Source of the DNA: an uncultured Planctomycetia bacterium
GTDB taxonomy: Bacteria > Omnitrophota > Gorgyraeia > 1-14-0-20-64-10
Assembly: GCA_964597545.1 (NCBI GenBank)
Contig: CAZQXN010000004.1
Span: 6,683 to 70,682 of the forward strand
Length of the DNA: 64,000 bases
Reading direction: 5' to 3'
The notes under the pieces were generated by a model. The model did not search any database. It was not told where the DNA came from and saw only the letters and a program-made list of their open reading frames with translations. Both the position numbers and the translations under genes were made by a program. Below are positions 1 to 64,000 of the stretch, one piece after another (positions within the stretch are counted from its first letter, which is position 1; every line of letters begins with the position of its first letter).

Positions 1-821
1 TCGATCGCTCCAAACAGCTTCCGATGGTGGTGGCCTCCCAGGAAGGGGGTGTTTCGATCGAGGAAACAGCGGTCTCCCGCCCCGAGGCGATTCTCACCAC
101 CCCCTTTGATCCTTTGCTGGGTCTCTATCCCTATCAGGCGCGTCGGATTATCAAAGGACTCAAGCTTCCAAAGGAGTATGAGTCTGCGGCCATCCAACAG
201 CTGGTTACACTTTCCCGCGGATTCTTCTCCAGCGATGCCTCGCTGGTAGAGATCAACCCCTGGGCGTTAACGAAGGAGCTGGGGCTGGTGGCACTGGATG
301 CCAAGCTGACCTTAGATGACAACGGCCTCTTTCGCCATCCAGAGTGGAACGAGCACAAAACCGCAGATGCCGACAGCCCCATCGAGGCCAAAGCCCGAGA
401 GATTGGCATCAACTACGTGGGATTGGAGGGAGCAGTGGGCTGCATGGTCAACGGTGCTGGGCTTGCGATGGCCACGATGGATTTGATCAAGCTGCACGGT
501 GGAGAGCCGGCCAATTTTTTGGATGTCGGGGGCGGCGCAGATGTCCATCAGGTTCGGGAGGCCTTCAAGCTGATCTTGGCCGATTCCAAGGTGAAGTCCG
601 TCCTCATCAATATCTTTGGCGGGATCATGCAGTGCGATGTAATTGCCCAAGGAATTGTTGAGGCTGCCAGCACGATCAAAGTCCAAGTTCCCTTGGTGGT
701 TCGCCTGGAGGGAACAAATGTTGAGCAAGGCCGCAAGCTTCTGGAGCAGTCCAAGCTTGGGCTCATCACTGCCGCTGACATGGATGAGGCTGCTCGGAAG
801 GTGGTGGAGGCGGCCCGATGA
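1..821 (+). CDS. sucC: Succinyl-CoA synthetase beta subunit, C-terminal part (gene continues upstream of window)
   Basis: Translation (...[23 protein letters not shown]...[22 protein letters not shown]...[14 protein letters not shown]...) matches the SucC CoA-ligase C-terminal domain. Stop overlaps the sucD start (ATGA at 818-821). Confidence 0.85.
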
Positions 822-1738
822 GTGTTTTCCTGGATAAGACCACTCGGGTTATCGTTCAGGGGATTACCGGCAGGGCCGGTTCGTTCCACGCGACCCAGAT
901 GCTGGAGTATGGCACGCAGATTGTTGGGGGTGTTACCCCAGGGCGAGGCGGACAGCAGTGGGGGGAGCTTCCGATCTTTGATACCGTTGAGGAGGCGGTG
1001 GAAAAAACAGGCGCCACCGCCACCGCCATCTTTGTCCCTGCCCCACTGGGAGCCGATGCCATCTTAGAGGCCGTAGAGTCCAAGGTGAATCTGATTGTTG
1101 TCATCACTGAAGGTATCCCGGCACAAGAGATGCTTAAGGTCAAAGCGGTGCTTAAAAACAAAAGGGGTCAGACCCCCAAAGAGAAGGGGTCAGACCCTGT
1201 GATCATCGGTCCCAACGGCCCTGGGATCATTACCCCGGGCGAGGCTAAAATCGGCATCATGCCCGGCTACATCCACCGCCCAGGTTCCATCGGGGTGGTA
1301 TCTCGCTCCGGCACCTTAACCTATGAGGCAGTTTGGCAGTTGACCCAACTGGAGTTAGGACAATCCACCTGTATTGGCGTTGGTGGGGATACCCTCCCTG
1401 GAACCGGCTTTGTTGAGATTTTGGAATGTTTTGAGGCTGATCCTGCCACGCGCGCCATAGTTCTGATCGGTGAGATCGGAGGCTCTGCCGAAGAAGAGGC
1501 CGCTCGTTTCATCCGCGCCCGTGTTCATAAGCCGGTCGTTGCTTTTGTAGCCGGAGCTACCGCACCCGCGGAAAAGCGCATGGGTCATGCCGGCGCGGTG
1601 ATTGCCCAGGGGAAGGGGACCCATGCCTCCAAGATTGAGGCTCTAACTCAAGCCGGTGTCACCGTGGCCCAGAACCCTGCCCTCATTGGAAAGACCCTTG
1701 CCGAATGCCTTGCCGGACACAAGAAGCATGTAGGATGA
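818..1738 (+). CDS. sucD: Succinyl-CoA synthetase alpha subunit, with an unusual in-frame insert at about 1141-1200
   Basis: [45 protein letters not shown]...[41 protein letters not shown] is a canonical SucD. Translationally coupled to sucC. Confidence 0.9.
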
Positions 1739-3678
1739 ACAAGCGCTGCCGGTTCTGGCTCTTGATCTGCGCAGCGGGCGCGGGTCTTGCGCTTGTTCGC
1801 TGGGTCTGGGCTGAGACTGCGGAGTTCATTACCTACTACCCCACCGCAGCCGGCATTGCCGCAACCAACACAGACAGCCTTGCCATCGGCTCTGCCTACT
1901 CCGGCCAGGTCCCTCCGGACGGCTCCCTCTGGGTAGCCGACAGAATCGGGATAGGCACCACAAGCCCCCAGGGCATCCTTCATGCAGTGGGTGTGGATGA
2001 TGCGACAAGCCTCGTCATCTTCAAAGAGGGCACAGATACCGCAGCCACAGGCGCCCCAGCAATCCGTGTTGGAATCGGCACAGACAGCCCGACCAAACAG
2101 TTGAGCTTAACCGGCAACCTGAGACTCCCCCCAACCACTGCAACCTCAGGCGTTCCAGATGGCGGGGCGATCTATCTTGGCACCAACCCCTTCATCCACG
2201 CCTACGGCACCGACAATACCTTTGCCGGTGCCAATGCCGGCAATTTCACCTTGACCACAGCAGAGGCCGCCCAAAACACCGGCATCGGCACCTCAGCCCT
2301 AGCGGGCCTTACCACAGGCAGCGACAACACAGCCGTAGGCTACCAGGCCCTAAACGCCAACACCACAGGGGCGCACAACGTTGCCGTGGGATCCGAGGCG
2401 ATGCTCGAGAACACCACCGGATCCTACAACGTCGCCGCTGGCGGCGAGGCCTTAGAGAGCAACACCACTGGAGAACACAACGTTGCAGTCGGCCGGCAGG
2501 CCCTTCAGGCCAGCCAAACAGCAGACGCCAATGTTGCTGTTGGCAGCGAGGCGCTTACCGTCAATACCACAGGGACCCTCAATGTTGCCGTGGGTTACCA
2601 GGCGCTGCACTCGAATACCACCGGCAACTACAATGTTGCCATAGGCGCAGAAGCGCTCCAATCCAACGTCACCGGGGAGCACAACACCGCTGTCGGTACT
2701 CAGGCGCTCTTAGCGAATACCGCAAGCAACAATACCGCTTTCGGCCACCGGGCCTTAGCCGCCAATACCACCGGCGTCAACAATTCTGCTTTTGGTGCGC
2801 AGGCCCTGATGAGCAACACCACCGGAAGCAACAACACCGCTTTTGGCGCCTATGCTCTTGAGAGTAACACCACCGGAAGCAACAACGTTGCCGTTGGGGT
2901 CCAAGCACTCTACAACAACGATGCTGACGGTAATGTTGCCGTGGGCCGCTCCGCTCTGCAGGCCAATGTCGCAGGGACCCACAATGTTGCAGTGGGCTAC
3001 TATGCAGGGGCCAATGCTACCGGAAACGGCAATGTTTTTGTTGGATATTCCGCAGGCCCTACCAGTGCGTCATCCGACTCTAACAGGCTTTACATCGACA
3101 ACTCTGCTTCCGACACCCCCTTGATCTACGGCGACTTCACCGATGGAAGTGAGCTCGCTGCCGTAAACGGCAACCTGGGTGTCGGTACCTCCACCTTTGG
3201 TACCGGTGCCGTTGGCGTGCTCGCCATCGCAGAGGGCACCATCCCCACCTCAAGCTCGGCCAACCAAATCCAGCTTTACGCGCAGAAGGTTACCGGAAAA
3301 GCAGAGCTCAAAGTCCTAGACGAAGCCGGCAACATTACCACACTCTCCCCCCACAACTTCACGCTCATCCCCCAAGGCCCCAGCGAACCTCTCGCCTGGT
3401 CCTTCTACTCCGAGCGAGGAGAGGCCGCCATCAACGTAGATCTGCTCAAAGCCATCCGCTTAGTCGAGCATCTCACCGGCGAACAGATCGCATATTTTAA
3501 AACACAGCAACCCACCCCCCTCCAACAGCATGACAAACCCAGTTTAAGAGAGATCCGTAACCAGATCACCGCCCTGAAAACCCACAACCGCCTGCTTCAA
3601 CAGCGGTTGGATACCGGGGAAAGACAGCTTTCTCTTCTTGAAGAAACACTTCACCGCCTGCGGGAGGAGATACAGTGA
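1735..3678 (+). CDS. Secreted beta-helix repeat protein, paralog A (tail-fibre-like N-[TV]-A-[VI]-G...N-T-T-G 17-residue repeats)
   Basis: - ATG at 1735 overlaps the sucD stop (ATGA).
- Signal-peptide-like N-terminus ([26 protein letters not shown]).
- About 17 tandem repeats of the type NVAVGxxALxxNTTGxx.
- Conserved C-terminal module ([14 protein letters not shown]...[26 protein letters not shown]) plus a coiled-coil tail. Confidence 0.7.
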
Positions 3679-5606
3679 TCCCCCGCCTTAGAACCGGACG
3701 CAAGGTCTCCTTCTTGCTGGCGGGGCTCTTCCTAGTTCGTTTGGCGTGGGCCGAGACCGTAGAGTTGGTCACCTCTTACCCCACCACCGCAGGAGGAGGA
3801 ATCATCAACACCGACAGCCTTGCCGTCGGTTCTGACTACTCCGGCCAAACCCCCCCTGACGGCACCCTCTTAGTTGCCGACAAGGTCGCTATCGGTACCA
3901 CCACCCCTGCCGGCCCCCTCCATGCAGTGGGTGTGGATGACGCAGCGAGTCTCGTCATCTTCGAGGAGGGCACCGACACCGCAGCCACAGGCACCCCAGA
4001 GATCCGCTTAGGGTTAGGCACAGACACCCCCCAAGAACAGCTTCACTTAACCGGTAACCTCATTCTCCCCAAGACCACCGCCACCTCTGGAGCTATTTAT
4101 CTTGGCGCCGACCCCTTTATCCACGGCTATCATGACGCCTACAACAACCTCTTTGTGGGTGCCCAGGCAGGCAACTTTACGATGGACAGCTCTGCCAGCT
4201 GCAACATCGGCATAGGGGCCCTTGCACTCAATGGTTTAACTGAAGAGGGGCAGAATACCGGTGTCGGCTACAAAACCTTCTTTTCCACCACAGAGGGGAA
4301 TAGGAGCGTTGCCGTGGGCAGCAAGGCTCTCAGCAGCCACATGACCGGAGATATGCAGGTTGCCATCGGCGCAGATGCTATGTTGGCGGATGAAGCGGGG
4401 TTCGGAAGCGTTGCCGTAGGATGCGCAGCGTTGTCAGAGCATACCTTCGTTGCAAATAATGTCGCTATTGGGTACGGGGTCATGAACGAACTTACCGCAA
4501 ACAGCAGCGTTGCTGTGGGGTACTTTGCCATGCACGCTTCCGTCAACCCCATAGCCCCCGTTGCCATCGGAGCGCATGCGCTTGAAAACATGGAAAGCGG
4601 ACATTATCAAAATGCTGTGGGCGCCTTAGCCCTATCTTCGAGCACCGCTGCCGACTACAACACCGCTGTAGGCTTCTCTGCCTTGCAGAACAACACAATC
4701 GGTGAGGCCAACGATGCTTTTGGGGCGTATGCGCTTAACGACAACACCACCATGGACAGCAATATTGCCATAGGCACGTATGCTCTGATGCACAATACTG
4801 TTGGGATACAAAACCTTGCTGTTGGGGTCGAGGCTGTCCGCAATTCCAGTAACCACCGCAACCTTGCATTGGGCAGGTCTGCTTTACGAGACAGCACAAC
4901 AGGGCGGAATAATGTTGTGATCGGTTTTGAAGCAGGGGTCAGTGCAACCGGAAATTACAACGTCTTTATTGGTTCGCAGGCCGGCAGCAATGAGACCGGC
5001 GACAACACCCTCTACATCGAAAACTCCGCTTCCTCCACCCCCTTGATCTACGGTGAGTTTGACAACGATCTGATCGCCATCAACGGCAACCTGGGTGTCG
5101 GTACCTCCACCTTTGGCACCGGTGCCGTTGGCGTGCTCGCCATCGCAGAGGGCACCATCCCCGGCTCAAGCCCGGCCAACCAAATCCAGCTCTACGCAGA
5201 AGAGGTCTCCTCCAGCTCAGAGCTCAAGGTCCGCGATGAAGGTGGCACCATCACCACACTCTCCCCCCACAACTTTACGCTCATCCCCCAAGGCCCCAGC
5301 GAGCCGATGGCTTGGTCCTTTTACTCCAAGCGGGGAACCCAGGCCATCAACGCCGACATACTCAAAACAGTTCGCCTCATCGAAAAGCTTTCCGGCGAGC
5401 AGCTTGTCTGGATCAAGAGCCTAAGCAGCCCACAGCCCCCTCCATCCCAGACAGCAACAGAGCCTTCCGCCTTACTCCTTGTCCAGCAGGAGCTCGAAAC
5501 CCTCAAGGCCCAGAATCAAATCCTCAGGCAGCGCCTCAAGCAACAGAGAGGGCGCATCCAATCCTTTCAAGGAGCCCTTCAGCAGCTTAAGGAGCTCCTC
5601 CGATGA
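3675..5606 (+). CDS. Secreted beta-helix repeat protein, paralog B
   Basis: - GTG start overlaps the stop of paralog A (GTGA).
- Same architecture as A: signal peptide, ETVELVTSYPTTAGG N-module, degenerate NxAxG repeats, conserved [27 protein letters not shown]-module, coiled-coil tail. Confidence 0.7.
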   Translation: MIPRLRTGRKVSFLLAGLFLVRLAWAETVELVTSYPTTAGGGIINTDSLAVGSDYSGQTPPDGTLLVADKVAIGTTTPAGPLHAVGVDDAASLVIFEEGTDTAATGTPEIRLGLGTDTPQEQLHLTGNLILPKTTATSGAIYLGADPFIHGYHDAYNNLFVGAQAGNFTMDSSASCNIGIGALALNGLTEEGQNTGVGYKTFFSTTEGNRSVAVGSKALSSHMTGDMQVAIGADAMLADEAGFGSVAVGCAALSEHTFVANNVAIGYGVMNELTANSSVAVGYFAMHASVNPIAPVAIGAHALENMESGHYQNAVGALALSSSTAADYNTAVGFSALQNNTIGEANDAFGAYALNDNTTMDSNIAIGTYALMHNTVGIQNLAVGVEAVRNSSNHRNLALGRSALRDSTTGRNNVVIGFEAGVSATGNYNVFIGSQAGSNETGDNTLYIENSASSTPLIYGEFDNDLIAINGNLGVGTSTFGTGAVGVLAIAEGTIPGSSPANQIQLYAEEVSSSSELKVRDEGGTITTLSPHNFTLIPQGPSEPMAWSFYSKRGTQAINADILKTVRLIEKLSGEQLVWIKSLSSPQPPPSQTATEPSALLLVQQELETLKAQNQILRQRLKQQRGRIQSFQGALQQLKELLR

Positions 5607-7690
5607 CCTTGCGATCAATCCGACACTGGGCCCTCTTGTTCTTGGCAGTTGCCTCCTTTACCTGGCTGGCCCGGGCAGACACCGTGGAATTCACCATCTA
5701 CCACCCGGTCTCAACCGGTGCCGGAGGAACACACGCCGATGAACTGGCCATCGGATCTACCTACTCCAGCGAGACCCCCGGCGACGGCAGCTTAATCGTC
5801 GCCGACCGCTTAGGGATAGGGACCACCAGCCCCGCAGGCCCCCTCCATGTGGTAGGTGTGGACGACACAACCAGCTACGTCATCTTCAAGGAAGGGGCCA
5901 ACACCGCAGCTGCCGGCACCCCGGAGATCCGCGTAGGACTCGGCACCGACGACCCCCAAGAACAACTTCACTTAACCGGTAACCTCAGACTCCCCCCAAC
6001 CACCGTTGACTACGGCTACAAAGCTGGAGTCATCTATACCGACCCCGAAGGTTCCCTGAACCACTATATTCACGGTGATGGTGTTTCAGGAACCTTTATT
6101 GGAAGAGGAGCGGGCAATCTGGTGGTTGATTCCGCGATTGCCCGAAACGTTGGTATCGGCCGATCTGCCCTTTGTGATCCGGACTATACCGGATCAGACA
6201 ATACGGCTGTGGGGGGCAGCGCCTTAAGCTTCAATGAAGATGGGCAGTGGAATGTGGTTGTTGGAGATAGTGCGATGGCTTACAATCTTTCCGGGACTTC
6301 AAATACCGCTTTGGGCCTTTCTGCACTCAATAGCAACACAACCGGCAACTCCAACGTTGCTCTGGGATACAACGCTTTGGTTCAGAACACGACAGGGAGT
6401 TTTAACACTGCTGTTGGGGTGCGCACTTTAACTCAAAGTGCCGACGGCGAAAGGAATGTGGCCGTTGGAGCCAACGCCCTCAGGGACAATCAGGCTGTCG
6501 GCAGCAATGTGGCAGTCGGCGCTGGAGCGCTTGCATCAAATACTACCGGAGAGGGAAATGTTGCCGTAGGCATTGCCTGCCTCGGGCGAAATAGTACCGC
6601 AGATCACAATACGGGCATAGGTCGCTTTGCGCTGTGGGAAAACACCACAGGCTCAGAAAATTCGGTTTTGAGCGGATGGGAGGGTGGCAAAGACAACACA
6701 ACCGGAAGCAGTAACACCGGCGCAGGGTGTAGGGTTCTCTACAGGAATACAACAGCGAGCGACCAAGTTGCGCTGGGTGGGATGGCGCTTGGTAACAGTG
6801 CTCTTGGGGACGGCAGCGTTGGGATTGGCCAATCCGCACTTGCCGCAGATCAGGCAGGGCCCAACAACGTTGTCATTGGCTATGAGGCGGGAAAGTTAGC
6901 TTGCGGTGCCGGCTGCGTCTTTATCGGAAACTGGGTTGGTAGAAGCGAGATGGATAGCGAACAACTCCACATCGATAACTCCTCCACAGACACCCCCTTG
7001 ATCTGCGGTGAGTTCACCGATGGCAGCGAGCTCGTCACCGTAAACCACAACTTAGGTGTTGGCACCGCCACCTTTGGCACCGGTGCCGTTGGCGTGCTCG
7101 CCATCGCCAACGGCGCTATCCCCACCTCAAGCCCGGCCGACCAGATCCAGCTCTACGCTCAGGATGTGGATCAAGGAGGCGGCACCATGCGCTCAGAGCT
7201 TTATGTCCGGGACGAAGCCGGCAATCCGCCCACAAAGCTCTCGGATCCACCCCTGGTGGCAGCTCGCCTCACACCCGGGATCCCGGAGGATTGCAGCAAT
7301 GTGACTGCACTCTCCCCCCATAACTTCTCCCTGATCCCTGGGGGTCCCAGTGAACCGATGGCCTGGTCCTTCTACTCTGAACGTGGAGATACCGCCATCA
7401 ACGTAGACATGCTCAGAGTCGTCCGCTTGGTGGAGCAGATCTCTGGTGAGCACCTCGTCTACCTCAAAGATCTCAAAGCCGGTCAATATTTCCTGCAGCT
7501 GGCCGACATGAAAGAGCTTCCCAGCATAAAACAGTTGAGCGAGCAGGTCGCCACCGTCGGCGCTGAGCAGCGTGCTTTCGAACAGGAGTTGGCAGCGCAG
7601 GAGGAAGATCTGCGCCTCATCCAAGAAATGCTAACCGGGGACGGTCCATTTGGGGACACACCGTGGTCGGCCATTGCGAAAAGGCAGTAG
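5603..7690 (+). CDS. Secreted beta-helix repeat protein, paralog C
   Basis: - ATG overlaps the stop of paralog B (ATGA).
- Signal peptide, conserved N- and C-modules ([26 protein letters not shown]), divergent repeat core.
- 3' end overlaps the left inverted repeat of the RAYT cassette. Confidence 0.7.
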   Translation: MTLRSIRHWALLFLAVASFTWLARADTVEFTIYHPVSTGAGGTHADELAIGSTYSSETPGDGSLIVADRLGIGTTSPAGPLHVVGVDDTTSYVIFKEGANTAAAGTPEIRVGLGTDDPQEQLHLTGNLRLPPTTVDYGYKAGVIYTDPEGSLNHYIHGDGVSGTFIGRGAGNLVVDSAIARNVGIGRSALCDPDYTGSDNTAVGGSALSFNEDGQWNVVVGDSAMAYNLSGTSNTALGLSALNSNTTGNSNVALGYNALVQNTTGSFNTAVGVRTLTQSADGERNVAVGANALRDNQAVGSNVAVGAGALASNTTGEGNVAVGIACLGRNSTADHNTGIGRFALWENTTGSENSVLSGWEGGKDNTTGSSNTGAGCRVLYRNTTASDQVALGGMALGNSALGDGSVGIGQSALAADQAGPNNVVIGYEAGKLACGAGCVFIGNWVGRSEMDSEQLHIDNSSTDTPLICGEFTDGSELVTVNHNLGVGTATFGTGAVGVLAIANGAIPTSSPADQIQLYAQDVDQGGGTMRSELYVRDEAGNPPTKLSDPPLVAARLTPGIPEDCSNVTALSPHNFSLIPGGPSEPMAWSFYSERGDTAINVDMLRVVRLVEQISGEHLVYLKDLKAGQYFLQLADMKELPSIKQLSEQVATVGAEQRAFEQELAAQEEDLRLIQEMLTGDGPFGDTPWSAIAKRQ

Positions 7691-7742
7691 TTAATAGAGG
7701 GCGCGATAGAGAAGAAGCAAGTTTCCTATTTCTGACATAATA

Positions 7743-7772
7743 TTGATAATATGCAAAATCTTGTGGTATGCT
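7743..7772 (+). promoter_or_regulatory. Putative sigma70-type promoter for the RAYT gene (TTGATA - 18 nt - TATGCT, with TG upstream)
   Basis: TTGATA at 7743-7748 and TATGCT at 7767-7772 in an AT-rich gap upstream of the ATG at 7792. Shares an ATATGCAA motif with two other promoter-like sites. Confidence 0.35.
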
Positions 7773-7791
7773 GTCGATCGGGTAATAAAAC

Positions 7792-8388
7792 ATGCCACGA
7801 GTTGCAAGACAAGCCAGTGCGGCGGGATATTATCATGTTGTAGCCAGAGGGCATAACCGTCAGGCCATCTTCCGGGATTCCCAAGACTACCAACAATACC
7901 TCATCTATTTGTCACGTTTTAAAGAAGCGCCATCCTGTCGCTGTTACCATTTCTGCCTTATGCCGAATCATCTCCATTTGTTGCTTGGGATGGATTCTGT
8001 GCGTTCTCTCACTGGGATGATGCGACGAGTGCAGCAGGCATACCAGTTTCATTGGCGTCGTCGCTATGATCTCGTAGGCAATCTTTGGCAGGGAAGGTTT
8101 AAGAGTATTCCGGTTGATCAAGACGAGTACTTATTGGAGGCCAGTCGCTATATTGAACGGAATCCCGTCCGGGCGAAATTATGCGTTCTTCCTGAAGACT
8201 ATCCGTGGTCGAGCGCTCACCTTTACCTTAAGGAGCGAAGCAAAGGGTGCGGTTTGCTTGATTTGAGCCCGGCGTACTTGATGTTAGGTTCCAGCGAAGA
8301 GAAGAGACGGCAACGGTACCGGGAACACATAATGCAAGTACGGCCATATGACCAATTGGTTGACGCACAGATGGAGCGACTGATTTGA
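7792..8388 (+). CDS. REP-associated tyrosine transposase (RAYT), IS200/IS605 TnpA-like HUH Y1 transposase
   Basis: N-terminal YHVVARGHNRQAIF and HUH motif LMPNHLHLLL are typical of Tnp_REP / Y1 transposases. 198 aa. Confidence 0.8.
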   Translation: MPRVARQASAAGYYHVVARGHNRQAIFRDSQDYQQYLIYLSRFKEAPSCRCYHFCLMPNHLHLLLGMDSVRSLTGMMRRVQQAYQFHWRRRYDLVGNLWQGRFKSIPVDQDEYLLEASRYIERNPVRAKLCVLPEDYPWSSAHLYLKERSKGCGLLDLSPAYLMLGSSEEKRRQRYREHIMQVRPYDQLVDAQMERLI

Positions 8389-8450
8389 TGTGCAACGAGG
8401 ACACCTTCCCGGTCAAGGTGATGTAGGTGTGTCCCCAAATGGACCGTCCC

Positions 8451-9809
8451 CTATTGGGTTTGGCCGGTAAAGGTAAAGTCCTTCAACAGCACAGCCGGGG
8501 TGACCACCGAGGTAGCGCCTGAGATCGGATCGGCCACCAGACGAACCTCCTCGGAAAGGGCCTGGATTTTTGAGAAGGCCTGAAGAATCGACTGCGTAAA
8601 CCGTAAATTCTTCACAGCGCTCACCACCCTACCTCTCTCCACCAGAAAGGTTCCGTCTCGAGTCAACCCCGTCATCAAGGCCTGCTGTGTGTCGAGCAGC
8701 CCGTTGACGTAGTGGAAGCGAGTAATCCATAGCCCTCGATCCATACATTGAAGCATTTGGTGATGCGGTACCTTACCCGGGGCCACACAGAGATGGGCGG
8801 CCCCGGGCCCTTCGGCGGCTTCGTCAAAGGCAGGGGCATGCCCGGTGGAGTGGCGGTGGTACAGCTTGGCGTATTGGCTGTCAAAGACCACCCCGCGGGC
8901 CCGTCCCCCCTCAACCAGCGGTACGCGCCTCTTCGGGATCCCTTCAAAATCAAAGGGAGTTGCCAGCCCGCGGGTATCGGTACCGTCATCCCAGATCGAC
9001 AGCGTTGGATGCATGAGTTGCTCTCCCATGCGGCCTGCAAAACAGCTGGTTCGCTCATGCAGCTGTTTGGCCCCAAAGGCGATGGTGGAAAGCCACTCCA
9101 CCAATTCCGCCACCGCCTCGGGCTCAAGCAGGACATTGTACTTCCCCAACCGGATGGTTTTGGAGTTCCTGTTATGCCTGCAGTGGTCCAGGGCTTGCTG
9201 TAGAAGGGACTGTGGGTTGAGGGTCTTGGGGTCGCGAACAGCCCCTGCTGCAAAGCCAGAAGCCTTGCCTTGGGTGGGAATCAATCTTAAGCCCGTGGTT
9301 GAGAAGGGCTGATACTGCGCAAGCCCCCCAGAGCCTACCACGCAGAACTCCTCCTCTCCTGTTGCAAAGGAGCCGGCCAAGTCCATTCCAGCGCGGTGGG
9401 TTTGTTGGGAGAGCTCTCGGATCATTCGGATGTTCTTGGTCAGGTTCTGGCGGTGATCCACTGGGAAGTGCGTCTTGATGGGGGCGGGTTTTTCGCGGGG
9501 TGGATGCGCGCTGAAGGCCGGTGCAGTCTGCTTGCTGGGGAGCCGTGCAATTTGAAGCGCAGAGGCAATCGCGCAAGTGAGTGCACGGTCGCTCAGTGAA
9601 GATGTGGTGGCAACCCCGGCGCGCCCCTCTGCCGCTACCTTGACCCAGACGGTGACATCCTCCTCATGGAAATTTTGATGAATGGCACCCCCGGCAAAGC
9701 GCAGGGTAGTCTTGGCGCCCCGCTGTACGGTTAAAAGGGTCTCATCGGCCGGTGATCTCTTTGCCGCCTCCTTAAGTACAGTCACCATGCGGGATTTACC
9801 CAGGAGCAT
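8451..9809 (-). CDS. pmbA: TldE/PmbA-family metalloprotease-associated protein
   Basis: 452-aa protein with TldD/PmbA-family layout. Start overlaps the stop of the tldD-like gene upstream on the minus strand. Confidence 0.75.
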   Translation of the reverse strand: MLLGKSRMVTVLKEAAKRSPADETLLTVQRGAKTTLRFAGGAIHQNFHEEDVTVWVKVAAEGRAGVATTSSLSDRALTCAIASALQIARLPSKQTAPAFSAHPPREKPAPIKTHFPVDHRQNLTKNIRMIRELSQQTHRAGMDLAGSFATGEEEFCVVGSGGLAQYQPFSTTGLRLIPTQGKASGFAAGAVRDPKTLNPQSLLQQALDHCRHNRNSKTIRLGKYNVLLEPEAVAELVEWLSTIAFGAKQLHERTSCFAGRMGEQLMHPTLSIWDDGTDTRGLATPFDFEGIPKRRVPLVEGGRARGVVFDSQYAKLYHRHSTGHAPAFDEAAEGPGAAHLCVAPGKVPHHQMLQCMDRGLWITRFHYVNGLLDTQQALMTGLTRDGTFLVERGRVVSAVKNLRFTQSILQAFSKIQALSEEVRLVADPISGATSVVTPAVLLKDFTFTGQTQ

Positions 9810-11266
9810 CAGCCTTTCCTCCCGACCAAGACCTTCTCAAAGCGGGCTGGGGAGGTTCCGTGTCCCACGTGCATGGACTGAACCGGTTCCCCCTTGCCGC
9901 AATTGGGCACCCCAAAGAGCTGCCACTCTCCTTTGCCGGTGACCGCAGAGCAGGAACGCCAAAATTCCGGCGTGATTCCGGTATAGACCGGGTTTTTAAG
10001 TATCCGGCCGATGCGGCCCTGCCGAATCTCCCAGGCGATCTCGGTTCCGAACTGAAAGTTGAGGCGGCGGTCATCGATCGACCAACTTTTATTAGTGGCC
10101 ATGAGGATTCCCCGCTGGGTGTCGCGGATCAACTGAGCCAATGTTCCGGTACCGGGTTCGAGGTTCACGTTGGTCATCCGGATGATCGGAATGGCATTCC
10201 AGCCGTCGGCACGCATCGCCCCAGACGACATCCGGCCGATCTGGGGTGCGCTCTCCCGGGAGCTTAAGTATCCTACGAATTTTCCCTCTCGGATGATCGG
10301 CACCCGCTGGGCCTCAACCCCCTCGTCGTCATAACCGAAGGTGCCGCACCCCTGTGGTGTAGTGGCATCGGCCGTGATGTTGACAAGCTTAGAGCCGTAC
10401 CGGAACCTACCAAGCTTCTCCGGCGTCAAAAAGCTACCTCCTGCAAAGGAGAGTTCCAATCCCAATGCCCGGTCCAGCTCAACCGGGTGTCCGCACGACT
10501 CGTGAAGCTGAAGAATCAGCTGGTCCGGCATGAGGATGAGGGAGGTGGTTTGATGCGGGCAGGCCTTGGCTCGCAGCAGGGCCACGGCCTCTTTGCGGAT
10601 TCGAGGGGCATGCCCGACAAAATCAAGAGCTTTGACATGCTCATAGCCGGCTTGAGCCAGAGCGGCTGCGTTGGCTGAGGGGTAGGAGCGACGCTGCACC
10701 TCATGGTCCAGGACAGCGGTGGCTTCCAACTGTCCGCCGGATTCTGTGATCTCCTGCTCAATCCAGGAGCCCTCGGTGGAGCAGAAGAACTTCTCTGTTC
10801 GGTAGAACTCCAAAGCTGCCTTGGCGGTCTTAATGCTGGGGTGGTCTTTTAAAAGCCGGGATGCCCAAAGGAGATAATCCAGCTTTTTGGAAAGTTCCAC
10901 CTCAAAGGGGTCCACCTCCAAGGGGGTTCGGTAGTGAGCGCGGACCGGTTCTACCGGGTGGAGCTTGACCTTGGTGTGGGATTCCTGGGCAACGGCCCGG
11001 GCCATTGTGAGGGCGGTTTCAACGGTGTGAGTCAATCCCACTCGATCCAATCGGCTGGAGGCAGCATGCCCCCATGCGCCCCGGTACAGCGCCCGAATGG
11101 AGATCCCTTCAGAGGTGGCGTGGCTGGCCTGCTTGACCTGAAGATTCTGGACCACCAGATCTTCTTCGGTTTGCTTGACCCAGCGCAGGTCTGCATAATC
11201 TACCCCGCGCCGCTTGAGGGCCTTGACCGTGTCGGTGGCGATATTTTTGATCTTGGGGGAAACCAT
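9809..11266 (-). CDS. tldD: TldD-family zinc metalloprotease
   Basis: HESCGHPVE (HExxxH) motif within a TldD-like sequence. Proposed start at the internal Met (MVSPKIKNIATDTVKALKRRGVDYADLRW), giving 486 aa. The ORF-track start at 11497 is probably an upstream run-on. Confidence 0.75.
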   Translation of the reverse strand: MVSPKIKNIATDTVKALKRRGVDYADLRWVKQTEEDLVVQNLQVKQASHATSEGISIRALYRGAWGHAASSRLDRVGLTHTVETALTMARAVAQESHTKVKLHPVEPVRAHYRTPLEVDPFEVELSKKLDYLLWASRLLKDHPSIKTAKAALEFYRTEKFFCSTEGSWIEQEITESGGQLEATAVLDHEVQRRSYPSANAAALAQAGYEHVKALDFVGHAPRIRKEAVALLRAKACPHQTTSLILMPDQLILQLHESCGHPVELDRALGLELSFAGGSFLTPEKLGRFRYGSKLVNITADATTPQGCGTFGYDDEGVEAQRVPIIREGKFVGYLSSRESAPQIGRMSSGAMRADGWNAIPIIRMTNVNLEPGTGTLAQLIRDTQRGILMATNKSWSIDDRRLNFQFGTEIAWEIRQGRIGRILKNPVYTGITPEFWRSCSAVTGKGEWQLFGVPNCGKGEPVQSMHVGHGTSPARFEKVLVGRKG

Positions 11267-11538
11267 GATTGCACTTACCCTACGGTGTTTGATCTCCCCT
11301 GTCAACCTACACCCACCAGCCGAAGGGCAAGCTGGAGACGGGGCCCTTGTGACGGGGTGGCCCGAACGCGCACCGTTGGAAGGCCGTGCGGGCATGGTGT
11401 CCCTGGCGCTGCATCTTATCGGGGACGAGCACGGCCGAACACCGGAGCGAGGATTGCCTCGCTGGGGCAATCCGAGCGGTGCGCGGCGGACCAACACGGC
11501 GCAGGGGTGTCTCCAGCTTGCACGGGAGGTCTGCTATA

Positions 11539-12960
11539 ATGCGGCTCATGAGGTATACACCGGTTCGTGCCATGGAGGCGGTCAATGCTGCCTTCCTCAG
11601 GATTCCCAGGGCGAAGATCCTCAAGATTCTCTCCAGGAAAGAGCCCCTCTTTCTTAAGGAAGGCATGGCCATGCTCTCGGATGAAGGCAAGCGCAAGCTC
11701 ATCGATGTTCAGCTGCGCCCCTGGGTGTTCAGCAGGGCCCAATACCGTTTCTTCTACCAGGCCTGCAGGCTGCTGCAGAGCGCACTCCACCGAGTGATGG
11801 CTCTTTATGTCACCGCTCCCCGCGTCCAGCAGATCGTGCCTCTTGATCGCAGGGAGCATGATTGGATGATGGCCGTCAATGCCGGAGGCATCCAAAAACC
11901 CCAGGCGATCATTGACCGGTTGGATGCCACCGCCACCTTTACCCCCTCGGACTGGCGGGAGAATTTCTTCTTCTTAGAGCCCAACTGCGTTGGCATTGGC
12001 GGCGTCCATTACATTCCTGCGACCTGCCTGTTGACCAACAAGTGGGTCCTTCCTACACTCAAGAAGCATCTTCCTGACCTCACCTTTCAGTACCCGGATG
12101 ACATTCGGGAGCTGATGCTCAAACTCTTTACCCGGCATGCCAAGGCGATCGGCAGGAGACTGCGGCGCATCGCCTTACTGGAGGATCGATCGGCCGAAGG
12201 AGGAACCGACGAGTTTGGGGTGCTGGCTCAGTATTACAAAGGCCAGGGACTGCCGGCTGTGGTGGCTGATCCCCGTGAGATTGTAATTCGTAAAGGAGAG
12301 GTGAGCGTCAAGGGCAAGCCGGTGGACATCATTTACCGTGATACGGAGCTCAGAGAAATCATCCCCTTGGTGGCCCAGGGGACGAAACGCACCCCCTGCG
12401 GCATCCGAGAAGCCTTTTTGCGCAACCAAGTGGTCTCTTCCATGGCAGGGGAGTTTGACCACAAATCGGTTTGGGAGCTCTTCACCAATCCGGAGTTTGA
12501 CCGTTACTTCACCCTGCGCCAGCGCAGGCTCTTCCAAAAGCATCTGCTGTGGACCCGTTTGATTTGGGAACGCAAGACAACCTCTCCGGCCGGCAAGGCG
12601 GTAGATCTGGCTCGTTATACCCGGCGCAACCGGGAATCCCTCATGATCAAGCCGAATCGAGCCTTTGGTGGGGAGGGGGTGGTCTTTGGGCACCAGTGCG
12701 CCCAGGCGGTCTGGGAGCGCGTGTTGGCCAAGGCCTTAAAGCGTCCCGGCTCCCATGTGGTTCAGCGCGCCGAGGCGGTCCGGGCAGAACTGTTTCCCTC
12801 GGCAGACAAGCGGGGTAGGGTACGGCTGGAGTCGTATCATGCTGTGACCGGCTTTGCTGCCACCCAAGATGGGATGGCGGTTCTGGGCCGCTCCTCGAGA
12901 GAGCGGGTGGTCAACGTCTCCCGGCGCGGAGGCTTAATCGCCATCTGGCAGCTCGGTTAA
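11539..12960 (+). CDS. ATP-grasp-like amidoligase (glutathionylspermidine-synthase / circularly-permuted ATP-grasp-like), putative
   Basis: LMIKPNRAFGGEGVVFG resembles the GspS / ATP-grasp nucleotide-binding motif. Start chosen at the ATG just after a TATAAT-like box; the ORF-track start at 11386 overlaps tldD. Confidence 0.45.
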   Translation: MRLMRYTPVRAMEAVNAAFLRIPRAKILKILSRKEPLFLKEGMAMLSDEGKRKLIDVQLRPWVFSRAQYRFFYQACRLLQSALHRVMALYVTAPRVQQIVPLDRREHDWMMAVNAGGIQKPQAIIDRLDATATFTPSDWRENFFFLEPNCVGIGGVHYIPATCLLTNKWVLPTLKKHLPDLTFQYPDDIRELMLKLFTRHAKAIGRRLRRIALLEDRSAEGGTDEFGVLAQYYKGQGLPAVVADPREIVIRKGEVSVKGKPVDIIYRDTELREIIPLVAQGTKRTPCGIREAFLRNQVVSSMAGEFDHKSVWELFTNPEFDRYFTLRQRRLFQKHLLWTRLIWERKTTSPAGKAVDLARYTRRNRESLMIKPNRAFGGEGVVFGHQCAQAVWERVLAKALKRPGSHVVQRAEAVRAELFPSADKRGRVRLESYHAVTGFAATQDGMAVLGRSSRERVVNVSRRGGLIAIWQLG

Positions 12961-13008
12961 TCGTTAACCTGAGGACTGCCTCTGGTTTTGCCTGCCTGCA
13001 AGAAAAGA

Positions 13009-16000
13009 TTATGCTCCTGTTGCCAGTTCCTCCAGCCCCACCATGAAGGCGGGCAATTCTGTGGCAAGGAGGTGTTGGTCAACCCCCATGCGTTCAAAAA
13101 TATACTGAATCATTGCCGCTGCGTTTGCTGCTGCCGCCCGGACGACTGTTCCTGTAATGCCGGCATACTCCGCCAAGCTGAACAACAGGTCCGTCTCCTC
13201 CAGGCCGCCCAGCGCCCGAAAAGAGCGGGCATCTAAGGCAACGAGCTGGGTAACGACTCCTGCCGGATCAGTTCCATCATGAATCAGAGCTCTATCCTCA
13301 AGCCCGGCAAAAGCTCTTACAACCGGATCTTCCGCCAGATCTCCTCCAATCACAAAGAAGGAGTTGGGGTGGGTAGCAGAGCGATGGAGTCGCTCCAGTC
13401 GCCCCTCAATAGAGACCGGCCAAGAAACTGCTTCCTCCAGGCCTGTAGCGGGTCCACCAATGAGGTATGGCTCAAGATTCATCTGCAAGCCTGCATCTTT
13501 CTTGGGAAGGTTTTCCCATACCTTAACAATCTGATCTGCGGGAATCTCTAAAACGCGTTCTAGAATCGATAAATGGACCTCTGGAGTATCTTCCCTGGCG
13601 CCAAAGAGCCTGAGGGTGTCCACCTTGTTGCGATTGGAAAGGTATCGGAAGGGGATGACGTTTTCATCTGGCCGAACATTCACAGCGGCAACCCGAGCAT
13701 AGGGAAAATCCACGTATTGGTGTACGGTTTCTGGGGGATGTCCTGTAAAATCAAATTCAGCCAGGACGGCGTCAGATCGGTTACCTCTTGTTGCATAGCT
13801 CATCGCATGCTCTGGGATCTGCGTGATATTAGCATCTGAGCCAAACGGGGTTTCGTAATAGGGCAGCCCTCCATGCTCCAGGAGCTTCCATTTAAAGCTC
13901 TCCCAATTAGCTCCGTGCAACCAAACGTGACCGATCCACTGCGATCTTTCATCTTCGGTTGTCTCTCTAAAATATGCTTGTCCGCTTTCATTGGTGTCCA
14001 TCGTGACTTCGAAGCGCACAATGGCTTCATTTGCGCCCTGATAATTTAGCTCGCCGCCACTTCCATCCGCGGATTGATACGAGAGGTTTTGCTTTCCCCC
14101 TCCCTGCGCTGCAAGACGAGTTGCGCTTTTGATGGATCGAAATAGCTCCAGTCGGGTTGCCATGATCTTTGACCGCTCTCGCCATTCAATGCCCTCATCA
14201 GTTGTTACAAATTTGATGTCGCCAGCATCAACCTTTGCCAAAATAGCCTTTGTGAGCATGATGGCTGCCCAGGGACTAACGATGTCATCTTCGTTAATTG
14301 AGATTTTCGCCTTATCTCTAAATACCAGACGATGCGATTGGTCAGACCATCGGATATCGGGAAATACCGGCACATAATGAGGCTCGTGCATTGAAATGAT
14401 CAGCGGAGACTGCGCCTGAATAGACCCGGCTAACCCCTCGACTTTCTGTATGGTTCGTAGGTCTAATTCCTCCAAGCCTGTAGCGGGCTTCAGATCCAGT
14501 AACTCCACTATCTGCCTGGCTGAGCGCAGATAAGCATCAAACGCACTTTTGGATGAATAAGTAGAAGGGGTCGTTCTCATCTCTGCAGCGGACAGCTCTC
14601 CGGTTACAAACTGAGCAAGCCTATGGGCATCTGCCAGATGCAACCGTCTTGCGCCGCTGTCTGTCCCGAGATGCAGATCGTAATACCTCACAGCATCGGA
14701 GAACCGTGTCGGGTTGGGCATCGCTCCAAACCAAACTGCCAGCAAAAGCTGAACAACATGTTTGGGCTCCTTGAAACTAAAGCTATCTGAGGCTGGAAGC
14801 TCTTTCTCTAATACTTGGCGGGCAGCGGAGAAGGAGAGCTTGCCAGCCAAGAACTCTGGCAAGATATGCTGCGCTTCCTGGCGAAGTTTTAACAAGGTGT
14901 GCCAGGGGACGACAGTTTGATCGATAACATCCGGTGTATGAATGGGGTGTGCTTTGCCCGGGACCCACCCTTTGTAATCCAGATCAACGTCGAAAAGCAG
15001 ATCGGTCACTCCCTGCGGAATCTGTTCGGTATGCGCACGGTTGGCCGCCTCTTCGAACATCGCAGGAGGGATCCCCTGGAGATCCAGAACAATCAAGGTA
15101 TCTGTTCCGACACCAAGCAAAATCTGCTCCCCTCGTTTCGACATCACCTCCAGAATTGCCAGGATGGGGTGGGCTTCTGGGATCTTTGAGTCGAAGAAGT
15201 CGGTTTCCAAATAGACAATGTCGGGCCATCCCCAGCGGTAATGGATGTGCTCCAACAACAACTGGGCAGGTGCGCCAGAAAGCATATACGGAATTGCTTG
15301 AATCCACTTTTCTAACCCTTCGGGGGTTTGAATCGGGTGAAACCGTTCAAGCTCATGGATAGTGATCCGTAGATTTGATTTCTTATCTTCAATGATTTTG
15401 GGGTCAGCCGAGGGGGCATTGGGATCAGGCAAGTCAAGATAAGGTTTTTGCTGCCTTCGGTAATGGCTCGACTTATCAAACAAAAGCTGGCGAACACCTT
15501 GAGGAACTCGGGAAAAATGGGCCCGTTTTTTCATCTCCTCGAAGACCACCCGATCATCCGGGCCGGCCTCGATTCCTTCGCTATCCACAACCACCAACTC
15601 ACCGGAGCCGACTGCTACCACAACCTCTTTGGGCCGCTGGGCTACCTGATCTAGCGCATGGGAGATGCTCAATGCTGAGGCAGCCCTGTCTCTCCAGAAG
15701 CTCTCTGCGACAAGATAGGCAACCACTTCGTTTGGCCACTGATCATCAATGTATTGCAAAAGTTGTTGGGCCGCCCGCTCAGAAAGAATTTCCCACTTGG
15801 CCGATAAAGCCGAAAAAGCTTCTGGTTCTCGCAGAAGATTCATTATTGGCACATTGTTCAAAAACGGCGGCTGCTCCTCTATCCCGGCAGCAGCTGTGGG
15901 ACTCAATGCTTCCTTGAGTTGGAGGGTGACAGGGGACCCCTCTTCCATCCCTGCATTTAAGGGTCGCAACGCCCAGGCAGCGGGGGTGGGCAAAGCTAGG

Positions 16001-16053
16001 CCAGCGCTTAGCAGAAACATTAGGATTCTGTAGATGACCGGCTGCCTTTTCAT
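13009..16053 (-). CDS. Large secreted protein of unknown function (1015 aa from proposed start), with an internal duplication and recurrent A-x-G-L-E-E motifs
   Basis: - Signal peptide MKRQPVIYRILMFLLSAGLALPTPAAWA.
- Two internal roughly 100-aa repeats (...WP..V.YL....F...........LVV.D..GI......RAH....PQGV..LLFD).
- No recognisable enzymatic motif.
- ORF opens at 16113. Confidence 0.6.
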   Translation of the reverse strand: MKRQPVIYRILMFLLSAGLALPTPAAWALRPLNAGMEEGSPVTLQLKEALSPTAAAGIEEQPPFLNNVPIMNLLREPEAFSALSAKWEILSERAAQQLLQYIDDQWPNEVVAYLVAESFWRDRAASALSISHALDQVAQRPKEVVVAVGSGELVVVDSEGIEAGPDDRVVFEEMKKRAHFSRVPQGVRQLLFDKSSHYRRQQKPYLDLPDPNAPSADPKIIEDKKSNLRITIHELERFHPIQTPEGLEKWIQAIPYMLSGAPAQLLLEHIHYRWGWPDIVYLETDFFDSKIPEAHPILAILEVMSKRGEQILLGVGTDTLIVLDLQGIPPAMFEEAANRAHTEQIPQGVTDLLFDVDLDYKGWVPGKAHPIHTPDVIDQTVVPWHTLLKLRQEAQHILPEFLAGKLSFSAARQVLEKELPASDSFSFKEPKHVVQLLLAVWFGAMPNPTRFSDAVRYYDLHLGTDSGARRLHLADAHRLAQFVTGELSAAEMRTTPSTYSSKSAFDAYLRSARQIVELLDLKPATGLEELDLRTIQKVEGLAGSIQAQSPLIISMHEPHYVPVFPDIRWSDQSHRLVFRDKAKISINEDDIVSPWAAIMLTKAILAKVDAGDIKFVTTDEGIEWRERSKIMATRLELFRSIKSATRLAAQGGGKQNLSYQSADGSGGELNYQGANEAIVRFEVTMDTNESGQAYFRETTEDERSQWIGHVWLHGANWESFKWKLLEHGGLPYYETPFGSDANITQIPEHAMSYATRGNRSDAVLAEFDFTGHPPETVHQYVDFPYARVAAVNVRPDENVIPFRYLSNRNKVDTLRLFGAREDTPEVHLSILERVLEIPADQIVKVWENLPKKDAGLQMNLEPYLIGGPATGLEEAVSWPVSIEGRLERLHRSATHPNSFFVIGGDLAEDPVVRAFAGLEDRALIHDGTDPAGVVTQLVALDARSFRALGGLEETDLLFSLAEYAGITGTVVRAAAANAAAMIQYIFERMGVDQHLLATELPAFMVGLEELATGA

Positions 16054-16270
16054 AAGGTCCGTATTCATACTACAAGTATGGCACATTGGAGAAAAAATAG
16101 ACAAGTTCAGCAATCTAAAATTGGTACGATTAACTCATTGGGGGAGGGTGGTGGATTCAAGCGACGGTCGGAAAGCAGCCAAGACAGGTTCAGGGACCAA
16201 AGAGCAGTTTGTTAACCTTGCATAGAAAACTGGTTGACATTTACTCCTCCCGTAAGGGATAACGGTACTC

Positions 16271-16362
16271 TCAAGCTTTTCCGAGAATGTCATCCTCGCC
16301 GAAGCGAGGATCCTCGATCGAGTCGAGGATAGCGTTCGATTCCCGCTTGCGCGGGAATGACA
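16271..16362. repeat. Cluster of three consecutive perfect hairpins nested in an outer TGTCAT/ATGACA inverted repeat, in the bioB 5' region
   Basis: TCCTCGCcgaaGCGAGGA, TCCTCGAtcgagTCGAGGA and TTCCCGCttgcGCGGGAA, flanked by gaaTGTCATcc ... ggaATGACAcc. Confidence 0.5.
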
Positions 16363-16382
16363 CCCAATAAAGGGATTCTTGC

Positions 16383-17363
16383 ATGAGGTACCAGGTCCAA
16401 ACCATTGCCGAGCGGATCCTTGAGGGCAAAGGTTCTATTGCCTTTGACGAGGCAGAGGGGCTCATTGCCCTGGAGGCTTGGCCTGAGATCCTGGAGCTGG
16501 CGGCATGGGCCTTGAGGATCAGGGAGAAGTTCACCGGCCAGCAAGCCGACACTTGCTCCCTGATCAACGCCAAATCCGGCAGATGCCCTGAGGACTGCGC
16601 ATTTTGCAGTCAGTCGGGCCGCGCCGATACCGATATCCCCACCTATCCGCTGGTGGACCCCGAGCAGATTGTCCAGCGCGCAAAAGAGGCCAAGGCCTTT
16701 GGGGCCCAGCGCTTCTGCATCGTCACCGCCACCGGTTCTGTCTCGGACAAAGACCTTCCGGTCTATTGCGAGGCGATCCGGCGCTTAAAAGAAGAGGTGG
16801 GTATTGTACCGGAATGTTCCCTCGGGTTCTTGACAGAAGAGCAGCTCCTGCGCCTCAAAGCGGCCGGCATGGTCCGATACAACCACAATTTAGAGACCGC
16901 CCAGAGCCATTTCCCTAAGATCTGCACCACCCACACCTACCAGCAGAGGCGCGAGATTATCCAGATGCTCAAGCGCCATGGTGTGGAGGCCTGCTGCGGC
17001 GGCATCTTGGGGCTAGGAGAGTCCAGGCGGCAGAGGTTGGAGCTGGCCTTTGCCTTGGCCGAGCTGGAGGTGGAGTGCGCTCCGATCAATATCTTAAACT
17101 CCCGCGCCGGGACACCATTGGAGAGCAGCGCTCCACCTGCCCCTCAGGAGATCATCAAAACCATCGCCATCTTCCGTTTTATTCTGCCTCGGACCCAGAT
17201 CAAACTGGCAGGAGGGCGGGAGGCGGCCTTAAGAGAGTTTCAAACCATGGCCTTGCTGGCAGGGGCCAACGCCTTGATCATCGGAGGGTATCTCACCACC
17301 CAGGGCCGCGAGCCTTACGAGGATCTTCAGATGCTTGAGGAGGCGGGATTTACCGTCTCATGA
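16383..17363 (+). CDS. bioB: Biotin synthase (radical SAM)
   Basis: Cys triad CPEDCAFC, plus FCIVTATG...GGILGLGES, typical of BioB. Confidence 0.9.
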   Translation: MRYQVQTIAERILEGKGSIAFDEAEGLIALEAWPEILELAAWALRIREKFTGQQADTCSLINAKSGRCPEDCAFCSQSGRADTDIPTYPLVDPEQIVQRAKEAKAFGAQRFCIVTATGSVSDKDLPVYCEAIRRLKEEVGIVPECSLGFLTEEQLLRLKAAGMVRYNHNLETAQSHFPKICTTHTYQQRREIIQMLKRHGVEACCGGILGLGESRRQRLELAFALAELEVECAPINILNSRAGTPLESSAPPAPQEIIKTIAIFRFILPRTQIKLAGGREAALREFQTMALLAGANALIIGGYLTTQGREPYEDLQMLEEAGFTVS

Positions 17364-18085
17364 TCTCCCTGGCCGAGAAGCGGATATTGGTGATGGGGGC
17401 GACCGGTACAATCGGCCGGACCATCCTCGAGGAGGCCAAAGGGTACGGGGCATGGGTAGCTGGGTCCTACTGGCGCAGCGCAGATAAAGCTCGAGAGCTC
17501 CAGTCACAGGGTGTTTGGATGGTTCAGGCCGATTTGACTGACCGCTCCCAGGCACGCGCCTGTGTTCAACAGGTTTTGGCAGAGGCCGGGCACTTGGATG
17601 GTTTGGTCTACGCTGCCGGCAACGCAGCCGACCACACCCTGACAAAATTAAGCGAAGCGGATTGGGATCAAGTCTTCAAGCTGCACCTGGGTGGTTTGGT
17701 GGCTTGCGCTCAAGAGGTGCTGCCCAGCATGCGGCGCCGGGGCCGCGGCAAGATCATCGCACTCGGTTCCATGGCAGGCCAGACTGGTCGGATAGGGCAA
17801 GCCAATTACAGCGCTGCCAAGGGGGCGACAGTAGGCTTTATCAAGACCTTGGCCCGGGAGGCCGGCCGCTTCGGGGTGAGCGCCAATGTGATCTGTCCGG
17901 GCTTCGTTGAATCTGAGATGACTCGATCTGCCCCTCCCGCTGCCTGGGATCAGGCCCGAGCCGATTCGGTCCTAGGGACACTTTCCAGCGCTCAAGTGGT
18001 TGCCTCTTTTTCCGGTTGGCTCCTCTCAGATCTGTGTCAGGGTGTGACCGGCCAGGTCTTTCATCTCGACAGCCGAATCTTATAG
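17360..18085 (+). CDS. Short-chain dehydrogenase/reductase, FabG-like 3-oxoacyl-ACP reductase family
   Basis: Rossmann motif VMGATGTIGRTI and catalytic YSAAK (YxxxK); SDR fold. Coupled to bioB (ATGA). Confidence 0.75.
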   Translation: MISLAEKRILVMGATGTIGRTILEEAKGYGAWVAGSYWRSADKARELQSQGVWMVQADLTDRSQARACVQQVLAEAGHLDGLVYAAGNAADHTLTKLSEADWDQVFKLHLGGLVACAQEVLPSMRRRGRGKIIALGSMAGQTGRIGQANYSAAKGATVGFIKTLAREAGRFGVSANVICPGFVESEMTRSAPPAAWDQARADSVLGTLSSAQVVASFSGWLLSDLCQGVTGQVFHLDSRIL

Positions 18086-18087
18086 AG

Positions 18088-19284
18088 ATGATCTCTTTCG
18101 ATTCTCTCCGCACCGAGCTGGATGACCTCACCGCGCAAGGCCTTTATCGCAGTCCCCGAAAGGCAGAAGAGATCTGCGGCGGCCGCATTCGCGTGGGATC
18201 CAAGTGGTTGGTCCATCTGGCTTCCAATAATTACTTGGGGCTTACCGAACACCCCCGCGTTAAAGCTGCTGCTGCTGAGGCGGTAACGCGCTTCGGGACC
18301 GGGGCCGGCTCAGCACGGCTCATCGGCGGCAATCTCCCTTTGCATGAATCCCTGGAGGAGGGACTTGCCCGTTTTAAGCAGTCAGAGGCGGCGCTGGTTT
18401 TCTCAACCGGCTACATGGCTAATCTGGGGGCGGTGACCGCACTCGTGGGTTCAGGGGATCTGGTCATTGGAGATCGTTTCAACCATGCCAGCCTCATAGA
18501 TGCCTGCCGCCTCTCAAAAGCTACATTCCGAGTTTTTCCCCATCGGGATACAGCGTGCCTTGCCGCTGCCCTAAAACGTCATCGCGGTCAGCACCGACGG
18601 GCCCTGATCGTCACCGAAGGGGTCTTTTCGATGGATGGGGATTTGGCCCCTCTGCCGGAGATTGTAGAGGCGGCCCGGCAGTATGATGCATGGGTGCTGG
18701 TGGATGATGCCCATGGCACCGGTGTTTTGGGGGAGGGGGGCAGGGGGACTGTGTCCCATTTTGGGTTAAGCGGCATCTTGCAGATGGGGACCCTTTCGAA
18801 GGCTTTGGGTTCTTTGGGCGGATATGTTGCCGGCCCCAGCGCTGTCATTGAGCTTTTAAGGAACAAGGCACGTTCCTTTATCTACACCACTGCCCTGCCT
18901 CCGGCTTCGGCTGCCGCGGCTCAAGAGGCATTGCGCGTGATTGAGGCCGAGCCGATTTGGATTGAGCGGCTTTGGAAGAACACAGAACAGATGCGCGCCG
19001 GACTCACTGCCCTGGAGATTCCCCTGGTGGCACAGGAAAGCCCAATCCTTCCGGTACGCGTCGGGGATGCGCAGGAGGCGATGCGCCTGGCAGAAGAACT
19101 CCTGGCCGCCGGGGTTTATGCTCCAGGCATTCGCCCTCCCACGGTGCCGGCCGGATCGGCCTGCATCCGCATCTCGATGAGTGCTGTCCATACCCCTCGG
19201 GACATTGCCGCAGCCTTAAAGGCCTTTCAGGGGGTTTTTGTGGGTGAGGCCCATGCTGTCCAACAGAAAGTCTCCCAAAGATAA
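18088..19284 (+). CDS. bioF: 8-amino-7-oxononanoate synthase (KAPA synthase), PLP-dependent
   Basis: LASNNYLGLTEHPRVKAAA...FSTGYMANLGAVTALV...SKALGSLGGYVAG, class-II aminotransferase / BioF pattern. ATG at 18088 follows the SDR stop; the ORF-track start at 18016 overlaps. Confidence 0.85.
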   Translation: MISFDSLRTELDDLTAQGLYRSPRKAEEICGGRIRVGSKWLVHLASNNYLGLTEHPRVKAAAAEAVTRFGTGAGSARLIGGNLPLHESLEEGLARFKQSEAALVFSTGYMANLGAVTALVGSGDLVIGDRFNHASLIDACRLSKATFRVFPHRDTACLAAALKRHRGQHRRALIVTEGVFSMDGDLAPLPEIVEAARQYDAWVLVDDAHGTGVLGEGGRGTVSHFGLSGILQMGTLSKALGSLGGYVAGPSAVIELLRNKARSFIYTTALPPASAAAAQEALRVIEAEPIWIERLWKNTEQMRAGLTALEIPLVAQESPILPVRVGDAQEAMRLAEELLAAGVYAPGIRPPTVPAGSACIRISMSAVHTPRDIAAALKAFQGVFVGEAHAVQQKVSQR

Positions 19285-19295
19285 GGAGCATTGTA

Positions 19296-20723
19296 ATGGT
19301 TTCTTCTGATTTACAGACTCGTTACCTCAAGGCACAATTGGCCTTTCTGGATGGCCAGATGCTTATGGACCCCAGCGTCAATGATCAAGTCGGATTTGAT
19401 TTTCAAGGTCTAAGGCGCAGCTACTTTGATGACCCAAAGCACGGGCAGTCCAAGTTTGTCGCGCACTCAGGGCGTGTCTGGATCTATGACGTGGCCCTAT
19501 CGATCTACGCAGACCTTAAATCCAAACGGTTCCAGCAGGCTGTCCATCAGGCTGATCGGGTGGTCCAGCTGGCGCAGAGGGAAGAGGAGCGAGGTTTCCA
19601 GGGGCTGTGGCACTTTTCCTACAACACGAAAGAGGACAGCTTCATCGATCCGCGTGGGCCCACCGGCGCCAATGCCTGGTGCTTGAATGCCCTCTACGCC
19701 TGCGCGCTGGAACGCGGGGATAGGGCGCTGTTGGCTTGGCTGAACCAGAAGGTAGAGAGCTACCTCTTTGGCGAGCAGGTGATCAACCGCAAAGATCCAC
19801 GCCACGGCCTCATTCGATCTGGGCGCTACAACGCCGATGACCTCGCTCGGGAAGATTCCATGGGATATGACGTGTACAGAGGAGACCTGAATCATTCCTA
19901 CGAACACGTTATTTTGGAACATTGCGCCGATGCTGCCGGAACATTCCGGCTGGCCTTCCGGGCCAACCGGCGGTTGGATCCAAAGAACAAACCGTTTCTC
20001 GAGATCCTCATCGAGCGTCATGACTGGCTCATTCAGGGGATGCGGCGCTGTTTCTGGCAGGGGGATCATTTTGTTTCTGCCCTGGATGGCCAAGGGCAAT
20101 TGTACCGGGGAAGAGACGGTCAGCCCAGCGTTGCCGTGGACAACAACACCTGGTCAGCCCACATCTTTGTGCCCTATGACTTAGAGCTAGCCCGTTCGGC
20201 AGCTCGCTACGTGGAGGATCGGTTCATCACCCAGGTCCCTCCGGCTATGCTGGAAGATCTTCCATCTGACTCCACGCAGGCAGGTTCCGTGCAGGAGGGG
20301 CTGGAGGGGTTGTATTACTTCCCGGACACCTTTGCCGATCCCTTTGTCCAGATTCCTGACCAGAGACGTGAAAAAGTAGAAAAACTTCTCCACCCGGAGG
20401 CTGCCTTGGGGTTTGTTCTGTTCCTCCTCGGTTTGGCCGATCACCTCTCGGGTTCGGAGCAAGAACGCTTGCGCCAACGAGCACTGAAGCTCTACGAGGA
20501 TACCGCCAATCTCCAGGGACTCTACGGTGCGCACGCCGCCCCTTACGCAAGCGTCAACATTCCTCCGATCTTCTCCACCCTCCACTCTGTGACGACGGCT
20601 GCATGCGGAGTGATTACCACTAGGATCCTGCAGGGGGCACCCAGCGATGATTTCATCGGGGTGATGCCGCCCAAGGAGATGACAGTTGCAGGTCAAGCGC
20701 CTGCCCGCTCCATTGATGACTAG
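19296..20723 (+). CDS. Hypothetical protein within the bio operon (475 aa), unknown function
   Basis: Intact ORF between bioF and bioD-bioA. No diagnostic motif recognised; composition is alpha-helical and enzyme-like. Confidence 0.5.
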   Translation: MVSSDLQTRYLKAQLAFLDGQMLMDPSVNDQVGFDFQGLRRSYFDDPKHGQSKFVAHSGRVWIYDVALSIYADLKSKRFQQAVHQADRVVQLAQREEERGFQGLWHFSYNTKEDSFIDPRGPTGANAWCLNALYACALERGDRALLAWLNQKVESYLFGEQVINRKDPRHGLIRSGRYNADDLAREDSMGYDVYRGDLNHSYEHVILEHCADAAGTFRLAFRANRRLDPKNKPFLEILIERHDWLIQGMRRCFWQGDHFVSALDGQGQLYRGRDGQPSVAVDNNTWSAHIFVPYDLELARSAARYVEDRFITQVPPAMLEDLPSDSTQAGSVQEGLEGLYYFPDTFADPFVQIPDQRREKVEKLLHPEAALGFVLFLLGLADHLSGSEQERLRQRALKLYEDTANLQGLYGAHAAPYASVNIPPIFSTLHSVTTAACGVITTRILQGAPSDDFIGVMPPKEMTVAGQAPARSIDD

Positions 20724-22827
20724 AGGTCTTTTTGTTACCGGTACCGGAACAGAGGTAGGAAAAACCGTTGTAACGGCGGCCCTGGCCCATGCCTTCCTTA
20801 GACAGGGAGTGAATGTTGGGGTTGTCAAGCCTATAGCGACCGGCTGCCAGCGGCGCGGCGGCAAACTTATCTCATCGGATGCCGAGAAGCTTCTCCGGGC
20901 AAGCGGCGCTGGGGACCCCACGGAATGGGTCTGTCCCTATCGCTTCAGGCCTCCGGTTGCTCCTTCAGTTGCGGCAGGCAAACAGGGCATCTCCTTCTCT
21001 CGAATCGATCAGGCCATGGAGCGCTTGAGCAGCCGCCATGATCTTCTTTTGGTTGAGGGGATCGGCGGGCTTCTGGTGCCCCTGGATGCCCGCCGCACCG
21101 TTGTGGATCTGGCAGCGCACCTGAAGCTTCCCCTGCTTGTGGTGGCCCATGCGGGGCTAGGGACCCTGAATCATACCCTCCTTACCCTTGAGGCGGCTCG
21201 ATCCAGGAACCTTGAAGTAGCTGGCATTGTCTTGAATCAGCGCAGTCCCACTCCCTCTCTGGCAGAGCAGACCAATCCAGCGGTATTGCGCAAATTGGGT
21301 CAGGTGCCGGTTCTAGGGGTAATCCCTCACCTGAGATTCCCCTCCCCAGAGCAGGTAGCCGGCTACCTTAAGGCCAAAAAGATCTTTCAGAAAATCGGTA
21401 CCAGGTACCAAACCCAAACCCCTTGTACAAAAGGGTCAGACCCTTTCGTACAGCGCCTACGGAGCGGTCACGTACGAAAAGTTCAGACCCTGAGCCATCG
21501 GTACCTGGTACCAAAGGCCGTACCAAAGGCTCAAGCGAAGCGTTTGATCCAGAGCGACCGCAAGCGGCTGTGGCACCCCTTTACCCAGATGCAGGATTGG
21601 GAAAAGGAGGAGTCGCTGATCATCCGCTCTGCCCGCGGGGTGTGGCTTACCGACATCCACGGCCGTCGCTATCTCGATGGTGTCTCCTCCCTCTGGGTCA
21701 ATCTCCACGGCCACCGCCATCCGGCCCTGGACCAGGCCTTAAAACAGCAGGTTGATCGAGTGGCCCACTCCACCCTTTTGGGGGCAGCCAACATTCCCTC
21801 CATCGAGCTGGCAGAGGAGATCTTGCGGGTGGCCCCCAAGAATCTCACACGCGTTTTCTACTCCGACAGCGGCTCTACTGCTGTTGAAATTGCACTCAAG
21901 ATGGCTTTTCAGTACTGGCAGCAAAACGGCCGCCCGCGCCGCCGTCGCTTTGTCCACTTTGTCGATGCCTACCATGGGGATACGGTGGGCTCTGTCTCGG
22001 TCGGCGGGATCGACCTGTTTCATCAGGTGTACAAGCCCCTGCTCTTTAAGGGGTTCAAGGTTCCCTTGAACAAGATTAAGCCCTTTGAGGAGACCCTGCG
22101 CAAGCACCACCCCGAGATTGCCGGTGTCGTGGTAGAGCCCTTGGTGCAAGGGGCGGCTGGGATGGCGACCCAACCCAAAGGGTGGCTCAAGCAGGTAGAA
22201 AGGCTCTGCCGCCGCTACGGACTGCTGCTGATTGCTGATGAGGTGGCAGTAGGTTTCGGGAGAACCGGCACGATGTTTGCCTGCGAGCAGGAGAAGGTGC
22301 GTCCAGATCTGCTCTGTTTGGCCAAGGGGTTAAGCGGCGGCTACCTTCCTCTGGCGGCGACCCTGGCCTCTGAGCGAATTTACAAAGGGTTTTTGGGCTC
22401 CTATGCCTCCAAGCGGACCTTTTTTCATGGGCACAGCTACACCGGAAATCCCTTGGCCTGCGCGGTTGCTTTAGAGAGCCTGCGTCTTTTCCGCCGCGAG
22501 AAGGTGCTGCAGAGACTTAAGCCTAAAATCCGGCTCTTTACACAGGAGCTCAAACGCTTCTGGGAACTTCCCCATGTAGGAGATGTGCGCCAGCAGGGGC
22601 TGATGGCTGGCATCGAGCTAACCCAAGATAAAGCAAAAGGCACCCCTTATCCCTGGGAAACCAAGATGGGGATTCAAGTCTGCAGTGCGCTCAGAGCCGA
22701 GGGCATTCTCTTGAGACCCCTGGGCAACGTGGTGGTGCTCATGCCCCCTCTGGTCATCTCCCGAGAGGAGCTTAACTTTCTTTGCCGCAAGACCTATACT
22801 GCTGTGGATCGAGTGACTGGCATTTGA
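20716..22827 (+). CDS. bioDA: Dethiobiotin synthetase fused in-frame to adenosylmethionine-8-amino-7-oxononanoate aminotransferase (BioD-BioA), linker encoded by a MITE-like repeat
   Basis: - N-terminal GTGTEVGKTVVTAAL P-loop (BioD).
- C-terminal WHPFTQMQ...YSDSGSTAVEIALKMA class-III aminotransferase (BioA).
- Single ORF with no stop between them.
- A possible internal TTG at 21544 could also start bioA independently. Confidence 0.8.
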   Translation: MTRGLFVTGTGTEVGKTVVTAALAHAFLRQGVNVGVVKPIATGCQRRGGKLISSDAEKLLRASGAGDPTEWVCPYRFRPPVAPSVAAGKQGISFSRIDQAMERLSSRHDLLLVEGIGGLLVPLDARRTVVDLAAHLKLPLLVVAHAGLGTLNHTLLTLEAARSRNLEVAGIVLNQRSPTPSLAEQTNPAVLRKLGQVPVLGVIPHLRFPSPEQVAGYLKAKKIFQKIGTRYQTQTPCTKGSDPFVQRLRSGHVRKVQTLSHRYLVPKAVPKAQAKRLIQSDRKRLWHPFTQMQDWEKEESLIIRSARGVWLTDIHGRRYLDGVSSLWVNLHGHRHPALDQALKQQVDRVAHSTLLGAANIPSIELAEEILRVAPKNLTRVFYSDSGSTAVEIALKMAFQYWQQNGRPRRRRFVHFVDAYHGDTVGSVSVGGIDLFHQVYKPLLFKGFKVPLNKIKPFEETLRKHHPEIAGVVVEPLVQGAAGMATQPKGWLKQVERLCRRYGLLLIADEVAVGFGRTGTMFACEQEKVRPDLLCLAKGLSGGYLPLAATLASERIYKGFLGSYASKRTFFHGHSYTGNPLACAVALESLRLFRREKVLQRLKPKIRLFTQELKRFWELPHVGDVRQQGLMAGIELTQDKAKGTPYPWETKMGIQVCSALRAEGILLRPLGNVVVLMPPLVISREELNFLCRKTYTAVDRVTGI
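21393..21517. mobile_element. MITE/REP-like hairpin element with terminal inverted repeats AATCGGTACCAGGTACCAAACCC / CCTTTGGTACCAGGTACCGATG, inserted in-frame in the bioD-bioA linker
   Basis: - Terminal GGTACCnGGTACC units are in inverted orientation.
- Internal GGGTCAGACCCTTTCGTAC / GTACGAAAAGTTCAGACCC inverted pair.
- The same 19-mer recurs at 57034-57052. Confidence 0.6.
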
Positions 22828-22903
22828 GAGCGACTCTCCTTTGAAGGAGGCCAAGTCAAAGGATCAGTTTTGTGGTAAGGTGAGGCGGTAAGATTAATCT
22901 CAA

Positions 22904-23308
22904 GTGTCTACGATTCGTTTTCCGTATAAACGCTACCGGGATCAAGCGGCACCCGTGATTCCCATCAGGGTGCTGGCTAACGGGCGCTGGCGCCGGGTTG
23001 TGGCCTACGTGGATTCAGGGGCAGCCTACAGTGTGCTGACCGTACGAGAGGCCAAGCGCCTGGGGCTGCTCAAGATCAAGGCCAGGCGGGTGGCGGTCAC
23101 CACCAGCGGAGGCCGCGCCAACAAGATCTCGCTTCACCGGCTGTGGGCGCGCCTAGGCAAGAAGCGCCTCTCAATTACCTTCGGAGTTCCTCGGGATTTT
23201 GATGTCGACTTTAACCTCCTTGGACGCAGGGACCTCTTTGGACGATTCGAAGTCTGCTTCAATGACGCCCAAAGCGTCCTTACCCTCATCGAACACCGAA
23301 AACAGTAA
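22904..23308 (+). CDS. Retropepsin-like (clan AA) aspartic protease domain protein
   Basis: YVDSGAAYSVL contains the D-S-G-A aspartyl protease signature. 134 aa single domain. Confidence 0.65.
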   Translation: MSTIRFPYKRYRDQAAPVIPIRVLANGRWRRVVAYVDSGAAYSVLTVREAKRLGLLKIKARRVAVTTSGGRANKISLHRLWARLGKKRLSITFGVPRDFDVDFNLLGRRDLFGRFEVCFNDAQSVLTLIEHRKQ

Positions 23309-24005
23309 AGAGGTTTTTGTCCACCGGCTGTTCGATGCGATTGCATCCAGGTATGATCTCTTCTGCCGGCTTTCCAGCTTTGGCCTAGACGCTTCTTTGC
23401 GCCGCAGGACTGTCCAAAGTTTGCGTTTGGCCCCTGGGATGCGGGTGCTGGATTCGGCCAGCGGCAGCGGCGGCTTGGCGATTGAGGCAGTCCGGGAGAT
23501 TCTGCCCTTAGGTCAGGTCATCGCCAGTGACCTCTCCGCTCCCATGCTGGCTCAGGCCCGCCGCAGGCTTGCTCGCCACCCCGTGGCCGGCTGGCATATC
23601 CAGATGAGCTTAAACCGCGCTGAGGTGCTGTCATTTAAGACAGGCTCCTTTGATGCGGCCGCCATGGGGTTTGCGCTGCGCAATGTCTCTGATCTTAAGA
23701 ACACCTTCCAGGAGTTGGCTCGAGTGATTCGCCCGGGAGGGCGGGTGGGATTGCTGGAGTTTTCCAGGCCCCAGCATCCGGTGCTGCGCTGGGGGTTTAA
23801 GCTGTGGCTGACGGTTGTCAGCCCCCTCCTGGGCATTCTTTCCACCGGAAAGCTCTGGCCCTTCCTGTATCTGCGCCGCTCTGTCCTACAGTTTATTCCC
23901 TCAGAAGAGGTCATCCGGTGCCTGGAGGGGGCCGGTTTTCAAGAGGTGCGCAAGGCCGCTCTCGCCGGAGGGTGTGTCGCGCTGTATCAGGGGGTGAGGA
24001 GCTGA
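23262..24005 (+). CDS. ubiE: Demethylmenaquinone / ubiquinone C-methyltransferase (class I SAM MTase)
   Basis: VLDSASGSGGLA SAM-binding motif, UbiE/MenG-like N-terminus (VFVHRLFDAIASRYD). Start set at the internal ATG; the ORF-track start at 23199 overlaps the previous gene. Confidence 0.75.
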   Translation: MTPKASLPSSNTENSKEVFVHRLFDAIASRYDLFCRLSSFGLDASLRRRTVQSLRLAPGMRVLDSASGSGGLAIEAVREILPLGQVIASDLSAPMLAQARRRLARHPVAGWHIQMSLNRAEVLSFKTGSFDAAAMGFALRNVSDLKNTFQELARVIRPGGRVGLLEFSRPQHPVLRWGFKLWLTVVSPLLGILSTGKLWPFLYLRRSVLQFIPSEEVIRCLEGAGFQEVRKAALAGGCVALYQGVRS

Positions 24006-25489
24006 TGGCTTGGCGCAATCTTCAGGCCTTTATGACTGCCCTGGAAAAATCAGGCCAGCTCAAGCGCATTCACGCTCAAGTCGATCCCCACCTTGAGATC
24101 ACTGAGATTGCCGACCGCGTTATGAAGCAGGGGGGGCCGACCTTGCTCTTTGAGCAGGTCAAGGGCTCTGTGATCCCCTTGGTGATCAATTGCTTTGGTA
24201 CCGAAGATCGTATGGCCTCAGCGCTCGGGGTGAAGCGTTTGGATGAAGTGGCCGAACGCCTCCAGTCTCTCCTGGAGGTCCCTGCAGGAGGGAGTCTTAA
24301 AGAGAAGCTCAAGCTTATTCCAAAGCTGGCCGAGGCTGCGCAGTTTCCTCCCAAGGTTGTTTCCAAGGCACCCTGCCAAGAGGTGGTGGTCACTCAGAGT
24401 CCCTCGCTCTCGAGCTTGCCGATTCTCCAGTGCTGGCCGCATGATGCCGGCCGCTACATTACCTTTGGAAGTGTTATTACCCGTGACCCCATCACACACA
24501 GGCGCAATGTGGGTCTGTACCGGCTTCAGGTGGTGGATGATCAGACTCTGCTCATGCACTGGCAGATTCACAAGGATGCAGCCGAGCATTACCGAAAACA
24601 AAGAGCTGCCTCCGACACACCTTCAAGCAGCCATTCCCACGGCACCCCCCCTGCCGCCATGCCGGTGGCAATCGCTATTGGGGCAGATCCTGCCACCCTG
24701 TATGCTGCCTCTGCCCCCTTGCCTGAGGGAATCGATGAGCTGCTCTTTGCCGGTTTCTTGCGCAAGGAAGCTGTCCCTGTGGTCAAGGGGGTAACCGTTG
24801 ATCTGGAGGTTCCGGCAGAGGCAGAGATTGTGATTGAAGGCTTCGTGGATCTGGACGCGGCCCCGCAGATGGAGGGGCCCTTTGGGGATCACACCGGTTA
24901 CTACTCTTTACCCGAGCCTTATCCGGCCATGAAGGTGACCGCCATCACCCACCGCAAAGCCCCGATCTATTTGACCACGATCGTGGGTCGCCCCCCCATG
25001 GAGGACCTGTGGCTCGGCAAGGCCACCGAGAGGATATTCTTACCCCTCATCCGGAAGATAGTGCCGGAGATTGTGGACATGAATTTTCCGGCCGAAGGGG
25101 TCTTCAACAATGCGGTCATTGTCTCCGTAAAGAAATCCTTCCCCGGCCAGGGGCGCAAGGTGGCCCATGCCCTCTGGGGATTGGGGCAGATGAGCTTCAC
25201 CAAGGTGCTGATTTTGGTGGATGAATGGGTCAATGTCCAGGATGTGAGCGAAGTCGCTTGGGTGGTTTTCATGAATACCGATCCCAAGCGGGACTGCTTT
25301 TTTGTGGAAGGGTCGGTCGATACCCTCAACCACGCTTCTCCGCAGTTTAATTACGGCTCCAAGATGGGGATTGATGCGACCGGCAAGCTTCCCGGAGAGG
25401 GCCACCCACGCCCCTGGCCGGAGGCGATTGCGATGTCCCCTAAGATCCAGGAGCAGGTAAGCCGTCGCTGGGCTGAGTATGGTCTGTAG
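24005..25489 (+). CDS. ubiD: UbiD-family prenyl-FMN-dependent decarboxylase
   Basis: MAWRNLQAFMTALEKSGQLKRIHAQVDPHLEITEI is UbiD-family N-terminus. Start ATG overlaps the ubiE stop (TGATG). The ORF-track start at 23804 is a run-on. Confidence 0.8.
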   Translation: MAWRNLQAFMTALEKSGQLKRIHAQVDPHLEITEIADRVMKQGGPTLLFEQVKGSVIPLVINCFGTEDRMASALGVKRLDEVAERLQSLLEVPAGGSLKEKLKLIPKLAEAAQFPPKVVSKAPCQEVVVTQSPSLSSLPILQCWPHDAGRYITFGSVITRDPITHRRNVGLYRLQVVDDQTLLMHWQIHKDAAEHYRKQRAASDTPSSSHSHGTPPAAMPVAIAIGADPATLYAASAPLPEGIDELLFAGFLRKEAVPVVKGVTVDLEVPAEAEIVIEGFVDLDAAPQMEGPFGDHTGYYSLPEPYPAMKVTAITHRKAPIYLTTIVGRPPMEDLWLGKATERIFLPLIRKIVPEIVDMNFPAEGVFNNAVIVSVKKSFPGQGRKVAHALWGLGQMSFTKVLILVDEWVNVQDVSEVAWVVFMNTDPKRDCFFVEGSVDTLNHASPQFNYGSKMGIDATGKLPGEGHPRPWPEAIAMSPKIQEQVSRRWAEYGL

Positions 25490-25522
25490 CGTTAGGAGTT
25501 ATCAAGATTTAGATATGCAACA

Positions 25523-25552
25523 TTGACATTTTTAGCTTTGAGCAGGTATAAT
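25523..25552 (+). promoter_or_regulatory. Near-consensus sigma70 promoter (TTGACA - 18 nt - TATAAT)
   Basis: TTGACA at 25523-25528 and TATAAT at 25547-25552, in a low-GC islet. Confidence 0.5.
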
Positions 25553-25576
25553 TGCTATGGTAAAGGAAACCAATCG

Positions 25577-25951
25577 ATGGAAAATAAAGGACATTACCCT
25601 CCAAAAAAGAAAGGGTTGGAAGCTTCTTGGATCTGCCCTGAGTGCATGCGTCTGGTAGGGGTGACGCTGTGCGATCCTCCCTCCTATGTGCGGCGTCTGC
25701 GTAGAATGGAAAAGAATTTTTTCTCTAGAATATTGGCACTTTTCATATTACTACCATTAAGTTTCTTTGCCACTGTCTTCTTTGTGCAGCAGTCGGATAC
25801 AAGGATTCTTCCTGCGACCTCCTCCTCGACGATTCGGCAGCAAAACCCTGCAGACTCTGAGGAGCTGTTGGATTCTTTGCATGAGGATTTGCTTAAGGAG
25901 CCCGAGGAGCAGGATCTATCAGAGGAGCCTCCTGCCAAAGTTTCGGTTTAA
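25577..25951 (+). CDS. Small hypothetical membrane-anchored protein with an N-terminal CxxC...C zinc-ribbon-like motif
   Basis: MENKGHYPPKKKGLEASWICPECMRLVGVTLC..., one hydrophobic helix (ILALFILLPLSFFATVFFV), acidic tail. RBS AAAGGAA precedes the ATG at 25577. The ORF-track start at 25523 lies inside the promoter. Confidence 0.45.
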   Translation: MENKGHYPPKKKGLEASWICPECMRLVGVTLCDPPSYVRRLRRMEKNFFSRILALFILLPLSFFATVFFVQQSDTRILPATSSSTIRQQNPADSEELLDSLHEDLLKEPEEQDLSEEPPAKVSV

Positions 25952-25999
25952 GGGTTGAGCGCTAAGGGGGTGACCCCCTTAGCCGCTTAAGCACCGCCT

Positions 26000-26028
26000 G
26001 CGCCTCTCGCCTCCAAGAGGCGCTTTTG
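26000..26028 (+). terminator. Hairpin plus T-run (candidate intrinsic terminator); a second perfect 10-bp hairpin lies at 25961-25983
   Basis: GCGCCTCTcgcctccaAGAGGCGC followed by TTTTG. Upstream GCTAAGGGGGtgaCCCCCTTAGC. Confidence 0.45.
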
Positions 26029-26041
26029 CTATACTCGCGAC

Positions 26042-26923
26042 ATGCCTCGCTTCCCTTTAAGCTGGTTTCGCGACTGCTCCCAGGCGCTCAAGCTCGAGCA
26101 CACAGTCTTTGCGCTCCCCTTTGCTTATCTGGCCCTTTGGGTTGCCGCCGAGGGAAGCCCCAGCTGGGCAGTGGTCGGATGGGTCACCCTCGCTGTAATC
26201 GCAGCTCGCACCGCAGGGATGTGCCTCAACCGCGTTATCGACCTTCCCATGGACCGGATCAACCCCAGGACAAAGGAGTGGCCGGTTTCCTCCGGAAGAA
26301 TTTCCACGCGCTGGCTCTTAGCGCTGGCCGCCGTGGCTTGCGGACTTTTTTTCTTCTCGGCAGCACAGCTCAACCCCCTCTGCTTTAAGCTGGCTCCGGC
26401 GGCCCTCGTCCTTTTGGCCTTCTATCCGGCGACCAAGCGCTTCACCTGGAGCTGTCACTTTTGGCTGGGATTGGCCCTGGCCGCGGCTCCCCTGGGGGGA
26501 TGGTTTGCCGTTACCGGCAGATTGGAGGCGGCGGTGCTTCCCCTTGCCGTTGGGGTGCTCTTTTGGGTGGCTGGTTTTGATATCCTGTATGCCCTGCTCG
26601 ATCTTGACTTTGATCGGACGCACGGCGTATATTCGATTCCACAACGTTTTGGCCTTAAAAGATCCCTAACCCTCTCCGGCATATGCCACAGCTGTGCCCT
26701 GGCAGGCATTGGGTGGTTTGGGCTGGAGGCAGGTTTGGGTCTGTGGTTCTGGCTTGGCCTGGCAGGGGTGGCCGGGCTTCTCTTCTACGAACACCGTTTA
26801 GTTACACCGCAGCACTTGGATCGAATCAACCGAGCTTTTTTCGTTGTCAACGGATGGGTGAGCGTTACCCTGTTTGGATTCACGCTCCTCGATCTTAAAT
26901 TCCCTGGAATACCGACTGGATGA
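26042..26923 (+). CDS. UbiA-family aromatic prenyltransferase (MqnP-like)
   Basis: UbiA-family Asp-rich motifs (NRVIDLPMDRIN, LYALLDLDFD) and multiple TM helices. Confidence 0.8.
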   Translation: MPRFPLSWFRDCSQALKLEHTVFALPFAYLALWVAAEGSPSWAVVGWVTLAVIAARTAGMCLNRVIDLPMDRINPRTKEWPVSSGRISTRWLLALAAVACGLFFFSAAQLNPLCFKLAPAALVLLAFYPATKRFTWSCHFWLGLALAAAPLGGWFAVTGRLEAAVLPLAVGVLFWVAGFDILYALLDLDFDRTHGVYSIPQRFGLKRSLTLSGICHSCALAGIGWFGLEAGLGLWFWLGLAGVAGLLFYEHRLVTPQHLDRINRAFFVVNGWVSVTLFGFTLLDLKFPGIPTG

Positions 26924-27006
26924 CCCCGCCCCTGATCCACCCAGGCGTGGGTTGCGTATCACGCGCATTCGGAAGATCGCATGCTGAGGGTTGAGATGAA
27001 GACACT

Positions 27007-27624
27007 GTGGACTGGAGGGGCGGGGTGAAGCACCCCATTATTGCCATCACCGGCGCCTCCGGCACCTGCTATGCTGTCCGACTGCTGGAGGCATTGATTG
27101 CCCAGCGCCTAGAGCCCTATGTCATCATCTCCCAGGCTGGGCGGCAGGTCATGGGGTTGGAGCTGGGCACCACGGATCTTAAGGCGTTGCTGGGTTCTGA
27201 CGGCTGGCGCGAAGAAGCAGTGGAGGATTTGGGCTCCCCGTTGGCCAGCGGTTCCTTTCCAACCATGGGCATGGTGGTGGCGCCCTGTTCAACCGGAAGC
27301 TTGGGGGCGATGGCCAATGGCGTCAGCTCCAATCTGATTCACCGGGCTGCAGAGGTGACCTTGAAGGAAAGGCGCCGGCTCATTGTTGTCCCTCGAGAGA
27401 CCCCGGTGTCTCAGATTGCCCTCAAGAATCTACTCGCCCTCTCCCAGGCCGGCGCTGATATTGTTCCGGCCTGTCCGGGTTTCTACCACAACCCGAAGAC
27501 CATTCAGGATCTGGTAGATTTTGTGGTGGCCCGGATCCTGGATTTGATGCAAGTTCCGCACGAGCTTTCCCGGCGGTGGAGCGGTACACCCGCACCTGAA
27601 GATGCTCTCGACCGTCCAAGCTGA
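27007..27624 (+). CDS. ubiX: Flavin prenyltransferase UbiX/Pad1
   Basis: IIAITGASGTCYAVRLLEAL...VVAPCSTGSLGAMANG is the UbiX signature. True start may be the GTG at 27025 (MKHPIIAITGASG). Confidence 0.85.
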   Translation: MDWRGGVKHPIIAITGASGTCYAVRLLEALIAQRLEPYVIISQAGRQVMGLELGTTDLKALLGSDGWREEAVEDLGSPLASGSFPTMGMVVAPCSTGSLGAMANGVSSNLIHRAAEVTLKERRRLIVVPRETPVSQIALKNLLALSQAGADIVPACPGFYHNPKTIQDLVDFVVARILDLMQVPHELSRRWSGTPAPEDALDRPS

Positions 27625-28780
27625 CTTCTCTGAGATTGCCGAGAAGGTCGCAGCGGGTGAGCGCCTAGACCGCCAAGAGGGGATCCGCCTTTTCGAGGCC
27701 GACCTCTTTACTTTGGGTGCCCTGGCCACTGAAATCCGGGAGCGCCTGCACGGAGAGCGCGCCTACTACACCCACACCCTAGGGTTGACCTATTCCAATG
27801 CCTGCGTTCTTTCCTGCGGGATGTGCGCCTTCCACCGTTCGCCGGGTCATGCCGAGGCCTACACCCTTTCCCTGGAGCAGATAGAAAAGAAAACCCAGAC
27901 TGCGGCCCGGGCCGAGGTCCGCGAATTTCACATTACCGGCGCCTTGAATTCGCAGCTGCCCCTGGAATATTTTGTGGAGCTGTTTAGAACCTTAAAGCGT
28001 GCGGTGCCCACTGCGACCCTCAAGGCCTTTACCTCGGTTGAGATCGATTTCTTTTCCAAGCGTTTCGGTCTGTCGGTGGAGGAGCTTTTCACGCGCTTCA
28101 AGGCTGTTGGCATGGATTGTATGCCGGGCGGAGGAGCCGAGATCTTGTCCGAGCGGGCGCGCTCCCTCCTCTGTCCCCAGAAGATTTCAGGGGAGCGCTG
28201 GTTGGAGGTTCAGGCCCTTGCTCATGCCAGCGGCATCCCCACCAATGCCACCATGCTTTACGGCCATGTAGAGACGATCCCTGAACGGATTGACCACATG
28301 CTGGCCATCCGTGCCCTGCAGGATAAGACCGGTGGTATTCAAGCCTTTGTTCCCCTGAGCTATCATGCCGAGGGGACAGCCTTTGCGGATTTGGCCCCCA
28401 CCACCGGCATTGAGGATTTAAAGGTCTATGCGGTGTCCCGGCTCATGCTGGACAACGTCCCGCACATCAAGCTTCTCTGGACCTATGTGGGGATTAAGAT
28501 GATTCAGGCGGCGCTGGCCTTTGGTGTGGATGATGTGGGCTCCACACACCTGGAGGAGCGGATTGTCCGCGCCGCCGGAGCCAACCACTTTGATGCCCCC
28601 ACCGCGACAGAGTTGGCCCAGATGATTATCCAAGCTGGGCGCATTCCAAAACTGGTCGATTCACTCTACCGCAATGACTCATCGACTGTTGTCCCCGCAC
28701 GTCATCCCCGCGAAAGCGGGGATCAGATCCGTCCTCACGGAAGTGAGGATCAAATCGGGGATGACAGGAGGCCGCAATGA
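27602..28780 (+). CDS. Radical-SAM menaquinone (futalosine pathway) enzyme, MqnC/MqnE family
   Basis: Cys motif CVLSCGMCAF in an MqnC/MqnE-like sequence, adjacent to mqnA. Confidence 0.75.
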   Translation: MLSTVQADFSEIAEKVAAGERLDRQEGIRLFEADLFTLGALATEIRERLHGERAYYTHTLGLTYSNACVLSCGMCAFHRSPGHAEAYTLSLEQIEKKTQTAARAEVREFHITGALNSQLPLEYFVELFRTLKRAVPTATLKAFTSVEIDFFSKRFGLSVEELFTRFKAVGMDCMPGGGAEILSERARSLLCPQKISGERWLEVQALAHASGIPTNATMLYGHVETIPERIDHMLAIRALQDKTGGIQAFVPLSYHAEGTAFADLAPTTGIEDLKVYAVSRLMLDNVPHIKLLWTYVGIKMIQAALAFGVDDVGSTHLEERIVRAAGANHFDAPTATELAQMIIQAGRIPKLVDSLYRNDSSTVVPARHPRESGDQIRPHGSEDQIGDDRRPQ

Positions 28781-29622
28781 CTCGTCGACTCGGTGACATC
28801 AAGTTCCTAAACTCCTGGCCGGTCACCTATGCCCTGCGCGCCGGCCGGGTCAGAGCTCCCTTCCAGGTGGTTTCTGGCATTCCGGCTATCCTCAACCGCA
28901 GGCTCCTGACCGGTGAACTGGATGCCTCGGCTGTCTCCTCTGTGTTGTACCTGCGCCATCAAGACGAACTGGTGCCGGTGCCGGGGTTCTGTATCCGTTC
29001 CGAGGGCGGAGTGGCCTCAGTCCTTGTGGTCAGCCGATCCCCCTTGGAACAGCTTAGGGTTAAGACCATCGGTGTCAGCAATCAAGGAGCGACCACGCCG
29101 GCACTGCTTAAACTGCTGCTCAAACGGCACAAGCTTCCCATGGAGCTTGAGGTGACCCCCCTGCGTTACCCCGAGATCCTCACCCACTATCCTACAGCCC
29201 TTTTAATCGGAGATGAGGCGCTGAAGGCCAGTCACGCAGAAGAGGGTTTGTTTGCATGGGATCTGGGAGAGGCTTGGACCGATTGGACACAGGCCCCGTC
29301 GGTTTATGCCCTCTGGGTGATTCGCCGGCAGGCAGCAGAACGCTGCCCCGAATTGCTGGATCAAGTGCAGGAGGCACTCCGGCGTTCCTTTGCTTGGGGC
29401 CAGAGTCATCCGGAAGCCTTAATGGCCGCCATGCAGGAGGCCTTTCCCTGCGAGGAGCAATTCCTCAAGCGGTATCTGGCTGGGTTGTCGTATGCATTGG
29501 ATGACAAGGCTTGGGAGGGGCTTACGCGCTTCGCTGAGGAAGCCGAGGCTGAGGGTCTCATCCCTCAGCATTGCGCCAGGACGCTTCCCTCCCGGCGGGA
29601 TGCGCTGGTGGCTGTCGGATGA
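28777..29622 (+). CDS. mqnA: Chorismate dehydratase MqnA (futalosine pathway)
   Basis: MTRRLGDIKFLNSWPVTYAL... is MqnA / DUF178-like, periplasmic-binding-protein fold. Coupled (ATGA) to flanking radical-SAM genes. Confidence 0.75.
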   Translation: MTRRLGDIKFLNSWPVTYALRAGRVRAPFQVVSGIPAILNRRLLTGELDASAVSSVLYLRHQDELVPVPGFCIRSEGGVASVLVVSRSPLEQLRVKTIGVSNQGATTPALLKLLLKRHKLPMELEVTPLRYPEILTHYPTALLIGDEALKASHAEEGLFAWDLGEAWTDWTQAPSVYALWVIRRQAAERCPELLDQVQEALRRSFAWGQSHPEALMAAMQEAFPCEEQFLKRYLAGLSYALDDKAWEGLTRFAEEAEAEGLIPQHCARTLPSRRDALVAVG

Positions 29623-30740
29623 GCCATTCCATCGAAAGGATTTTGGGTCGTGCCGCCTGCGGACAGTGCTTAAGCCGCGAGGAGGGAATCCTTCTGCACG
29701 AGGAGGCTCCGCTGATTGCCTTGGGGCGTGCCGCAGACGAACGCCGCCGCCAGCTTCACCCAGAGAACCTGGGCACCTTTGTGGTGGATCGAAACATCAA
29801 CATTACCAATGTGTGCGTAACCGGATGCACCTTCTGCGCCTTCTACCGAAGACCCGGGCATCCCGAGGCATACCGCCTCCCCACCGAGGAGATCCTGCGT
29901 CGCGTGGGCGAGTTGGTGGATGCCGGCGGAACCCAGGTCCTGCTCCAGGGGGGATTGGACCCGAAGCTGTCTTTGGCCTATTACGAGGAGCTCTGCCGCG
30001 CGATTAAGCAGCATTACCCTGCAGTGACCCTCCACTCTTTTTCTGCGCCGGAAATTGGTATGATGGTTGAGGCCGAAGGTCTTTCTGTTGAGGCTGTCTT
30101 GATCCGTTTGCGGGAAGCGGGTTTGGACTCTCTGCCGGGCGGAGGAGCCGAGATCCTCTCGGATTCGCACAAACAGGTTGTCTCACCCAAAAAGATGAAG
30201 AGTGCCGACTGGTTGGCTGTCCATCGAGCAGCGCATGCCATCGGCATGAAATCCACCGCCACCATGACGTTCGGCATGGAGGAGACAGCGGGTGAGCGGA
30301 TCGATCATCTGATTAAACTTAGACAACTTCAGGACGAAACCAAAGGGTTTACCGCCTTTATCCCCTGGAGTTTTCAGCGGGGCCACACCACGTTAAGCAT
30401 TGCCCCTGCCGGCGGGATGGAGTACCTCAAGATTGTGGCGCTGGCAAGGCTCCTGCTGGATAACGTCATCAACCTCCAGGCCGGTTGGGTCACGGAGGGG
30501 CCGAAGCTGTGTCAGTTGGCTTTGTGCTTTGGGGCCAACGACTTCGGAGGCATCCTGATCGATGAGGTCGTGGTGGGAGCGACCGGAATGGTTTACCGGG
30601 TAGACCGAGGAGAGGCCATCCGGATCATTCGCGCAGCAGGGCGCATTCCAGCACAGCGCAATACCCAATATGAAATCTTAAAGACCGGTGATCACCATGA
30701 CACTCGACGCCATCTATCAACCGATTCAATCACAGCTTAA
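29619..30740 (+). CDS. Radical-SAM menaquinone (futalosine pathway) enzyme, MqnE/MqnC family (paralog of 27602..28780)
   Basis: CVTGCTFCAF Cys motif. ATG at 29619 overlaps the mqnA stop (ATGA). The ORF-track start at 29571 is a run-on. Confidence 0.75.
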   Translation: MSHSIERILGRAACGQCLSREEGILLHEEAPLIALGRAADERRRQLHPENLGTFVVDRNINITNVCVTGCTFCAFYRRPGHPEAYRLPTEEILRRVGELVDAGGTQVLLQGGLDPKLSLAYYEELCRAIKQHYPAVTLHSFSAPEIGMMVEAEGLSVEAVLIRLREAGLDSLPGGGAEILSDSHKQVVSPKKMKSADWLAVHRAAHAIGMKSTATMTFGMEETAGERIDHLIKLRQLQDETKGFTAFIPWSFQRGHTTLSIAPAGGMEYLKIVALARLLLDNVINLQAGWVTEGPKLCQLALCFGANDFGGILIDEVVVGATGMVYRVDRGEAIRIIRAAGRIPAQRNTQYEILKTGDHHDTRRHLSTDSITA

Positions 30741-31725
30741 AGCCGCTGAGGAGCTCTTCATCCAGGCGTTGGCCGTGGATCGCGGCCTGCTGGGTGAGAT
30801 GACTCGCTATGTCACTCAGATGCCGGGCAAGAAGATCCGTCCAGTTCTGGCCCTGCTGGGTTCGGCCCTGATTGAGACCAATGGCTCGACTTCCACGGGA
30901 CGCGAAACACCTCAGGAGCGCTGCGGTCCCGGGCAGGCCTCGACCATTCGATTGGCGGCTGCGGTCGAGATGATTCATACCGCCTCGCTCCTGCATGACG
31001 ATGTGATCGATGAAGCCGTACTGCGCCGGGGACTGCCCACGCTCCATGCCAAATGGGGAGATGCCCTCTCGGTACTCTCCGGGGATTATCTCTACGCCAA
31101 GGCATTTTGCCTTTTGAGTGATACGGGAGATCCTCGGATTTTGAGCTTGATGTCCAATACCGCCCGGATTGTCTGCGAAGGAGAGGTGACTCAGATTCAA
31201 CGCCGGTTTGATCTGAGCTTAAGCCGCGATCAATACCTCCAGATCATTCAGCGCAAGACCGCTTCTCTGATGGCAGCCGCTGCCGAGGCCGGGGCCCTCC
31301 TGGGTGGAGCTTCTTCTGCGCAGGCGAATCGCCTCAATGCTTTTGGGCTCAACTTCGGTATCGCCTTCCAGATCTTGGATGACATACAGGACTTGATCGG
31401 CGAGGAGACAGCGCAGGGCAAATCACTGGGGACTGATCTAACGCTTGGGCAAATGACCCTGCCGCTCATTTGCCTGAAAGAGACGGCCGATTCCAAAACC
31501 CAAGAGGTCCTCTCACGCTGTTTCAGTGGAGATGGCAATGGGTCTGGAGCGCCTGAACAGCATCTGGATTTCTTAAAGGCGCAGGCCATTCATTACCAGG
31601 TGCCGGAACGCTGCCGGCAGGTCGCCCAGGAGCATCTGAATCAGGCCAGGGCTGCCCTGGAGGTTTTTGGGGCCTCCCCCCACAAGCGCTCTCTCGAAGG
31701 ATTGGCCAACTACCTGGTGCAGTAA
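30697..31725 (+). CDS. Long-chain trans-polyprenyl diphosphate synthase (IspB/HepT-like), with a Gly/Ser/Thr-rich insert
   Basis: First and second Asp-rich motifs (LLHDDVIDEA and FQILDDIQD). ORF opens at the GTG at 30688. Confidence 0.85.
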   Translation: MTLDAIYQPIQSQLKAAEELFIQALAVDRGLLGEMTRYVTQMPGKKIRPVLALLGSALIETNGSTSTGRETPQERCGPGQASTIRLAAAVEMIHTASLLHDDVIDEAVLRRGLPTLHAKWGDALSVLSGDYLYAKAFCLLSDTGDPRILSLMSNTARIVCEGEVTQIQRRFDLSLSRDQYLQIIQRKTASLMAAAAEAGALLGGASSAQANRLNAFGLNFGIAFQILDDIQDLIGEETAQGKSLGTDLTLGQMTLPLICLKETADSKTQEVLSRCFSGDGNGSGAPEQHLDFLKAQAIHYQVPERCRQVAQEHLNQARAALEVFGASPHKRSLEGLANYLVQ

Positions 31726-31808
31726 AGGCAGCCGGATCTCCCCGGAAGAGCGCTGGGTTCCCCAGGGCGGCTGCCAGACTCCTTAGGTTCGCTGCCGATC
31801 ATTTCCCC

Positions 31809-31854
31809 TTGACGGTGCACCCCCCACCTGAGAAAATGAGACTCAATCTCAATT
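31809..31854 (+). promoter_or_regulatory. Putative promoter (TTGACG - 17 nt - GAAAAT) overlapping a Fur-box-like imperfect palindrome AATGAGActcaATCTCAaTT
   Basis: Located immediately upstream of fur. Confidence 0.3.
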
Positions 31855-31857
31855 ACA

Positions 31858-32370
31858 ATGCGACACACACCCGACATCACATTACTGCCTCAACGTGCTG
31901 GTAGACAGACGCATCTCAAGGAACGGGGGGATTCCATTCGAAGAACCTTCCGAACCTACTTGAGCCGCCGGGGTTTAAGCTTCACCCGGCAGCGTGAAGC
32001 GGTTCTGACCTGTTTCATCTCGGCAGGGGTGCACTTAGAGACCGAGCAGGTCTATGCCCGCCTTAAAATCAACAAGCCCTCGGTCGGCCGCGCCACTGTC
32101 TTTCGAACAGTACGGCTTCTCCAGGAGTGCGGATTGCTTACCGAGATCAGCCTCACAGATGGCCGCTCCCGGTATGAGCTCAAGGCCGACCGCCCCCATC
32201 ACGATCACTTGATCTGCGTGGGGTGCGGCCGGATCATCGAGTTTCAAAGTCCGGCCATGGAGCGCTCTCAAAACAGTGCCATTCGCCAGCACGGTTTCTC
32301 GGCCCTGTGGCACCGACATGAGATATTTGGGCAGTGCAAGGGATGTCAGAGAAGGGAATTGCACTCATGA
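31858..32370 (+). CDS. fur: Fur-family metalloregulator
   Basis: HHDHLICVGCGRIIEF and a C-terminal CKGC match Fur/Zur/PerR family metal sites. Confidence 0.85.
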   Translation: MRHTPDITLLPQRAGRQTHLKERGDSIRRTFRTYLSRRGLSFTRQREAVLTCFISAGVHLETEQVYARLKINKPSVGRATVFRTVRLLQECGLLTEISLTDGRSRYELKADRPHHDHLICVGCGRIIEFQSPAMERSQNSAIRQHGFSALWHRHEIFGQCKGCQRRELHS

Positions 32371-33458
32371 CGCAGGATCACGAGGGACTTCCGATTTCCC
32401 CTGCTCAGGCGCCCGGCTGGAACATCGCGGTACTGGGTTTGAATCATCGCACTGCCCCTGTGGCGCTTAGAGAGCAGCTCTACTTTGAACCAGAGCAACT
32501 GCCAGTGGCCTTCAAGGCGCTCCGGGGAGAGTTGGGTTTGAGTGAGTGCGCTGTGCTCTCGACCTGCAACCGAGTGGAACTCTACGCCCTCTTGCCCCAG
32601 CCGAACGGTGCGCAGGCAAGGCTCAAGAACTTTCTGGCCCGATTTCACCGCGTGAATGTGCAAGGCTTAAACGAAGCGCTCTATTGGCACCTCCAACCCG
32701 ATTCTGTTCGGCACCTCTTTCGAGTTGCGGCAGGCTTGGATTCTATGGTGCTGGGAGAGTCGGAGATCTTGGGGCAGGTGAAGTCCGCTTATGCGGATGC
32801 GGTGACGCACAGCTCCGTGGGGCCGGTTTTCCACACACTCTTTCAAGCGGCCATTCGGGCGGGCAAGCAGGTGCGCGCTCAAACCCGCATCGGCCAGGGA
32901 GCGACCTCTGTCAGCTCCGTGGCGGTGGAGTTGGCTCGACAGATCTTCCAGGATCTAAGCACCAAGACCATTTTGATTTTGGGTGCCGGAGAGATGGTTG
33001 AGGCGACCCTCCATGCCCTTCGGGGGCAGGGGACAGGGTCGATCCTGGTTGCAAACCGCTCCGAAAAGAGGGCCCTCCCTCTGGCGGAGTCGGTGGGCGG
33101 ACACGTGGTTGCCTTAGACGCGCTGGATGCCACGCTGCCCCGGGCCGACATCGTCATCTGCTCCACCTCGGCCCGCACCTTTCTGCTGGAGAAGGAGCAG
33201 GTGTGTCGCGCCAGCGCAGCCCGAGGCAACCAGCCTCTCTTTCTTATCGACATCTCGGTTCCACGCAACCTCGACCCGGCGATCCGGCAGCTTGAGAATG
33301 TTCATCTGTATGACATCGATGATTTGGACGACATCGCCTCCTCCAACCGAAAGATGCGTTTGGGCGAGATGGATCGGTGTGCAGAGATCATTGAGCGCGA
33401 GACAGACTGCTTCTTGAGCCGTTTTCAACTTCGAGAGAGGGTGCCCCTCCTTGCATGA
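32367..33458 (+). CDS. hemA: Glutamyl-tRNA reductase
   Basis: NIAVLGLNHRTAPVALRE...LSTCNRVELY is the HemA signature. ATG overlaps the fur stop (ATGA). Confidence 0.85.
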   Translation: MTQDHEGLPISPAQAPGWNIAVLGLNHRTAPVALREQLYFEPEQLPVAFKALRGELGLSECAVLSTCNRVELYALLPQPNGAQARLKNFLARFHRVNVQGLNEALYWHLQPDSVRHLFRVAAGLDSMVLGESEILGQVKSAYADAVTHSSVGPVFHTLFQAAIRAGKQVRAQTRIGQGATSVSSVAVELARQIFQDLSTKTILILGAGEMVEATLHALRGQGTGSILVANRSEKRALPLAESVGGHVVALDALDATLPRADIVICSTSARTFLLEKEQVCRASAARGNQPLFLIDISVPRNLDPAIRQLENVHLYDIDDLDDIASSNRKMRLGEMDRCAEIIERETDCFLSRFQLRERVPLLA

Positions 33459-35433
33459 GTCGATGAACCCGGCCCCTGAGCCGCAGGACAAGACAACTTC
33501 ACTGGTTGTGACCGGCAACCCGAATGTAGGCAAGAGCGTCCTCTTTCAGCTCCTCACCGGACGCTACGTGACGGTTTCCAACTATCCGGGCACTACCGTT
33601 ATGACCTCTCGAGGCAGCGCTGTATTCGGGGGTGAGACTTTCTCTGTCTTCGATACCCCCGGCATGAACAGCCTCAGTGCCTCCTCAGAAGATGAGCTGG
33701 TTGCCAGGCAGCTTCTGCTGCACCGGCATACCAGGAGCGAGACGGTGCTTCAGGTGGGGGATGCCAAGAATCTGCTGCGCGTGCTCACCTTAACTTTGGA
33801 ATTGGCCGAGGCCGGCCTGCCGATGACCTTAGCCCTTAACATGATTGATGAGGCCAGAGAGCGCAGGCTCCAAATTAATGTTGAGAAGCTCTCCGAGCTT
33901 CTGGGTATTCCCGTGGTGGCTACGATTGCAATCCAGAGGCGGGGTGTGGATCGGCTCAAACGTGCCATCCCTCACGCGCGGTCAGCCAAAGCTTCTGTTC
34001 ACTACCCGACCGTGGTTGAAGAGGCAGCTGCCAAGATCGAATCCCTGTTTCCTGCTTCATTCTTTGGAAGGCGAGCGCTGGCGCTCCTGTGGCTTTCCGG
34101 TGATCAGGCGTTGATGGAAGAGATGCGCAAAGCGCTTCCTCCCGCGACCACAGAGGCAATCCATCGGTTGGTTGAGGAGGCCCAGCAGCGCTCTTCGACG
34201 CCACTGAAGGTCTTGATTGCGCGGGCACGGATTCGCCAAGCCCGACAGCTGACCGGCAAGGTCATGACCACGGCTTCTGCGCAAGGCGCGCCCAGGCTGC
34301 AGCCGCTCGGAGATCTTGCGATGCATCCGGTGTGGGGCCTCTTTGTTTTAGGCGCTGTATTGGCCGTTATGTACTATCTGGTCGGGGATTTGGCAGCTGG
34401 GCGTGCGGTTGATTTCTTAGAGAGTGTCGTCTTTGGGCGTTTCTTAATTCCGCTCCTTGAAGGGGGGATTCAGAGGGTCATTCCCTGGGTATGGCTTCAG
34501 GATTTCTTGGTCGGTGAGTATGGCGTATTCACCATGGCTTTGCCCTATGCCTTTGCGATCATCCTGCCCATTGTGGGGATGTTTTTCTTGTTTTTTGGTT
34601 TTATTGAAGATGTGGGCTATCTTCCAAGGCTTGCAGTGATGTCGAATCGGTTCTGCAGGCTTTTGGGTCTCAACGGCAAGGCGGTCCTGCCCCTTGTCCT
34701 GGGGTTGGGGTGCGATACCATGGCGACCATGACCGCGCGGATCCTCGATTCAAAGCGGGACCGCTTCCTGGTCACCCTGATCTTGGCGCTTGGCATCCCC
34801 TGCTCTGCGCAGTTGGGCGTGATCCTCGCGATGCTGGCGAGCCTGTCCCCTCTGGCCCTTTGGATCTGGGTCGGTGTTTTGCTGGCGGTGATCGTTGCAG
34901 TCGGCCAGACCGCGGCCCGGCTTGTTCCTGGAGAGGGGAGTCCCTTCTTGTATGAGATTCCACCCCTGCGCAGGCCCAAACTCTCCAACATTGTCATCAA
35001 AACCTTGGGCCGGTTGGAGTGGTATCTGAGGGAGGCAGTTCCGCTCTTTTTCTTGGGAACGTGTATACTGTTTTTTCTGGATGCCTTTGGGTGGTTGGCG
35101 CAGTTGGAGCGATTCGCAGCTCCCTTGGTGGTCTCTTGGCTGGGGCTCCCACCCGAGGCGACCGAAGCGTTCCTGGTTGGTTTCCTGCGGCGGGACTTCG
35201 GCGCGGCGGGCCTGTTTGCCCTTCAGCGTGACGGCATGCTCAGCGGCATTCAGGTCGTTGTCAGCCTCGTCACCATCACGCTCTTTGTGCCCTGCATTGC
35301 ACAGTTTTTCATGATGGCCAAGGAGCAGGGCTGGAAACGGGCAGTTGGCATTGCCCTCTTTGTCTTTGGGGTTGCTTTCTTGGTGGGGGGAGTGCTCTCC
35401 CGCTTGCTGACAACGCTTCAGATATCGCTGTGA
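33451..35433 (+). CDS. feoB: Ferrous iron transporter FeoB (G-protein domain plus permease)
   Basis: GNPNVGKS G1 motif, DTPG G3 motif, long polytopic C-terminus. Confidence 0.9.
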   Translation: MHESMNPAPEPQDKTTSLVVTGNPNVGKSVLFQLLTGRYVTVSNYPGTTVMTSRGSAVFGGETFSVFDTPGMNSLSASSEDELVARQLLLHRHTRSETVLQVGDAKNLLRVLTLTLELAEAGLPMTLALNMIDEARERRLQINVEKLSELLGIPVVATIAIQRRGVDRLKRAIPHARSAKASVHYPTVVEEAAAKIESLFPASFFGRRALALLWLSGDQALMEEMRKALPPATTEAIHRLVEEAQQRSSTPLKVLIARARIRQARQLTGKVMTTASAQGAPRLQPLGDLAMHPVWGLFVLGAVLAVMYYLVGDLAAGRAVDFLESVVFGRFLIPLLEGGIQRVIPWVWLQDFLVGEYGVFTMALPYAFAIILPIVGMFFLFFGFIEDVGYLPRLAVMSNRFCRLLGLNGKAVLPLVLGLGCDTMATMTARILDSKRDRFLVTLILALGIPCSAQLGVILAMLASLSPLALWIWVGVLLAVIVAVGQTAARLVPGEGSPFLYEIPPLRRPKLSNIVIKTLGRLEWYLREAVPLFFLGTCILFFLDAFGWLAQLERFAAPLVVSWLGLPPEATEAFLVGFLRRDFGAAGLFALQRDGMLSGIQVVVSLVTITLFVPCIAQFFMMAKEQGWKRAVGIALFVFGVAFLVGGVLSRLLTTLQISL

Positions 35434-35645
35434 AATGCCCCCTCTGCGGATTTGCTTTGGATGCCGGAAAAGGTACCCCTTGGGCGTGTCAGCACTGTCC
35501 GCTGAATCGAGGCTGCGGGCTGCTGCGCTGCCCGAAATGCGGGTATGAATGGGCGGAGCAATCCGGGCTTGTCTGTTGGTTGCAACGTGTTGCGTATCGG
35601 TTAAGGAGACTCTTGGGTCATGGCCCTTCGCGAAGAAGAGATTGA
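35430..35645 (+). CDS. Small Cys-rich (zinc-ribbon-like) protein downstream of feoB
   Basis: Has CPLCG...CQHCP...CPKCG motifs. ATGA overlap with the feoB stop. Confidence 0.45.
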   Translation: MKCPLCGFALDAGKGTPWACQHCPLNRGCGLLRCPKCGYEWAEQSGLVCWLQRVAYRLRRLLGHGPSRRRD

Positions 35646-36315
35646 AGAAGTATTGGAGTTGTGTTGGGTATCGGCGGAGAACAACCAAGAATGGTTGGAG
35701 CGCCAGCAGCTGCCCGAGCAGCTGTTGTGCTATATGCCACAGCCCATGAGGTCCGATATGGGCATGGCGCAGGAGGCCATTGATCATGCCATTCAACAAG
35801 GCCTGATCGAGCAGAAGGGCGATCGCGTCCGCTTAAGCCCCACCGGCTCCAAGCAGGCTCACCAGATTGTTCGCCGCCATCGCCTCACCGAGGTCTTGCT
35901 CCACAACATCCTGGATGTTTCTGCAGAGTCGATGGAGACCACTGCATGCCAGGTGGAGCATGTCCTCAACGATGAGGTGACCGATGCGGTCTGCACCTTC
36001 CTGGGGCATCCGCCAACTTGTCCCCATGGCTGCCCCATCCCCAAGGGGAAATGCTGCCAGTCAGCGCGCTCGACACTCAAGCCCCTGATTGTTCCTGTGA
36101 TGCAGTTGGCTGTTGGAGAGAAGGGAACCGTTGCCTTTGTTCATACCAAACGGCACAATTACCTCCAGCGCCTTGGGGCCCTGGGGCTGGTTCCCGGGGC
36201 GTCTCTGTGCCTGAGGCAGACCGCCCCCACGCTGGTCATGGAGCTTGGAGAAACCGAATTGGCATTGGACCGTCAGGCAGGAGAGGAGATCTTTGTCAGG
36301 CGCCGCCCCTCCTAA
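35620..36315 (+). CDS. DtxR/IdeR-family metal-dependent repressor with C-terminal SH3-like (FeoA-type) domain
   Basis: RRHRLTEVLLHNILDVS...VEHVLNDEV (DtxR metal-binding and dimerisation region). C-terminal VGEKGTVAFVHT...LGLVPGASL FeoA-like domain. Confidence 0.7.
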   Translation: MALREEEIEEVLELCWVSAENNQEWLERQQLPEQLLCYMPQPMRSDMGMAQEAIDHAIQQGLIEQKGDRVRLSPTGSKQAHQIVRRHRLTEVLLHNILDVSAESMETTACQVEHVLNDEVTDAVCTFLGHPPTCPHGCPIPKGKCCQSARSTLKPLIVPVMQLAVGEKGTVAFVHTKRHNYLQRLGALGLVPGASLCLRQTAPTLVMELGETELALDRQAGEEIFVRRRPS

Positions 36316-36369
36316 AAGAGGGTGCGTGGTATACTGGATGCCTGCAGATAATCAAGCGAGACCCATACC

Positions 36370-36819
36370 ATGACACTCACTGAACAGATCGATCAAGACT
36401 TAAAGGGCGCACTCAAAGCCAAAGAGGCCCTCAAGCTCTCTGTTTTACGGATGCTCAAGGCCGCCGTCTCGAATCAACTGATTCAGAAGGGCGCAGAACG
36501 TCTGGAGGATTCCGAGGTGCTTGAGGTTGTTGCCAAACTCATCAAGCAGCGCGCAGAGTCCATCGAAGCTTTCACTCAGGGCAATCGTCCGGAGTTGGCC
36601 GAGAAAGAAAAACAGGAGGCCGAGATCCTCAAGGCTTATCTGCCTCCGCCCCTCCCCGAGGCGGAGCTGAAGGCCTTGATCCAGAAGGTCATTGAAGAGC
36701 TGGGGGCCAGCGGTCCCAAGGCGATGGGGCAGGTCATGAAGGCGGTCGTCCCCCAGGTGGCCGGCCGGGCCGACGGCAAGACCGTCAGCACCCTGGTCAA
36801 GACGCTGTTGTCCGCATGA
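36370..36819 (+). CDS. yqeY: GatB/YqeY-domain protein
   Basis: MTLTEQIDQDLKGALKAKEALKLSVLRMLKAAV... is typical YqeY. Confidence 0.8.
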   Translation: MTLTEQIDQDLKGALKAKEALKLSVLRMLKAAVSNQLIQKGAERLEDSEVLEVVAKLIKQRAESIEAFTQGNRPELAEKEKQEAEILKAYLPPPLPEAELKALIQKVIEELGASGPKAMGQVMKAVVPQVAGRADGKTVSTLVKTLLSA

Positions 36820-36989
36820 AGTGTGACACCTGCCACCGCGAGGTTCCAGAGGTCAGCCGAGTGGTGATCCATGTCGGCTACAACAAGGCTTTAACCAAAG
36901 CGATCTACAACTGTCCCGAGTGCTTTGCCAAGAAGGAACAAACCAAAGCGTATAACCAAGAGAAGTCGAGTGCCCAGCCCCCCCAGTAA
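36816..36989 (+). CDS. Small zinc-ribbon ORF (57 aa), absent from the ORF track
   Basis: [10 protein letters not shown]...[10 protein letters not shown] has two CxxC pairs. ATG overlaps the yqeY stop (ATGA). Ends 40 nt before the proposed dcd TTG start. Confidence 0.4.
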
Positions 36990-37029
36990 TCAGCCAGCAA
37001 CCCTTTCTGCATCCCCCTCAGCCACGGCG

Positions 37030-37599
37030 TTGGCCAAGAACAAACTGTTGATCGACCGCGAGATTAAGGCCTATGTGGAGAAGTACGACATGATCCGGCC
37101 TTTTTCCGACCGTCTCAACTCCGGAGGGATCATCTCCTGGGGGCTTTCTTCGATGGGCTACGACATCCGGGTGACGGACGAATTTAAAATCTTTACCAAC
37201 GCCTGGAACTCCATGGTGGACCCCAAACGTTTTGACGAACGCTCCTTCGTGACCTTCAAGGGGCCTGAGTGCGTCATCCCGCCCAACTCCTTTGTGCTGG
37301 CCCGCACCGTGGAGTATTTTAAGATCCCCAGAAATGTGCTTACTCTGTGCACCGGAAAATCGACCTATGCGCGCTGCGGGGTTATTGTCAACGTCACTCC
37401 TTTCGAACCGTCGTGGGAGGGCTATGCGGTCCTTGAGATCTCAAACACTGCCCCCTTGCCGGCCAAGATTTACGCCAATGAAGGGATTGCCCAGGTCCTT
37501 TTCTTCAGCGTCGAGGAGCCGTGCGAGATCTCTTACGGGGATCGCAAGGGCAAGTACCAGAAGCAGCAGTCAATCGTCCTGCCCAAAGTCCAGAAGTAA
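37030..37599 (+). CDS. dcd: dCTP deaminase
   Basis: [21 protein letters not shown]...[12 protein letters not shown]...GYAVLEISN is the Dcd family. Start proposed at the in-frame TTG at 37030. The ORF-track start at 36925 adds a non-homologous N-terminal extension. Confidence 0.75.
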
Positions 37600-37607
37600 A
37601 TCCAACA

Positions 37608-37655
37608 CCGGTACCGGGTACAATGTACCCGGTACAATGTACCCGGTACATTTTT
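37608..37655. repeat. GGTACC-family hairpin repeat (two CCGGGTACAaTGTACCCGG copies plus T-run), probable bidirectional terminator between dcd and gpmA
   Basis: ggtaccgggtacaatgtacccggtacaatgtacccggtacattttt. Confidence 0.55.
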
Positions 37656-37659
37656 GGGT

Positions 37660-38274
37660 TTATTGGAGGATGGTTTTGGAGGCGACCTTACCCTCAGGGG
37701 TAAAGTCGTAGCGGATTGGCACCCCGGTCGGAATCTCCAGGGCCACCACCTCTTCGGGGCTTAAGTGGTCTAACTCCATGACGATCGAGCGCAGCGAATT
37801 GCCGTGCGCTGAGACCAAAACATTCTTGCCGGCCGTAAGCTCAGGCAGGATCTTCGACTGAAAGTAGGGCAGGGTGCGTGCTGCGGTGTCTTTAAGGGCC
37901 TCGCCGCCCGGCGGAGCGACGTCATAGCTGCGCCGCCAGAGCTTTACCTGCTCTGCGCCGAACTTCTTGCGCATCTCATCCTTGTTGAGCCCCTGGAGAT
38001 TTCCATAATGCCGCTCATTCAGTGCTTGGTCTTTGAGGGTGGCGAGGTCCTGCTGGCCCAGGATCTTTAAAATGATCTCCAGCGTCTCAATGGCGCGGAT
38101 TAAGACCGAGGTGAAGGCCACATCAAAGACAAGACTCTCCCCTCGGATCGCTTCACCCCCCTGCTTGGCCTCTGCGCGGCCTGCCTCGGTCAAGGGGATG
38201 TCGATCCAACCGGTGAACTTATTCTCCAGGTTCCACTGGGACTGTCCGTGACGGACCAATACGAGGGTTGCCAT
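37660..38274 (-). CDS. gpmA: 2,3-bisphosphoglycerate-dependent phosphoglycerate mutase
   Basis: MATLVLVRHGQSQWNLENKFTGW has the RHG catalytic motif. Start set at this Met (CAT at 38272-38274). The ORF-track extension to 38595 is a run-on through the divergent promoter region. Confidence 0.85.
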   Translation of the reverse strand: MATLVLVRHGQSQWNLENKFTGWIDIPLTEAGRAEAKQGGEAIRGESLVFDVAFTSVLIRAIETLEIILKILGQQDLATLKDQALNERHYGNLQGLNKDEMRKKFGAEQVKLWRRSYDVAPPGGEALKDTAARTLPYFQSKILPELTAGKNVLVSAHGNSLRSIVMELDHLSPEEVVALEIPTGVPIRYDFTPEGKVASKTILQ

Positions 38275-38343
38275 AGGGCTTCTATTGTAAAGAGACAACC
38301 CCCCAGCTCCAATAAAAAATTTTCCTCTTTTTTGCCACAACCC

Positions 38344-38372
38344 TTGACATATGGGGAAGCGAGAGATATATT
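38344..38372 (+). promoter_or_regulatory. Consensus sigma70 promoter (TTGACA - 17 nt - TATATT)
   Basis: TTGACA at 38344-38349 and TATATT at 38367-38372. AAGGAGG RBS at 38452-38458 before the ATG at 38464. Confidence 0.5.
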
Positions 38373-38463
38373 CTTGTAATCTTTTTGGGTACCGTAGGTT
38401 GTGACAATAATAGTGCTTTAGGGTGGCTGGACTCCCCGGTGGCCCCCAAAGAAGGAGGCATGG

Positions 38464-39138
38464 ATGAACTGGATGCTTGGAACAGCAGCAGATTCTGTTA
38501 GAGCAGTGTTTGTCCGGGTGGGTAATTTCCTCCCAACTCTCTTCGGGGCGATTATCATACTCGTCATCGGTTGGGTGGTCGCCAGGATCGGTCAACGTCT
38601 CCTGGTGCAGTTCCTCAAAGCTGTCCGCCTGGATGATTTGTCACAGAAGGCGCGCATTTCTGATTTTCTCCAGAAGGGAGAAGTGAAGTATTCCCTCTCG
38701 GAGCTGCTCGGCGTCTTTCTGTATTGGTTGATTGTCTTGGCAACCCTTCTGGCCGCGCTCAACGCATTAGGTCTAACCGTTGCCGCAGAGCTCTTAGAGC
38801 GCGTTTTGGGCTATGTGCCCAGCGTCATGGCCGGCGTGATTGTACTGATCCTCGGGCTCTTTCTGGCAGCCCTGGTTGGCGGGATCGTGCAAACAGCGGC
38901 AGCCAACGTAGGCATAGCTCAAGCCAAAGGTTTGGGTCAGATTTCTCGAGTGGTTGTGATTATCTTTGCTGCGGCGATCGCACTGGAGAAGTTCTTCAGC
39001 TCCGTGATTATTCAGACAACATTTACGATCGTCGTGGGCGCCGTAGCCTTTGGTGCGGCTCTGGCGTTTGGCCTGGGATGTAAGGAGATCGCCGGAAAAG
39101 CGATCGCTGATTTCATCGAGAAGGTCAAGGGGAGGTAA
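38464..39138 (+). CDS. Membrane protein with conserved TM-helix repeats (mechanosensitive-channel N-terminal-like)
   Basis: Repeated hydrophobic helices of the type IIILVIGWVVARIGQRLL and VIVLILGLFLAALVGGIVQ. Confidence 0.5.
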   Translation: MNWMLGTAADSVRAVFVRVGNFLPTLFGAIIILVIGWVVARIGQRLLVQFLKAVRLDDLSQKARISDFLQKGEVKYSLSELLGVFLYWLIVLATLLAALNALGLTVAAELLERVLGYVPSVMAGVIVLILGLFLAALVGGIVQTAAANVGIAQAKGLGQISRVVVIIFAAAIALEKFFSSVIIQTTFTIVVGAVAFGAALAFGLGCKEIAGKAIADFIEKVKGR

Positions 39139-39176
39139 TCGACTCCAACCATTGAACGTTGAACTGAACAACAAAA

Positions 39177-39213
39177 AGGGGTTCCTCTAGCCGGAGGGAC
39201 CCCTTTTTTTCTT
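39177..39213 (+). terminator. Rho-independent terminator
   Basis: AGGGGTTCCTCtagccgGAGGGACCCCT followed by T9. Confidence 0.7.
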
Positions 39214-39322
39214 TGAGGGCACAACTTACGGAAGCTCGAAGAGCTTTCGTAAGTTGACCGCCCGAAAAGATCCCGGCCCGACCGACAGGGAGTGGTCGGG
39301 GTACATTTGAAGAGGAGCGTCG

Positions 39323-40360
39323 ATGCGTATCGGAATGACCTATGACCTGAGAACAAGCTACCTCTTCAGGTCTGGCGATCCCAAGGATGCCAACGCAGAG
39401 TTTGATCATCCAGACACCGTCCAAGTGATTGCAGATGCCCTGACGGCGCTCGGGCATGAGGTCATTCGCATTGGCAATGTCGAGCAGCTGCTCGCCCGAC
39501 TGGACCGCCTAGAAGCGGATCTGGTCTTCAACATTGCTGAAGGGTATGCCGGGCGCAACCGGGAATCCCAAGTGCCGATCCTGCTGGAGCTTCGTGGGTT
39601 TCCTTACGTCGGTTCCGACGGCCTCACCCAGGCGGCAACACTCGACAAGTTGGTGACCAAGCGGCTCCTCAAGGCGGAGGGCATCCCGACCCCCGACTTT
39701 TTCCAGATTCACGATCCCAACGAGCTCCTTCCCAAGAATCTCACCTTCCCCTTGATGGCCAAGCCCCGCTATGAAGGCTCCAGCAAGGGGCTCTCTGAGC
39801 AGTCGATTGTTCGCTCCGAAGAGGAGCTCAGATCGCAGGCGGCATGGATCATTGAAACCTATCATCAGCCGGCGCTGGTGGAGGCCTTCATCTGCGGCAC
39901 CGAGTACACCATTGCCCTCATCGGAAACAACACCCCCGAGACCCTGCCAACCGTCCAGATTCAGATCGACGGCAAACTCAAGCTCGGAGAGCTCTTTTAT
40001 ACCCATTCCAGAATCGCCGCGGGGGCAGATTACATCTGCCCGGCTCAGATCGATGCCAAGCTTGATGGGCGCCTCAAGGCTTTGGCGCAGGCCACCTACC
40101 GTGCGGTAGACTGCTTGGACTTCGGACGGGTTGATTTTCGAGTGGATGAAGCAGGCCGCCCCTATGTCCTGGAGCTCAATCCCTTACCGTCTCTCTCCAC
40201 CGAGGATGTCTTTATGATTGTGGCGAAGCAGATGGGATTGGGCTACGCCGACATGATTGGACGGATTGTGGATGCAGCGGTTACGCGCCAAGGGTTACAG
40301 GTTCTGTCCCGTCCGGAGAATGCACCGGCTGCAGTGGCTGTCACAGGGAGCGCTCGATGA
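39323..40360 (+). CDS. D-Ala-D-Ala-ligase-like ATP-grasp enzyme (L-amino-acid-ligase-like), paralog 1
   Basis: Ddl-family organisation: N-domain, LMAKPRYEGSSKG central motif, C-terminal RVDFRVDEAGRPYVLELNPLP. Confidence 0.7.
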   Translation: MRIGMTYDLRTSYLFRSGDPKDANAEFDHPDTVQVIADALTALGHEVIRIGNVEQLLARLDRLEADLVFNIAEGYAGRNRESQVPILLELRGFPYVGSDGLTQAATLDKLVTKRLLKAEGIPTPDFFQIHDPNELLPKNLTFPLMAKPRYEGSSKGLSEQSIVRSEEELRSQAAWIIETYHQPALVEAFICGTEYTIALIGNNTPETLPTVQIQIDGKLKLGELFYTHSRIAAGADYICPAQIDAKLDGRLKALAQATYRAVDCLDFGRVDFRVDEAGRPYVLELNPLPSLSTEDVFMIVAKQMGLGYADMIGRIVDAAVTRQGLQVLSRPENAPAAVAVTGSAR

Positions 40361-41586
40361 GAGTTGCCCTCATCCATAACGTCAAGCCCAAGAAGAAGCT
40401 TCCGGATCTGCCCTTTGATTACTATTCGGAGTGTGACAGCCCCGCAACAGTTTCCGCCATTGCCAAAGCACTCCGGCGCCAAAGATTCACTGTTTTACCG
40501 GTTGAGGCGAATCATCGTCTTCCGGCGTGGCTCAAGCGCAACCACGTGGATTTGGCCTTCAACATTGCCGAAGGTTTCTACGGCGATGCGCGGGAGGCCC
40601 GCGTGCCGGCCCTCCTGGAGTTGTTGGAGATTCCCTACACCGGTTCCGGGGTTCTTGCTTTGGTCTTGGCGTTGGACAAGAACAAGGCCAAGCATTTGTT
40701 CCGCTCGGCCGGGGTTCCGACCCCCAACTTCCAGCTCTTCCTCCATCCCGACGAACCGATCAAGCGCCAGCTGCAATTTCCGCTGATCGTCAAACCCAAC
40801 CGGGAAGGTTCCGGCAAAGGGATTTGGGCCTCCAGCGTGGTCCACGACGAGAAGGCTTTTCGGACCCAGCTGCGGTTGGTCCACGATCGCTATGCCCAGG
40901 AAGTCTTGGTTGAGGAGTACATTGAAGGGACGGAGTTGACGGTGGGCCTGCTGGGAGGCGATGAGGTCCTGCCGGTTCTGGAGGTGGATTTCAGCGGGTG
41001 CGAATCTTCAGGGGAATTCTTCTACTCCTGGCGGATGAAAGAGTTCCAGGGCAATCAGGAGATGGGGCTCACCCCCAGCTTCTGGTGCCCGGCACGCTTG
41101 GATCCCGGGATGACCCAAGCGGTCCAATCGGTGGCCTGGAGGGCTGCCCGGGCTCTGGGGGCCAATGAGTTGGCGCGGGTGGATATCCGCTTAAGCTCCG
41201 ACGGCATTCCCTATGTCCTGGAGGTCAATCCCCTCCCGGGGTTGGATCCGGCGGAGTCCAACCTGCCGCTGATGGCAAAGGCGGCGGGGATGTCGTACGA
41301 CACCCTGATTCAGCGAATCGTCACACTCGCCGTTTCGAATCGCACCCTGCGCTCTGGACGCATGGCACACTTAAAAGCCATTCCTCCGAAAGCGGGAGCT
41401 TCTTTATCTTCTCCATCTTCCCAGAAAGCTCACTCGACCCTGAGGCGCTCAAAGAAGCGCCCCCTGACGCCTGCCAAGAAAGGGTCGGGTTCCGCGGGAG
41501 AAGCTGTTGCGGTGCGCAGCACTTCAAGACGGCGCACCCTCTCCCCTCGGAAAACCCAAGCAAAGGAGGGACGCCTTGGACGATAG
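40357..41586 (+). CDS. D-Ala-D-Ala-ligase-like ATP-grasp enzyme, paralog 2, with a roughly 90-aa Ser/Arg/Lys-rich C-terminal tail
   Basis: LIVKPNREGSGKG and RVDIRLSSDGIPYVLEVNPLPG. ATGA overlap with paralog 1. Confidence 0.7.
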   Translation: MRVALIHNVKPKKKLPDLPFDYYSECDSPATVSAIAKALRRQRFTVLPVEANHRLPAWLKRNHVDLAFNIAEGFYGDAREARVPALLELLEIPYTGSGVLALVLALDKNKAKHLFRSAGVPTPNFQLFLHPDEPIKRQLQFPLIVKPNREGSGKGIWASSVVHDEKAFRTQLRLVHDRYAQEVLVEEYIEGTELTVGLLGGDEVLPVLEVDFSGCESSGEFFYSWRMKEFQGNQEMGLTPSFWCPARLDPGMTQAVQSVAWRAARALGANELARVDIRLSSDGIPYVLEVNPLPGLDPAESNLPLMAKAAGMSYDTLIQRIVTLAVSNRTLRSGRMAHLKAIPPKAGASLSSPSSQKAHSTLRRSKKRPLTPAKKGSGSAGEAVAVRSTSRRRTLSPRKTQAKEGRLGR

Positions 41587-42841
41587 CACTCGTCGCATCC
41601 CCCTCTGGAAGCATGTGCGCCCAGAGGATTGGGAAGACTGGCATTGGCAGTTGCGAAACCGCATCACCACGGTGGATCAATTACGCCGGATTGTCTCATT
41701 GACCCCCGAGGAAGAGTATGCGTGTGCCCAGCGAGAGGGCCGACTCGTCATGGCCATCCCCCCTTACTGGGCCTCTCTCATGGATCCGAAGGATCCCAAC
41801 TGTCCCGTCCGTTTGCAGACAGTACCCCTGGATCAGGAGTTTAATATTCGAGCGCACGACATGGAAGATCCCTGCGGTGAAGACGCCGACATGCCGGTGC
41901 CGGGGCTGGTGCATCGCTATCCCGACCGAGTGCTTTTCTTGGTTACCGAGCAGTGTGCGATGTACTGCCGCCACTGTACCCGCAGGCGTTTGGTGGGGGT
42001 GAATCACGGCCTGGCTTCCAGTCATGAGCGGGTCTACCAGTATCTTAAGGCGCACCCAGAGGTCCGGGATGTGCTGATCTCCGGCGGGGATCCCCTCATG
42101 ATGACCGATACCCGCCTCCATCAGATCTTGGGCCGGCTTCGGGAGATTCCCCACCTGGAGTTCATCCGAATTGGCTCTCGAACGCCGGTGACCATGCCGC
42201 AGCGCGTTACCCCGGAACTGTGTGAGATGCTTAAAGCGCATAAGCCGATCTGGATGAGCCTGCATTTCTGTCACCCCAAGGAGATTACACCGCGCGTCCA
42301 ACAGGCCTTGGAGATGCTGGCCGACAGCGGTGTCCCCTTAGGTTCGCAGACGGTGCTCTTAAAGGGGATCAACACGGATCCGGCGGTGATGAAGAAGCTG
42401 ATGCATGAGCTGCTCAAGGCGAGGGTCAAACCCTACTACATCTATCAGTGCGATATGGCGCAGGGGATCAGCCACTTTCGCACCAAGGTGGAGACAGGGG
42501 TTCGGATCATCGAGGCTCTGCGGGGACACACCTCAGGTTATGCCGTTCCGACCTTTGTGATTGACGGCCCCGGCGGAGAAGGAAAGGTTCCGATCCATCC
42601 CGACACCGTCATCTCCTATAAACGGGGGGTGATCAAGCTGCGCAATTATGCCGGCAAGCTCCTCACCTACCATGAGCCGGATGAGGTTGAGGAGGAAGAG
42701 GAGCTTTTGGTGCCGGTTCCGGTTCGATCCAACGGCAACGGCCACAGAAACGGCAACGGCCACAAGAATGGCAACGGCCACAAGAATGGCAACGGCTCTA
42801 AGGGGCGCGCAGCGGTTAAGGCCCGCACCAACGGCAACTAA
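41576..42841 (+). CDS. Lysine-2,3-aminomutase-like (KamA family) radical SAM enzyme, with a C-terminal NGNGH(K/R) repeat tail
   Basis: CAMYCRHCTRR radical-SAM motif, WQLRNRITT KamA N-motif. Start proposed at the TTG at 41576, 5 nt after AAGGAGGG. ORF opens at 41507. Confidence 0.7.
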   Translation: MDDSTRRIPLWKHVRPEDWEDWHWQLRNRITTVDQLRRIVSLTPEEEYACAQREGRLVMAIPPYWASLMDPKDPNCPVRLQTVPLDQEFNIRAHDMEDPCGEDADMPVPGLVHRYPDRVLFLVTEQCAMYCRHCTRRRLVGVNHGLASSHERVYQYLKAHPEVRDVLISGGDPLMMTDTRLHQILGRLREIPHLEFIRIGSRTPVTMPQRVTPELCEMLKAHKPIWMSLHFCHPKEITPRVQQALEMLADSGVPLGSQTVLLKGINTDPAVMKKLMHELLKARVKPYYIYQCDMAQGISHFRTKVETGVRIIEALRGHTSGYAVPTFVIDGPGGEGKVPIHPDTVISYKRGVIKLRNYAGKLLTYHEPDEVEEEEELLVPVPVRSNGNGHRNGNGHKNGNGHKNGNGSKGRAAVKARTNGN

Positions 42842-42868
42842 GATCTAAAATCTGGTACCGTAAAATCT

Positions 42869-42916
42869 GGTACCGGGTACACTTTTCAACAGTGTACCCG
42901 GTACCTTTGTTTTGTT
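42869..42916 (+). terminator. 15-bp perfect hairpin of the GGTACC repeat family followed by a T-rich run
   Basis: GGTACCGGGTACACTtttcaacAGTGTACCCGGTACC then TTTGTTTTGTT. Confidence 0.5.
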
Positions 42917-42954
42917 GACGGATCCCTTCCGTACCTGGTACCGTCTTTGTTGTC

Positions 42955-44061
42955 ATGGGATTTAGCTGCGGAATTGTAGGCCTGCCCAACGTGGGCAAAT
43001 CGACCCTCTTCAATGCGCTCGCTCGGACCGCCGTTGCTGCCGAGAGTTACCCCTTCTGCACCATTGAGCCCAATGTCGGGGTAGTTCCAGTGCCCGATCC
43101 CCGCCTGCAGGCTTTAGCTCAGATCGTCTCTCCCGAGAAGACCATACCCACCTCCATGCGCTTTGTTGACATTGCAGGCCTCGTTAAAGGGGCTTCACAG
43201 GGAGAAGGTTTGGGCAACCAGTTCTTAGGGCACATTGCCGAGGTGGAGGCCATCGCCCAGGTGGTTCGATGTTTCGAGGATCCCAACGTTGTTCATGTCT
43301 CAGGGGCTGTGGATCCCAAGCGGGATTTGGAGGTCATTGCGACTGAGCTTGCCCTGCGGGATCTCGAGACGGTAACTTCGGCCATCGCCCGACTTGAAAA
43401 GGTGGCCAAGTCCGGCGACAAGAAGGCCAAGGCGGCTGTGGAGGTCCTGCGCCTTGCGGAGAAACCTCTTCAAGAAGGCCGCCGGGTTGAGCCCATCCTG
43501 AAGGACCTTTCTGAAGCTGAGCTGGAGGCGTTGAAGGCCGTCAATCTCTTGACCGCCAAGCCGATGCTCTACGTCGCCAACATCGACGAGAAATCAATCT
43601 CGGGCGGGACACCCCATCTGGCGGCGCTTCAGGAAGCGGCCAAGGCAGAGGGGGTCCCAGTGGTGCCGATTTGCGGCGCCATTGAATCCCAGATCGCTGC
43701 TCTGGATACCGAGGCCGAGCGGGAGGAGTTCTTGAAAGCCGAGGGGCTCACCGAATCGGGACTCAACCGCTTGATTCGGGCAGGGCACGAGCTTTTAGGG
43801 CTCATTGTCTTTTTCACCGCTGTCGGCGGCAAGGAATGCCGTGCTTGGACCATTCGCCGGGGTGCAACCGCCCTGGAGGCAGCCGGCAAGGTTCACACCG
43901 ACATGGCACGCGGCTTCATTCGCGCCGAGGTGTCCGGCTTCGATGATTTTATCTCCTGCAAAGGGGAGGCCGCAGCCCGCAGCCAGGGGAAGCTTCGCCA
44001 GGAGGGTAAGGAGTACGTCATTGAGGACGGCGACGTGATCCACTTCCGCTTCTCGGTTTAG
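42955..44061 (+). CDS. ychF: Ribosome-binding ATPase YchF (Obg-family GTPase/ATPase)
   Basis: [18 protein letters not shown] plus a TGS C-terminal domain. Confidence 0.9.
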
Positions 44062-44107
44062 GCTCTCTCCGGTGTTCCACATTCGGGTGGTGTGATAAAA
44101 TACGGAT

Positions 44108-45649
44108 GTGATTCTTCCATCCCGACGAACATTCCGCACCCTTTCCCGCCTCAAACAGTGGGTCCCCGTCGCTGCATCGGTCCCGCTGGAATCAGAGGCT
44201 CAAACCCTTTTTGAGGTGCTGAAGACCTCTTCCCCCAGCATTCTGCTGGAATCTGCCCGCACCCATCCGGTGACCGGCCGCTACAGCTTGATCGCAGGCT
44301 CCCCCTCCGAGGTTCTCATGGCTAAGGGGGATCAGGTTGAGCTTGAGCAGGGAGGCAAAATCCGGCAGCTGCACAGCCACCCTCTCAAGGCACTTCAAGC
44401 CTGCCTTGCTGCTAAGCCGACCCTGCGCATCAAGGGACTGCCTCCCTTTGTGGGGGGTGCGGTTGGATTCTTGGGCTACGATCTCTATCGATCCTTAAAC
44501 GAGACTGTGCGCAGCGCCCTTGTCTCTGCTGTGGATGATCTGAACCTCCCAGATCTGGCTTTCCTCTTTTGTGATGAGGCTGTGGTTGTAGATCATCTGC
44601 TCCAGAAATTGTGGGTCATTGTTTTGGCCCCTCCGGGTGAGCGTCCGGACTCTGTTTATGCGCAGGCCGTGTCCAGAATCGATCAACAACTGGAGCGATT
44701 AAAGCGTTCCCCCGACCCGGTCCCGTCGCGTACTGCCGACTTCTTAGCAGGTGAAAGCGGGGCACAAAGCACACACACCCGCTCTGGTTTTCAGGCGATG
44801 GTACGTCAAGCCAAGGCATTCATTGCCGACGGTGAAATCTACCAAGCCAACCTTTCGCAGCGCTTCTCGATGGATCTGACAGCCGATCCTTGGGTCCTGT
44901 ACCGGCGCCTGGCAGAGGTGAACCCCTCCCCCTTTGCTGCCTTTGCTGATTTTCCAGCTCTTGGCCCTTGGGGAGGCCCCCTCCAGATTGTCTCAGCTTC
45001 TCCCGAGCGGTTTCTTAAGGTGACCGATCAAAAGGTGGAGACCCGTCCGATTGCAGGGACCCGACCTCGAGGGCACACGGCCGCAGAGACCACCCGGTTG
45101 CGGCGGGAATTGATCCTCAATGAGAAGGAGCGGGCCGAACATTTGATGCTGGTGGACTTAGAACGCAATGACTTAGGCCGCATCTGCCGCTATGGAACGG
45201 TTCGAGTGGATGATCCCATGGTTTTGGAAGAGTACTCCCACGTCATCCATATCGTCTCCAATGTTTCTGGGCTCCTTGAGCCCCAGGTTCAGGTGAAGGA
45301 TTTGATCGTCGCCACCTTCCCAGGGGGGACGATCAGCGGATGCCCCAAGATCCGCTCCTTGGAGATCATCGATGCGTTGGAACCTGTTCAGCGCCAGCTC
45401 TATACCGGCGCCTTGGGGTATATCAGCTACACCGGAGATATGGATCTGAATCTTCTGATTCGAACCGCCTTCGTGACAGGGGCCCAAGCTTTTGTGCAGG
45501 TGGGTTCCGGCATTGTGGCTGATTCCGATCCAGGCAGGGAATACGAAGAGACCCTTCACAAAGGCCAAGCCCTTATGGAGACCTTTAATGGCAGCGAGCA
45601 ATCAAGCCTTAAGCAGGTTGGAAGCCTCAGCGGTTCCGCCGCTGGTTGA
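44108..45649 (+). CDS. pabB: Aminodeoxychorismate (or anthranilate) synthase component I
   Basis: Chorismate-binding domain: SPERFLKV...PIAGTRPRG...LVDLERNDLGR...GGTISGCPKIRS...YTGALGY. Followed by pabC, so ADC synthase is more likely. Confidence 0.8.
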   Translation: MILPSRRTFRTLSRLKQWVPVAASVPLESEAQTLFEVLKTSSPSILLESARTHPVTGRYSLIAGSPSEVLMAKGDQVELEQGGKIRQLHSHPLKALQACLAAKPTLRIKGLPPFVGGAVGFLGYDLYRSLNETVRSALVSAVDDLNLPDLAFLFCDEAVVVDHLLQKLWVIVLAPPGERPDSVYAQAVSRIDQQLERLKRSPDPVPSRTADFLAGESGAQSTHTRSGFQAMVRQAKAFIADGEIYQANLSQRFSMDLTADPWVLYRRLAEVNPSPFAAFADFPALGPWGGPLQIVSASPERFLKVTDQKVETRPIAGTRPRGHTAAETTRLRRELILNEKERAEHLMLVDLERNDLGRICRYGTVRVDDPMVLEEYSHVIHIVSNVSGLLEPQVQVKDLIVATFPGGTISGCPKIRSLEIIDALEPVQRQLYTGALGYISYTGDMDLNLLIRTAFVTGAQAFVQVGSGIVADSDPGREYEETLHKGQALMETFNGSEQSSLKQVGSLSGSAAG

Positions 45650-46397
45650 CGCCTCCGGCGTTTTCGAAACCTGCCGAGTGAAGGCGGGCCGGGTGCTGCA
45701 CCTTGAAGCACACCTCCTTCGGCTTGGGGCTTCGCTCAAGACTGTGGGGATTGCAGCCAAGTCCCTTGCGGAGGTTAGACGCCAACTCAAACAATCCGCC
45801 CAGGGAATTCAAGACGGGTACGTACGTGTTGCGCTGCGCCGCACTTGGAATGCCCAAGGTGGACCTAAGATCCTGGTCCACCGACATCCAGGGGTTCCCT
45901 ATTCCAAGAAGAAGATCATGCGCGGGTTGGAGATCCGAACCGTTCCCACGCCCTGGCCCGCAGGTGAGCCGGCGCTGGCGCAGGTGAAGGGATCTGAGCG
46001 ATTAAGTGGTATCCTAGGACGGATAGAGGCCGGCGGCGCTACAGAGGCGCTGCGGCTGGGACCCTTAGGGCTGCTGACCGAAGGAACGGCCAGCAACCTC
46101 TTTCTCGTTAAAGCAGGAGTGCTGCTCACCCCTCCCCGTTGGGTTGGAGTGCTGGAGGGGGTGACCAGAGCCCAAGTCATGCAGACGGCACGGCGGTTAA
46201 AGATGACGGTTCGCGAGATGCCGATCACACGGCACGATCTTTTCAATGCAGAGGAAGCCTTTCTCACCAACGTACTGATGCCGGTTTTTCCTATTCGGTC
46301 GGTGGACGGTCGACGAATCGGCCAAGGGGTACCGGGTCCGGTGACACAGAAACTGATGCGGCTGATCGATCACCCCTCATTGCGGGAGCACAAGTGA
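45588..46397 (+). CDS. pabC: Aminodeoxychorismate lyase / class-IV aminotransferase
   Basis: GVFETCRV...EAFLTNVLMPVFPIRSVDGRRIG is the class-IV PLP fold. Start uncertain (ATG at 45588 overlaps pabB by 62 nt). Confidence 0.65.
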   Translation: MAASNQALSRLEASAVPPLVDASGVFETCRVKAGRVLHLEAHLLRLGASLKTVGIAAKSLAEVRRQLKQSAQGIQDGYVRVALRRTWNAQGGPKILVHRHPGVPYSKKKIMRGLEIRTVPTPWPAGEPALAQVKGSERLSGILGRIEAGGATEALRLGPLGLLTEGTASNLFLVKAGVLLTPPRWVGVLEGVTRAQVMQTARRLKMTVREMPITRHDLFNAEEAFLTNVLMPVFPIRSVDGRRIGQGVPGPVTQKLMRLIDHPSLREHK

Positions 46398-48001
46398 AGA
46401 AAACATCTCATATCCTCAGGGTCAAGCGGGCACTGGTTTCGGTTTCTGACAAGAGGGATTTGATTCCCTTCGTGGCGGAGCTCAAAAAACTCAAGGTGGA
46501 GGTGATCTCCACTGGAGGCACGGCAAAGCTCTTGAGGCAGGAAGGGATTGCGGTTCGTGAGATTTCAAAGGTGACCGGTTTTCCGGAGATCCTGGGGGGT
46601 CGGGTCAAGACCCTGCACCCCAAGGTCCAGGGCGGGATCCTGGCTGACCGCCGATCCGCCAAGCAGATGAGCCAAGCGCGCAAACTCAAACTGCCGCTCA
46701 TCGATCTGGTGGTGGTGAATCTCTACCCCTTCGAAGCGGCCGAGGCCAAGGAAGCGGCCCTCTCCAAGCTGATTGAGGAGATTGATATCGGAGGCGTTAC
46801 CTTGCTGCGGGCCGCAGCCAAGAACTTTCACTCCGTAGCCGTGGTGTCTCGGCCCGAGCAGTACCCTGAGGTGTTAAGCGAGCTGATCCGATCTGGGGCA
46901 AGGCTTTCTGAGGCGACCCGAAAGCGACTCGCTGTGGCTGCCTTTTCTCAGACCGCCTACTACGACACCCTCATTCACCAGACCCTTGCGCATCGGGGAA
47001 TCGGCCGCAAGCGGTCCTTGTCTGAGGCTTCGGCCCTGTGGCCTGATCACCTGGTCTTGGGATTGACCCGGCGGCAGATCTTACGCTATGGCGAGAACCC
47101 GCACCAGGCAGCGGCTTGGTACCAATGGCCGGCGCTGTGCGGTGGAGTAGGTGCGGGCCTGGCCGGAGGCCGCCAACTGCACGGCAAAGAGCTCTCCTTT
47201 AACAATCTTCTGGATTTGGAAGCAGCCATGCAGGTGACAACATATTTTCGTTCGCCCACCGCAGTTGTGATCAAACACAACAATCCTTGCGGGGTTGCTT
47301 CTTCCGGGTGCCTTCGCTCTGCTTTTGAACAGGCCTTTGCTTGTGATCCGGTCTCTGCCTTTGGCGGGATTGTGGGGCTTAACCGCAAGGTGGATGTAAG
47401 CACCGCTCGAGCCATTGCAGCCAGCGGGTTCCTGGAATGCTTGGTGGCGCCGGGCTACCAGGCAGCGGCCCTGAAGCTTCTTCAGAAGAAGAAAAACCTT
47501 CGCATCCTGGAAGTTCCCAGCATGAGCCAGGGCAAACTCTTTCGATGCCTGGATCTTAAACAGGCAGCCGGAGGCTTGTTGGTGCAGAGTCCGGATACGG
47601 CAGAAAAATCCCCCTCTCGTTGGCGACGGACAACCTCCCTTAAGCCCACCGCCGCACAGATGATCGACCTTGCGTTTGCCTGGAGGCTCACCCGTTTTGT
47701 CCGCTCAAACGCGATTGTGATTGTTAAAGGAGAAAGGACCGTTGGCATTGGTATGGGCCAGCCCAGCCGCGTTGACTCAGTGCGTCTGGCCCTTCGCCAG
47801 GCCGGTCCCAAGGCCAAAGGTGCGATCTTGGCCAGCGATGGTTTCTTCCCCAAGCCGGATGGACCCCGGATGGCCATCCGCGCCGGCATTCGGGCCATCG
47901 TCCAACCGGGCGGATCGGTTCGGGATGCGGAAGTCATCCGGGCAGCACAACAAGGAAGGATCCCCATGCTCCTCACCGGAGAGCGCCACTTCACCCATTA
48001 A
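46394..48001 (+). CDS. purH: Bifunctional AICAR transformylase / IMP cyclohydrolase
   Basis: - KRALVSVSDKRDLIPFVAELKKLKVEVISTGGTAKLL is the MGS-like domain.
- The AICARFT domain follows.
- GTG start at 46394 overlaps the pabC stop (GTGA).
- The ORF-track N-terminal extension from 46139 is non-homologous. Confidence 0.85.
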   Translation: MKKTSHILRVKRALVSVSDKRDLIPFVAELKKLKVEVISTGGTAKLLRQEGIAVREISKVTGFPEILGGRVKTLHPKVQGGILADRRSAKQMSQARKLKLPLIDLVVVNLYPFEAAEAKEAALSKLIEEIDIGGVTLLRAAAKNFHSVAVVSRPEQYPEVLSELIRSGARLSEATRKRLAVAAFSQTAYYDTLIHQTLAHRGIGRKRSLSEASALWPDHLVLGLTRRQILRYGENPHQAAAWYQWPALCGGVGAGLAGGRQLHGKELSFNNLLDLEAAMQVTTYFRSPTAVVIKHNNPCGVASSGCLRSAFEQAFACDPVSAFGGIVGLNRKVDVSTARAIAASGFLECLVAPGYQAAALKLLQKKKNLRILEVPSMSQGKLFRCLDLKQAAGGLLVQSPDTAEKSPSRWRRTTSLKPTAAQMIDLAFAWRLTRFVRSNAIVIVKGERTVGIGMGQPSRVDSVRLALRQAGPKAKGAILASDGFFPKPDGPRMAIRAGIRAIVQPGGSVRDAEVIRAAQQGRIPMLLTGERHFTH

Positions 48002-48032
48002 ATCGGTACCTAAATCGGTACCAGGTACCGAT
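48002..48032. repeat. GGTACC-family palindromic repeat (AATCGGTACCaGGTACCGATT)
   Basis: Perfect 10-bp-arm palindrome directly after the purH stop. Confidence 0.5.
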
Positions 48033-48097
48033 TGTTGTTGCAACTGCATGGCACTAGGGCGGTTGCAAGCTACCTGGCACCGATAGGTTTTCATGAG

Positions 48098-49429
48098 ATG
48101 AATTACCCAGAAGCCCTCCAATATCTCGATCGCTTCATTAATTATGAGCAGGCTGTGGCCTTTCGTTATCCAGAGGCCTTTTCTCTGGACCGGATCGCAG
48201 CACTTTTGAGGCGCTTGGGCAATCCTGAGCGCGACTTTCCTGTGCTGCATGTTGCCGGCACTAAGGGCAAAGGGTCTACCTGTGCCTTTGCCGCCTCCCT
48301 GCTCTCGGCTGCAGGGCTTAAAGTTGGCCTGTATACCTCGCCCCACTTAGCGTCCCTGCGGGAGCGGTTTCGGGTGGGGGGCTGCCCCATCTCCGAGGAG
48401 AAATTCGCCGAGGTGGTTTCCCGGATTAAGCCTTTTGCCAAGAAGGATCTGACCTACTTTGAAGTCACCACGGCATGCGCCTTTAGTTACTTCGCAGATC
48501 TTAAAGTGGATGCGGCAGTCATTGAGGTGGGGTTAGGAGGGAGGTTGGATGCCACCAACGTGGTGAGGCCTGATGTAACAGCCATCACCCCCATCAGCCT
48601 TGACCACATGGACAAGTTGGGTTTCTCCTTGGGCCGCATCGCTCATGAGAAGGCCGGCATCATCAAGCCGGATGTGCCGGTTGTCGTTGCTCGGCAAACC
48701 GCAGAGGTTACTGCACTCTTTGAAGCTGCTGCCCTCAACCAGCAGGCACCCCTGCATCGATTGGAGGAGCAGGCGCGCATCCGATGCCTTTCCTTAACAC
48801 CCCAGGGGTGCCGCTTCTTTCTGGAGACCCCAAAGCAGCTTTATTCAGATTTGTCGATTCCTCTGCTGGGACGGCATCAGGTTGACAATGCTGCTGTGGC
48901 CGTCCGCATGGTAGAGCTTTTTGCCGAGGCGCATCCCGAGAAGCTGCAGGTGACACCCGAAGTAGTCCGAAACGGTTTGAGCCGGGTCGTCTGGCCGGGT
49001 CGGTGTCAGTGGATAGCGGGTAAGCCTTCGATCCTGCTGGATGGAGCGCAGAACAGGGCTTCTGCCCAGGCGCTGCGCGAGACCGTCGACACTCTTTTTC
49101 CCGGTCAAAAGGTTTCGCTCATCTTCGGCGCTTCTCAAGGCAAGGACATTCGCGGCATGGCAGAGATCTGGGGGCCTTGGGCCGACCGCATTCTGGTCAC
49201 GCAGACCCAAAGCCCGCGCGCCGAATCCTCAGCGCACTTAAAAGAGATCTTTGCGGGCCGCGGCATTCACGCTGAGAGTGCCCCCTCTATTGCCTCGGCT
49301 TTAGAAACCGCACAGCAGAAGGCAGCGGCAAAGGATCTCATTGTTATAGCGGGATCACTCTTTGTGGCAGGAGAAGTTCTTAAGCTTCTTGGGCCGCGGA
49401 CCGCCGCTTCTTCCTGCGGCGTTGAGTAA
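48098..49429 (+). CDS. folC: Dihydrofolate synthase / folylpolyglutamate synthase
   Basis: HVAGTKGKGST P-loop, Mur-ligase fold. Start set at MNYPEALQYLDRF. Confidence 0.85.
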   Translation: MNYPEALQYLDRFINYEQAVAFRYPEAFSLDRIAALLRRLGNPERDFPVLHVAGTKGKGSTCAFAASLLSAAGLKVGLYTSPHLASLRERFRVGGCPISEEKFAEVVSRIKPFAKKDLTYFEVTTACAFSYFADLKVDAAVIEVGLGGRLDATNVVRPDVTAITPISLDHMDKLGFSLGRIAHEKAGIIKPDVPVVVARQTAEVTALFEAAALNQQAPLHRLEEQARIRCLSLTPQGCRFFLETPKQLYSDLSIPLLGRHQVDNAAVAVRMVELFAEAHPEKLQVTPEVVRNGLSRVVWPGRCQWIAGKPSILLDGAQNRASAQALRETVDTLFPGQKVSLIFGASQGKDIRGMAEIWGPWADRILVTQTQSPRAESSAHLKEIFAGRGIHAESAPSIASALETAQQKAAAKDLIVIAGSLFVAGEVLKLLGPRTAASSCGVE

Positions 49430-50348
49430 GAAACAGCGCCGCCCCCACCAACCCTGACAAGAGGGGAATGACCGCTGCGATCAAGGAGAGGGAAAGGGCT
49501 TCGGCTGATCCTATATTGATGCGGGAGAGTATCAAGATGACTGCCCCCTCTCGAATTCCCCAGCCGTTCAAGGAGATCGGTAGCTGCGCCACCGTGACCA
49601 CGATGGGGACCACCAGGATCATAAAAAGAAGGGGAATCGGCAGGTTCAATGCCTTGGCGACTGCTGCGAACATAAAGATGGTCAAGGTCTGCACCCCAAT
49701 ACTCACCCCAAAGGCGCGGGCCAACTGCTGGGGATGGCGCAGGTAGTTTAAGAGTGACTCTTGGAACTGCTTGGCGTGAGACTCAAGCTGCCCGAGCCCA
49801 ATGCGGCTGAAGGGCTTGAGCATCTTGTTGAGCACCTGGCGCGATCCCAGGATTGCAAAGGTTGCCGCAACAATCCCGCAGAATCCATAAAAGCCCATCC
49901 GCAACACCGGATCCTCGCGGGCCGGAGTGAAAATAATCCAGGCGCTCAGCCCAAAGGTCAGAAATCCCACCACCCCCAAAAGGCGGTCCATGAGGATCGA
50001 GGCCAAAGATTCCCGCCACTGACCGGTTGCCTTGATCATCTCGTAGCCCCGGATCACATCTCCCCCGACGGTAGTCGGCAGGATGGTGTTGAAGAATGAA
50101 GCGATAAAGAAGGTGCGGATCAAAAAGGGAGGGGTCACCGCCGGATGCTTTGGCACCAGCAGGCTCCACCGAAGGATGCAGACAAACTGCGAGACAAAAA
50201 AGACCACAATGCTCAGCGCCAGCCACGTAAGGTCCGCCGAGCGCAGCGCAGCGACTAAGGCTTGGGTGTCGACAGACTTCAAGACCCACCAGAAGGCAAA
50301 AAACGTAATGCCGGCTCGTATCAGAAAGGAGATTACCGTCCTGGGCAT
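49380..50348 (-). CDS. Flippase-like membrane protein (lysylphosphatidylglycerol-synthase TM-domain family, UPF0104)
   Basis: Polytopic protein; TILPTTVGGDVIRGY motif is typical of the family. Confidence 0.6.
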   Translation of the reverse strand: MPRTVISFLIRAGITFFAFWWVLKSVDTQALVAALRSADLTWLALSIVVFFVSQFVCILRWSLLVPKHPAVTPPFLIRTFFIASFFNTILPTTVGGDVIRGYEMIKATGQWRESLASILMDRLLGVVGFLTFGLSAWIIFTPAREDPVLRMGFYGFCGIVAATFAILGSRQVLNKMLKPFSRIGLGQLESHAKQFQESLLNYLRHPQQLARAFGVSIGVQTLTIFMFAAVAKALNLPIPLLFMILVVPIVVTVAQLPISLNGWGIREGAVILILSRINIGSAEALSLSLIAAVIPLLSGLVGAALFLTQRRRKKRRSAAQEA

Positions 50349-50395
50349 GGGGCGATTATACCATCCTTTGGTTTTGGGCGCGGGGTCACCGGAGC

Positions 50396-51184
50396 TTACT
50401 CCTTCTTGTTGATGTAGTCGTCGAAGGTGATCTTGCCTTCCGTGGTCTGACGAAGCATCCGGACCCGGTCGGCGTAGTAGGGATGGGTTCGAAAGTAAGA
50501 GAAGCGCCGGACCGGCTGGTCAAAGGAATATTCCCTCAGGCGCTCAATGAAGGTGATGGCCGCCTTGACATCGAAGCCCGCGGCTTTGAGATATTTGGCG
50601 CTCAAGCGGTCCGCCTCAAGCTCATCCCGCTGAGAGTAGGCGGTGAGGATCGAGGCAAAGGCCAAATCCATCCCCTGCCGGGCTCGGGCATCGGCCTTGC
50701 CTACACCGACGGCCAGGATCTGAAACAACTGCATCCCGACAGCCCCTTGGATCCTTTTGACTGCGTGCTTGGCCACGACGTGACCCACCTCGTGGGCGAT
50801 CACCGCGGCCAGCTCATCGTCGGTTTCGACCAGATCAAAAAGCCCGGAGGTAACATAGATGGGACCGCCGGGCAGGGCAAAGGCATTGGGAAGCTTCTCC
50901 TTGACGATGGTAAAGCGGAAGCCCAAATCCTTGCGGTCGGCCACAGCAGCGATCCGGCTGCTCACCCGGTCCAGCCGTTCCAGAAGCTCCGGGTTGTAGA
51001 CAATGTCAAATTCCTCTTCCACCTTGCGGGCAACCGACTCCCCCAAGCGGACCTCCCGTGCTGTGGAGATAAAGAGGGTCTCCTGCCGTTCTGTTGCGAC
51101 GTTATAGCTTGTGCTGGCCCCGCAGCCGGCTAGGGCCACTGCGATCATGAACCACAGCGTAAGCGTGTAAGCCCGCTTTATCAT
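50396..51184 (-). CDS. M48-family zinc metallopeptidase lipoprotein
   Basis: HEVGHVVAKH (HExxH) motif. Lipoprotein signal MIKRAYTLTLWFMIAVALAGC at the proposed start. The ORF-track extension to 51352 overlaps the divergent gene. Confidence 0.7.
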   Translation of the reverse strand: MIKRAYTLTLWFMIAVALAGCGASTSYNVATERQETLFISTAREVRLGESVARKVEEEFDIVYNPELLERLDRVSSRIAAVADRKDLGFRFTIVKEKLPNAFALPGGPIYVTSGLFDLVETDDELAAVIAHEVGHVVAKHAVKRIQGAVGMQLFQILAVGVGKADARARQGMDLAFASILTAYSQRDELEADRLSAKYLKAAGFDVKAAITFIERLREYSFDQPVRRFSYFRTHPYYADRVRMLRQTTEGKITFDDYINKKE

Positions 51185-51346
51185 GGCTCCAGTCTCCCAC
51201 ACGAGGACGAATCTCGCAAGGCAGGCAGGACCAAGGGGGTCATTACGCGTTGCGGCTCGCCAGAAAATTAATAGTAATACATAGTTAGTAATTATCTTTG
51301 AAAAAGGAGAGGATATCAGGTAGACTTGAAGCATTAGAGGAACTGC

Positions 51347-54300
51347 ATGCAAACACAGAAGTTAGCCTATCAACTCACAGCACTCATCCTATCGGCAGCT
51401 CTGACGCTGCCCCCTTCTGCGTACGCGCTGCGCCCGCAAGAGAAACAGGAAGCTTCCGGCCTAGAGGAGCTTACCAAGGCCCTGCGCTTAGGCAATCCAG
51501 ACGCTGCCCTCGACACCCTTGTTCAAAGTGTCGCTGAGCGCCTCACCCTACCTGTCCCAGCTACCGGCCAGGAGGAAGGACCGGCAGATAGGATAAGGAC
51601 CCTGCTGGAGAGATCCCCCAATACCGAAACCATCTTTCACATCATCGGTCGGGATCTTCTGAGCACCTACCCCGACCTGAGAGGGTTTCATGATCTCCAT
51701 TCCTCTTTTGCTGTCGAGGGAATATCTAATTCATCTTCGGACTTGATCAGGAGGCATGCTGGGCCAGGCCACCTAGAAGTTTGGTATCACTACCCACAGA
51801 AAGCTGTCTGGATCTCGTGGGAAGAGATGCAATATTCTGCAACGAATTCCAGACGCGGATTTCAGAGGAAAGTTTACCTCTCTACACCCGCCAGGGAGAG
51901 GTTAGGCGTAGAGGGATTCCTTCGGCACCTCCTTGGTCCAGGGCAACTCAATGTTCCCAGTGAACTTTGGGATGGCGATGAAGCAATGTTCCAGGTCCTT
52001 GAAGACCTGGCGACCCTCTCCTCCGCCGGCCAGGAGGAAGCGGAACAAATCCATCAATTCCCAAAAGACGTTATCTCTGAGGAAGAATTACACCTACTTC
52101 CAGCCCAGATATTTCTTTGGGGCATGTTTCGTTTCAATCAAGTGGTTGAGGACCGTTTTGTCGTAAGGCTGAAGAATCGAAGAAACAAAATAGAGATAAT
52201 CCCAGGAGATCCAGAAGATCTTCCAGAAGACGCAGCCATGATGCGCTTGGAGGTACAGGCTCAAGATACCGTGACCGTTACGGTAGAGGGAGCGGCATCT
52301 CCAGAGATTAGAGAGATGGCGGCGGATATCGTCTCGGATTGGCTGAGCAAAGTTTTCCAAGTCAACCAGGAGCTTAAAGCCAAGCAGGCCGAGCACGAGG
52401 GTTCTTTTAAAGATAAAGCCAACGCCATCAAGAGACGAGCTTGGGACGAGTTTTCTGAAAGCTTGACGCCGCTTAAAGCAGCCCTTTCCGCTGGCCAAGA
52501 GGAGGCGGCGCTGGATGAGATTGAGGCAGCCATCGAAACAAAAAGGAGCCTCGACTTCACGCCTACAACCATTCTAAAGCATGGCGATGTCCTGGGCCGT
52601 TTCCATGGAGCCAGGGGCGCTTCGGCCGATGTTTATGTGGAGGCAGATCACGTCCTAGGCAAAGTACTCAACTCCCCCTTCTTCCTGAGAATGGTCCTGG
52701 CACAGCATCTTGGCAAGACCATTGCCGGTGCCACTCCCCTTTCAGTGGATCGACATAGACCCCCCCCGGACAATGTCCGCTTTGCCCTGAATCTTCCCTA
52801 TAGGGATTATCTTGAGGCGATGGAGCCAAGCTTAGAAATGCTGGAGCGCTTAATTGACGATCCAGGGGAGATGGTAGAGGTAGTGGTAGTGGAACCGGCC
52901 CCTCATTCTGGAGGGGCTTGGGTCATTTATAAGGGAGGCCCAGGAGAGGCTTGGGTGCCCGGTTTCATCCCTACCCGCTTTGTGTTTGCCAAGAGTGTGC
53001 CGCATAGTGCAGCCCCTGGGAGATGGTGGCTGCACTCGAAGATCGGACAGACCATTCGCGTTAGGCCGGACAGTGTTAATCGGAGGGGCCATTTTCCGCA
53101 GGCAGTCTTTGCCGCGGACCAGTCCTTTAATGCGGTTCGACGAGAGATTCGCCTGGCCGAACGAGAACTTCAGCAGCGAGACAAAGAGCATATCCCAGTC
53201 CGAGTGATTCTCGTTCACGAAGCTCTGCAGGGAGTCGAGGTGATGTATCGGAGTCAAAACGGCGGGTGGATAAGCGGTTTTATCCCCCCCTCCCGCATCT
53301 CCTTTCATTCTAAAGGACGGCCTGTCGGAAGGTTGCCCCATCTGCTTGACCGCTTGGGTTGGTTCCTCTCCCGGGTTGGCCAGGATATTCCAGCGGATCT
53401 TATCGCGATTGACAGCAGCAGAGGGCTTCCCAGAGCCACCTTCTCTGTCCGCTTGTCTTTGGAGGAAGTGCTCCAGGAGATGCAGCCAGCCCTTGAGCGG
53501 TTAGGTCAGGCAGCGGCCAATCCGAACGATCGGGTTGATGTGGAGTTGGCCTTGTTGGGCAGTAGAGAGGATGCAAACAGTATGAGGTATAGCCATTGGA
53601 ACCAGACAAGCTGGGTTCCGGGCTTCATTCCTGCGAGCCTATTCCTGGATGATCCTCACCAGAAAGTGCATACCTCCATTATCCGCGCTTGGTTATGGCG
53701 GCACCGGCATGAAAAGATTCCGGTGGCCGTAAAAGATGTTACACACAATCGACACCTTCCCAGGGCAGCCTTCAGCCTTGGACTTACAATTGACCAACTT
53801 AAAGCGGAGATTGAGCCTGCAGCCGAGCAGTTGGAAGGCTTAGGCCCGGGAGAGCTTCAGGTTCCATGTGAGGTGATACCCGCTACTGTAGAGGCCGGAG
53901 CAGAGGTGTTGTATCGCGGGCCCAGAGGAACGTGGATCCCAGGTTTTATTCATAAGAGCTACATCCGCTTTTTAGATAGAACAGTAGCTCCTCATGCCCT
54001 TTGGAGTCAATGGCTGAAAAGGCAAGTTGGCCGCAAGATCAATGTTACGTTTAATCACATCAAGCGCAATGATCCCATCCCGTCCGCGCTTTTTTCGTTG
54101 ACTCTGCCTGAGGATGTCCGGCCCTCTTTCCGTCCGGGCAAGACAGCTTCCGCTGGCCAGGAGGAGTGGTCAGCGGATGTTTGGAATCGACTTCACGCCG
54201 TCGGGCTGCATGGGACAACTGGCCCCTTGCTCAAGGAAATCATCCAGTATTACTCCAGGCAGGGGGCCGACGCCGATTTCGAGGGTGTCCGGGAAAAATG

Positions 54301-57001
54301 GGAAGCAATTGCCCGGATCATCCCTGATGCTCCGAGTCTTTCCGGTGTGGCAGAGGGTGTTGTGAGCGGTTTTATAGAGCGGGAGCTTCCCCTTTGGAAA
54401 CTTTCCGGGGTCCTCCTTCGCCGAGGCAGGTATGGTGAGGGTCACGGTGTTCTGCTGATTGGAGACGCCCGGCATGCTACAGTGAAAGCGCCCCAGACCA
54501 TTCAAATCAACCGAGGTTTAACCGGCCTCGCTCTTTTCCTTGTGGGAGATCCGAATATGAGCTGGGTTAAGCCACCACCCAAAGCTCCGGATTGGCGGTT
54601 CCTTGCTCAAAACAATCTTGTTGGCTTCGTAAGCGATGGCCAGCTCATTGTTGGCTCCAATCCCACGACAGAGAACCCCTCTGGACTGCGCGCCAAGATA
54701 GGTTGGCGGGATGACGACGTACCCTTTGGGTCAACAAGAATCCAATCCAGAGGAGAGTTTATTCCTGTTGAGCGCATCATCAAACTGGAAATGAAGGATA
54801 CCAAACCCTCAAAGATTGAGGCGGTTTGGGTCGGCTCTTCGCACGTAGCAATTCCGGAAGCGTTGGTACAGATCCTTGAGAGAATCGACGCCATTCATTT
54901 GGAGATCCAAGAGGGGGATCGTTTGGGGCAGTACCGGGAGTATGCTGGGCGCCTGCATCGAGAGTATTTTGCCGGCCTGGAAGAGGTTCAAGACGAGGTG
55001 GTGCGGCAGGCATGGGACGAATTGCGTCGGATTGTTACCCTAGAAGAATTTCAGGTTGACGATGAGGAGGCTCTTGTTCGGTTTGGGAAATCCACAGGGG
55101 CTAAAGTGGTTAAGAAAACAATTACAGGACGCCCCATCGTTACTATTGGACCGGAAATGTTCCGGAAATTGACCGCTTTTCGCCAGACAGGCCAACTTCC
55201 GCCTGGTACCCCCGCCAAGCATTATGAAGAACTACGAAACAATGATGAAGTGAATGAACCTGGCGTTTATGTGAGTCCTACCGGACTGAAAATGGCGCAT
55301 CAGGAGTTGGCTGCCGCAGGCATTGATTTTCGTTATACGAAAGGAATCTTCTTTCATGAGGCGCTGGAGGAAGGGTTTGATGGTTCCGGAATCACTGACC
55401 CCATCTTGGCTCTATGTGAACAGCATACGGACCCAAGGGTGATCGAAGAGGAGCTTCTGGTCAATGCGTTAATCGGGGAAGAAAGCGTAGAGGCCTCACG
55501 GGCAGGTTATCAATTCGCCAAACAGAGAGTTGATCAAAACCTCAGCAATAGCCAGCGCTTCTTCGCGTTTGTTAAAGACCGTTACGAGAGCGGAGGCCGT
55601 TCTACCACATTTGATGAGATTGAAGCCTCGCTTGGCCCAACAAGCCGGTATTATCGAACACTCCAATGGGTTGTTGATACCCCGTACGACCAACTCCTCG
55701 CATTGGCCCAAAGACGCTGGGAAGGATCCGATTACTCCTCTGCCGTTCCTCTCGCAGCCGGCCTGGAGGAGGAGACAACCAGAGTCCTGGCTCCTACGCT
55801 GGAAGTTCCAATTGCTGCCCTGGAAGAGGGTAATCTAGAGCAAGCACTGCAAGGATCTGCCTATCTCCTGGAGCCTAAGCCGACAACAGATCAACTCGAA
55901 ACATCTTTTGTGCAATTCCCCGGTGAACTCTGGGCTGTTGGATTCAGGGATCGAGACAATATTCCGCATCTCGCTGTTGGAGCAGGAAACAGGGATCACG
56001 CTATTGGCATAACTGATTTCTTAACCAAGGCATACAGCGCGGCGCCCGTCAGCGTTGACGTCGTTCACAAGCATCCGGAGCCCCCCTTTCCTTCGAAGGG
56101 AGATTTTGATCTATTGAGAACCTGGAAGCTACGCCAGGGAGGGCGCGTAGGCCGACAGCGCAATTGGGTTGAGATTCGCCGAGATGGAGTGTGGCGACTC
56201 CTTGGGTACGGGAGAGATTATAAAGAGACGGCAGATTTCCAAAGAGAGATTCAGGTTCAGATTTGGAAAAGAGGCGAGAGGGCGCAGAACGAGTTCTATC
56301 TTCCAGGTACTGGAGGTTTACGCGTTGCGCTTGTCGCGGACCAAGAGGTTTTTGGCATCCCGGGCCTTGATTATTTCTATCAGTTGATCGACCAGCCTGA
56401 GACAACAGGGGTCAGGTTCGAAGATGCCGTTGGCCACTGGGTTCTCTGGAGGGCAGACAACACCTGGGAATCTATCTTCGAATCACAAGGCTATACTCGT
56501 TCTGCCACTAGCTTTTCGACAGCGAGCAGGGCAGGGCCGGTGGAAGCGGCAGGCGCGCTGCTTACGCGGTTGGCCCAAGCCGCAGAAGGCCAACCCGGCG
56601 TTTTGGTGCTCACCCCTGAGGCCATCCAGGATCCAGCCGGCCTAGAGGAGCTTATCAAGCGCCTCCCCCCAGAGCTCTTACGACGGACCATCTGGTTCAA
56701 CACAGGAGTTGCCCTGGCCGAATACCTGCACTCCCTTGAACCCACCCTCCAGATCATAAAGGACTACAACACCCAAGCCCTGGTCCTAAAACTCCTCAGC
56801 AGGGAAGAGGCAGAGAAGATCACCACCACCTCTAAAGATCTTGCCCTCTACCTCCAAGAAGTCCTCCCCATGACCGTCACCTACCTTAAGGTCCTCACCG
56901 TCAAGCTGATCCTGGCGGCCCTAGGGGTTCCCATCGAACAGCTCAACCAGATCGACCCCACCAAGCTCGAAGCCCTCTTCGCACCGCTGGTAGCCGCCTA
57001 A
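51347..57001 (+). CDS. Giant secreted protein (1884 aa), unknown function, with four W[VI]PGFIP-type internal repeats and recurrent A-x-G-(L/Q)-E-E motifs
   Basis: - Signal peptide MQTQKLAYQLTALILSAALTLPPSAYA.
- Repeats (GEAWVPGFIPTRF..., GGWISGFIPPSRI..., TSWVPGFIPASLF..., GTWIPGFIHKSYI...), each followed by a basic segment and L..A.FS..L.
- C-terminal 135-aa module is duplicated at 63200-63624. Confidence 0.7.
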   Translation: MQTQKLAYQLTALILSAALTLPPSAYALRPQEKQEASGLEELTKALRLGNPDAALDTLVQSVAERLTLPVPATGQEEGPADRIRTLLERSPNTETIFHIIGRDLLSTYPDLRGFHDLHSSFAVEGISNSSSDLIRRHAGPGHLEVWYHYPQKAVWISWEEMQYSATNSRRGFQRKVYLSTPARERLGVEGFLRHLLGPGQLNVPSELWDGDEAMFQVLEDLATLSSAGQEEAEQIHQFPKDVISEEELHLLPAQIFLWGMFRFNQVVEDRFVVRLKNRRNKIEIIPGDPEDLPEDAAMMRLEVQAQDTVTVTVEGAASPEIREMAADIVSDWLSKVFQVNQELKAKQAEHEGSFKDKANAIKRRAWDEFSESLTPLKAALSAGQEEAALDEIEAAIETKRSLDFTPTTILKHGDVLGRFHGARGASADVYVEADHVLGKVLNSPFFLRMVLAQHLGKTIAGATPLSVDRHRPPPDNVRFALNLPYRDYLEAMEPSLEMLERLIDDPGEMVEVVVVEPAPHSGGAWVIYKGGPGEAWVPGFIPTRFVFAKSVPHSAAPGRWWLHSKIGQTIRVRPDSVNRRGHFPQAVFAADQSFNAVRREIRLAERELQQRDKEHIPVRVILVHEALQGVEVMYRSQNGGWISGFIPPSRISFHSKGRPVGRLPHLLDRLGWFLSRVGQDIPADLIAIDSSRGLPRATFSVRLSLEEVLQEMQPALERLGQAAANPNDRVDVELALLGSREDANSMRYSHWNQTSWVPGFIPASLFLDDPHQKVHTSIIRAWLWRHRHEKIPVAVKDVTHNRHLPRAAFSLGLTIDQLKAEIEPAAEQLEGLGPGELQVPCEVIPATVEAGAEVLYRGPRGTWIPGFIHKSYIRFLDRTVAPHALWSQWLKRQVGRKINVTFNHIKRNDPIPSALFSLTLPEDVRPSFRPGKTASAGQEEWSADVWNRLHAVGLHGTTGPLLKEIIQYYSRQGADADFEGVREKWEAIARIIPDAPSLSGVAEGVVSGFIERELPLWKLSGVLLRRGRYGEGHGVLLIGDARHATVKAPQTIQINRGLTGLALFLVGDPNMSWVKPPPKAPDWRFLAQNNLVGFVSDGQLIVGSNPTTENPSGLRAKIGWRDDDVPFGSTRIQSRGEFIPVERIIKLEMKDTKPSKIEAVWVGSSHVAIPEALVQILERIDAIHLEIQEGDRLGQYREYAGRLHREYFAGLEEVQDEVVRQAWDELRRIVTLEEFQVDDEEALVRFGKSTGAKVVKKTITGRPIVTIGPEMFRKLTAFRQTGQLPPGTPAKHYEELRNNDEVNEPGVYVSPTGLKMAHQELAAAGIDFRYTKGIFFHEALEEGFDGSGITDPILALCEQHTDPRVIEEELLVNALIGEESVEASRAGYQFAKQRVDQNLSNSQRFFAFVKDRYESGGRSTTFDEIEASLGPTSRYYRTLQWVVDTPYDQLLALAQRRWEGSDYSSAVPLAAGLEEETTRVLAPTLEVPIAALEEGNLEQALQGSAYLLEPKPTTDQLETSFVQFPGELWAVGFRDRDNIPHLAVGAGNRDHAIGITDFLTKAYSAAPVSVDVVHKHPEPPFPSKGDFDLLRTWKLRQGGRVGRQRNWVEIRRDGVWRLLGYGRDYKETADFQREIQVQIWKRGERAQNEFYLPGTGGLRVALVADQEVFGIPGLDYFYQLIDQPETTGVRFEDAVGHWVLWRADNTWESIFESQGYTRSATSFSTASRAGPVEAAGALLTRLAQAAEGQPGVLVLTPEAIQDPAGLEELIKRLPPELLRRTIWFNTGVALAEYLHSLEPTLQIIKDYNTQALVLKLLSREEAEKITTTSKDLALYLQEVLPMTVTYLKVLTVKLILAALGVPIEQLNQIDPTKLEALFAPLVAA

Positions 57002-57024
57002 ACCCAAACCTAAAACCTGTACCC

Positions 57025-57053
57025 GGTACCAAGGGGTCAGACCCTTTCGTACC
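57025..57053. repeat. GGTACC / GGGTCAGACCC-family hairpin after the giant gene (contains the 19-mer GGGTCAGACCCTTTCGTAC also found at 21434)
   Basis: GGTACCAAGGGGTCaGACCCTTTCGTACC is an imperfect hairpin. Confidence 0.5.
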
Positions 57054-57081
57054 AGTATTTGATAAATATGCAACATATTTG

Positions 57082-57110
57082 TTGACATCGTTAACAGGGC
57101 GGTGTACCTT
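57082..57110 (+). promoter_or_regulatory. Putative promoter (TTGACA - 17 nt - TACCTT) preceded by an ATATGCAACAT motif
   Basis: TTGACA at 57082-57087. The motif TTGATAAATATGCAACAT resembles the RAYT promoter region. Confidence 0.3.
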
Positions 57111-57119
57111 AGTGCCCCC

Positions 57120-57680
57120 ATGGACACCAAGGTTTCCTGCGAAAGACTCCTCGCCAAGCAAGTTGAGCACCACATTCTCCTCATCCGGGGCCAGAAGGTG
57201 ATGTTGGATTCGGACCTGGCCGCGCTCTATGGCGTCAGCGTTGGAAGATTAAACGAGGCAGTCAAACGCCGGGTCAATCGGTTTCCCTCCGATTTCATGT
57301 TTCAGTTGACGCCTCAAGAGGCGCAATCTCTAAGGTCGCAAATTGCGACCTTAAACTTGAAATCGCAAATTGCGATATCAAGTTTAAATTGGGGTGGGCG
57401 GCGCCACCCCCCGTTTGCATTTACCGAGCAAGGTGTTGCTATGCTCTCCACCGTCCTTAACAGTGAGCGGGCGATTCGCATCAACGTTGCGATCATGCGG
57501 GCCTTCGTCAAGCTCCGGGAGATGCTTTCTGCACACAAGGCGCTGGCTCGGAAGCTGACTGAGCTGGAACGCAAACTCGAAGGGCATGATGCGCAAATTC
57601 ACTCACTCTTTGAAGCCATCCGGCAGCTTATGGCACCGCCCAAACGCGTTCGCCGGAAAATCGGGTTTCAGGCGGGGTAG
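57120..57680 (+). CDS. ORF6N-domain (KilA-N-like, phage-associated DNA-binding) protein, paralog 1
   Basis: HILLIRGQKVMLDSDLAALYGV...FMFQLT...PFAFTEQGVAMLSTVLNSERAIRINVAIMRAFVKLR is the ORF6N domain. Confidence 0.7.
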   Translation: MDTKVSCERLLAKQVEHHILLIRGQKVMLDSDLAALYGVSVGRLNEAVKRRVNRFPSDFMFQLTPQEAQSLRSQIATLNLKSQIAISSLNWGGRRHPPFAFTEQGVAMLSTVLNSERAIRINVAIMRAFVKLREMLSAHKALARKLTELERKLEGHDAQIHSLFEAIRQLMAPPKRVRRKIGFQAG

Positions 57681-57688
57681 CGGGTAGC

Positions 57689-59230
57689 GTGCTGGCCAAG
57701 GTTCATTCTGCAGCGCTCGTTGGCTTGACCGCCGTTCCGGTTGCGGTAGAGGCGGATGTCTCCAACGGTTTGCCCGGGGTGACTGTTGTGGGCCTGCCGG
57801 ATACCGCGGTTCGGGAGTCCAAGGTTCGCATCCGCTCAGCCATCAAAAACAGCCAGTACGACTGGCCCATGAGCCGGATGACGGTCAATCTCGCTCCTGC
57901 TGATGCTCGGAAAGAAGGTTCAGCCTTTGATTTTCCGATGGCGCTGGGGCTCTTGGCTGCCTCCGGCCAGATGGATCCGACTGCCTTGGCCGACACCGTC
58001 ATCTTGGGGGAGCTGGCGCTGGATGGCTCCTTAAGGCCGGTTCCAGGGATTCTGGCGGTTGCCTTAAGCCTTCAGGGCAAGGGCAAGCGCCTTCTTCTTC
58101 CGGCAGCCAATGCGGCTGAGGCAGCCATGGTTGAAGGGGTTGAAGCCTACCCCTTAAGCTGCCTTCCTCAAGCGATTCAGTTTCTGGAAGGGCGAGAGGA
58201 GGTCAGCCCGGCGCAGGTCGATTTGACAAAGCTTCTCCAGAATGATCCTGCGTCAGATGGCCTGGATTTTTCAGAGGTGAAGGGGCAGGTGACCGCCAAG
58301 CGAGCCATTGAGATTGCCGTTGTTGGAAGCCACAATCTGCTTTTGCTCGGTCCACCCGGTGCCGGCAAGACCATGCTGGCTGAGCGGATTCCAACAATCC
58401 TGCCGGAGATCTCAGCACCCGAGGCGTTGGAGACTACCTTAATCTACAGCGTAACCGGGCACCTGCAATTGAGTCGGCCCCTTCTGAATAAGCGGCCCTT
58501 TCGTTTTCCGCATCACACGGTATCCGACGTGGGGCTTGTCGGAGGCGGTTCCCCTCCCAAGCCAGGGGAGATCTCCCTGGCGCATCACGGGGTACTCTTC
58601 TTAGATGAACTGCCGGAGTTCCCCCGCTCAGTCTTAGAAAGCTTGCGCCAACCTTTGGAGGAGGGGAGGATCACGGTCTGTCGAGCCAGAGGAACCACCA
58701 CCTTCCCGGCTAAGTTCATGTTGGTTGCCGCCATGAATCCATGCCCGTGCGGTTTTGCCGGGGATGTCACCAAGAATTGTCTTTGCACCCCCAGCCAGTT
58801 CCTCAAGTACCGCTCCAGAGTCTCCGGCCCCTTGATGGACCGGATTGACCTCCACGTTGAGGTCCCGGCCCTTTCCTACAGCGAGCTGACTGAGGAAACT
58901 CCAGCAGAGTCCTCCACGGCTATCCGGATGCGAGTAACCCAGGCTCGTGCTCGTCAACAAAGGCGCTTTCAGGCTACCCCCAGCTGTTTTGCCAACGCCC
59001 AAATGCGCCACCGGCACCTCAAGCGCTTCTGTTCCCTCTCTGAGGAGAGCCGCCAGCTCCTCAAGGATGCCATCTCGGGCTTGGGTCTCTCTGCCCGCGC
59101 CTACCACAAGATCCTTAAAGTTGCCCGAACCATTGCTGACCTGGAAGCTGCCCCTGATATCGTTCCTCACCACCTGGCAGAGGCGATCCAATACCGCCTT
59201 CTGGACCGCTCCTATGCCGACTCCCTCTAA
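57689..59230 (+). CDS. comM: Mg-chelatase-like AAA+ ATPase YifB/ComM
   Basis: Lon-protease-like N-domain, Walker [21 protein letters not shown] Walker B, C-terminal ChlI-type domain. GTG start. Confidence 0.85.
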   Translation: MLAKVHSAALVGLTAVPVAVEADVSNGLPGVTVVGLPDTAVRESKVRIRSAIKNSQYDWPMSRMTVNLAPADARKEGSAFDFPMALGLLAASGQMDPTALADTVILGELALDGSLRPVPGILAVALSLQGKGKRLLLPAANAAEAAMVEGVEAYPLSCLPQAIQFLEGREEVSPAQVDLTKLLQNDPASDGLDFSEVKGQVTAKRAIEIAVVGSHNLLLLGPPGAGKTMLAERIPTILPEISAPEALETTLIYSVTGHLQLSRPLLNKRPFRFPHHTVSDVGLVGGGSPPKPGEISLAHHGVLFLDELPEFPRSVLESLRQPLEEGRITVCRARGTTTFPAKFMLVAAMNPCPCGFAGDVTKNCLCTPSQFLKYRSRVSGPLMDRIDLHVEVPALSYSELTEETPAESSTAIRMRVTQARARQQRRFQATPSCFANAQMRHRHLKRFCSLSEESRQLLKDAISGLGLSARAYHKILKVARTIADLEAAPDIVPHHLAEAIQYRLLDRSYADSL

Positions 59231-59741
59231 CCAGAAGATCATCGTTGATCAGGTAGAGCGCCGAATCCTTCTTATTCGAAGCCAGAAGGTAATGTTGGAC
59301 TCGGACCTGGCGAAACTCTACGGGATTGCAACGAAGAAATTGAACCAAACAGTCAGACGTCACATCAAACGCTTTCCACGGGATTTTATGTTGCAGCTGA
59401 CCTGGGAAGGGGTAGAGAAGCTTTCAAGGTCACAATTTGTGACCTTGAAACATGGGCAGAATATCAAATATCGGCCCTACGTTTTCACAGAACAGGGAGT
59501 AGCGATGCTCTCGTGTGTTCTGAACAGCGAGCGAGCCATTCAGGTTAACATCGCCATCATGCGGGTTTTTGTGAAGCTCCGGAAGATGTTGACCAACCAC
59601 AAAGGGTTGGCTCAGAAACTGGAAACGCTGGAAAAGCGATACGACGCGCAATTCAAAATAGTTTTTGACGCGATTCGCAAGCTCATGATACCCACCCATC
59701 GGCTTCGGCGTCGCATTGGGTTCCATTCACAGAAGCGTTAG
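59214..59741 (+). CDS. ORF6N-domain protein, paralog 2
   Basis: RILLIRSQKVMLDSDLAKLYGI...FMLQLT...PYVFTEQGVAMLSCVLNSERAIQVNIAIMRVFVKLR. Start at the internal Met overlapping the comM end. The ORF-track start at 58947 lies inside comM. Confidence 0.65.
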   Translation: MPTPSNQKIIVDQVERRILLIRSQKVMLDSDLAKLYGIATKKLNQTVRRHIKRFPRDFMLQLTWEGVEKLSRSQFVTLKHGQNIKYRPYVFTEQGVAMLSCVLNSERAIQVNIAIMRVFVKLRKMLTNHKGLAQKLETLEKRYDAQFKIVFDAIRKLMIPTHRLRRRIGFHSQKR

Positions 59742-59767
59742 ATGGATTCAGCGCAAAGGAGGAGAAG

Positions 59768-60049
59768 ATGATTAAACTTGTTACGTTGACTGTTGAGCGG
59801 ATGAACCGGTTCGAAGGAGAAGGGACCGCCCGCGCCTTCTGCGATGTGGCCATCGGCGGCTCCTTTCTCATCAAGGGGATTAAGGTCCTAGAGGGTAAGA
59901 AGGGCCTCTTTGTTAACATGCCCCGCGAGAAAGGAAAAGATGACCAATGGTACGGCACCGTCATCCCTTTAAGCAAAGAGGCCTACCAGCAGCTCTCGGA
60001 GACTGTCCTTACGGCCTACCACTCTGAAACCACCCCTTCCACCGAGTAA
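59768..60049 (+). CDS. spoVG: SpoVG-family protein
   Basis: RAFCDVAIGGSFLIKGIKVLEGKKGLFVNMPRE matches the SpoVG core. Confidence 0.8.
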   Translation: MIKLVTLTVERMNRFEGEGTARAFCDVAIGGSFLIKGIKVLEGKKGLFVNMPREKGKDDQWYGTVIPLSKEAYQQLSETVLTAYHSETTPSTE

Positions 60050-60385
60050 CCCACTGCAGCTCAATACGCAGGCGGCAGTCACTCGCACAACTCGCACTCG
60101 TGGGACGCTCACCAGGAGCGGCGGAATCGGGGCGGATTTGACGTAACTATTGATCAGGTATTAGGTTAACGAGATTTGTGCTTGCGGGCCCGGAACGCTG
60201 GGGGGCCGAAAAATTTGATGAAATTACCCCCTTGCAGCTTAGGAGATAGTGTATACTTTCTTACTGTAAGGAACAATATAGGTCTGAAAAAGGCAAACTA
60301 TCCGAAAGGGTAGGGCGTAACGCCATAGAGCCGTCAGGGTTATGTAATGTAACCCCCGGCAGTCGGTTGCCAGATCAAACGGTAA

Positions 60386-60424
60386 AAGCCCTAAGCTTTT
60401 GGATAAGTTTGGGGCTTTTTTTAT
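60386..60424 (+). terminator. Imperfect hairpin followed by T7 (intrinsic terminator)
   Basis: AAGCCCTAAGCTTttggatAAGTTTGGGGCTTTTTTT. Confidence 0.5.
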
Positions 60425-60502
60425 TTGTACACTAGCTTGATTCTTGGCGGAAGAAGATATGGTGGAATCTCAAAGGGATTGAAGGAAAAGGGGGTTGCGG
60501 GA

Positions 60503-61645
60503 ATGAAGAGCAAGATGAAATTGATTATAGGTATGATAATGGGATTTTCATTCTCGGTAGTGATGCTATGTATGGGGGGTAGTTCCATATATGCTGCCGA
60601 GCTTGAGGTGGATAAGGAGGAATTTAACGAAAAATGGCAGGAAACCTACAAGGAACTTCAGGAGATTGATCCTACAGCAGCCGAAGAATTTCGCGCTTTA
60701 ACTGTGGAGGAATTTGAAGTAGGAAATGTCGGATATGTTCCTGAAGAGAGAGGGGGGACTGAGGAAATAGGTCCTGGCCCTGCTCCCGGTCCTAGGCCTG
60801 GTCCGCATGTCGGTCCCCGTCCTGATCCCGTGGAAGCTTTGAAAGCAAAAGGAATAAGTGATGAGGATATTGGCAAGATTCGCAAGGCTGAGGAAGCATT
60901 AAGCGTGGAAAGCGAGAAGGTCGAATGGGATAAGCTGACTCCCGAGGAAGCAAGGAAGGTGGAGCAGTCCTTCGGAGAACGTTTCAAGGAAATGAGCGGG
61001 TATGATCCAAAAGATATTTTTGCCCCGCCTCCGGGAGACCACCACCCAGAAGGCCCATATCACGGGCCAGGACATGAGGGGCCTTACGCTGGTCCTCATC
61101 ATGAAGGGCCTTATGTCGGTCCTCGTCCGGAACCTGGCTTCATAGAGGGTCCATATCCTGGGCCAGGACATGAAGGACCTTACGCCGGTCCTCATCCAGA
61201 ACGTGGTTTTGAAGGTCCCGTGATGGGGGGGCCGATGCCTGAAGGTCCCGTGATGGGGGGGCCGATGCCTGAAGGTCCCATGATGGAGGGCCCGGCATTT
61301 GAGGGTCCTATGATGGGGGGGCCGATGCCTGAAGGTCCCATGATGGATAGGCCGATGTTTGAAGGTCCTATGATGGAGGGCCCGGCGTTTGAGGGTCCCA
61401 TGATGGAAGGGCCGGCATTTGAGGGTCCCATGATGGAGGGCCCGGCGTTTGAGGGCCCGGCATTTGAGGGCCCAGCGTTTGAGGGTCCGGCGTTTGAGGG
61501 CCCGGCATTTGAGGGTCCGGCGTTTGAGGGCCCGGCATTTGAGGGCCCAGCGTTTGAGGGTCCGGCATTTGAGGGCCCAGGAGAGGATATAGAGCATATC
61601 CATGATGAGAATATGCCACCACCTCCAGAAGAGAATAATCCGTAA
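60503..61645 (+). CDS. Secreted His/Pro/Gly-rich tandem-repeat protein (EGPYxGPxH, EGPMMEGP and EGPAFEGP repeats)
   Basis: Signal peptide MKSKMKLIIGMIMGFSFSVVMLCMGGSSIYA at the ATG at 60503. 15-nt and 30-nt periodic coding repeats at about 61020-61600. AT-rich context. Confidence 0.7.
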   Translation: MKSKMKLIIGMIMGFSFSVVMLCMGGSSIYAAELEVDKEEFNEKWQETYKELQEIDPTAAEEFRALTVEEFEVGNVGYVPEERGGTEEIGPGPAPGPRPGPHVGPRPDPVEALKAKGISDEDIGKIRKAEEALSVESEKVEWDKLTPEEARKVEQSFGERFKEMSGYDPKDIFAPPPGDHHPEGPYHGPGHEGPYAGPHHEGPYVGPRPEPGFIEGPYPGPGHEGPYAGPHPERGFEGPVMGGPMPEGPVMGGPMPEGPMMEGPAFEGPMMGGPMPEGPMMDRPMFEGPMMEGPAFEGPMMEGPAFEGPMMEGPAFEGPAFEGPAFEGPAFEGPAFEGPAFEGPAFEGPAFEGPAFEGPGEDIEHIHDENMPPPPEENNP

Positions 61646-61708
61646 GAAGGCTAGTGGCCTATACTGGAGAGTTGTGGGGTTTGAGGTAAGGTAGGTAACT
61701 GCAGAAAA

Positions 61709-61746
61709 GTAAAAGGCCTACTTCTTCAAAGAAGTAGGCCTTTTAC
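61709..61746. terminator. Bidirectional rho-independent terminator (16-bp perfect palindrome) between convergent genes
   Basis: GTAAAAGGCCTACTTCTTcaaaGAAGTAGGCCTTTTAC. Confidence 0.7.
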
Positions 61747-61758
61747 TATAGAGAAATA

Positions 61759-62862
61759 CTAGAAACTTACGTAGAGTCCTGCCAGGTGCGAAACCTGGTC
61801 GTAGTCGTAAACAGCATAGTTTGAGTCTGACTTCTTGTGCGTGAAGGTGTATGACAAGGTCCAGTCTTTCTTCAGCGTATAGTAGAAGTATAACTTCTGG
61901 GTATATACATCGTCGTATTCCATTTCAGCATATGATGCAGGTGAGCCCACCCTGCGCTTGCAGTAGTTCTTTCGTTCATAGGCCGAACTGGCTTTGGCAT
62001 ACAGTTTCTTTGTGAGGCTACGGCCAAGCTCTCCTGTCACCTTATAGGAATACAGGTCGTAGTACTCCCTGTAGTTGTCGTTGGAAGTTTCTGTGTAGAA
62101 CTTTTGCTTGATCTTAGCGTTGTTTTTGCCCAGGAGAGGAAAACCCAGGTTGTATTCAAAAGCATGTCTGTTTTTTTCCACCACCATTCCGGAAATAAAG
62201 TCAGTGCTGGTGTTTGTGCGTGGTCGCTTTTTATCGTACTCCTTAAAGGAGTACTCGTATTTACCATCGTGAGACCAGCGTTTCCAGAATCGGTGCTTGA
62301 ACTTCAGGAAGAGCTTATCCTCCGTATAAGAGGAGGTTCCGGCGTCAGGGTAATGGACGTACTGGCGTTCCCACCCTGGCTGTAACTCAAAGTAAGGTTT
62401 TCCGGTAGGGAAATATTTAAGGATGACTTTAAAGGCAGCGTCCAAGATGGTCGTATCCTGGTTGTCGAAGTAGATATCGGCATAATGCCACGGACCGATC
62501 TCTGCCCCAAAGTAATCGTTGAAGGTAGGAACCCAAGCAAAGGAAAAATACTGTTCGAAATATAGGTCTCCCCGTCGGTCAGAATTGGTATTGGCATTTT
62601 TGTCGTATCCAATGTGAAGACCGACTGTTCCTTTGGTGGCGCGCAGTTGTTCGCGTTGTTTCTCTTCCATCTTGCGCAAGGCGCGCTGCTTGAGCATCTC
62701 GATCAATTCCTCGGCAGAGCTTATAGCCGCGCCTCTGTCTTCCGCAAGCCCTTCCGCCAGGCGGTCCTCTCGGGCCTCTTCCGATTGGGCCCATCCCGGC
62801 GGCGGATTGATGAGTAGGGCTCCGACAATCAAGCTGAGCAGAAAGAGATCCTTTCTTGCCAT
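61759..62862 (-). CDS. Outer-membrane beta-barrel protein (porin-like), unknown specificity
   Basis: Signal peptide MARKDLFLLSLIVGALLINPPPGWA. Tyr/Lys/Asp-rich with alternating hydrophobic pattern. C-terminal ...LAGLYVSF aromatic terminus. AT-rich codon usage. Confidence 0.6.
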   Translation of the reverse strand: MARKDLFLLSLIVGALLINPPPGWAQSEEAREDRLAEGLAEDRGAAISSAEELIEMLKQRALRKMEEKQREQLRATKGTVGLHIGYDKNANTNSDRRGDLYFEQYFSFAWVPTFNDYFGAEIGPWHYADIYFDNQDTTILDAAFKVILKYFPTGKPYFELQPGWERQYVHYPDAGTSSYTEDKLFLKFKHRFWKRWSHDGKYEYSFKEYDKKRPRTNTSTDFISGMVVEKNRHAFEYNLGFPLLGKNNAKIKQKFYTETSNDNYREYYDLYSYKVTGELGRSLTKKLYAKASSAYERKNYCKRRVGSPASYAEMEYDDVYTQKLYFYYTLKKDWTLSYTFTHKKSDSNYAVYDYDQVSHLAGLYVSF

Positions 62863-62973
62863 TTTTTCTTCCCTCCCCCCTTAGTTAGAATTAAAAACAA
62901 CATACGCTTTTTGCAAACAGTTGTCTACATTTTTGTCAAGTTATTTTGGTGCAAATAACTGTCCCCCTAACAA

Positions 62974-63624
62974 GTGGCCGCTATCGAGATTGCGGTGGCC
63001 GGCTGCCACAACCTCCTCTTGATTGGCCCGCCCGGTGCCGGCAAGACCATGTTGGCTGAGCGGATTCCAACAATCCTGCCAGAGATCTCAGCACCCGAGG
63101 CATTGGACACCACCTTGATCTACAGCGTGACTGGGCATCTTCAGCTGAGTCGACTCCTGTTGAATAGACGGCCCTTTCGCTTCCCGCACCACCTTGCTCA
63201 AGAGGCAAAGGGCCGCTCCGGCATGCTGGTACTAACCCCGAAAGCCATCCAGGACCCAGCCGGCCTGGAGGAACTCGTTAAGCGCCTGCCTCCAGAGCTC
63301 TTGCAGCGGATCATCTGGTTCAACACAGGTGTTGCCCTGGCCAAACGCCTGCATGCCCTGGAACCCACCCTCCAGATCATAGAGGACTACAACACCCAAG
63401 CCCTGGTCCTAAAACTCCTAAGCCAGGAAGCAGCAGAAAAGATCTCCACCACCTCTGAATCCCTCACCCTCTACCTCCAAGAAGTCCTCCCCATGACCGT
63501 CACCTATCTGAAAGCCCTCACCGTCAAGCTGATCCTTGTCGCCTTAGGGGTCCCCATGGAGCAGCTCAACCAGATCGATCCCACCCAGCTAGAAACCCTC
63601 TTCGCACCGATTACCGCTGCTTAA
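62974..63624 (+). pseudogene. Chimeric duplicated fragment: internal comM segment (Walker A region) fused in-frame to a copy of the giant protein C-terminal module
   Basis: - Residues [42 protein letters not shown]...RPFRFPHH are about 85% identical to comM residues about 205-290.
- The following residues, ...[26 protein letters not shown]...LFAPITAA, are about 80% identical to giant-protein residues about 1750-1884.
- The fragment is followed by the same GGTACC repeat. Confidence 0.55.
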
Positions 63625-63690
63625 CCCTAAAATCGGTACCAGGTACCAAACCCACAAATCGGTACCTGGTACCAAGAGCTGGTACCAAAA
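63625..63690. repeat. GGTACC-family repeat (AATCGGTACCAGGTACCAAACCCAC ... AATCGGTACCTGGTACCAAG ... GGTACC)
   Basis: The same terminal unit as the bioD-bioA element; arms in opposite a/t-centre orientation. Confidence 0.55.
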
Positions 63691-63717
63691 CGGGCAAGGC
63701 TTTGCTAAAATACCTCT

Positions 63718-64000
63718 ATGCCAAGAGCTCCCCGGCTGGATTGGAAGCGCTTGCGGCGCTACAGCCTCACCGAACGGCCCAGCAAGGTTAATCAGAAGGC
63801 CTTTGCCAAGGCCACCCCTGCAGGTTCTTCTTTTCGAACCTTTACCGGAAATCTGCCTAACATACTGGCCTCAGAGAAGTTCCTGCGATTGGTAGAGGCG
63901 CTCGCCTCTGCTCACAAGCAGCGCAAACCGGTCCTGGCTTTCCTGGGGGCCCATGTCTTGAAGGTGGGTCTGTCTCCCCTGATCATTGATTTGATGGAGC
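63718..64000 (+). CDS. Partial ORF of unknown function running off the window end
   Basis: ATG at 63718, no stop within the window (MPRAPRLDWKRLRRYSLTERPSKVNQKAFAK...LAFLGAHVLKVGLSPLIIDLME). Confidence 0.3.
   Translation, partial: MPRAPRLDWKRLRRYSLTERPSKVNQKAFAKATPAGSSFRTFTGNLPNILASEKFLRLVEALASAHKQRKPVLAFLGAHVLKVGLSPLIIDLME

Follow-up and report, generated by a model that had tools for sequence, protein, structure and literature searches.

The DNA analysed here is a 64-kb stretch (the window) from an uncultured Omnitrophota bacterium. It contains six clusters of GGTACC-based palindromes, five of them independent, and copy numbers per genome are extrapolated from these and from relatives. The clusters occupy five of 29 intergenic regions and none of the four divergent ones. 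An earlier sequence-only reading had placed a dispersed GGTACC family at five sites behind genes. All five sites are present and read as described there, and the placement at gene 3' ends is confirmed for five of the six clusters, which begin approximately 0–10 nt past a stop codon; the sixth lies inside a gene, in frame in bioD-bioA. This sixth cluster (21386–21535) and a pair of GGGTCAGACCC words in sucD were missing from the earlier list.

Repeat clusters in the window

The most terminator-like copy is found on the + strand at 42869–42915, behind a kamA-like gene. Two tandem 15-nt units, TAAAATCTGGTACCG (42846–42875, + strand), begin 5 nt past the stop codon of this gene (42839–42841) and were reported by Tandem Repeats Finder with a period of 15, 2.0 copies and 100% match. 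The terminator scan identified a hairpin formed by GGTACCGGGTACACT and AGTGTACCCGGTACC, followed by TTTGTTTTGT (fold -30 kcal/mol, z -5.6). The stem (42869–42905) is perfect over 15 bp, the loop is 7 nt, and TTTGTTTTGT stands directly 3', as had been claimed. A degenerate core, CGTACCTGGTACC (42930–42942, no strand assigned), forms no significant hairpin alone (z +0.3) and sits 12 nt ahead of the ychF ATG (42955).

The dcd and gpm-like genes converge, and the 60 nt between them are filled by a hairpin built from six 7-nt units of the CCGGTAC type (37608–37655, no strand assigned). It folds with -32 kcal/mol on either strand (z -4.4 and -4.0), and ATTTTTGGGTTTATT comes next on the + strand. To describe this site as two copies of CCGGGTACAaTGTACCCGG is only an approximation, since CCCGGTACAATGTACCCGG stands in place of the second; a 14-nt unit, GTACCCGGTACAAT, is instead repeated about 2.9 times. 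The cluster at 47999–48034 (+ strand) consists of two TAAATCGGTACC units, the first TAA of which is the purH stop codon, followed by the palindrome AATCGGTACCaGGTACCGATT at 48013–48033 (fold -16.5 kcal/mol, z -4.1). It adjoins the start region of a Mur-ligase gene, has no U-tract and was not flagged by the terminator scan.

Two further clusters, both on the + strand, had been counted as separate copies but are paralogues from a segmental duplication and not independent. The first, at 57005–57055, is a mosaic of TAAAACCTGTACCCGGTACC and AAGGGGTCAGACCCTTTCGTACC with a weak hairpin (z -2.1), located 3' of the stop codon of a gene for 1884 amino acids. The second, at 63625–63690, contains two 26-nt units (AAATCGGTACCAGGTACCAAACCCAC and AAATCGGTACCTGGTACCAAGAGCT) and an extra GGTACC, and exceeds its paralogue by one 20-nt unit. 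Its two cores form a 13-bp stem (fold -30.7 kcal/mol, z -4.7).

The in-frame cluster at 21386–21535 (+ strand) is a 150-nt composite of, in order, AAAATCGGTACCAGGTACCAAACCCA, AAAAGGGTCAGACCCTTTCGTAC, CATCGGTACCTGGTACC and two copies of GTACCAAAGGCC. It is stop-free and lies within the linker of a BioD-BioA fusion ORF (20686–22827), where the linker that it encodes is 48 amino acids long. Its cores pair as a 13-bp stem around 90 nt, with a fold of -57 kcal/mol (z -6.4).

Two in-frame copies of a companion module, AAGGGGTCAGACCC, fall within a surface loop of sucD (1162–1197, + strand), where the GGGTCAGACCC words start at 1165 and 1187. A 92%-identical SucD orthologue (locus L146) has no AAGGGGTCAGACCC copies, approximately 45 nt being replaced between near-identical flanks. 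Although the loop is 10 amino acids longer than its E. coli counterpart, long loops are common among Omnitrophota SucD proteins. The sucD event is therefore a replacement of loop sequence, and a fresh insertion was ruled out.

Enrichment, modules and folding

GGTACC occurs 34 times in the window, compared with 7.8 ± 2.9 expected from dinucleotide shuffles, and 15 of the 34 lie in the non-coding DNA, which makes up only 6.6% of the window (4.2 kb). GTAC is correspondingly dense between genes (7.1 per kb, against 1.6 per kb in coding DNA). With at most one mismatch, AAATCGGTACC occurs 7 times (0.5 expected); with at most two, GGTACCNGGTACC occurs 20 times (1.3 expected). Exact matches of GGGTCAGACCC number four, GGTACC-type words are among the top repeated 12-mers, and one 26-mer, AAAATCGGTACCAGGTACCAAACCCA, is present identically at positions 21391 and 63629. 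Thus, the dispersed palindrome family is real, as both its excess and the identical 26-mers at distant sites attest.

On reading of the copies, the elements are mosaics of three modules. The first is a flanked 13-nt palindrome, (A)AATC-GGTACC-W-GGTACC, often present as two inverted cores 5–90 nt apart. The second is a CCGGTACCGGGTAC(A) stem. The third, or companion, is GGGTCAGACCC, with a longer form AAGGGGTCAGACCC(TTTCGTAC). The words that mark the family are (A)AATCGGTACCWGGTACC, CCGGTACCGGGTAC and AAGGGGTCAGACCC. The window contains five perfect cores (approximately 0.08 per kb), and the core word is itself a palindrome.

Most copies, including those of relatives, form very stable hairpins, and fold z-scores range from -4 to -6.4 in all clusters but the one at 57005. 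In 12 of 13 core pairs that were not selected for this property, the centre bases are complementary (A...T or T...A). The same is seen outside the core: among 122 metagenomic hairpins, flanking positions are complementary in 257 of 488 cells, compared with 162 ± 11 after shuffling. The consensus adjoining the core is (A)AATC, and across these hairpins the flanks vary by lineage (AATC/GATT, AAAC/GTTT and AAAA/TTTT). The repeat units are almost devoid of stop codons. As an indicator of coding location, a stop-free frame has low power at this GC content, being found at 77% of cores and 94% of random positions.

No Rfam covariance model matched any repeat site in the window at the gathering threshold. 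Rfam matched the window only at 60282–60374, with a c-di-GMP-I riboswitch. Two known protein-binding boxes were also rejected by reading. In the cyanobacterial LexA box (RGTACNNNDGTWCB) the GTAC starts are 8 nt apart, compared with 7 nt here, and at the candidate CopY box (TACAnnTGTA) at 37620 the sequence is TACAATGTAC.

Copies in relatives and in other phyla

The family extends beyond the window to a close relative and to a more distant syntenic lineage. In the close relative, L146, CCGGTACCGGGTAC...GTACCCGGTACCG follows the stop codon of gltA and directly precedes the Shine-Dalgarno sequence of mdh, within an apparent TCA-cycle operon; 13 kb of unselected DNA from this relative yielded one copy. 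In the syntenic loci L086 and L089 (65–81% amino-acid identity), as in the window, a core hairpin stands right behind the stop codon of gpm. The more distant syntenic lineage carries many copies. Some of these are in frame within gatA and gatB, where they appear as 9-amino-acid insertions when set against solved structures. Relatives also have a copy in a divergent 5' region (L087/L103). Outside the cores used for retrieval, 256 kb of relative-lineage DNA contained eight more perfect-core clusters (approximately 0.3 further clusters per 10 kb), and in one metagenome-assembled genome (MAG) exact 19-mers are spread over five contigs. Source metagenomes of the loci include Ga0080064 (10 loci) and Ga0209726 (8 loci). 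Three other Omnitrophota relatives had no cores in 39 kb.

Comparison of junctions indicates that copies come and go. The kamA-ychF spacer is 113 nt in the window, compared with 2 nt in L086 and 9 nt in L141. In the latter locus, whose YchF is 72% identical, neither the purH-mur nor the kamA-ychF junction shows a significant hairpin, which speaks against a conserved need for structure at these two places. Between orthologous loci at approximately 79–86% nucleotide identity, the cores are identical and the 12-nt spacer between them is scrambled; this core conservation is biased because the loci were retrieved by exact core match.

The identical 13-nt core, and even its 18–19-nt AAATC-flanked form, also occurs as inverted pairs in several phyla. 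These pairs were found in Omnitrophota (GC 57–64%), in Clostridia and Anaerolineae MAGs (37–40%) and in soil contigs (GC 70–74%). Stem extensions differ between lineages yet stay complementary, and some metagenome contigs contain GGTACCN arrays. In the low-GC genomes no gene is shared beside the copies, the neighbours being PrmA, NlpA, DUF3810, a sigma factor and an ABC transporter. Viral contigs gave no matches for the hairpin pattern and none for two control palindromes, so that this search is uninformative on specificity. In the literature searched, the exact 13- and 15-mers were not found, nor was anything on palindromic repeat families in Omnitrophota; papers that mention both the phylum and palindromic repeats deal with different subjects, to judge from title and abstract.

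Origin and function of the repeat family

The sites probably constitute a lineage-specific family of short interspersed palindromic repeats, organized in the manner of REP/BIME mosaics. As a palindromic repeat family it is new for the phylum Omnitrophota. Its copies are built from a few modules, namely AATC-flanked paired cores, the CCGGTACCGGGTAC(A) stem and AAGGGGTCAGACCC(TTTCGTAC). Gain, loss and remodelling of copies show turnover at the DNA level: the two paralogues differ by exactly one unit, a segment of the sucD loop has been replaced, and spacers of 2–9 nt in relatives measure 113 nt here. Copies would persist where they do little harm: just past stop codons, in short intercistronic spacers, and in frame in tolerant linkers and loops. 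Mobility is deduced only from differences in presence and unit number, since no transposase, target-site duplication or conserved target was found. Among 276 flanks there was no duplicated flank, and no conserved insertion target beyond position -5.

At the RNA level, each transcribed copy is predicted to fold into a very stable stem-loop. The copies with a U-tract, 37608 behind dcd and 42869 behind the kamA-like gene, most likely act as factor-independent terminators, judging from their sequence. The other copies may serve as 3' or intercistronic hairpins that stabilize mRNA or decouple cistrons, by analogy with E. coli REPs. Strict conservation of the core sequence, beyond what pairing demands, suggests that a trans-acting protein recognizes this sequence specifically. 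On present evidence this putative mobilizer would be encoded elsewhere, and not by the neighbouring RAYT-like gene.

The odd point of the family is the recurrence of one core across unrelated phyla, which is contrary to the prediction for a lineage-specific selfish repeat. Together with lineage-specific complementary stems and in-frame invasion of genes, it would suggest a mobile hairpin element that crosses phyla, with GGTACC-W-GGTACC as the cognate site of a widespread trans-acting system. Such a system could be a transposase or nuclease specific for hairpins, or a factor that acts on RNA 3' ends. This broader reading is a tentative one and, on balance, rather unlikely.

A different reading, which we consider unlikely, takes the 13-bp palindrome with its AATC/GATT flanks as the double-stranded DNA site of a dimeric protein, hairpin potential being a by-product. 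The reader might be a nucleoid-associated or global regulator, or the site might be a signal like a DNA uptake sequence. The palindrome is kept in sequence and not in pairing alone, beside a scrambled 12-nt spacer; several phyla have the same core with different flanks; and certain copies are near gene starts and ribosome-binding sites. However, the covariation of centre bases in 12 of 13 pairs, and of flanks between lineages, points to pairing of core with core and not to independent sites. In addition, the flanking genes have no common function, the density of cores is far below that of known uptake sequences, and the ascertainment bias noted above weighs on the core conservation.

It is quite unlikely that the repeats are primarily intrinsic Rho-independent terminators, their likeness reflecting a favoured stem sequence and not the spread of an element. 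The position of five clusters immediately past stop codons and the lack of clusters in all four divergent spacers agree with termination, as do the low-GC genomes, in which the core occurs in A-tract/stem/U-tract shapes (for example in L006, after an nlpA-like gene). The earlier description of the family as hairpin terminators is supported by the sequence at 37608 (+ strand, 37608–37665) and 42869 (42869–42915), where a stem is followed by a U-tract. It is not supported at the clusters at 21386, 48002, 57005 and 63625, at which neither the terminator scan nor folding revealed a stem with U-tract. Moreover, one cluster lies in frame in bioD-bioA, and copies of relatives lie inside gatA and gatB, before a Shine-Dalgarno sequence and in a divergent 5' region. 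Convergence would not be expected to yield common accessory modules or the same 26-mer at distant sites, and at the purH-mur and kamA-ychF junctions L141 lacks a significant hairpin. Canonical terminators without GGTACC exist in the same genome, at 39173 and 60384.

That the copies are true REPs mobilized by a RAYT, either the Y1 transposase of the window or one elsewhere in the genome, seems very unlikely. The window does contain a RAYT-like Y1 transposase gene at 7792–8388, which with its inverted repeats spans 7637–8451 (+ strand). The anatomy of the copies is REP-like (short, clustered, mosaic hairpins behind genes), and recognition of a single-strand hairpin could explain the strict conservation of the core. 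The Y1 gene encodes a Pfam Y1_Tnp domain (PF01797), and its best NCBIfam match, REP_Tyr_transpos, scores 73 bits, below the equivalog cut-off of 80. Perfect 26-nt inverted repeats, GGGGACGGTCCATTTGGGGACACACC, bracket the gene at 7637–7662 and 8426–8451. They are unique in the window, form no hairpin (fold z -0.95) and contain no GGTACC, so that the gene is not a member of the family and the proposed link to a RAYT as mobilizer is unsupported. The same type of inverted repeat brackets 61–65%-identical orthologues on three other Omnitrophota contigs, with no GGTACC cores, and the repeat is absent from 134 other loci and from every locus that carries GGTACC. No Y1 gene was seen beside GGTACC elements in the loci whose neighbours were examined, and the GTAG/GTGG tetranucleotide of REPs was not found in the core flanks. 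Of the label REP/MITE-like, the first half agrees with the REP/BIME-like palindromic anatomy. As to the second, inverted 13-nt cores do bound 5–90 nt, but the target-site duplication of MITEs is missing from the 276 flanks, and neither the window nor the examined neighbours of copies included an autonomous parent element that shares these ends.

That the repeats are artefacts of library preparation or assembly, for example KpnI-site sequences from adapters or linkers, is scarcely credible: GGTACC is a frequent cloning site and the data are entirely metagenome assemblies, but the elements lie in contig interiors and in frame within conserved genes, occupy orthologous positions in assemblies made independently, from different samples and studies, and have lineage-specific flanks and diverged spacers.

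Omnitrophota are uncultured and, to our knowledge, their gene-expression signals and genome dynamics are almost wholly uncharted. A defined repeat family provides a marker of operon and 3'-end structure in this phylum, as well as a handle for strain typing. The repeats are also a likely source of assembly breaks and of annotation errors, such as read-through ORFs and insertions in housekeeping enzymes. If a shared recognition system does stand behind the cross-phylum core, it would represent new mobilization or RNA-processing machinery, which could be traced by co-occurrence analysis. If not, the family would be one more of the REP/BIME-like kind, useful yet ordinary.

Comparison with known repeat systems

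The closest resemblance is to the REP/BIME elements of Enterobacteria and Pseudomonas. These are likewise short imperfect palindromes of 20–40 nt that form stable stem-loops, gather in mosaic clusters with accessory motifs, and lie between cistrons and past stop codons. A U-tract follows only a subset of copies, and by analogy roles in mRNA 3'-end stabilization and termination may be expected. In REPs the palindrome begins, on its 5' side, with a conserved GT[AG]G tetranucleotide. The GGTACC family has no such signature and no cognate RAYT flanked by its repeats; its core is a perfect 13-nt palindrome made from two KpnI-type hexamers, and its copies also occur in frame inside genes. In addition, REPs are each confined to one species or genus, whereas the GGTACC core is found in other phyla.

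Rickettsia palindromic elements resemble the in-frame copies, being palindromes within conserved housekeeping genes that add short peptides in tolerant loops, as in the bioD-bioA linker here and in gatA and gatB of the relative lineage. However, they are 100–150 nt long and mainly coding, whereas GGTACC copies are mostly 30–60 nt and intergenic, and the two share no sequence similarity.

The DNA uptake sequences and Correia elements of Neisseria also present a conserved short word in inverted pairs, with hairpins just behind genes, and the word is tolerated in coding DNA too. DNA uptake sequences occur at approximately one per kb of genome. The density of the GGTACC core is about 10-fold lower and, unlike theirs, its word is itself palindromic; we know of no link of the family to competence. 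Neither the TA duplications nor the 26-nt terminal inverted repeats of Correia elements were seen in the GGTACC family.

Cyanobacterial HIP1 is similarly an over-represented short palindrome that resembles a restriction site, and the STRR heptamers share the 7-nt tandem periodicity seen in the six units at 37608 and in the GGTACCN arrays of metagenome contigs. HIP1 is evenly spread through coding DNA at very high density, whereas GGTACC is concentrated in a few hairpin clusters.

GGTACC repeats in the window

The GGTACC repeats described by the sequence-only reading were confirmed, and all five of its sites read as described when the sequence was re-read. The hexamer occurs 34 times in the window, compared with 7.8 ± 2.9 expected from dinucleotide-preserving shuffles, and GGTACC-type sequences are among the most repeated 12-mers. 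Similarly, AAATCGGTACC was found seven times with at most one mismatch (0.5 expected) and GGTACCNGGTACC 20 times with at most two (1.3 expected). There are four exact copies of GGGTCAGACCC, and positions 21391 and 63629 share an identical 26-mer, AAAATCGGTACCAGGTACCAAACCCA. A sixth cluster (21386-21535) and two copies of a companion motif within sucD (1165 and 1187) had been missed. On a simple non-overlapping ORF map, non-coding DNA makes up 4.2 kb (6.6%) of the window and holds 15 of the 34 GGTACC sites; GTAC density is 7.1 per kb in intergenic versus 1.6 per kb in coding DNA. Clusters occupy five of the 29 intergenic regions, one convergent and four co-directional, and none of the four divergent ones.

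The clusters are mosaic in build and draw on three modules. The first, (A)AATC-GGTACC-W-GGTACC, is present at 21392, 48000/48012 and 63630/63656, with a variant, TAAAATCTGGTACCG, occurring twice at 42846. The stem CCGGTACCGGGTAC(A), at 37608 and 42867 with a half copy at 57016, makes up the second, and the third is AAGGGGTCAGACCC(TTTCGTAC) at 1162, 1184, 21428 and 57030. RNA folding gave hairpins of -16 to -57 kcal/mol (z -4.1 to -6.4) at five of the six clusters; the 57005 cluster folds more weakly (z -2.1). No Rfam family matched any GGTACC site of the window. Neighbouring cores carry complementary centre bases (A...T or T...A) in 12 of 13 pairs, which were drawn from the window and the genome-scan loci and were not selected for this property. 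Thus, the two cores are inverted copies that pair together, beyond being self-palindromes. For the four bases flanking the cores, complementarity was scored over 122 non-redundant metagenomic hairpins. It was seen in 257 of 488 cells, versus 162 ± 11 when shuffled, and these flanks vary by lineage (AATC/GATT, AAAC/GTTT or AAAA/TTTT).

Gene context

Genes in the window were identified by Pfam domain assignments. The 37608 hairpin occupies the 60-nt spacer between convergent dcd and histidine-phosphatase (gpm-like) genes, the 113-nt spacer between the kamA-like gene and ychF is nearly all repeat, and a TAAATCGGTACC unit begins with the TAA stop codon of purH. ORF 20686-22827, within which the 21386-21535 element is located, encodes a BioD domain (amino acids 13-217) and a BioA domain (306-701) with no stop between them. 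BioD-BioA fusions of 640-700 amino acids are common among the closest representatives. In the alignment the linker varies, and the window protein has the longest one, exceeding the others by roughly 25-45 residues; therefore, the 150-nt element is carried in frame in a natural linker.

Other repeats were also seen in coding DNA. At its C-terminus, the kamA-like radical-SAM protein has a tail (42731-42796) built from an 18-nt tandem repeat that encodes NGNGH(R/K). In the related contigs L089 and L141 this repeat has a different length, and from L086 it has been deleted. A tandem set of three paralogous genes, each of about 650-695 amino acids (1705-7690), contains 51-nt (17-amino-acid) internal repeats and accounts for several of the coding GGTACC sites (3184, 3199 and 5100). 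Two genes of this paralogue type are found in a close relative (L147).

Distribution among Omnitrophota relatives

The window (G+C 56.7%) derives from an uncultured Omnitrophota bacterium (Candidatus Omnitrophica); the next YchF relatives are about 72% identical or less, the named ones being Candidatus Omnitrophica. The motifs are not confined to the window, as copies were found in a close relative and in a distant syntenic lineage. The close relative, with a 92% identical SucD and a G+C of 58%, is represented by contigs Ga0118719_1003152 and Ga0117905_1008980, which were fetched via the SucD protein and not via the repeat motif. It carries CCGGTACCGGGTAC-(loop)-GTACCCGGTACCG (z -4.5) between the citrate synthase stop codon and the mdh Shine-Dalgarno sequence, a locus corresponding to DNA upstream of the window's left edge.

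In the distant lineage, contigs L086 and L089 retain the gene order of the window (dcd, gpm, two paralogues, kamA, ychF), and the proteins are 65-81% identical in amino acids. Straight after the gpm stop codon, the same place as in the window, both carry a different version of the hairpin, GGTACCAGGTACC-12 nt-GGTACCTGGTACC. This lineage and its relatives contributed at least 10 loci from metagenome Ga0080064 and at least eight from Ga0209726, among the matches listed. When the hairpins used to find the loci are excluded, eight further perfect-core clusters remain in 256 kb, which is comparable to the three to four in the 64-kb window. Exact 19-mers occur on five contigs of one MAG labelled Planctomycetia. 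In three other Omnitrophota relatives, which were fetched via YchF (67-72% identity, 39 kb in total), there is no core and GGTACC is at background level. The kamA-ychF spacer is 2 nt in L086; in L141 it is 9 nt and the purH-mur spacer 26 nt, and neither forms a significant hairpin. The distribution of the family is thus patchy, since junctions filled with repeat in the window are short and repeat-free in relatives, and 39 kb of related DNA is without cores.

Turnover at the DNA level

The segment 56573-57001 is duplicated at 63196-63624, with 84% identity over the 300 nt compared. Because the duplication extends past the stop codon into the repeat, the 57005 and 63625 clusters are not independent. 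The 63625 cluster has exactly one 20-nt unit, ATCGGTACCAGGTACCAAAC, more than its paralogue, and this difference is evidence of DNA-level turnover. ORF 62974-63624 is itself a chimera of an N-terminal Mg-chelatase/AAA piece (62980-63192, 83% identical to 58304-58516) and a copy of the final ~430 nt of the 1884-amino-acid gene, taking in the stop codon and the following repeat.

Compared with the close relative, sucD has near-identical flanks around about 45 nt of loop replaced by two AAGGGGTCAGACCC copies. Several Omnitrophota SucD proteins have a long loop, so relative to close kin the change is a replacement rather than a new insertion. In the distant lineage, in-frame hairpins in gatA and gatB add nine residues (TVPGTGTVPGT-type) relative to solved structures, and by eye one hairpin lies within an Era-like GTPase. 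There, the copies spanned by an open frame are those with a 5-nt spacer (core-to-core 18 nt, frame-preserving), mostly encoding VPGT...VPGT, whereas most of those whose spacer is 12 nt are not spanned by a long open frame. Selective filtering of random insertions would give such a pattern.

Recurrence across phyla

A genome scan for AAATCGGTACCNGGTACCAA returned 14 loci, with about four expected by chance by our own estimate. Four were single sites, three of them with G at the centre, and 10 had a second core within about 40 nt. The two-core loci came from two 'Planctomycetia' MAGs and from Clostridiales (two contigs), Anaerolineaceae and Herbinix MAGs, the last three having a G+C of 37-40%. 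In these low-GC genomes, the genes beside the core have nothing in common, and the element resembles a classical bidirectional terminator.

A metagenome scan for the two-core hairpin gave at least 120 loci. The matches listed include AATC-flanked (G+C 61-67%), GAAAC-flanked (68-72%), CA/TG-flanked (70-74%) and low-GC AAAA-flanked classes, as well as heptamer arrays, (GGTACCA)n(GGTACCT)n (42-53%). The arrays are a different, array-type manifestation of the hexamer; in metagenome contigs L075, L112, L035 and L037 (GC 42-53%), long (GGTACCA)n then (GGTACCT)n runs reach 32 GGTACC per 4 kb. Another contig, L113 (1355 nt, GC 69%), contains a 137-nt tandem repeat in three copies, each with CAGGTACCAGGTACCTG-N-CAGGTACCTGGTACCTG. 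Viral contigs gave no match for the GGTACC hairpin and likewise none for control palindromes, so that specificity for GGTACC is not gauged by them.

The Y1 transposase gene

The family had been linked to a REP-associated tyrosine transposase (RAYT) in the window, and this link was not supported. ORF 7792-8388 is a Y1 transposase (Pfam PF01797) whose best NCBIfam match is indeed the RAYT family, at 73 bits, under the cut-off of 80. On either side of the gene lies one arm of a perfect 26-nt inverted repeat, GGGGACGGTCCATTTGGGGACACACC (7637-7662 and 8426-8451). The repeat contains no GGTACC, does not fold by itself (z -0.95) and occurs nowhere else in the window. Three orthologues in other Omnitrophota (61-65% identity) are bracketed by a like repeat, GGGGACGCTCCATTGGGGGACAC and variants, on contigs that have no GGTACC cores. 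None of the 134 loci searched, nearly all of which carry GGTACC, contains the GGGGACGGTCCATTTGGGGACACACC-type repeat. This transposase therefore has cognate repeats of a different sequence; it is possible that a different enzyme elsewhere in the genome acts on the GGTACC repeats. Members of the IS200/RAYT class do not usually have terminal inverted repeats. The left repeat lies within the 3' end of the preceding gene, the DNA upstream of the transposase gene is markedly AT-rich, and 34 nt upstream of it there is a break in L140, a Logan assembly of this organism.

Transcription termination

In sequence, two clusters fit the proposal that the repeats serve as hairpin terminators. At 42869-42905 a 15-bp stem is followed by TTTGTTTTGT, a canonical pattern in the terminator scan, and 37611-37649 on the dcd strand is likewise followed by ATTTTTGGGTTTATT. 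The other four clusters have no U-tract and none was flagged by the scan. U-tract terminators free of GGTACC are also present in this genome, at 39173-39208 and, behind a c-di-GMP riboswitch, at 60384-60419. The riboswitch, of the c-di-GMP-I class (Rfam RF01051, 51 bits; 60282-60374), and its terminator lie just upstream of ORF 60425-61645, the 3' half of which is a 15/30-nt tandem repeat (61178-61597). In relatives, copies are found immediately ahead of a Shine-Dalgarno sequence within an apparent gltA-mdh-sucCD operon, and at L087/L103 one copy is in a divergent 5' region. For these reasons, the family as a whole is not a terminator class, and single copies may well be transcription terminators. 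The 21386-21535 element cannot act as one without truncating bioA expression.

Relation to known repeat families

The interpretation as a REP/MITE-like family co-opted for termination is thus partly supported. The sites are members of a mosaic, REP/BIME-like family of palindromic repeats, some copies of which are plausibly terminators. This GGTACC family is new for the phylum Omnitrophota; in the literature searched, neither an occurrence of the exact core sequences nor a paper describing a palindromic repeat family in Omnitrophota was found. A cognate RAYT and a GT[AG]G signature are two defining features of REPs, and the GGTACC family has neither. Target duplication, a feature of MITEs, was also not found. 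Since two REP features fail and there is no MITE-type target duplication, the family is filed as neither REP nor MITE. In Escherichia coli, REP hairpins stabilize upstream mRNA or decouple cistrons, and by analogy the copies that are not terminators would be better compared with such hairpins.

Follow-up and report, generated by a model that had tools for sequence, protein, structure and literature searches.

A putatively exported giant mosaic protein with S1-like repeats and a recurrent [AST]G[LQ]EE motif as candidate module delimiter

The gene characterized here lies in a 64-kb stretch of DNA (64,000 nucleotides; hereafter the window), in which no tRNA or rRNA genes were found. As originally predicted, it is an uninterrupted ORF (51347..57001, plus strand) encoding 1884 aa; it starts with ATG, 5 nt downstream of an RBS-like AGAGGAA. 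The N-terminus of its product, P0001, combines a lysine in the n-region with a hydrophobic core of 12 residues and the sequence AYA-LRP, features of a typical signal peptide by which P0001 is predicted to be exported via Sec. Its cargo comprises, in order, two unassigned modules (between motifs, aa 79-227 and 228-382), five predicted S1-like OB domains, three further unassigned modules (aa 937-1209, 1210-1471 and 1472-1736) and a conserved C-terminal module (aa 1737-1884). Searches of Pfam, NCBIfam, PHROGs, PADLOC and PDB sequences with whole P0001 and with six separate modules returned no matches. A JAB/MPN-like signature picked out by eye at aa ~1500-1590 (PGELWAVGF...HKHPEPPFPSKGD) is a tentative lead at most, its spacing being one residue under canonical and Pfam support being absent. 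The features of the locus, together with related and neighbouring genes of the window, are as follows.

51347..57001, plus: gene of the giant mosaic, putatively exported protein P0001 (1884 aa; ORF with RBS-like AGAGGAA)
51347..51427, plus: predicted signal peptide, aa 1-27, cleavage predicted between AYA and LRP (sequence features; junction kept in 10 family N-termini)
51428..51580, plus: family leader, aa 28-78, with motifs 1 and 2; homology block 1 with the syntenic allele
51458..51469, plus: motif 1, GLEE codons (ASGLEE); DNA pattern match
51566..51577, plus: motif 2, GQEE codons (ATGQEE); DNA pattern match; 92%-identical DNA in common with L007 stops 19 nt upstream
51581..52492, plus: modules A and B (aa 79-382) with motif 3 between them; absent from the 876-aa allele
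52028..52039, plus: motif 3, GQEE, separating modules A and B; DNA pattern match
52493..52504, plus: motif 4, GQEE, directly ahead of the S1-like array
52523..52858, plus: predicted S1-like OB repeat 0, degenerate (aa 393-504)
52850..53170, plus: predicted S1-like OB repeat 1, WVPGFIP (aa 502-608)
53168..53521, plus: predicted S1-like OB repeat 2, WISGFIP, the modelled unit (aa 608-725)
53510..53854, plus: predicted S1-like OB repeat 3, WVPGFIP (aa 722-836)
53840..54172, plus: predicted S1-like OB repeat 4, WIPGFIH (aa 832-942), then Pro-rich linker and motif 5
54152..54985, plus: module C (aa 936-1213); its counterpart in the 876-aa allele, aa 455-727, is 57% identical
54155..54166, plus: motif 5, GQEE, start of homology block 2 with the syntenic allele
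54974..54985, plus: motif 6, GLEE, end of homology block 2
54986..56554, plus: modules D and E (aa 1214-1736) with motif 7 between them; absent from the 876-aa allele
55760..55771, plus: motif 7, GLEE, separating modules D and E
56531..56545, plus: AGPVE, a decayed motif-like sequence (aa 1729-1733); the 876-aa allele reads SGQEE at this position (alignment and eye)
56555..56998, plus: conserved C-terminal module with motif 8 (aa 1737-1884); 74% identical in the allele, 82% in the downstream orphan copy
56639..56650, plus: motif 8, GLEE, in the C-terminal module
13009..16053, minus: second family member (P0041, 1014 aa), same leader, 7 G[LMI]E[ED] motifs
50396..51184, minus: M48 metalloprotease lipoprotein, divergent (LAGC lipobox, HEVGH); position kept in the relative
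62974..63624, plus: chimeric ORF, a comM fragment in frame with an orphan C-terminal module copy, motif included

The central part of P0001 had been described as four repeats of roughly 100 aa, marked by W[VI]PGFIP and without a known domain. The repeats are indeed there (W[IV][PS]GFI[PH] at aa 536, 641, 756 and 863), as four units of ~110 aa that align with one another at 27-31% identity, and a fifth, degenerate unit precedes them (aa 393-504); their predicted structure, however, does point to a known fold. An AF2 model from the five aligned repeats folds (pLDDT 80.8, pTM 0.71) in the order b1-b3, helix, b4-b5, helix, and contains an antiparallel barrel of five beta-strands, in which a helix lies between the third and the fourth. 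Aligned by hhalign against seven S1 sequences, the repeats score 51% probability in the expected register. On the basis of the model, they are probably S1-like OB-fold domains, five in all and each with a helix behind it. Besides barrel, helix and tandem arrangement, the latter as in bS1 and Rrp5, they share with the S1 domain (PF00575) the register G-A-x-V...G-F-[IL]-x-x-S...V-G-x-x-I-x-V...R...L-S-L. Yet no Pfam match, S1 included, was found in whole P0001 at E<=1 or in seven repeats at E<=10, and a PDB profile search did not find S1. The unit further differs in its extra strand, its C-terminal helix of ~20 aa and its period of ~110 aa, and it conserves Y, W-x-P-G-F-I-P, P-H and W instead of the canonical RNA-binding residues: where GxxH has its canonical His, the hhalign register places Pro in three of the four clear repeats and His in repeat 4, while repeat 0 lacks the motif. 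While S1 proteins are cytoplasmic, P0001 has a predicted Sec signal peptide; an S1-like OB array in such a position is unusual and invites one to ask what an S1-type surface might bind in an extracytoplasmic setting.

The second hallmark is the short motif G[LQ]EE, which occurs eight times in P0001, with its glycine at aa 38, 74, 228, 383, 937, 1210, 1472 and 1765; the original prediction counted at least seven, overlooking FAGLEEV at 1208. As composition shuffles yielded 0.15 on average and never more than 4 in 20,000 runs, this number is beyond chance. All 12 matches to [ASTGP]G[LQ]EE in the six frames of the window are in frame and within three related ORFs: eight in P0001, three in the ORF at 13009-16053(-) and one in that at 62974-63624, the latter two being the 1015-aa paralogous-terminus protein (1014 aa here) and the duplicated C-module in which the motif had already been noticed. 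In the 35 copies collected from 12 proteins, A, T, S or G at position -1 is followed by G, then L (29 copies) or Q, M or I, and two E; the flanks vary. Motifs bracket the S1-like array both in P0001 (383/937) and in its remote relative P0002 (433/833); motif 8, by comparison, apparently sits inside the conserved C-module, in a strand-motif-helix arrangement and not in a free linker. Since the AF2 model of aa 925-1884 is unusable (pLDDT 32.7), a position of the motifs of this part in linkers is putative. A literature search on the motif found no relevant paper, and the patterns of sortase LPXTG, LapG TAAG, prepilin and double-glycine sites do not match the consensus, in which -1 is mostly A. 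From the sequences, the motif looks functional and is a hallmark of the family, whose members also carry it between cargo modules that are otherwise unrelated.

This family is rare, undescribed and apparently fast-changing. An exhaustive HMMER search with aa 1-1200 identified P0002 through the repeats (E 3e-7) and P0003 through the leader (E 5e-4), and a leader profile retrieved six N-terminal metagenome fragments of identical layout. Metagenomes with relatives include JGI 3300009373, 3300009127, 3300009311 and 3300009105. The leader, ...P-x-P-A-[YWFH]-A, then L-R-[PQST], then [AST]GLEE, usually twice, is common to these two full-length remote relatives, the fragments, the 1014-aa window protein and the syntenic alleles; its signal-peptide junction is conserved in 10 family N-termini. 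In an all-vs-all phmmer comparison it is all that the members have in common, apart from the S1 repeats of P0001 and P0002. Otherwise cargos differ: S1 arrays in P0001 and P0002, a Peptidase_S9/abhydrolase domain in P0002, CofD in P0003, and in P0041 a cargo unrelated to that of P0001 save for a BLAST match, weak and not significant (E 0.87), between an S1-like repeat and aa ~360-397. A homologue search with the repeat profile returned nothing, and two scans of genome contigs yielded no genuine family match; L003 was rejected as a relative, its match being a spurious one of 16 residues inside a DnaB gene, and L005 and L006 show the same 16-residue match. A word-indexed homologue search with full P0001 gave a self-match only, overlooking an 876-aa allele in the searched collection; the apparent orphan status of P0001 is therefore partly a search artefact.

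This 876-aa allele occupies the P0001 slot in a close relative whose flanks are 84-92% identical, with the downstream ORF6N and comM genes conserved between the alleles. In this one allele pair, on which the mosaic comparison rests, only three blocks are common, aa 1-78, 936-1213 and 1737-1884 of P0001, and their boundaries coincide with motifs 2, 5 and 6 and with an SGQEE of the allele itself. At the DNA level, homology begins with CGCyGGCCAGGAGGAGTGGTC and halts right after CCGGCCwGGArGAGG. Between alleles at one chromosomal slot, whole modules have thus been replaced or lost, and the second family locus, beside bioB, is wholly replaced in the close relative save for its leader. As the breakpoints lie on motifs, we infer that the motif delimits the exchangeable modules of a polymorphic locus for exported proteins. 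Breakpoints at linkers could also simply reflect selection for foldable recombinants.

Is this signal then one of the protein or of the DNA? The pattern GGCCWRGARGAR occurs 11 times against 0.35 expected, and in the P0001 lineage the junction copies are conserved as DNA too (C[CT]GGCC[AT]GGAGGAG). The motif glycine of P0001 is encoded by GGC in eight of eight cases, compared with a background usage of 34% before C, and in the 876-aa allele each of the three motifs at junctions reads CCGGCCAGGAGGAG. With breakpoints within a few nt of the core and AGGAGG inside it, GGCCWGGAGGAG might act mainly as nucleic acid, as recombination microhomology or as an internal Shine-Dalgarno-like site of pausing or re-initiation, leaving the peptide as a by-product. 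However, 12-14 nt are short for RecA-dependent exchange, all motif instances are in a single reading frame, and inspection of the P0001 motifs revealed no in-frame start codons after them. Elsewhere in the family, moreover, the motif is written with different synonymous codons (GGG/GGT/GGA, TTG/TTA/ATG/ATA and mixes of GAA and GAG, e.g. GGATTGGAAGAG). We have rejected a purely nucleic-acid element, be it a Shine-Dalgarno-like pause, an internal start or a recombination signal, on account of these varying codons and missing starts; a mainly DNA-level role, although very improbable, is retained as a minor rival because the 14-nt junction core is conserved. Alongside a role of the peptide as delimiter, in-frame repeats at the junctions would ease gain, loss and swapping of modules by recombination.

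What could the peptide itself do? In structural terms, the motif may supply the N-cap and the first turn to an amphipathic helix behind a Pro/Ala/Ser-rich linker, as does the equivalent S-L-E-E in the model of repeat 2, where it begins the inter-repeat helix. Three of four motifs lie at helix starts in the low-confidence model of aa 925-1884, and an amphipathic pattern (A/L, x, x, L) follows at positions +4 to +8. All this would also suit a motif that is just a favoured transition from linker to helix, inherited with the modules and recognized by nothing, with breakpoints falling there as at any domain boundary. This we consider quite unlikely: helix caps are normally degenerate, whereas G-L-E-E hardly varies over 35 instances, although the proteins have unrelated flanks and come from different organisms, and the motif is missing from the remaining ~17,000 codons in the window. 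A strict five-residue core among variable flanks would fit an uncleaved docking site, whose copies bind a receptor at the surface, a factor for export or sorting, or another copy of the protein, and thereby tether or sort it. The leaders, usually with two copies straight after the signal peptide, and the motif-like sequences in the last ~12 residues of P0003 and of the 1014-aa protein suit such a sorting or avidity signal no less than cleavage; still, no partner was identified and docking alone leaves the allele breakpoints on the motif unexplained, so that we judge it unlikely, if credible.

Under our preferred reading, the delimiter would most likely also be recognised for processing outside the cytoplasm, by which the modules are cut apart, akin to the P97/P102 sites compared below, and cleavage at the motifs is plausible. 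On the side of processing, three observations run against it: no dedicated protease was identified, two motifs in the first 50 mature residues would release tiny peptides only, and P0003 has ~1600 aa with several domains in which no motif occurs. The neighbouring M48 lipoprotein is a candidate partner of P0001 by position only. The TldD/PmbA pair beside the second locus was rejected as a periplasmic processing protease, having no signal peptide. The motif is non-random, protein-level and family-wide, and its location at module boundaries would fit any of the roles originally envisaged for it, namely processing, sorting or partner binding.

Taken together, we assign a probability of about 0.6 to the overall account in which P0001 is a Sec-exported modular member of a rare polymorphic family, with the motif as module delimiter and putative processing site. 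Going further, [AST]G[LQ]EE and its coding core C[CT]GGCCWGGAGGAG could be the dual junction element of a new cassette system, in which DNA repeats allow modules to be gained, lost and swapped, an extracytoplasmic protease frees them, and the modules, some of them of cytoplasmic type (S1 arrays, CofD-, HAD- and methyltransferase-like), possibly act as effectors on other cells; this extension we regard as distinctly doubtful. If the overall account is true, it describes a polymorphic exported-protein family that has both a leader and a module-junction motif of its own, and leader plus [AST]GLEE provide a simple sequence handle for discovering such proteins in metagenomes.

For processing, the closest precedent is found in the P97/P102 surface adhesins of Mycoplasma hyopneumoniae, which are cut endoproteolytically at S/T-X-F↓X-D/E sites (PMC3322551). 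These have a small or hydroxyl residue at -3, a hydrophobic one at -1 and an acidic one at +2, a pattern that [AST]-G-L-E-E fits if cut after L; they likewise recur in surface proteins of large size, where linkers or disordered stretches separate the functional fragments (PMC3322551). In contrast, cleavage is demonstrated there and putative in the P0001 family, and the host is a wall-less Mollicute, the proteins are unrelated and the P0001 motif is far stricter.

For modularity, precedents come from polymorphic toxins, which use the delimiters VENN in CdiA and PxxxxDPxGL in Rhs, and from MARTX toxins, mosaic effector arrays with glycine-rich RTX repeats and a cysteine protease domain that releases the effectors. 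Like these, the P0001 family combines conserved trafficking ends with variable cargo, has an orphan cassette copy downstream of P0001 (62974-63624), and differs between close relatives by whole modules; as in CdiA and Rhs, a short conserved peptide/DNA junction would serve cassette exchange, albeit one different from VENN or PxxxxDPxGL. Among the neighbours scanned in the 64-kb window, there is no TpsB, T6SS, T7SS or T1SS partner; the scanned part also holds no variable immunity gene (ORF6N and comM being conserved between alleles) and no RTX or Rhs repeats or cysteine protease domain, P0001 having no Pfam or NCBIfam match, and no toxin domain was recognised in P0001 (Pfam, NCBIfam, modules). 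Unlike in those systems, variation at the P0001 slot is internal as well as total, and export is predicted to proceed via a Sec signal peptide. In vlsE of Borrelia, cassettes are flanked by short direct repeats; similarly, short in-frame direct DNA repeats bound the variable segments here, although no silent-cassette array turned up and each module is an unrelated domain in full, not a variant of one sequence. Should our account hold, the P0001 family would show, as a new example beyond CdiA, Rhs and MARTX, how bacteria assemble large exported proteins of several domains and rearrange their parts.

What does the recurrent pentapeptide of the giant 1884-aa protein mark? The gene is an uninterrupted reading frame of 1884 codons at 51347-57001 (+), as had been claimed, with AGAGGAA preceding its ATG start codon and a 160-bp, AT-rich divergent intergenic region on its 5' side, and the N-terminus of the predicted product, MQTQKLAYQLTALILSAALTLPPSAYA|LRP, is laid out, as read from the sequence, like a Sec signal peptide. 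The protein contains eight copies of G[LQ]EE (Gly at aa 38, 74, 228, 383, 937, 1210, 1472 and 1765), each with a small residue at position -1, against a mean of 0.15 in 20,000 shuffles of its composition. Across six frames of the 64-kb window, all 12 occurrences of [ASTGP]G[LQ]EE are in frame and confined to three ORFs, and the coding pattern GGCCWRGARGAR is found 11 times against 0.35 expected.

Occurrences of [ASTGP]G[LQ]EE in the window
51347-57001 (+), the giant: 8
13009-16053 (-), the 1014-aa second family member: 3
62974-63624 (+), an ORF carrying a copy of the giant's C-terminal module: 1

On the strength of the shuffles, the window scan and the coding-pattern expectation, the eight copies are not due to chance. 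The enrichment statistics called for by the original prediction thus bear out its recurrent motif, which it had correctly placed in the 1014-aa protein and in the duplicated C-terminal module as well.

A word-indexed search with the giant returned nothing besides the giant itself, and our database searches demonstrably missed existing relatives; exhaustive HMMER with aa 1-1200 yielded two remote ones, P0002 (1053 aa), matching the giant's repeats, and P0003 (1864 aa), matching its first 88 residues. In both, an N-terminal signal peptide with the end ...AYA|L[RK] precedes [ST]GLEE, and more xGLEE motifs are present. The same layout is seen in six metagenome fragments from an N-terminal profile search, where the signal peptide ends P.PA[WYFH]A|LR[PQST] and is followed 6-14 residues on by [AST]GLEE[AL]L and usually by another AGLEE. 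The core, compiled from 35 instances in 12 proteins, reads [A22/T7/S5/G1]-G-[L29/Q4/M/I]-E-E, with variable flanks that are Pro-enriched upstream and amphipathic in pattern downstream. In an all-against-all phmmer comparison, the leader alone is common to all members; an S1-like repeat is common to the giant and P0002, its array having a motif on each side (383/937 and 433/833, respectively). The cargo varies: P0003 has a CofD/YvcK-like domain and a DxDxT segment that looks HAD-like by eye, P0002 a Peptidase_S9/alpha-beta-hydrolase segment, and module searches found no recognisable domain in the giant's non-repeat modules. By its distribution in these sequences, the motif is a hallmark of the family.

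Several members have further peculiarities. ENA metagenome contig OBEQ010143243.1 carries tandem family genes at 36-521 (+) and 617-6211 (+), the C-terminal end of one member (AAGLEE, LSGLEEK) being followed after 95 nt by P0003. In the 1014-aa protein, a module of ~165 aa is duplicated internally by eye (aa ~90-225, QQLLQYIDDQWPNEVVAYL...VPQGVRQLLFD, vs ~255-385, AQLLLEHIHYRWGWPDIVYL...IPQGVTDLLFD), and the YKGWVPGKAHPIH segment after it recalls the S1-like repeat signature. Giant aa ~1500-1590 (window 55850-56120) show by eye a JAB/MPN-like signature, PGELWAVGF ... VVHKHPEPPFPSKGDFD, spaced HxH-x6-S-x2-D vs the canonical x7 and finding no support in Pfam.

Orthologues at least 90% identical to the window's housekeeping proteins were located by exact look-ups on a 75-kb JGI contig, whose syntenic gene order is LPG-synthase, M48, an 876-aa protein without a Pfam match, ORF6N, comM and spoVG. 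Homology between the giant and this 876-aa allele is limited to three blocks.

Blocks of homology between the giant and the 876-aa allele
Block 1: giant aa 1-78, allele aa 1-76, 74% identity
Block 2: giant aa 936-1213, allele aa 455-727, 57% identity
Block 3: giant aa 1737-1884, allele aa 729-876, 74% identity

Motif 2 is the end of block 1, motifs 5 and 6 are the start and end of block 2, and block 3 starts at the first residue past the allele's SGQEE and, in the giant, past a decayed AGPVEAAG. By our own arithmetic, three independent junctions would all come this near a motif (within ~5 residues) by chance with a probability of the order of 1e-3 to 1e-4. Between the blocks, the allele has two different modules divided by VAGQEE, one with methyltransferase-like VNVGSGV...NPPY motifs by eye but no Pfam match, where the giant has modules A, B, D and E and the S1 array. 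At the second family locus, the 1014-aa protein and a 630-aa member of the relative are similar in the leader only, between flanks that are 83-89% identical. Comparison of one allele pair per locus thereby shows a polymorphic, modular family, exported by prediction, in which the pentapeptide appears as the delimiter of exchangeable modules.

Such a delimiter could be a junction element acting primarily at the DNA level. Upstream synteny (91.7% identical DNA) continues through the leader and ends 19 nt before motif 2, and block 2 DNA homology starts at CGCyGGCCAGGAGGAGTGGTC and ends directly past CCGGCCwGGArGAGG; the Gly codon is GGC in 8/8 giant motifs vs a 34% background before C, and two pairs of instances have longer DNA identity in common. 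In other family members, however, the codons vary (Gly GGG/GGT/GGA; TTG/TTA/ATG/ATA; GAA/GAG mixed), and no in-frame start codon was found 3' of the motifs. The constraint is therefore, as read from these codons, on the peptide, with the reservation that junction copies in this lineage have a common 14-nt core, C[CT]GGCC[AT]GGAGGAG.

The repeats offer a structural view. W[IV][PS]GFI[PH] stands at aa 536, 641, 756 and 863, confirming the four repeats proposed, which are 27-31% identical to one another over ~110 aa; a degenerate fifth unit lies N-terminal to them (aa 393-504). Their consensus, V.V...GA.V.Y....W.PGFIP.S....PH...W...VG..I.V....R.R..P.A.FSL, is S1-domain-like by eye, a likeness that sequence methods did not bear out. 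With hhalign against seven S1 sequences, the probability reached just 51%, though in the expected register. Pfam matched neither the whole giant nor single repeats, and S1 was not among the matches of a PDB profile search. The original reading, in which no known domain had been recognised, thus stands for profile searches but gives way for the repeats at the level of predicted structure, by which we call the repeats S1-like OB folds outside Pfam S1. Three of the four clear repeats have Pro in place of the GxxH histidine of S1, and the canonical RNA-binding residues appear not to be kept. In the confident AF2 model of five aligned repeats, an equivalent S-L-E-E begins the inter-repeat helix; helix starts hold 3/4 motifs in a poor model of aa 925-1884, which is weak evidence. 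We infer that the motif forms a helix N-cap and first turn after a flexible linker, and it might be just that, the start of a helix after a linker with a purely structural role.

The motif probably serves for recognition. Our preferred though tentative reading, with a probability of about 0.3, is that an extracytoplasmic protease would cut at the motifs, setting the modules apart, in analogy to the P97/P102 adhesins of Mycoplasma hyopneumoniae (PMC3322551), whose S/T-X-F|X-D/E cleavage sites follow a pattern that [AST]-G-L-E-E fits. A rival reading makes it a docking or sorting signal that stays uncleaved. For the cleavage reading, the conserved, divergently transcribed M48 lipoprotein is, by position alone, a candidate protease. 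The source organism is probably a diderm, judging from its genes for OMP-like proteins and lipoproteins and from a chromosomal setting that includes biotin, purine and folate genes.

Downstream, directly 3' of spoVG, 60053-63657 is a ~3.6-kb insertion relative to the JGI contig.

60282-60374 (+): c-di-GMP-I riboswitch (RF01051; 51.4 bits, gathering score 35), adjoining the next ORF on its upstream side
60425-61645 (+): Pro-rich ORF, predicted to be exported, with about 25 EGPAF/EGPMM repeats coded by 15/30-nt tandem DNA repeats (61178-61597); sole Pfam match Extensin-like, sub-threshold
61759-62862 (-): signal peptide and outer-membrane beta-barrel-like protein, C-terminal ...YVSF, without a Pfam match
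62974-63624 (+): in-frame chimera, at the right end

In the chimera, aa 1-73 copy ComM aa ~206-276 (58304-58516; 83% nt identity) and aa 74-216 the giant's C-terminal module (56573-57001; 84% nt, 82% aa). A tandem duplication or circularised 56573-58516 segment would create this junction, and dN/dS values of 0.04 (comM part) and 0.22 (module part) indicate that both diverged under purifying selection. A second, partial ORF6N-like segment directly 3' of comM (59265-59618; 70-77% identical to the relative's ORF6N) is further evidence for local duplication of the C-module/ORF6N/comM segment. Elsewhere, 1705-7690 (+) holds three tandem paralogues (657, 643 and 695 aa) whose 17-aa (51-nt) repeats, NTTGxxNxAxGxxAL, look like adhesin head repeats; the first, the one scanned, had no Pfam match at 1e-5, and the relative has a kindred 638-aa gene at a different site. 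ORF 11386-12960 (+), which has the TldD/PmbA pair on one side and the gene of the 1014-aa family member on the other and is kept in the relative, weakly matches circularly permuted ATP-grasp type 2 (E 4e-5, below cutoff).

Short junction motifs are familiar from polymorphic toxins and effectors, such as VENN in CdiA and PxxxxDPxGL in Rhs, alongside the mosaics of MARTX. Among the genes scanned, RTX or Rhs repeats, a CPD, a TpsB/T6SS partner and a variable immunity gene were absent, so that the giant, judged by gene content, is not a member of these families. What it has in common with them is the overall logic: the ends are conserved, the modules vary, a short motif marks the junctions, and an orphan cassette lies downstream.

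Follow-up and report, generated by a model that had tools for sequence, protein, structure and literature searches.

Within the 64,000-nucleotide stretch of DNA analysed here (the window), the gene for an acidic repeat protein predicted to be exported is genuinely paired with a convergent gene for an outer-membrane barrel. The two form a conserved pair, and the repeat-protein gene is preceded by a leader that is, by covariance score and predicted ligand contacts, a canonical c-di-GMP-I riboswitch. This riboswitch, together with its terminator, was absent from an earlier, sequence-only reading of the same DNA and is the strongest functional clue to the locus. The same three parts, riboswitch, disordered protein and convergent barrel, occur together in 16 of 16 related loci, from Omnitrophota and "Planctomycetales" MAGs, whose sequence continues downstream past the barrel gene. 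On balance, we favour the view that the locus is a conserved envelope module of the Omnitrophota type (PVC group), comprising a c-di-GMP-repressed, exported, disordered protein and a CymA/OmpG-like barrel that would serve as its export pore or docking site. The Omnitrophota are uncultivated and often ultra-small organisms with lifestyles inferred from genomes only, and the link between riboswitch and gene pair offers a concrete handle on c-di-GMP targets in this group.

A c-di-GMP-I riboswitch ahead of the repeat-protein gene

The leader comprises the following elements:

60250-60257 (+): candidate -10 element (TG..TATACT) read from the sequence, some 25 nt ahead of the aptamer
60282-60374 (+): c-di-GMP-I (GEMM-I) riboswitch aptamer (Rfam RF01051, 51.4 bits, gathering threshold 35)
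60299-60317 (+): aptamer P2 loop, 3' strand and GGGCG; proposed 5' half of an anti-terminator
60384-60426 (+): riboswitch intrinsic terminator, a 15-bp stem followed by UUUUUUUAUUU; listed by the terminator scan
60481-60494 (+): purine-rich ribosome-binding region (GAAGGAAAAGGGGG) upstream of the ATG at 60503; read from the sequence

The RF01051 match in the window spans the whole model (positions 1-87; cmscan), and on the cmscan alignments the equivalents of the Vc2 ligand-contact residues G20, A47 and C92 (PMC4744006) fall at 60292, 60319 and 60370/60371, respectively. Of the 12 related loci with DNA ahead of the partner gene, 11 gave an aptamer. Ten related loci exceed the RF01051 threshold (L003, 59.1 bits; L004, 38.1; L005, 35.3; L007, 38.0; L008, 41.3; L012, 64.4; L014, 64.8; L015, 70.3; L023, 62.2; and L024, 44.4, where the aptamer is cut by the contig end), and L006 has just weak aptamer-like matches of 25 bits. 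All related aptamers carry A at position 47 and CC at position 92, with G at position 20 wherever that position is present, the L024 copy being cut 5' of it. A cGAMP-specific switch, of the Geobacter GEMM-Ib kind, would have A at position 20, and the GGC variant (RF03167 consensus) would have G at position 47. We rejected cGAMP specificity on the G at position 20. The c-di-GMP-I-GGC variant scored higher than the canonical model in some scans, but every copy has A at position 47, and this variant was rejected too. The aptamer structure was taken from the Rfam covariance model; six aptamers aligned with MAFFT yielded no more than fragments of the fold in RNAalifold.

With respect to transcription initiation, a sigma-70 consensus scan returned no plus-strand promoter ahead of the aptamer, and TATACTTT recurs at a similar distance from the aptamer in L003. 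We do not claim TTGCAG (60232-60237) and TATACT as a promoter pair, their spacer being 14 nt.

In the window leader the terminator starts 10 nt past the aptamer. Equivalent terminators are present in 11 of 11 related leaders, and every leader keeps the order of aptamer, hairpin with U-run, and ribosome-binding site with ATG. The terminator and a competing pairing with P2 make up an expression platform. Pairing of 60299-60317 with 60387-60404 is worth -22.6 kcal/mol (RNAduplex) against a shuffled mean of -11.3 (sd 2.7), and a window transcript cut before the 3' arm of the terminator folds into this alternative (15 cross pairs, ddG -5.3). When nine leaders were folded as transcripts ending before the 3' arm, the pairing formed in eight (13-16 pairs, ddG -4.9 to -14.1 kcal/mol); the L003 leader showed no such pairing and would need another anti-terminator. 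Duplex energies beat those of shuffled arms. Because the 5' arm pairs with P2 in eight of nine leaders, an OFF switch is predicted, and the riboswitch most likely shuts off the repeat gene at high c-di-GMP. The predicted polarity rests on a kinetic argument, since the minimum free energy structure of the full window leader, folded with ligand absent, holds aptamer and terminator together. Class I c-di-GMP riboswitches are documented as transcriptional OFF switches in C. difficile (PMC11477304), and the same ligand-induced termination is predicted here. Under this scheme, transcription from near 60258 would make the aptamer (60282-60374) first. With c-di-GMP bound, the aptamer would stay folded, and the hairpin at 60384-60419 and its U-tract would stop transcription ahead of the gene; at low c-di-GMP, the 5' arm and loop of the terminator (60387-60404) would invade P2 (60299-60317), forming the anti-terminator and permitting readthrough.

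A repeat protein predicted to be disordered, with relatives of varying length

The repeat protein is organized as follows:

60503-61645 (+): gene for the acidic repeat protein, predicted to be exported (ORF and translation; 380 aa, largely disordered)
60503-60595 (+): signal peptide, aa 1-31, ending ...SIYA/AE
~60815-61018 (+): helical domain, about aa 105-172 (helices at 109-172 with pLDDT about 90 in an AF2 single-sequence model)
about 61040-61207 (+): His/Tyr-type units
61208-61579 (+): EGPMM/EGPAF units
61580-61642 (+): acidic/His and Pro-rich tail, GEDIEHIHDENMPPPPEENNP

Both ORFs of the pair were found where the sequence-only reading had placed them, and its description of a secreted protein with an acidic helical domain followed by repeats agrees with the signal peptide, the helical model and the repeat scans. 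The repeat region is rich in Gly, Pro, Glu, Met and Phe, and residues 178-380 are modelled as coil with pLDDT below 50 (AF2, one sequence as input); the protein is predicted to be both exported and disordered. Searches of Pfam, NCBIfam and PDB sequences yielded no family; the only Pfam match, Extensin_1, was dismissed as compositional at 28 bits against a cut-off of 105. A pentapeptide-repeat solenoid was rejected, there being no Pfam pentapeptide-repeat match and AF2 returning coil, as were a collagen-like reading (Gly at every third residue) and a PEP-CTERM/exosortase substrate, the protein being without a C-terminal transmembrane anchor. We also rejected the antisense ORF at 60899-61603 (-) as a true gene because the plus frame has the signal peptide, ribosome-binding site, homologues and matching riboswitch orientation. 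Word-indexed homology searches found no relatives, whether the query was the N-terminal domain or four aligned helical-domain sequences; relatives with the same architecture were recovered only by exhaustive phmmer searches and by walking out from barrel genes.

TRF detects periods of 15, 30, 60 and 90 nt across 61208-61579 and a 27-nt period at 61073-61124, which bears out the 15/30-nt periodicity proposed earlier, and a repeat search finds 11 in-register copies. In the protein we count 39 GP dipeptides and 28 pentapeptide units of regular form, with about 36-39 Gly-Pro pentapeptide units in all, making the earlier count of about 40 repeats a fair one. The length variation expected of such DNA is seen among relatives of the window gene, as unit indels between near-identical copies. 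P0031 and P0035 share 95% identity, the indel between them being exactly one 12-aa unit, and in L012, L014 and L015 the barrels are 94-96% identical and gapless while their partners differ by 59-212 gap columns. Since the repeat units are multiples of 3 nt, slippage would alter length and would not switch the gene on and off. The motif itself is wholly different between loci (EGPAF, PPEGFKPPEDF, MMDMPDMP, FEREALER and GPMGPGGP), which makes a sequence-specific function of the repeats unlikely; the real function of the protein could instead depend on its small helical domain.

The convergent outer-membrane barrel

The partner gene and its surroundings contain the following features:

61708-61747 (both strands): hairpin between the convergent genes, a perfect 18-bp stem; bidirectional terminator candidate
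61759-62862 (-): gene for the 14-strand outer-membrane beta-barrel (367 aa; signal peptide aa 1-25, ending ...GWA/QS; conserved basic helix aa 49-73; barrel aa 76-366; C-terminal Phe)
62899-62927 (-): sigma-70-like promoter candidate for the barrel gene (TAGACA-17-TATGTT; 9/12 matches in a consensus scan)

The sequence-only reading of this protein as a Tyr-rich beta-barrel with a C-terminal Phe was borne out: it contains 9.5% Tyr, ends in ...GLYVSF with a terminal Phe that is invariant across 24 homologues, and is returned by AF2, the structure prediction that reading had called for, as a 14-strand barrel (pLDDT 82.7). Its best structural matches are substrate channels or porins, and it resembles CymA and OmpG. 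A conserved charged helix (L57, R60, A61, K64) lies on the periplasmic side. The scan for RNA elements upstream of the barrel gene was empty.

The intergenic hairpin, previously described as a perfect bidirectional terminator, has the perfect 18-bp stem on both strands (-28.6 and -28.1 kcal/mol; RNAfold), but it is followed by only short runs of U (UUUUAC...) and is missing from the output of the consensus terminator scan. Partial matches to the Rfam Thr_leader model at this site touch only that model's terminator hairpin.

Conservation and base composition of the pair

In searches from the barrel, a convergent gene for a low-complexity protein with a signal peptide turned up at each locus with sequence available downstream; from the N-terminal domain of the partner, both recovered loci (L023 and L024) have the aptamer upstream and a 66%-identical convergent barrel downstream. 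The pair persists down to about 30% barrel identity.

The pair had been proposed to lie in an AT-rich islet of distinct codon usage acquired as a unit. The window averages 0.567 GC, and two segments, 60200-60800 and 61600-62600, do dip to 0.44-0.47; the repeat tract between them, however, stands at 0.60-0.62. Codon usage is unusual in the repeat gene (GC3 0.478, z -3.3) but native-like in the barrel gene (GC3 0.601, z -1.0), whose low overall GC (0.486, z -2.9) would therefore come mainly from amino-acid composition. Neighbours are partly conserved (ComM and SpoVG in L017; an M48 peptidase and YchF in L005/L021), which leaves horizontal acquisition as a unit unsupported, as do the recurrence of the pair in 16 of 16 related loci, the native-like barrel GC3 and the housekeeping chromosome that makes up the rest of the window. 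Among the features expected of a genomic island, the repeat-gene GC3 is the sole anomaly, and the cassette has no integrase, tRNA or direct repeats at its borders. Accordingly, we regard as very unlikely the model of an AT-rich islet, gained by horizontal transfer, in which a variable surface antigen of the contingency type is accompanied by its porin. The GC dips and atypical GC3 of the repeat gene would fit such an origin, as would the rearranged flank, with a chimeric ComM/giant-ORF fragment at 62974-63624 and ORF6N genes close by, the repeat-unit indels among relatives, and the lower genomic GC of those relatives (0.38-0.47), which lies near that of the barrel gene. However, the barrel gene sits slightly under its flanks in GC in most relatives too, again pointing to amino-acid composition, and slippage by whole codons would not supply the on/off switching of a contingency locus.

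Proposed role and alternatives

In the mechanism that we favour, the repeat protein would be exported by Sec as a small acidic helical domain followed by about 190 disordered residues of Gly-Pro-Glu-Met/Phe/Tyr/His pentapeptide repeats and a Pro-rich tail. The partner, transcribed convergently from its own promoter, would form a monomeric 14-strand CymA/OmpG-like barrel with a conserved basic periplasmic helix and would act as export pore or docking site for the disordered protein. At low c-di-GMP the cell would thereby display or release an acidic, polymer-like coat, the length of which may be tuned as the repeat tract grows or shrinks by whole units. That the protein would be made at low c-di-GMP speaks against a classical role in the biofilm matrix. 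We infer the coupling of the two proteins from the adjacency of their genes, the barrel itself not being under the riboswitch. In a more elaborate version, the pair would be a novel kind of envelope device: a disordered acidic polymer studded with Met, Phe and Tyr, akin to FG-nucleoporins or elastomers, would be threaded through or grafted onto its dedicated wide barrel, and the resulting surface brush or selective gel, gated by c-di-GMP, would govern permeability, contact or host-cell attachment in ultra-small Omnitrophota, with repeat length as a fast-evolving tuning knob; this we hold to be quite unlikely.

Several other roles must be weighed against the proposed export or docking function. 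The sequence-only reading had suggested metal binding through His and Met, and the corresponding model would make the disordered Met/His/Asp/Glu-rich protein a sponge or chaperone that binds Cu(I)/Cu(II) (or Ni/Zn) in the periplasm and passes the metal to the barrel for efflux, in effect a split PcoB/CopB. Met richness is indeed shared by the family: measured over 17 partner sequences, Met is enriched family-wide (3.6-7.3%), reaching 6.8% in the window protein and 36% in a C-terminal fragment from L001 built of MMDMPDMP units. The window protein moreover has 11 His, grouped in HEGPY units and an EHIHDE tail, and the partners in L008, L009 and L012-L015 carry tails that are rich in His and contain a Cys pair; the Met/His-rich disordered N-terminus of PcoB is itself required for copper resistance (PMC12509749). 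His richness does not extend to the family, in which His amounts to 0.5-3.6% and is not enriched over the same 17 partners, and the partners in L004-L007 consist of helical repeats rich in Glu and Arg, which offer few potential metal ligands besides carboxylates. No cop/pco/cus genes, multicopper oxidase or metal sensor adjoin the pair in any locus, control is by c-di-GMP and not by a metal-responsive regulator, and the barrel is closer to CymA/OmpG than to PcoB. Metal handling is consequently unlikely as the role of the pair.

An equally unlikely role is that of a periplasmic spacer or tether, in which an extended protein binds the barrel at the latter's basic N-terminal helix and serves to set or sense the spacing of the envelope, as do Lpp, TonB and TolA linkers. 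The types of extension that this would involve are PPII-like Gly-Pro repeats in the window, Glu/Arg single-helix-like segments elsewhere and a Pro-rich tail always. The tolerance of very different repeat chemistries, all extended or rod-like and varying by whole units, accords with a spacer, and the conserved charged periplasmic helix could receive partners that are strongly acidic (net charge -24 to -97). Yet the repeat protein is without a lipobox, peptidoglycan-binding domain or inner-membrane anchor, its retention in the periplasm would be an assumption, and shut-off by a second messenger is not expected of a structural spacer. The least probable account has the two genes as uncoupled neighbours, the barrel a general diffusion porin and the repeat protein acting independently in the periplasm or outside the cell, for example as a methionine-rich oxidant sink. 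It draws on the convergent arrangement, with separate promoters, no co-transcription and a riboswitch on the repeat gene only, on the porin-like structural matches of the barrel, and on a Bat aerotolerance-type operon that adjoins the barrel in L001 and L019. Against it, adjacency and orientation are held in 16 of 16 loci while all other neighbours change, and a convergent pair so conserved is hard to explain without selection.

Comparison with known systems

In composition, the repeat protein may be likened to elastomeric or entropic-spring sequences (titin PEVK, resilin, abductin) and to cohesive disordered domains of the FG-nucleoporin type, through Pro/Glu/Gly richness, spaced Met/Phe/Tyr, short tandem units and predicted disorder. 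The likeness is purely compositional, with no homology, and the window protein and its relatives differ from these in being bacterial and predicted to be exported.

For the barrel, CymA (Klebsiella oxytoca, 4d5b) and OmpG (E. coli, 2f1c) are monomeric 14-strand outer-membrane channels with the same strand number, although sequence identity is 8-11%, no PDB match appears at the sequence level, and no sequence homology is detectable. The window barrel differs from both in its extra conserved charged N-terminal helix and in having a disordered protein, not sugar-utilisation genes, as its genomic partner. A weak likeness over the last few beta-strands links it to BBP2_2 (PF10082) and EpsL (TIGR03014), which are PEP-CTERM-associated outer-membrane proteins. 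Sub-threshold BBP2_2 matches occur in 19 of 24 family members (best E-value 9e-6), and the window barrel lies under both family cut-offs, with matches to its C-terminal strands only (11.4 bits against 23.7 for BBP2_2; 23.1 against 275 for TIGR03014). Unlike BBP2_2/EpsL, the window pair is without exopolysaccharide or exosortase context, and its partner is without a PEP-CTERM anchor.

PcoB/CopB, and with them the PcoE/SilE-type periplasmic metal sponges, provide a precedent, in that an outer-membrane barrel is functionally linked to a disordered segment that is Met(/His)-rich and poorly conserved (PMC12509749). In the window, by contrast, the disordered part is a separate gene, its His is not conserved, no copper genes are nearby and regulation is by c-di-GMP. 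Curli (CsgA/CsgG) and Fap (FapC/FapF) export an unfolded repeat protein through a dedicated outer-membrane channel, whereas the window pair is without amyloid-type repeats or accessory genes, its barrel belongs to the 14-strand CymA-like class, and export through it is a proposal. The pair would add to these a further case of an intrinsically disordered exported protein with a dedicated outer-membrane partner, one whose repeat tract shifts by whole units between near-identical strains. It is a candidate surface or envelope component made up of a hypervariable disordered protein and its barrel.

For the leader, the precedents are the c-di-GMP-I switches of V. cholerae (Vc2/Vc1) and the class I switches of C. 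difficile upstream of flgB and PPEP-1/zmpI, which the window riboswitch resembles in its full-length model match, canonical contacts, intrinsic-terminator platform and secreted or surface-protein cargo. It differs in its lineage (Omnitrophota/PVC MAGs, going by the labels of the homologues), in an uncharacterised regulated gene family, in a proposed anti-terminator that uses the P2 3' strand and not P1, and in the large aptamer insertions of family members L004, L007 and L008. The locus presents a known second-messenger sensor hard-wired to a small, conserved, otherwise unannotated two-gene envelope module.

A Convergent Gene Pair and Its Products

The sequence-only reading had described a secreted tandem-repeat protein encoded convergently with an outer-membrane beta-barrel; both open reading frames (ORFs) were recovered with exactly the same boundaries, and the observation of repeats and barrel was confirmed. 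A riboswitch and terminator ahead of the repeat gene had been overlooked. The elements of the stretch are as follows:

60282-60374, + strand: c-di-GMP-I riboswitch aptamer (Rfam, 51.4 bits vs. a gathering score of 35, full model covered)
60384-60419, + strand: intrinsic terminator, a 15-bp stem followed by UUUUUUUAUUU, starting 10 nt after the aptamer
60503-61645, + strand: repeat gene, 380-aa product, ATG start preceded by a purine-rich ribosome-binding site (RBS)
61708-61747, both strands: perfect 18-bp hairpin flanked by the two stop codons, ~-28 kcal/mol whichever strand is folded
61759-62862, - strand: barrel gene, 367-aa product with signal peptide, 9.5% Tyr and C-terminal Phe

In the repeat protein a typical Sec signal peptide (aa 1-31) precedes an acidic N-terminal part and then a helical domain (aa 105-172), for which a single sequence was enough to give a confident AF2 prediction (pLDDT ~90). 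The following ~190 residues, likewise modeled from one sequence, are low-confidence coil composed of Gly-Pro units, HEGPY/AGPH-type, then PVMGG/PMPEG/PMMEG, then nine consecutive AFEGP; the protein totals 39 GP dipeptides and 28 regular pentapeptides. Tandem Repeats Finder resolves the DNA of 61208-61579 into periods of 15, 30, 60, and 90 nt and that of 61073-61124 into a 27-nt period. The proposed AT-rich islet with distinct codon usage stands only in part: the barrel gene is low in GC (0.486), but the repeat DNA itself is GC-rich (0.60-0.62), and GC3 is unusual in the repeat gene (0.478, z -3.3), unlike the barrel gene, where it is near normal (0.601, z -1.0).

For the barrel, AF2 with a 24-sequence alignment predicts 14 strands fronted by a helix (aa 49-73) in which L57, R60, A61, and K64 are nearly invariant (pLDDT 82.7, pTM 0.71), and the C-terminal Phe is invariant across the 24 homologues. 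The outer-membrane assignment is upheld, as is the claim of a perfect hairpin common to both genes. No PDB relative was found at the sequence level, and similarity to BBP2_2/EpsL is sub-threshold only. A separate promoter candidate serves the barrel gene, whose upstream region yielded no RNA element.

Conservation of the Pair and Diversity of the Partner

Barrel homologues (n = 28, 31-69% identity) all come from metagenomes or metagenome-assembled genomes labeled Candidatus Omnitrophota or Planctomycetales, and their surrounding DNA was examined wherever contigs allowed. Every barrel-found locus retaining DNA downstream of the barrel (L001, L003, L004, L005, L006, L007 (= L011), L008, L009, L012, L014, L015, L017, and L020) has a convergent partner gene, whose product has a signal peptide and is strongly acidic and low-complexity with a Pro-rich tail. 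Conversely, an exhaustive phmmer search with the partner N-terminal domain retrieved no more than six proteins from 1.84 billion representatives; in the two of these loci whose DNA was available, L023 and L024, a c-di-GMP-I aptamer precedes the partner gene and a convergent barrel of 66% identity lies downstream. The pair is therefore present in 16/16 loci (the window, 13 barrel-found, and these two). Of the 12 loci that retain DNA ahead of the partner gene, 11 have an aptamer above the Rfam threshold there (the window, L003, L004, L005, L007, L008, L012, L014, L015, L023, and L024); in the other loci this DNA is missing. The twelfth, L006, carries two adjacent weak matches (8495-8707, - strand, ~25 bits each) upstream of its partner gene, which may represent a degenerate aptamer or tandem aptamers. 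No third gene was consistently linked to the pair among the loci examined.

Several neighbors were noted in passing: a group II intron D1-D4 element between barrel and partner genes (L008 7505-7587, - strand, 53.6 bits); a GGDEF + HD-GYP gene 2.4 kb upstream of a barrel homologue (L020 268-1680); a BatA-D operon (aerotolerance-type, VWA/TPR) directly upstream of the barrel (L001 1-5716, L019 47-4345); and a near-threshold PyrR binding site upstream of the riboswitch on the opposite strand (L023 39-144, - strand, 51.4 bits vs. a threshold of 54).

Partners share the signal peptide, acidic helical domain, spaced aromatic residues and Pro-rich tail, with a net charge of -24 to -97 and, in many, a GDEH-like motif near the C-terminus. 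Their repeat chemistry is wholly different between loci: EGPAF/EGPMM in the window, PPEGFKPPEDF in L003, MMDMPDMP in L001, FEREALERGG in L004-L007, and GPMGPGGP/FQPPPGFEPPP in L008-L015. The anticipated variation in repeat length was seen as whole-unit changes among close relatives. Partner proteins P0031 and P0035, at 95% identity, are set apart in length by one DGPMPEFEAPMF unit; in L012, L014, and L015, all from one metagenome, the barrels are 94-96% identical without gaps and the partners have 59-212 gap columns between them, including a 13-aa repeat unit. The repeats assemble poorly: contigs L001, L017, and L020 each run out within the first few hundred bases of the repeat gene, and since assemblies break there, database entries may misstate the length of such genes.

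The Riboswitch and Its Predicted Polarity

An A at position 20 marks the cGAMP type of this aptamer, and a G at position 47 its 'GGC' variant. The ligand contacts of the Vc2 riboswitch are G20, A47, and C92 (PMC4744006), for which cmscan alignments give G60292, A60319, and C60370/71 as window equivalents. Judged by these residues, the window aptamer is of the canonical c-di-GMP type. The cGAMP type was rejected, position 20 being G rather than A, as was the 'GGC' variant, position 47 being A, despite good scores for the GGC model in some scans.

The terminator sits 77 nt upstream of the repeat gene ATG, and the order of aptamer, hairpin with U-run, RBS and ATG is identical in 11/11 leaders. 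In the window, 60299-60317, comprising the aptamer P2 loop, its 3' strand and the following GGGCG, can base-pair with the terminator 5' arm and loop (60387-60404); this duplex is worth -22.6 kcal/mol, compared with a shuffled-arm value of -11.3 +/- 2.7. When the transcript is cut before the terminator 3' arm, the P2 pairing becomes the minimum-energy fold (15 cross pairs, 5.3 kcal/mol gained). Of nine leaders tested, eight switch in this way, with 13-16 cross pairs and 4.9-14.1 kcal/mol gained; L003 is the sole exception. Matching changes appear on both sides of the pairing (e.g., GGGCA/UGCCC in L004, GGGCG/CGCCC in L005). Since aptamer and terminator coexist in the full-length fold and the alternative pairing disrupts both, bound c-di-GMP would stabilize the aptamer and lead to termination ahead of the repeat gene; thermodynamic folding thus suggests an OFF switch.

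Genomic Neighborhood

The rest of the window is ordinary chromosome, carrying genes for succinyl-CoA ligase and for the biosynthesis of biotin and quinone, along with purH, folC, ychF, and trpE-like genes; it has the following features:

1705-7690, + strand: three tandem paralogous genes, ~650 aa each, 70-83% nt identity in blocks, no Pfam match
7792-8388, + strand: IS200-like (Y1_Tnp) transposase gene; no other mobility gene was seen in the window; lowest GC3 outside the gene pair (z -2.6)
13009-16113, - strand: 1034-aa ORF, low GC3 (z -2.3), no Pfam match
51347-57001, + strand: giant 1884-aa ORF, GC3 below its neighbors (z -1.9), no Pfam or NCBIfam match; four internal ~110-aa modules that all contain a W[VI]PGFIP-like motif
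57102-57680 and 59223-59741, + strand: two ORF6N-domain genes (phage anti-repressor-like) flanking an intact ComM gene (57689-59230); the second is low in GC (0.486)
62974-63624, + strand: chimeric ORF at the cassette's right flank, a ComM/Mg-chelatase fragment (83% nt identity to 58304-58516) in frame with a copy of the giant-ORF C-terminus (84% to 56573-56872)
63623-63675: two copies of a 26-nt tandem repeat, AACCCAAAAATCGGTACCAGGTACCA, immediately following the chimeric ORF

Past the giant-ORF stop codon there is also a GGTACC-containing sequence (~57018-57035).

The chimeric ORF, probably a rearrangement relic, marks the cassette neighborhood as rearranged. The suggestion that the genes were acquired as a unit was not supported: the pair occurs in all 16 loci, barrel GC3 is near normal, and neighbors are partly kept. 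The pair in L017, whose barrel is 66% identical, adjoins SpoVG and ComM, as does the pair in the window, but in a different order (ComM-YraN-SpoVG-72aa-barrel-partner; in the window, ComM-ORF6N-SpoVG-partner-barrel-ComM fragment), and L005/L021 (34% identical) have M48 peptidase and YchF nearby, also as in the window. Barrel GC is slightly under that of the flanks in most relatives too, and no sign of an origin outside the lineage was seen in the window or the related-locus comparison.

Possible Roles of the Module

The best-supported reading is a conserved module: its Sec-exported, predicted-disordered protein would be made only at low c-di-GMP and act together with a dedicated CymA/OmpG-like barrel. 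A minority alternative is metal handling by the two proteins, by analogy with PcoB (PMC12509749). The Met part of the earlier hint at metal binding extends across the family (3.6-7.3%, up to 36% in one fragment), but His enrichment is no family trait (0.5-3.6%), and neither copper-gene context nor a metal regulator accompanies the pair. Rival readings make the repeat protein a periplasmic spacer, or the two genes neighbors without functional coupling. From the strict adjacency of the genes, and from the passage of bulky solutes through pores of this class, the barrel may export or anchor the repeat protein.

In the literature searched, riboswitches or c-di-GMP in Omnitrophota receive passing mentions only, and a description of the regulated two-gene module was not found. 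The riboswitch class and OFF mechanism are already known. The putatively c-di-GMP-controlled module is a solid, testable lead into the c-di-GMP biology and envelope of an uncultivated phylum. Curli and Fap offer analogues for the suggested export or anchoring, and the predicted OFF logic of the window leader agrees with the class I c-di-GMP riboswitches of C. difficile, which are OFF switches (PMC11477304).
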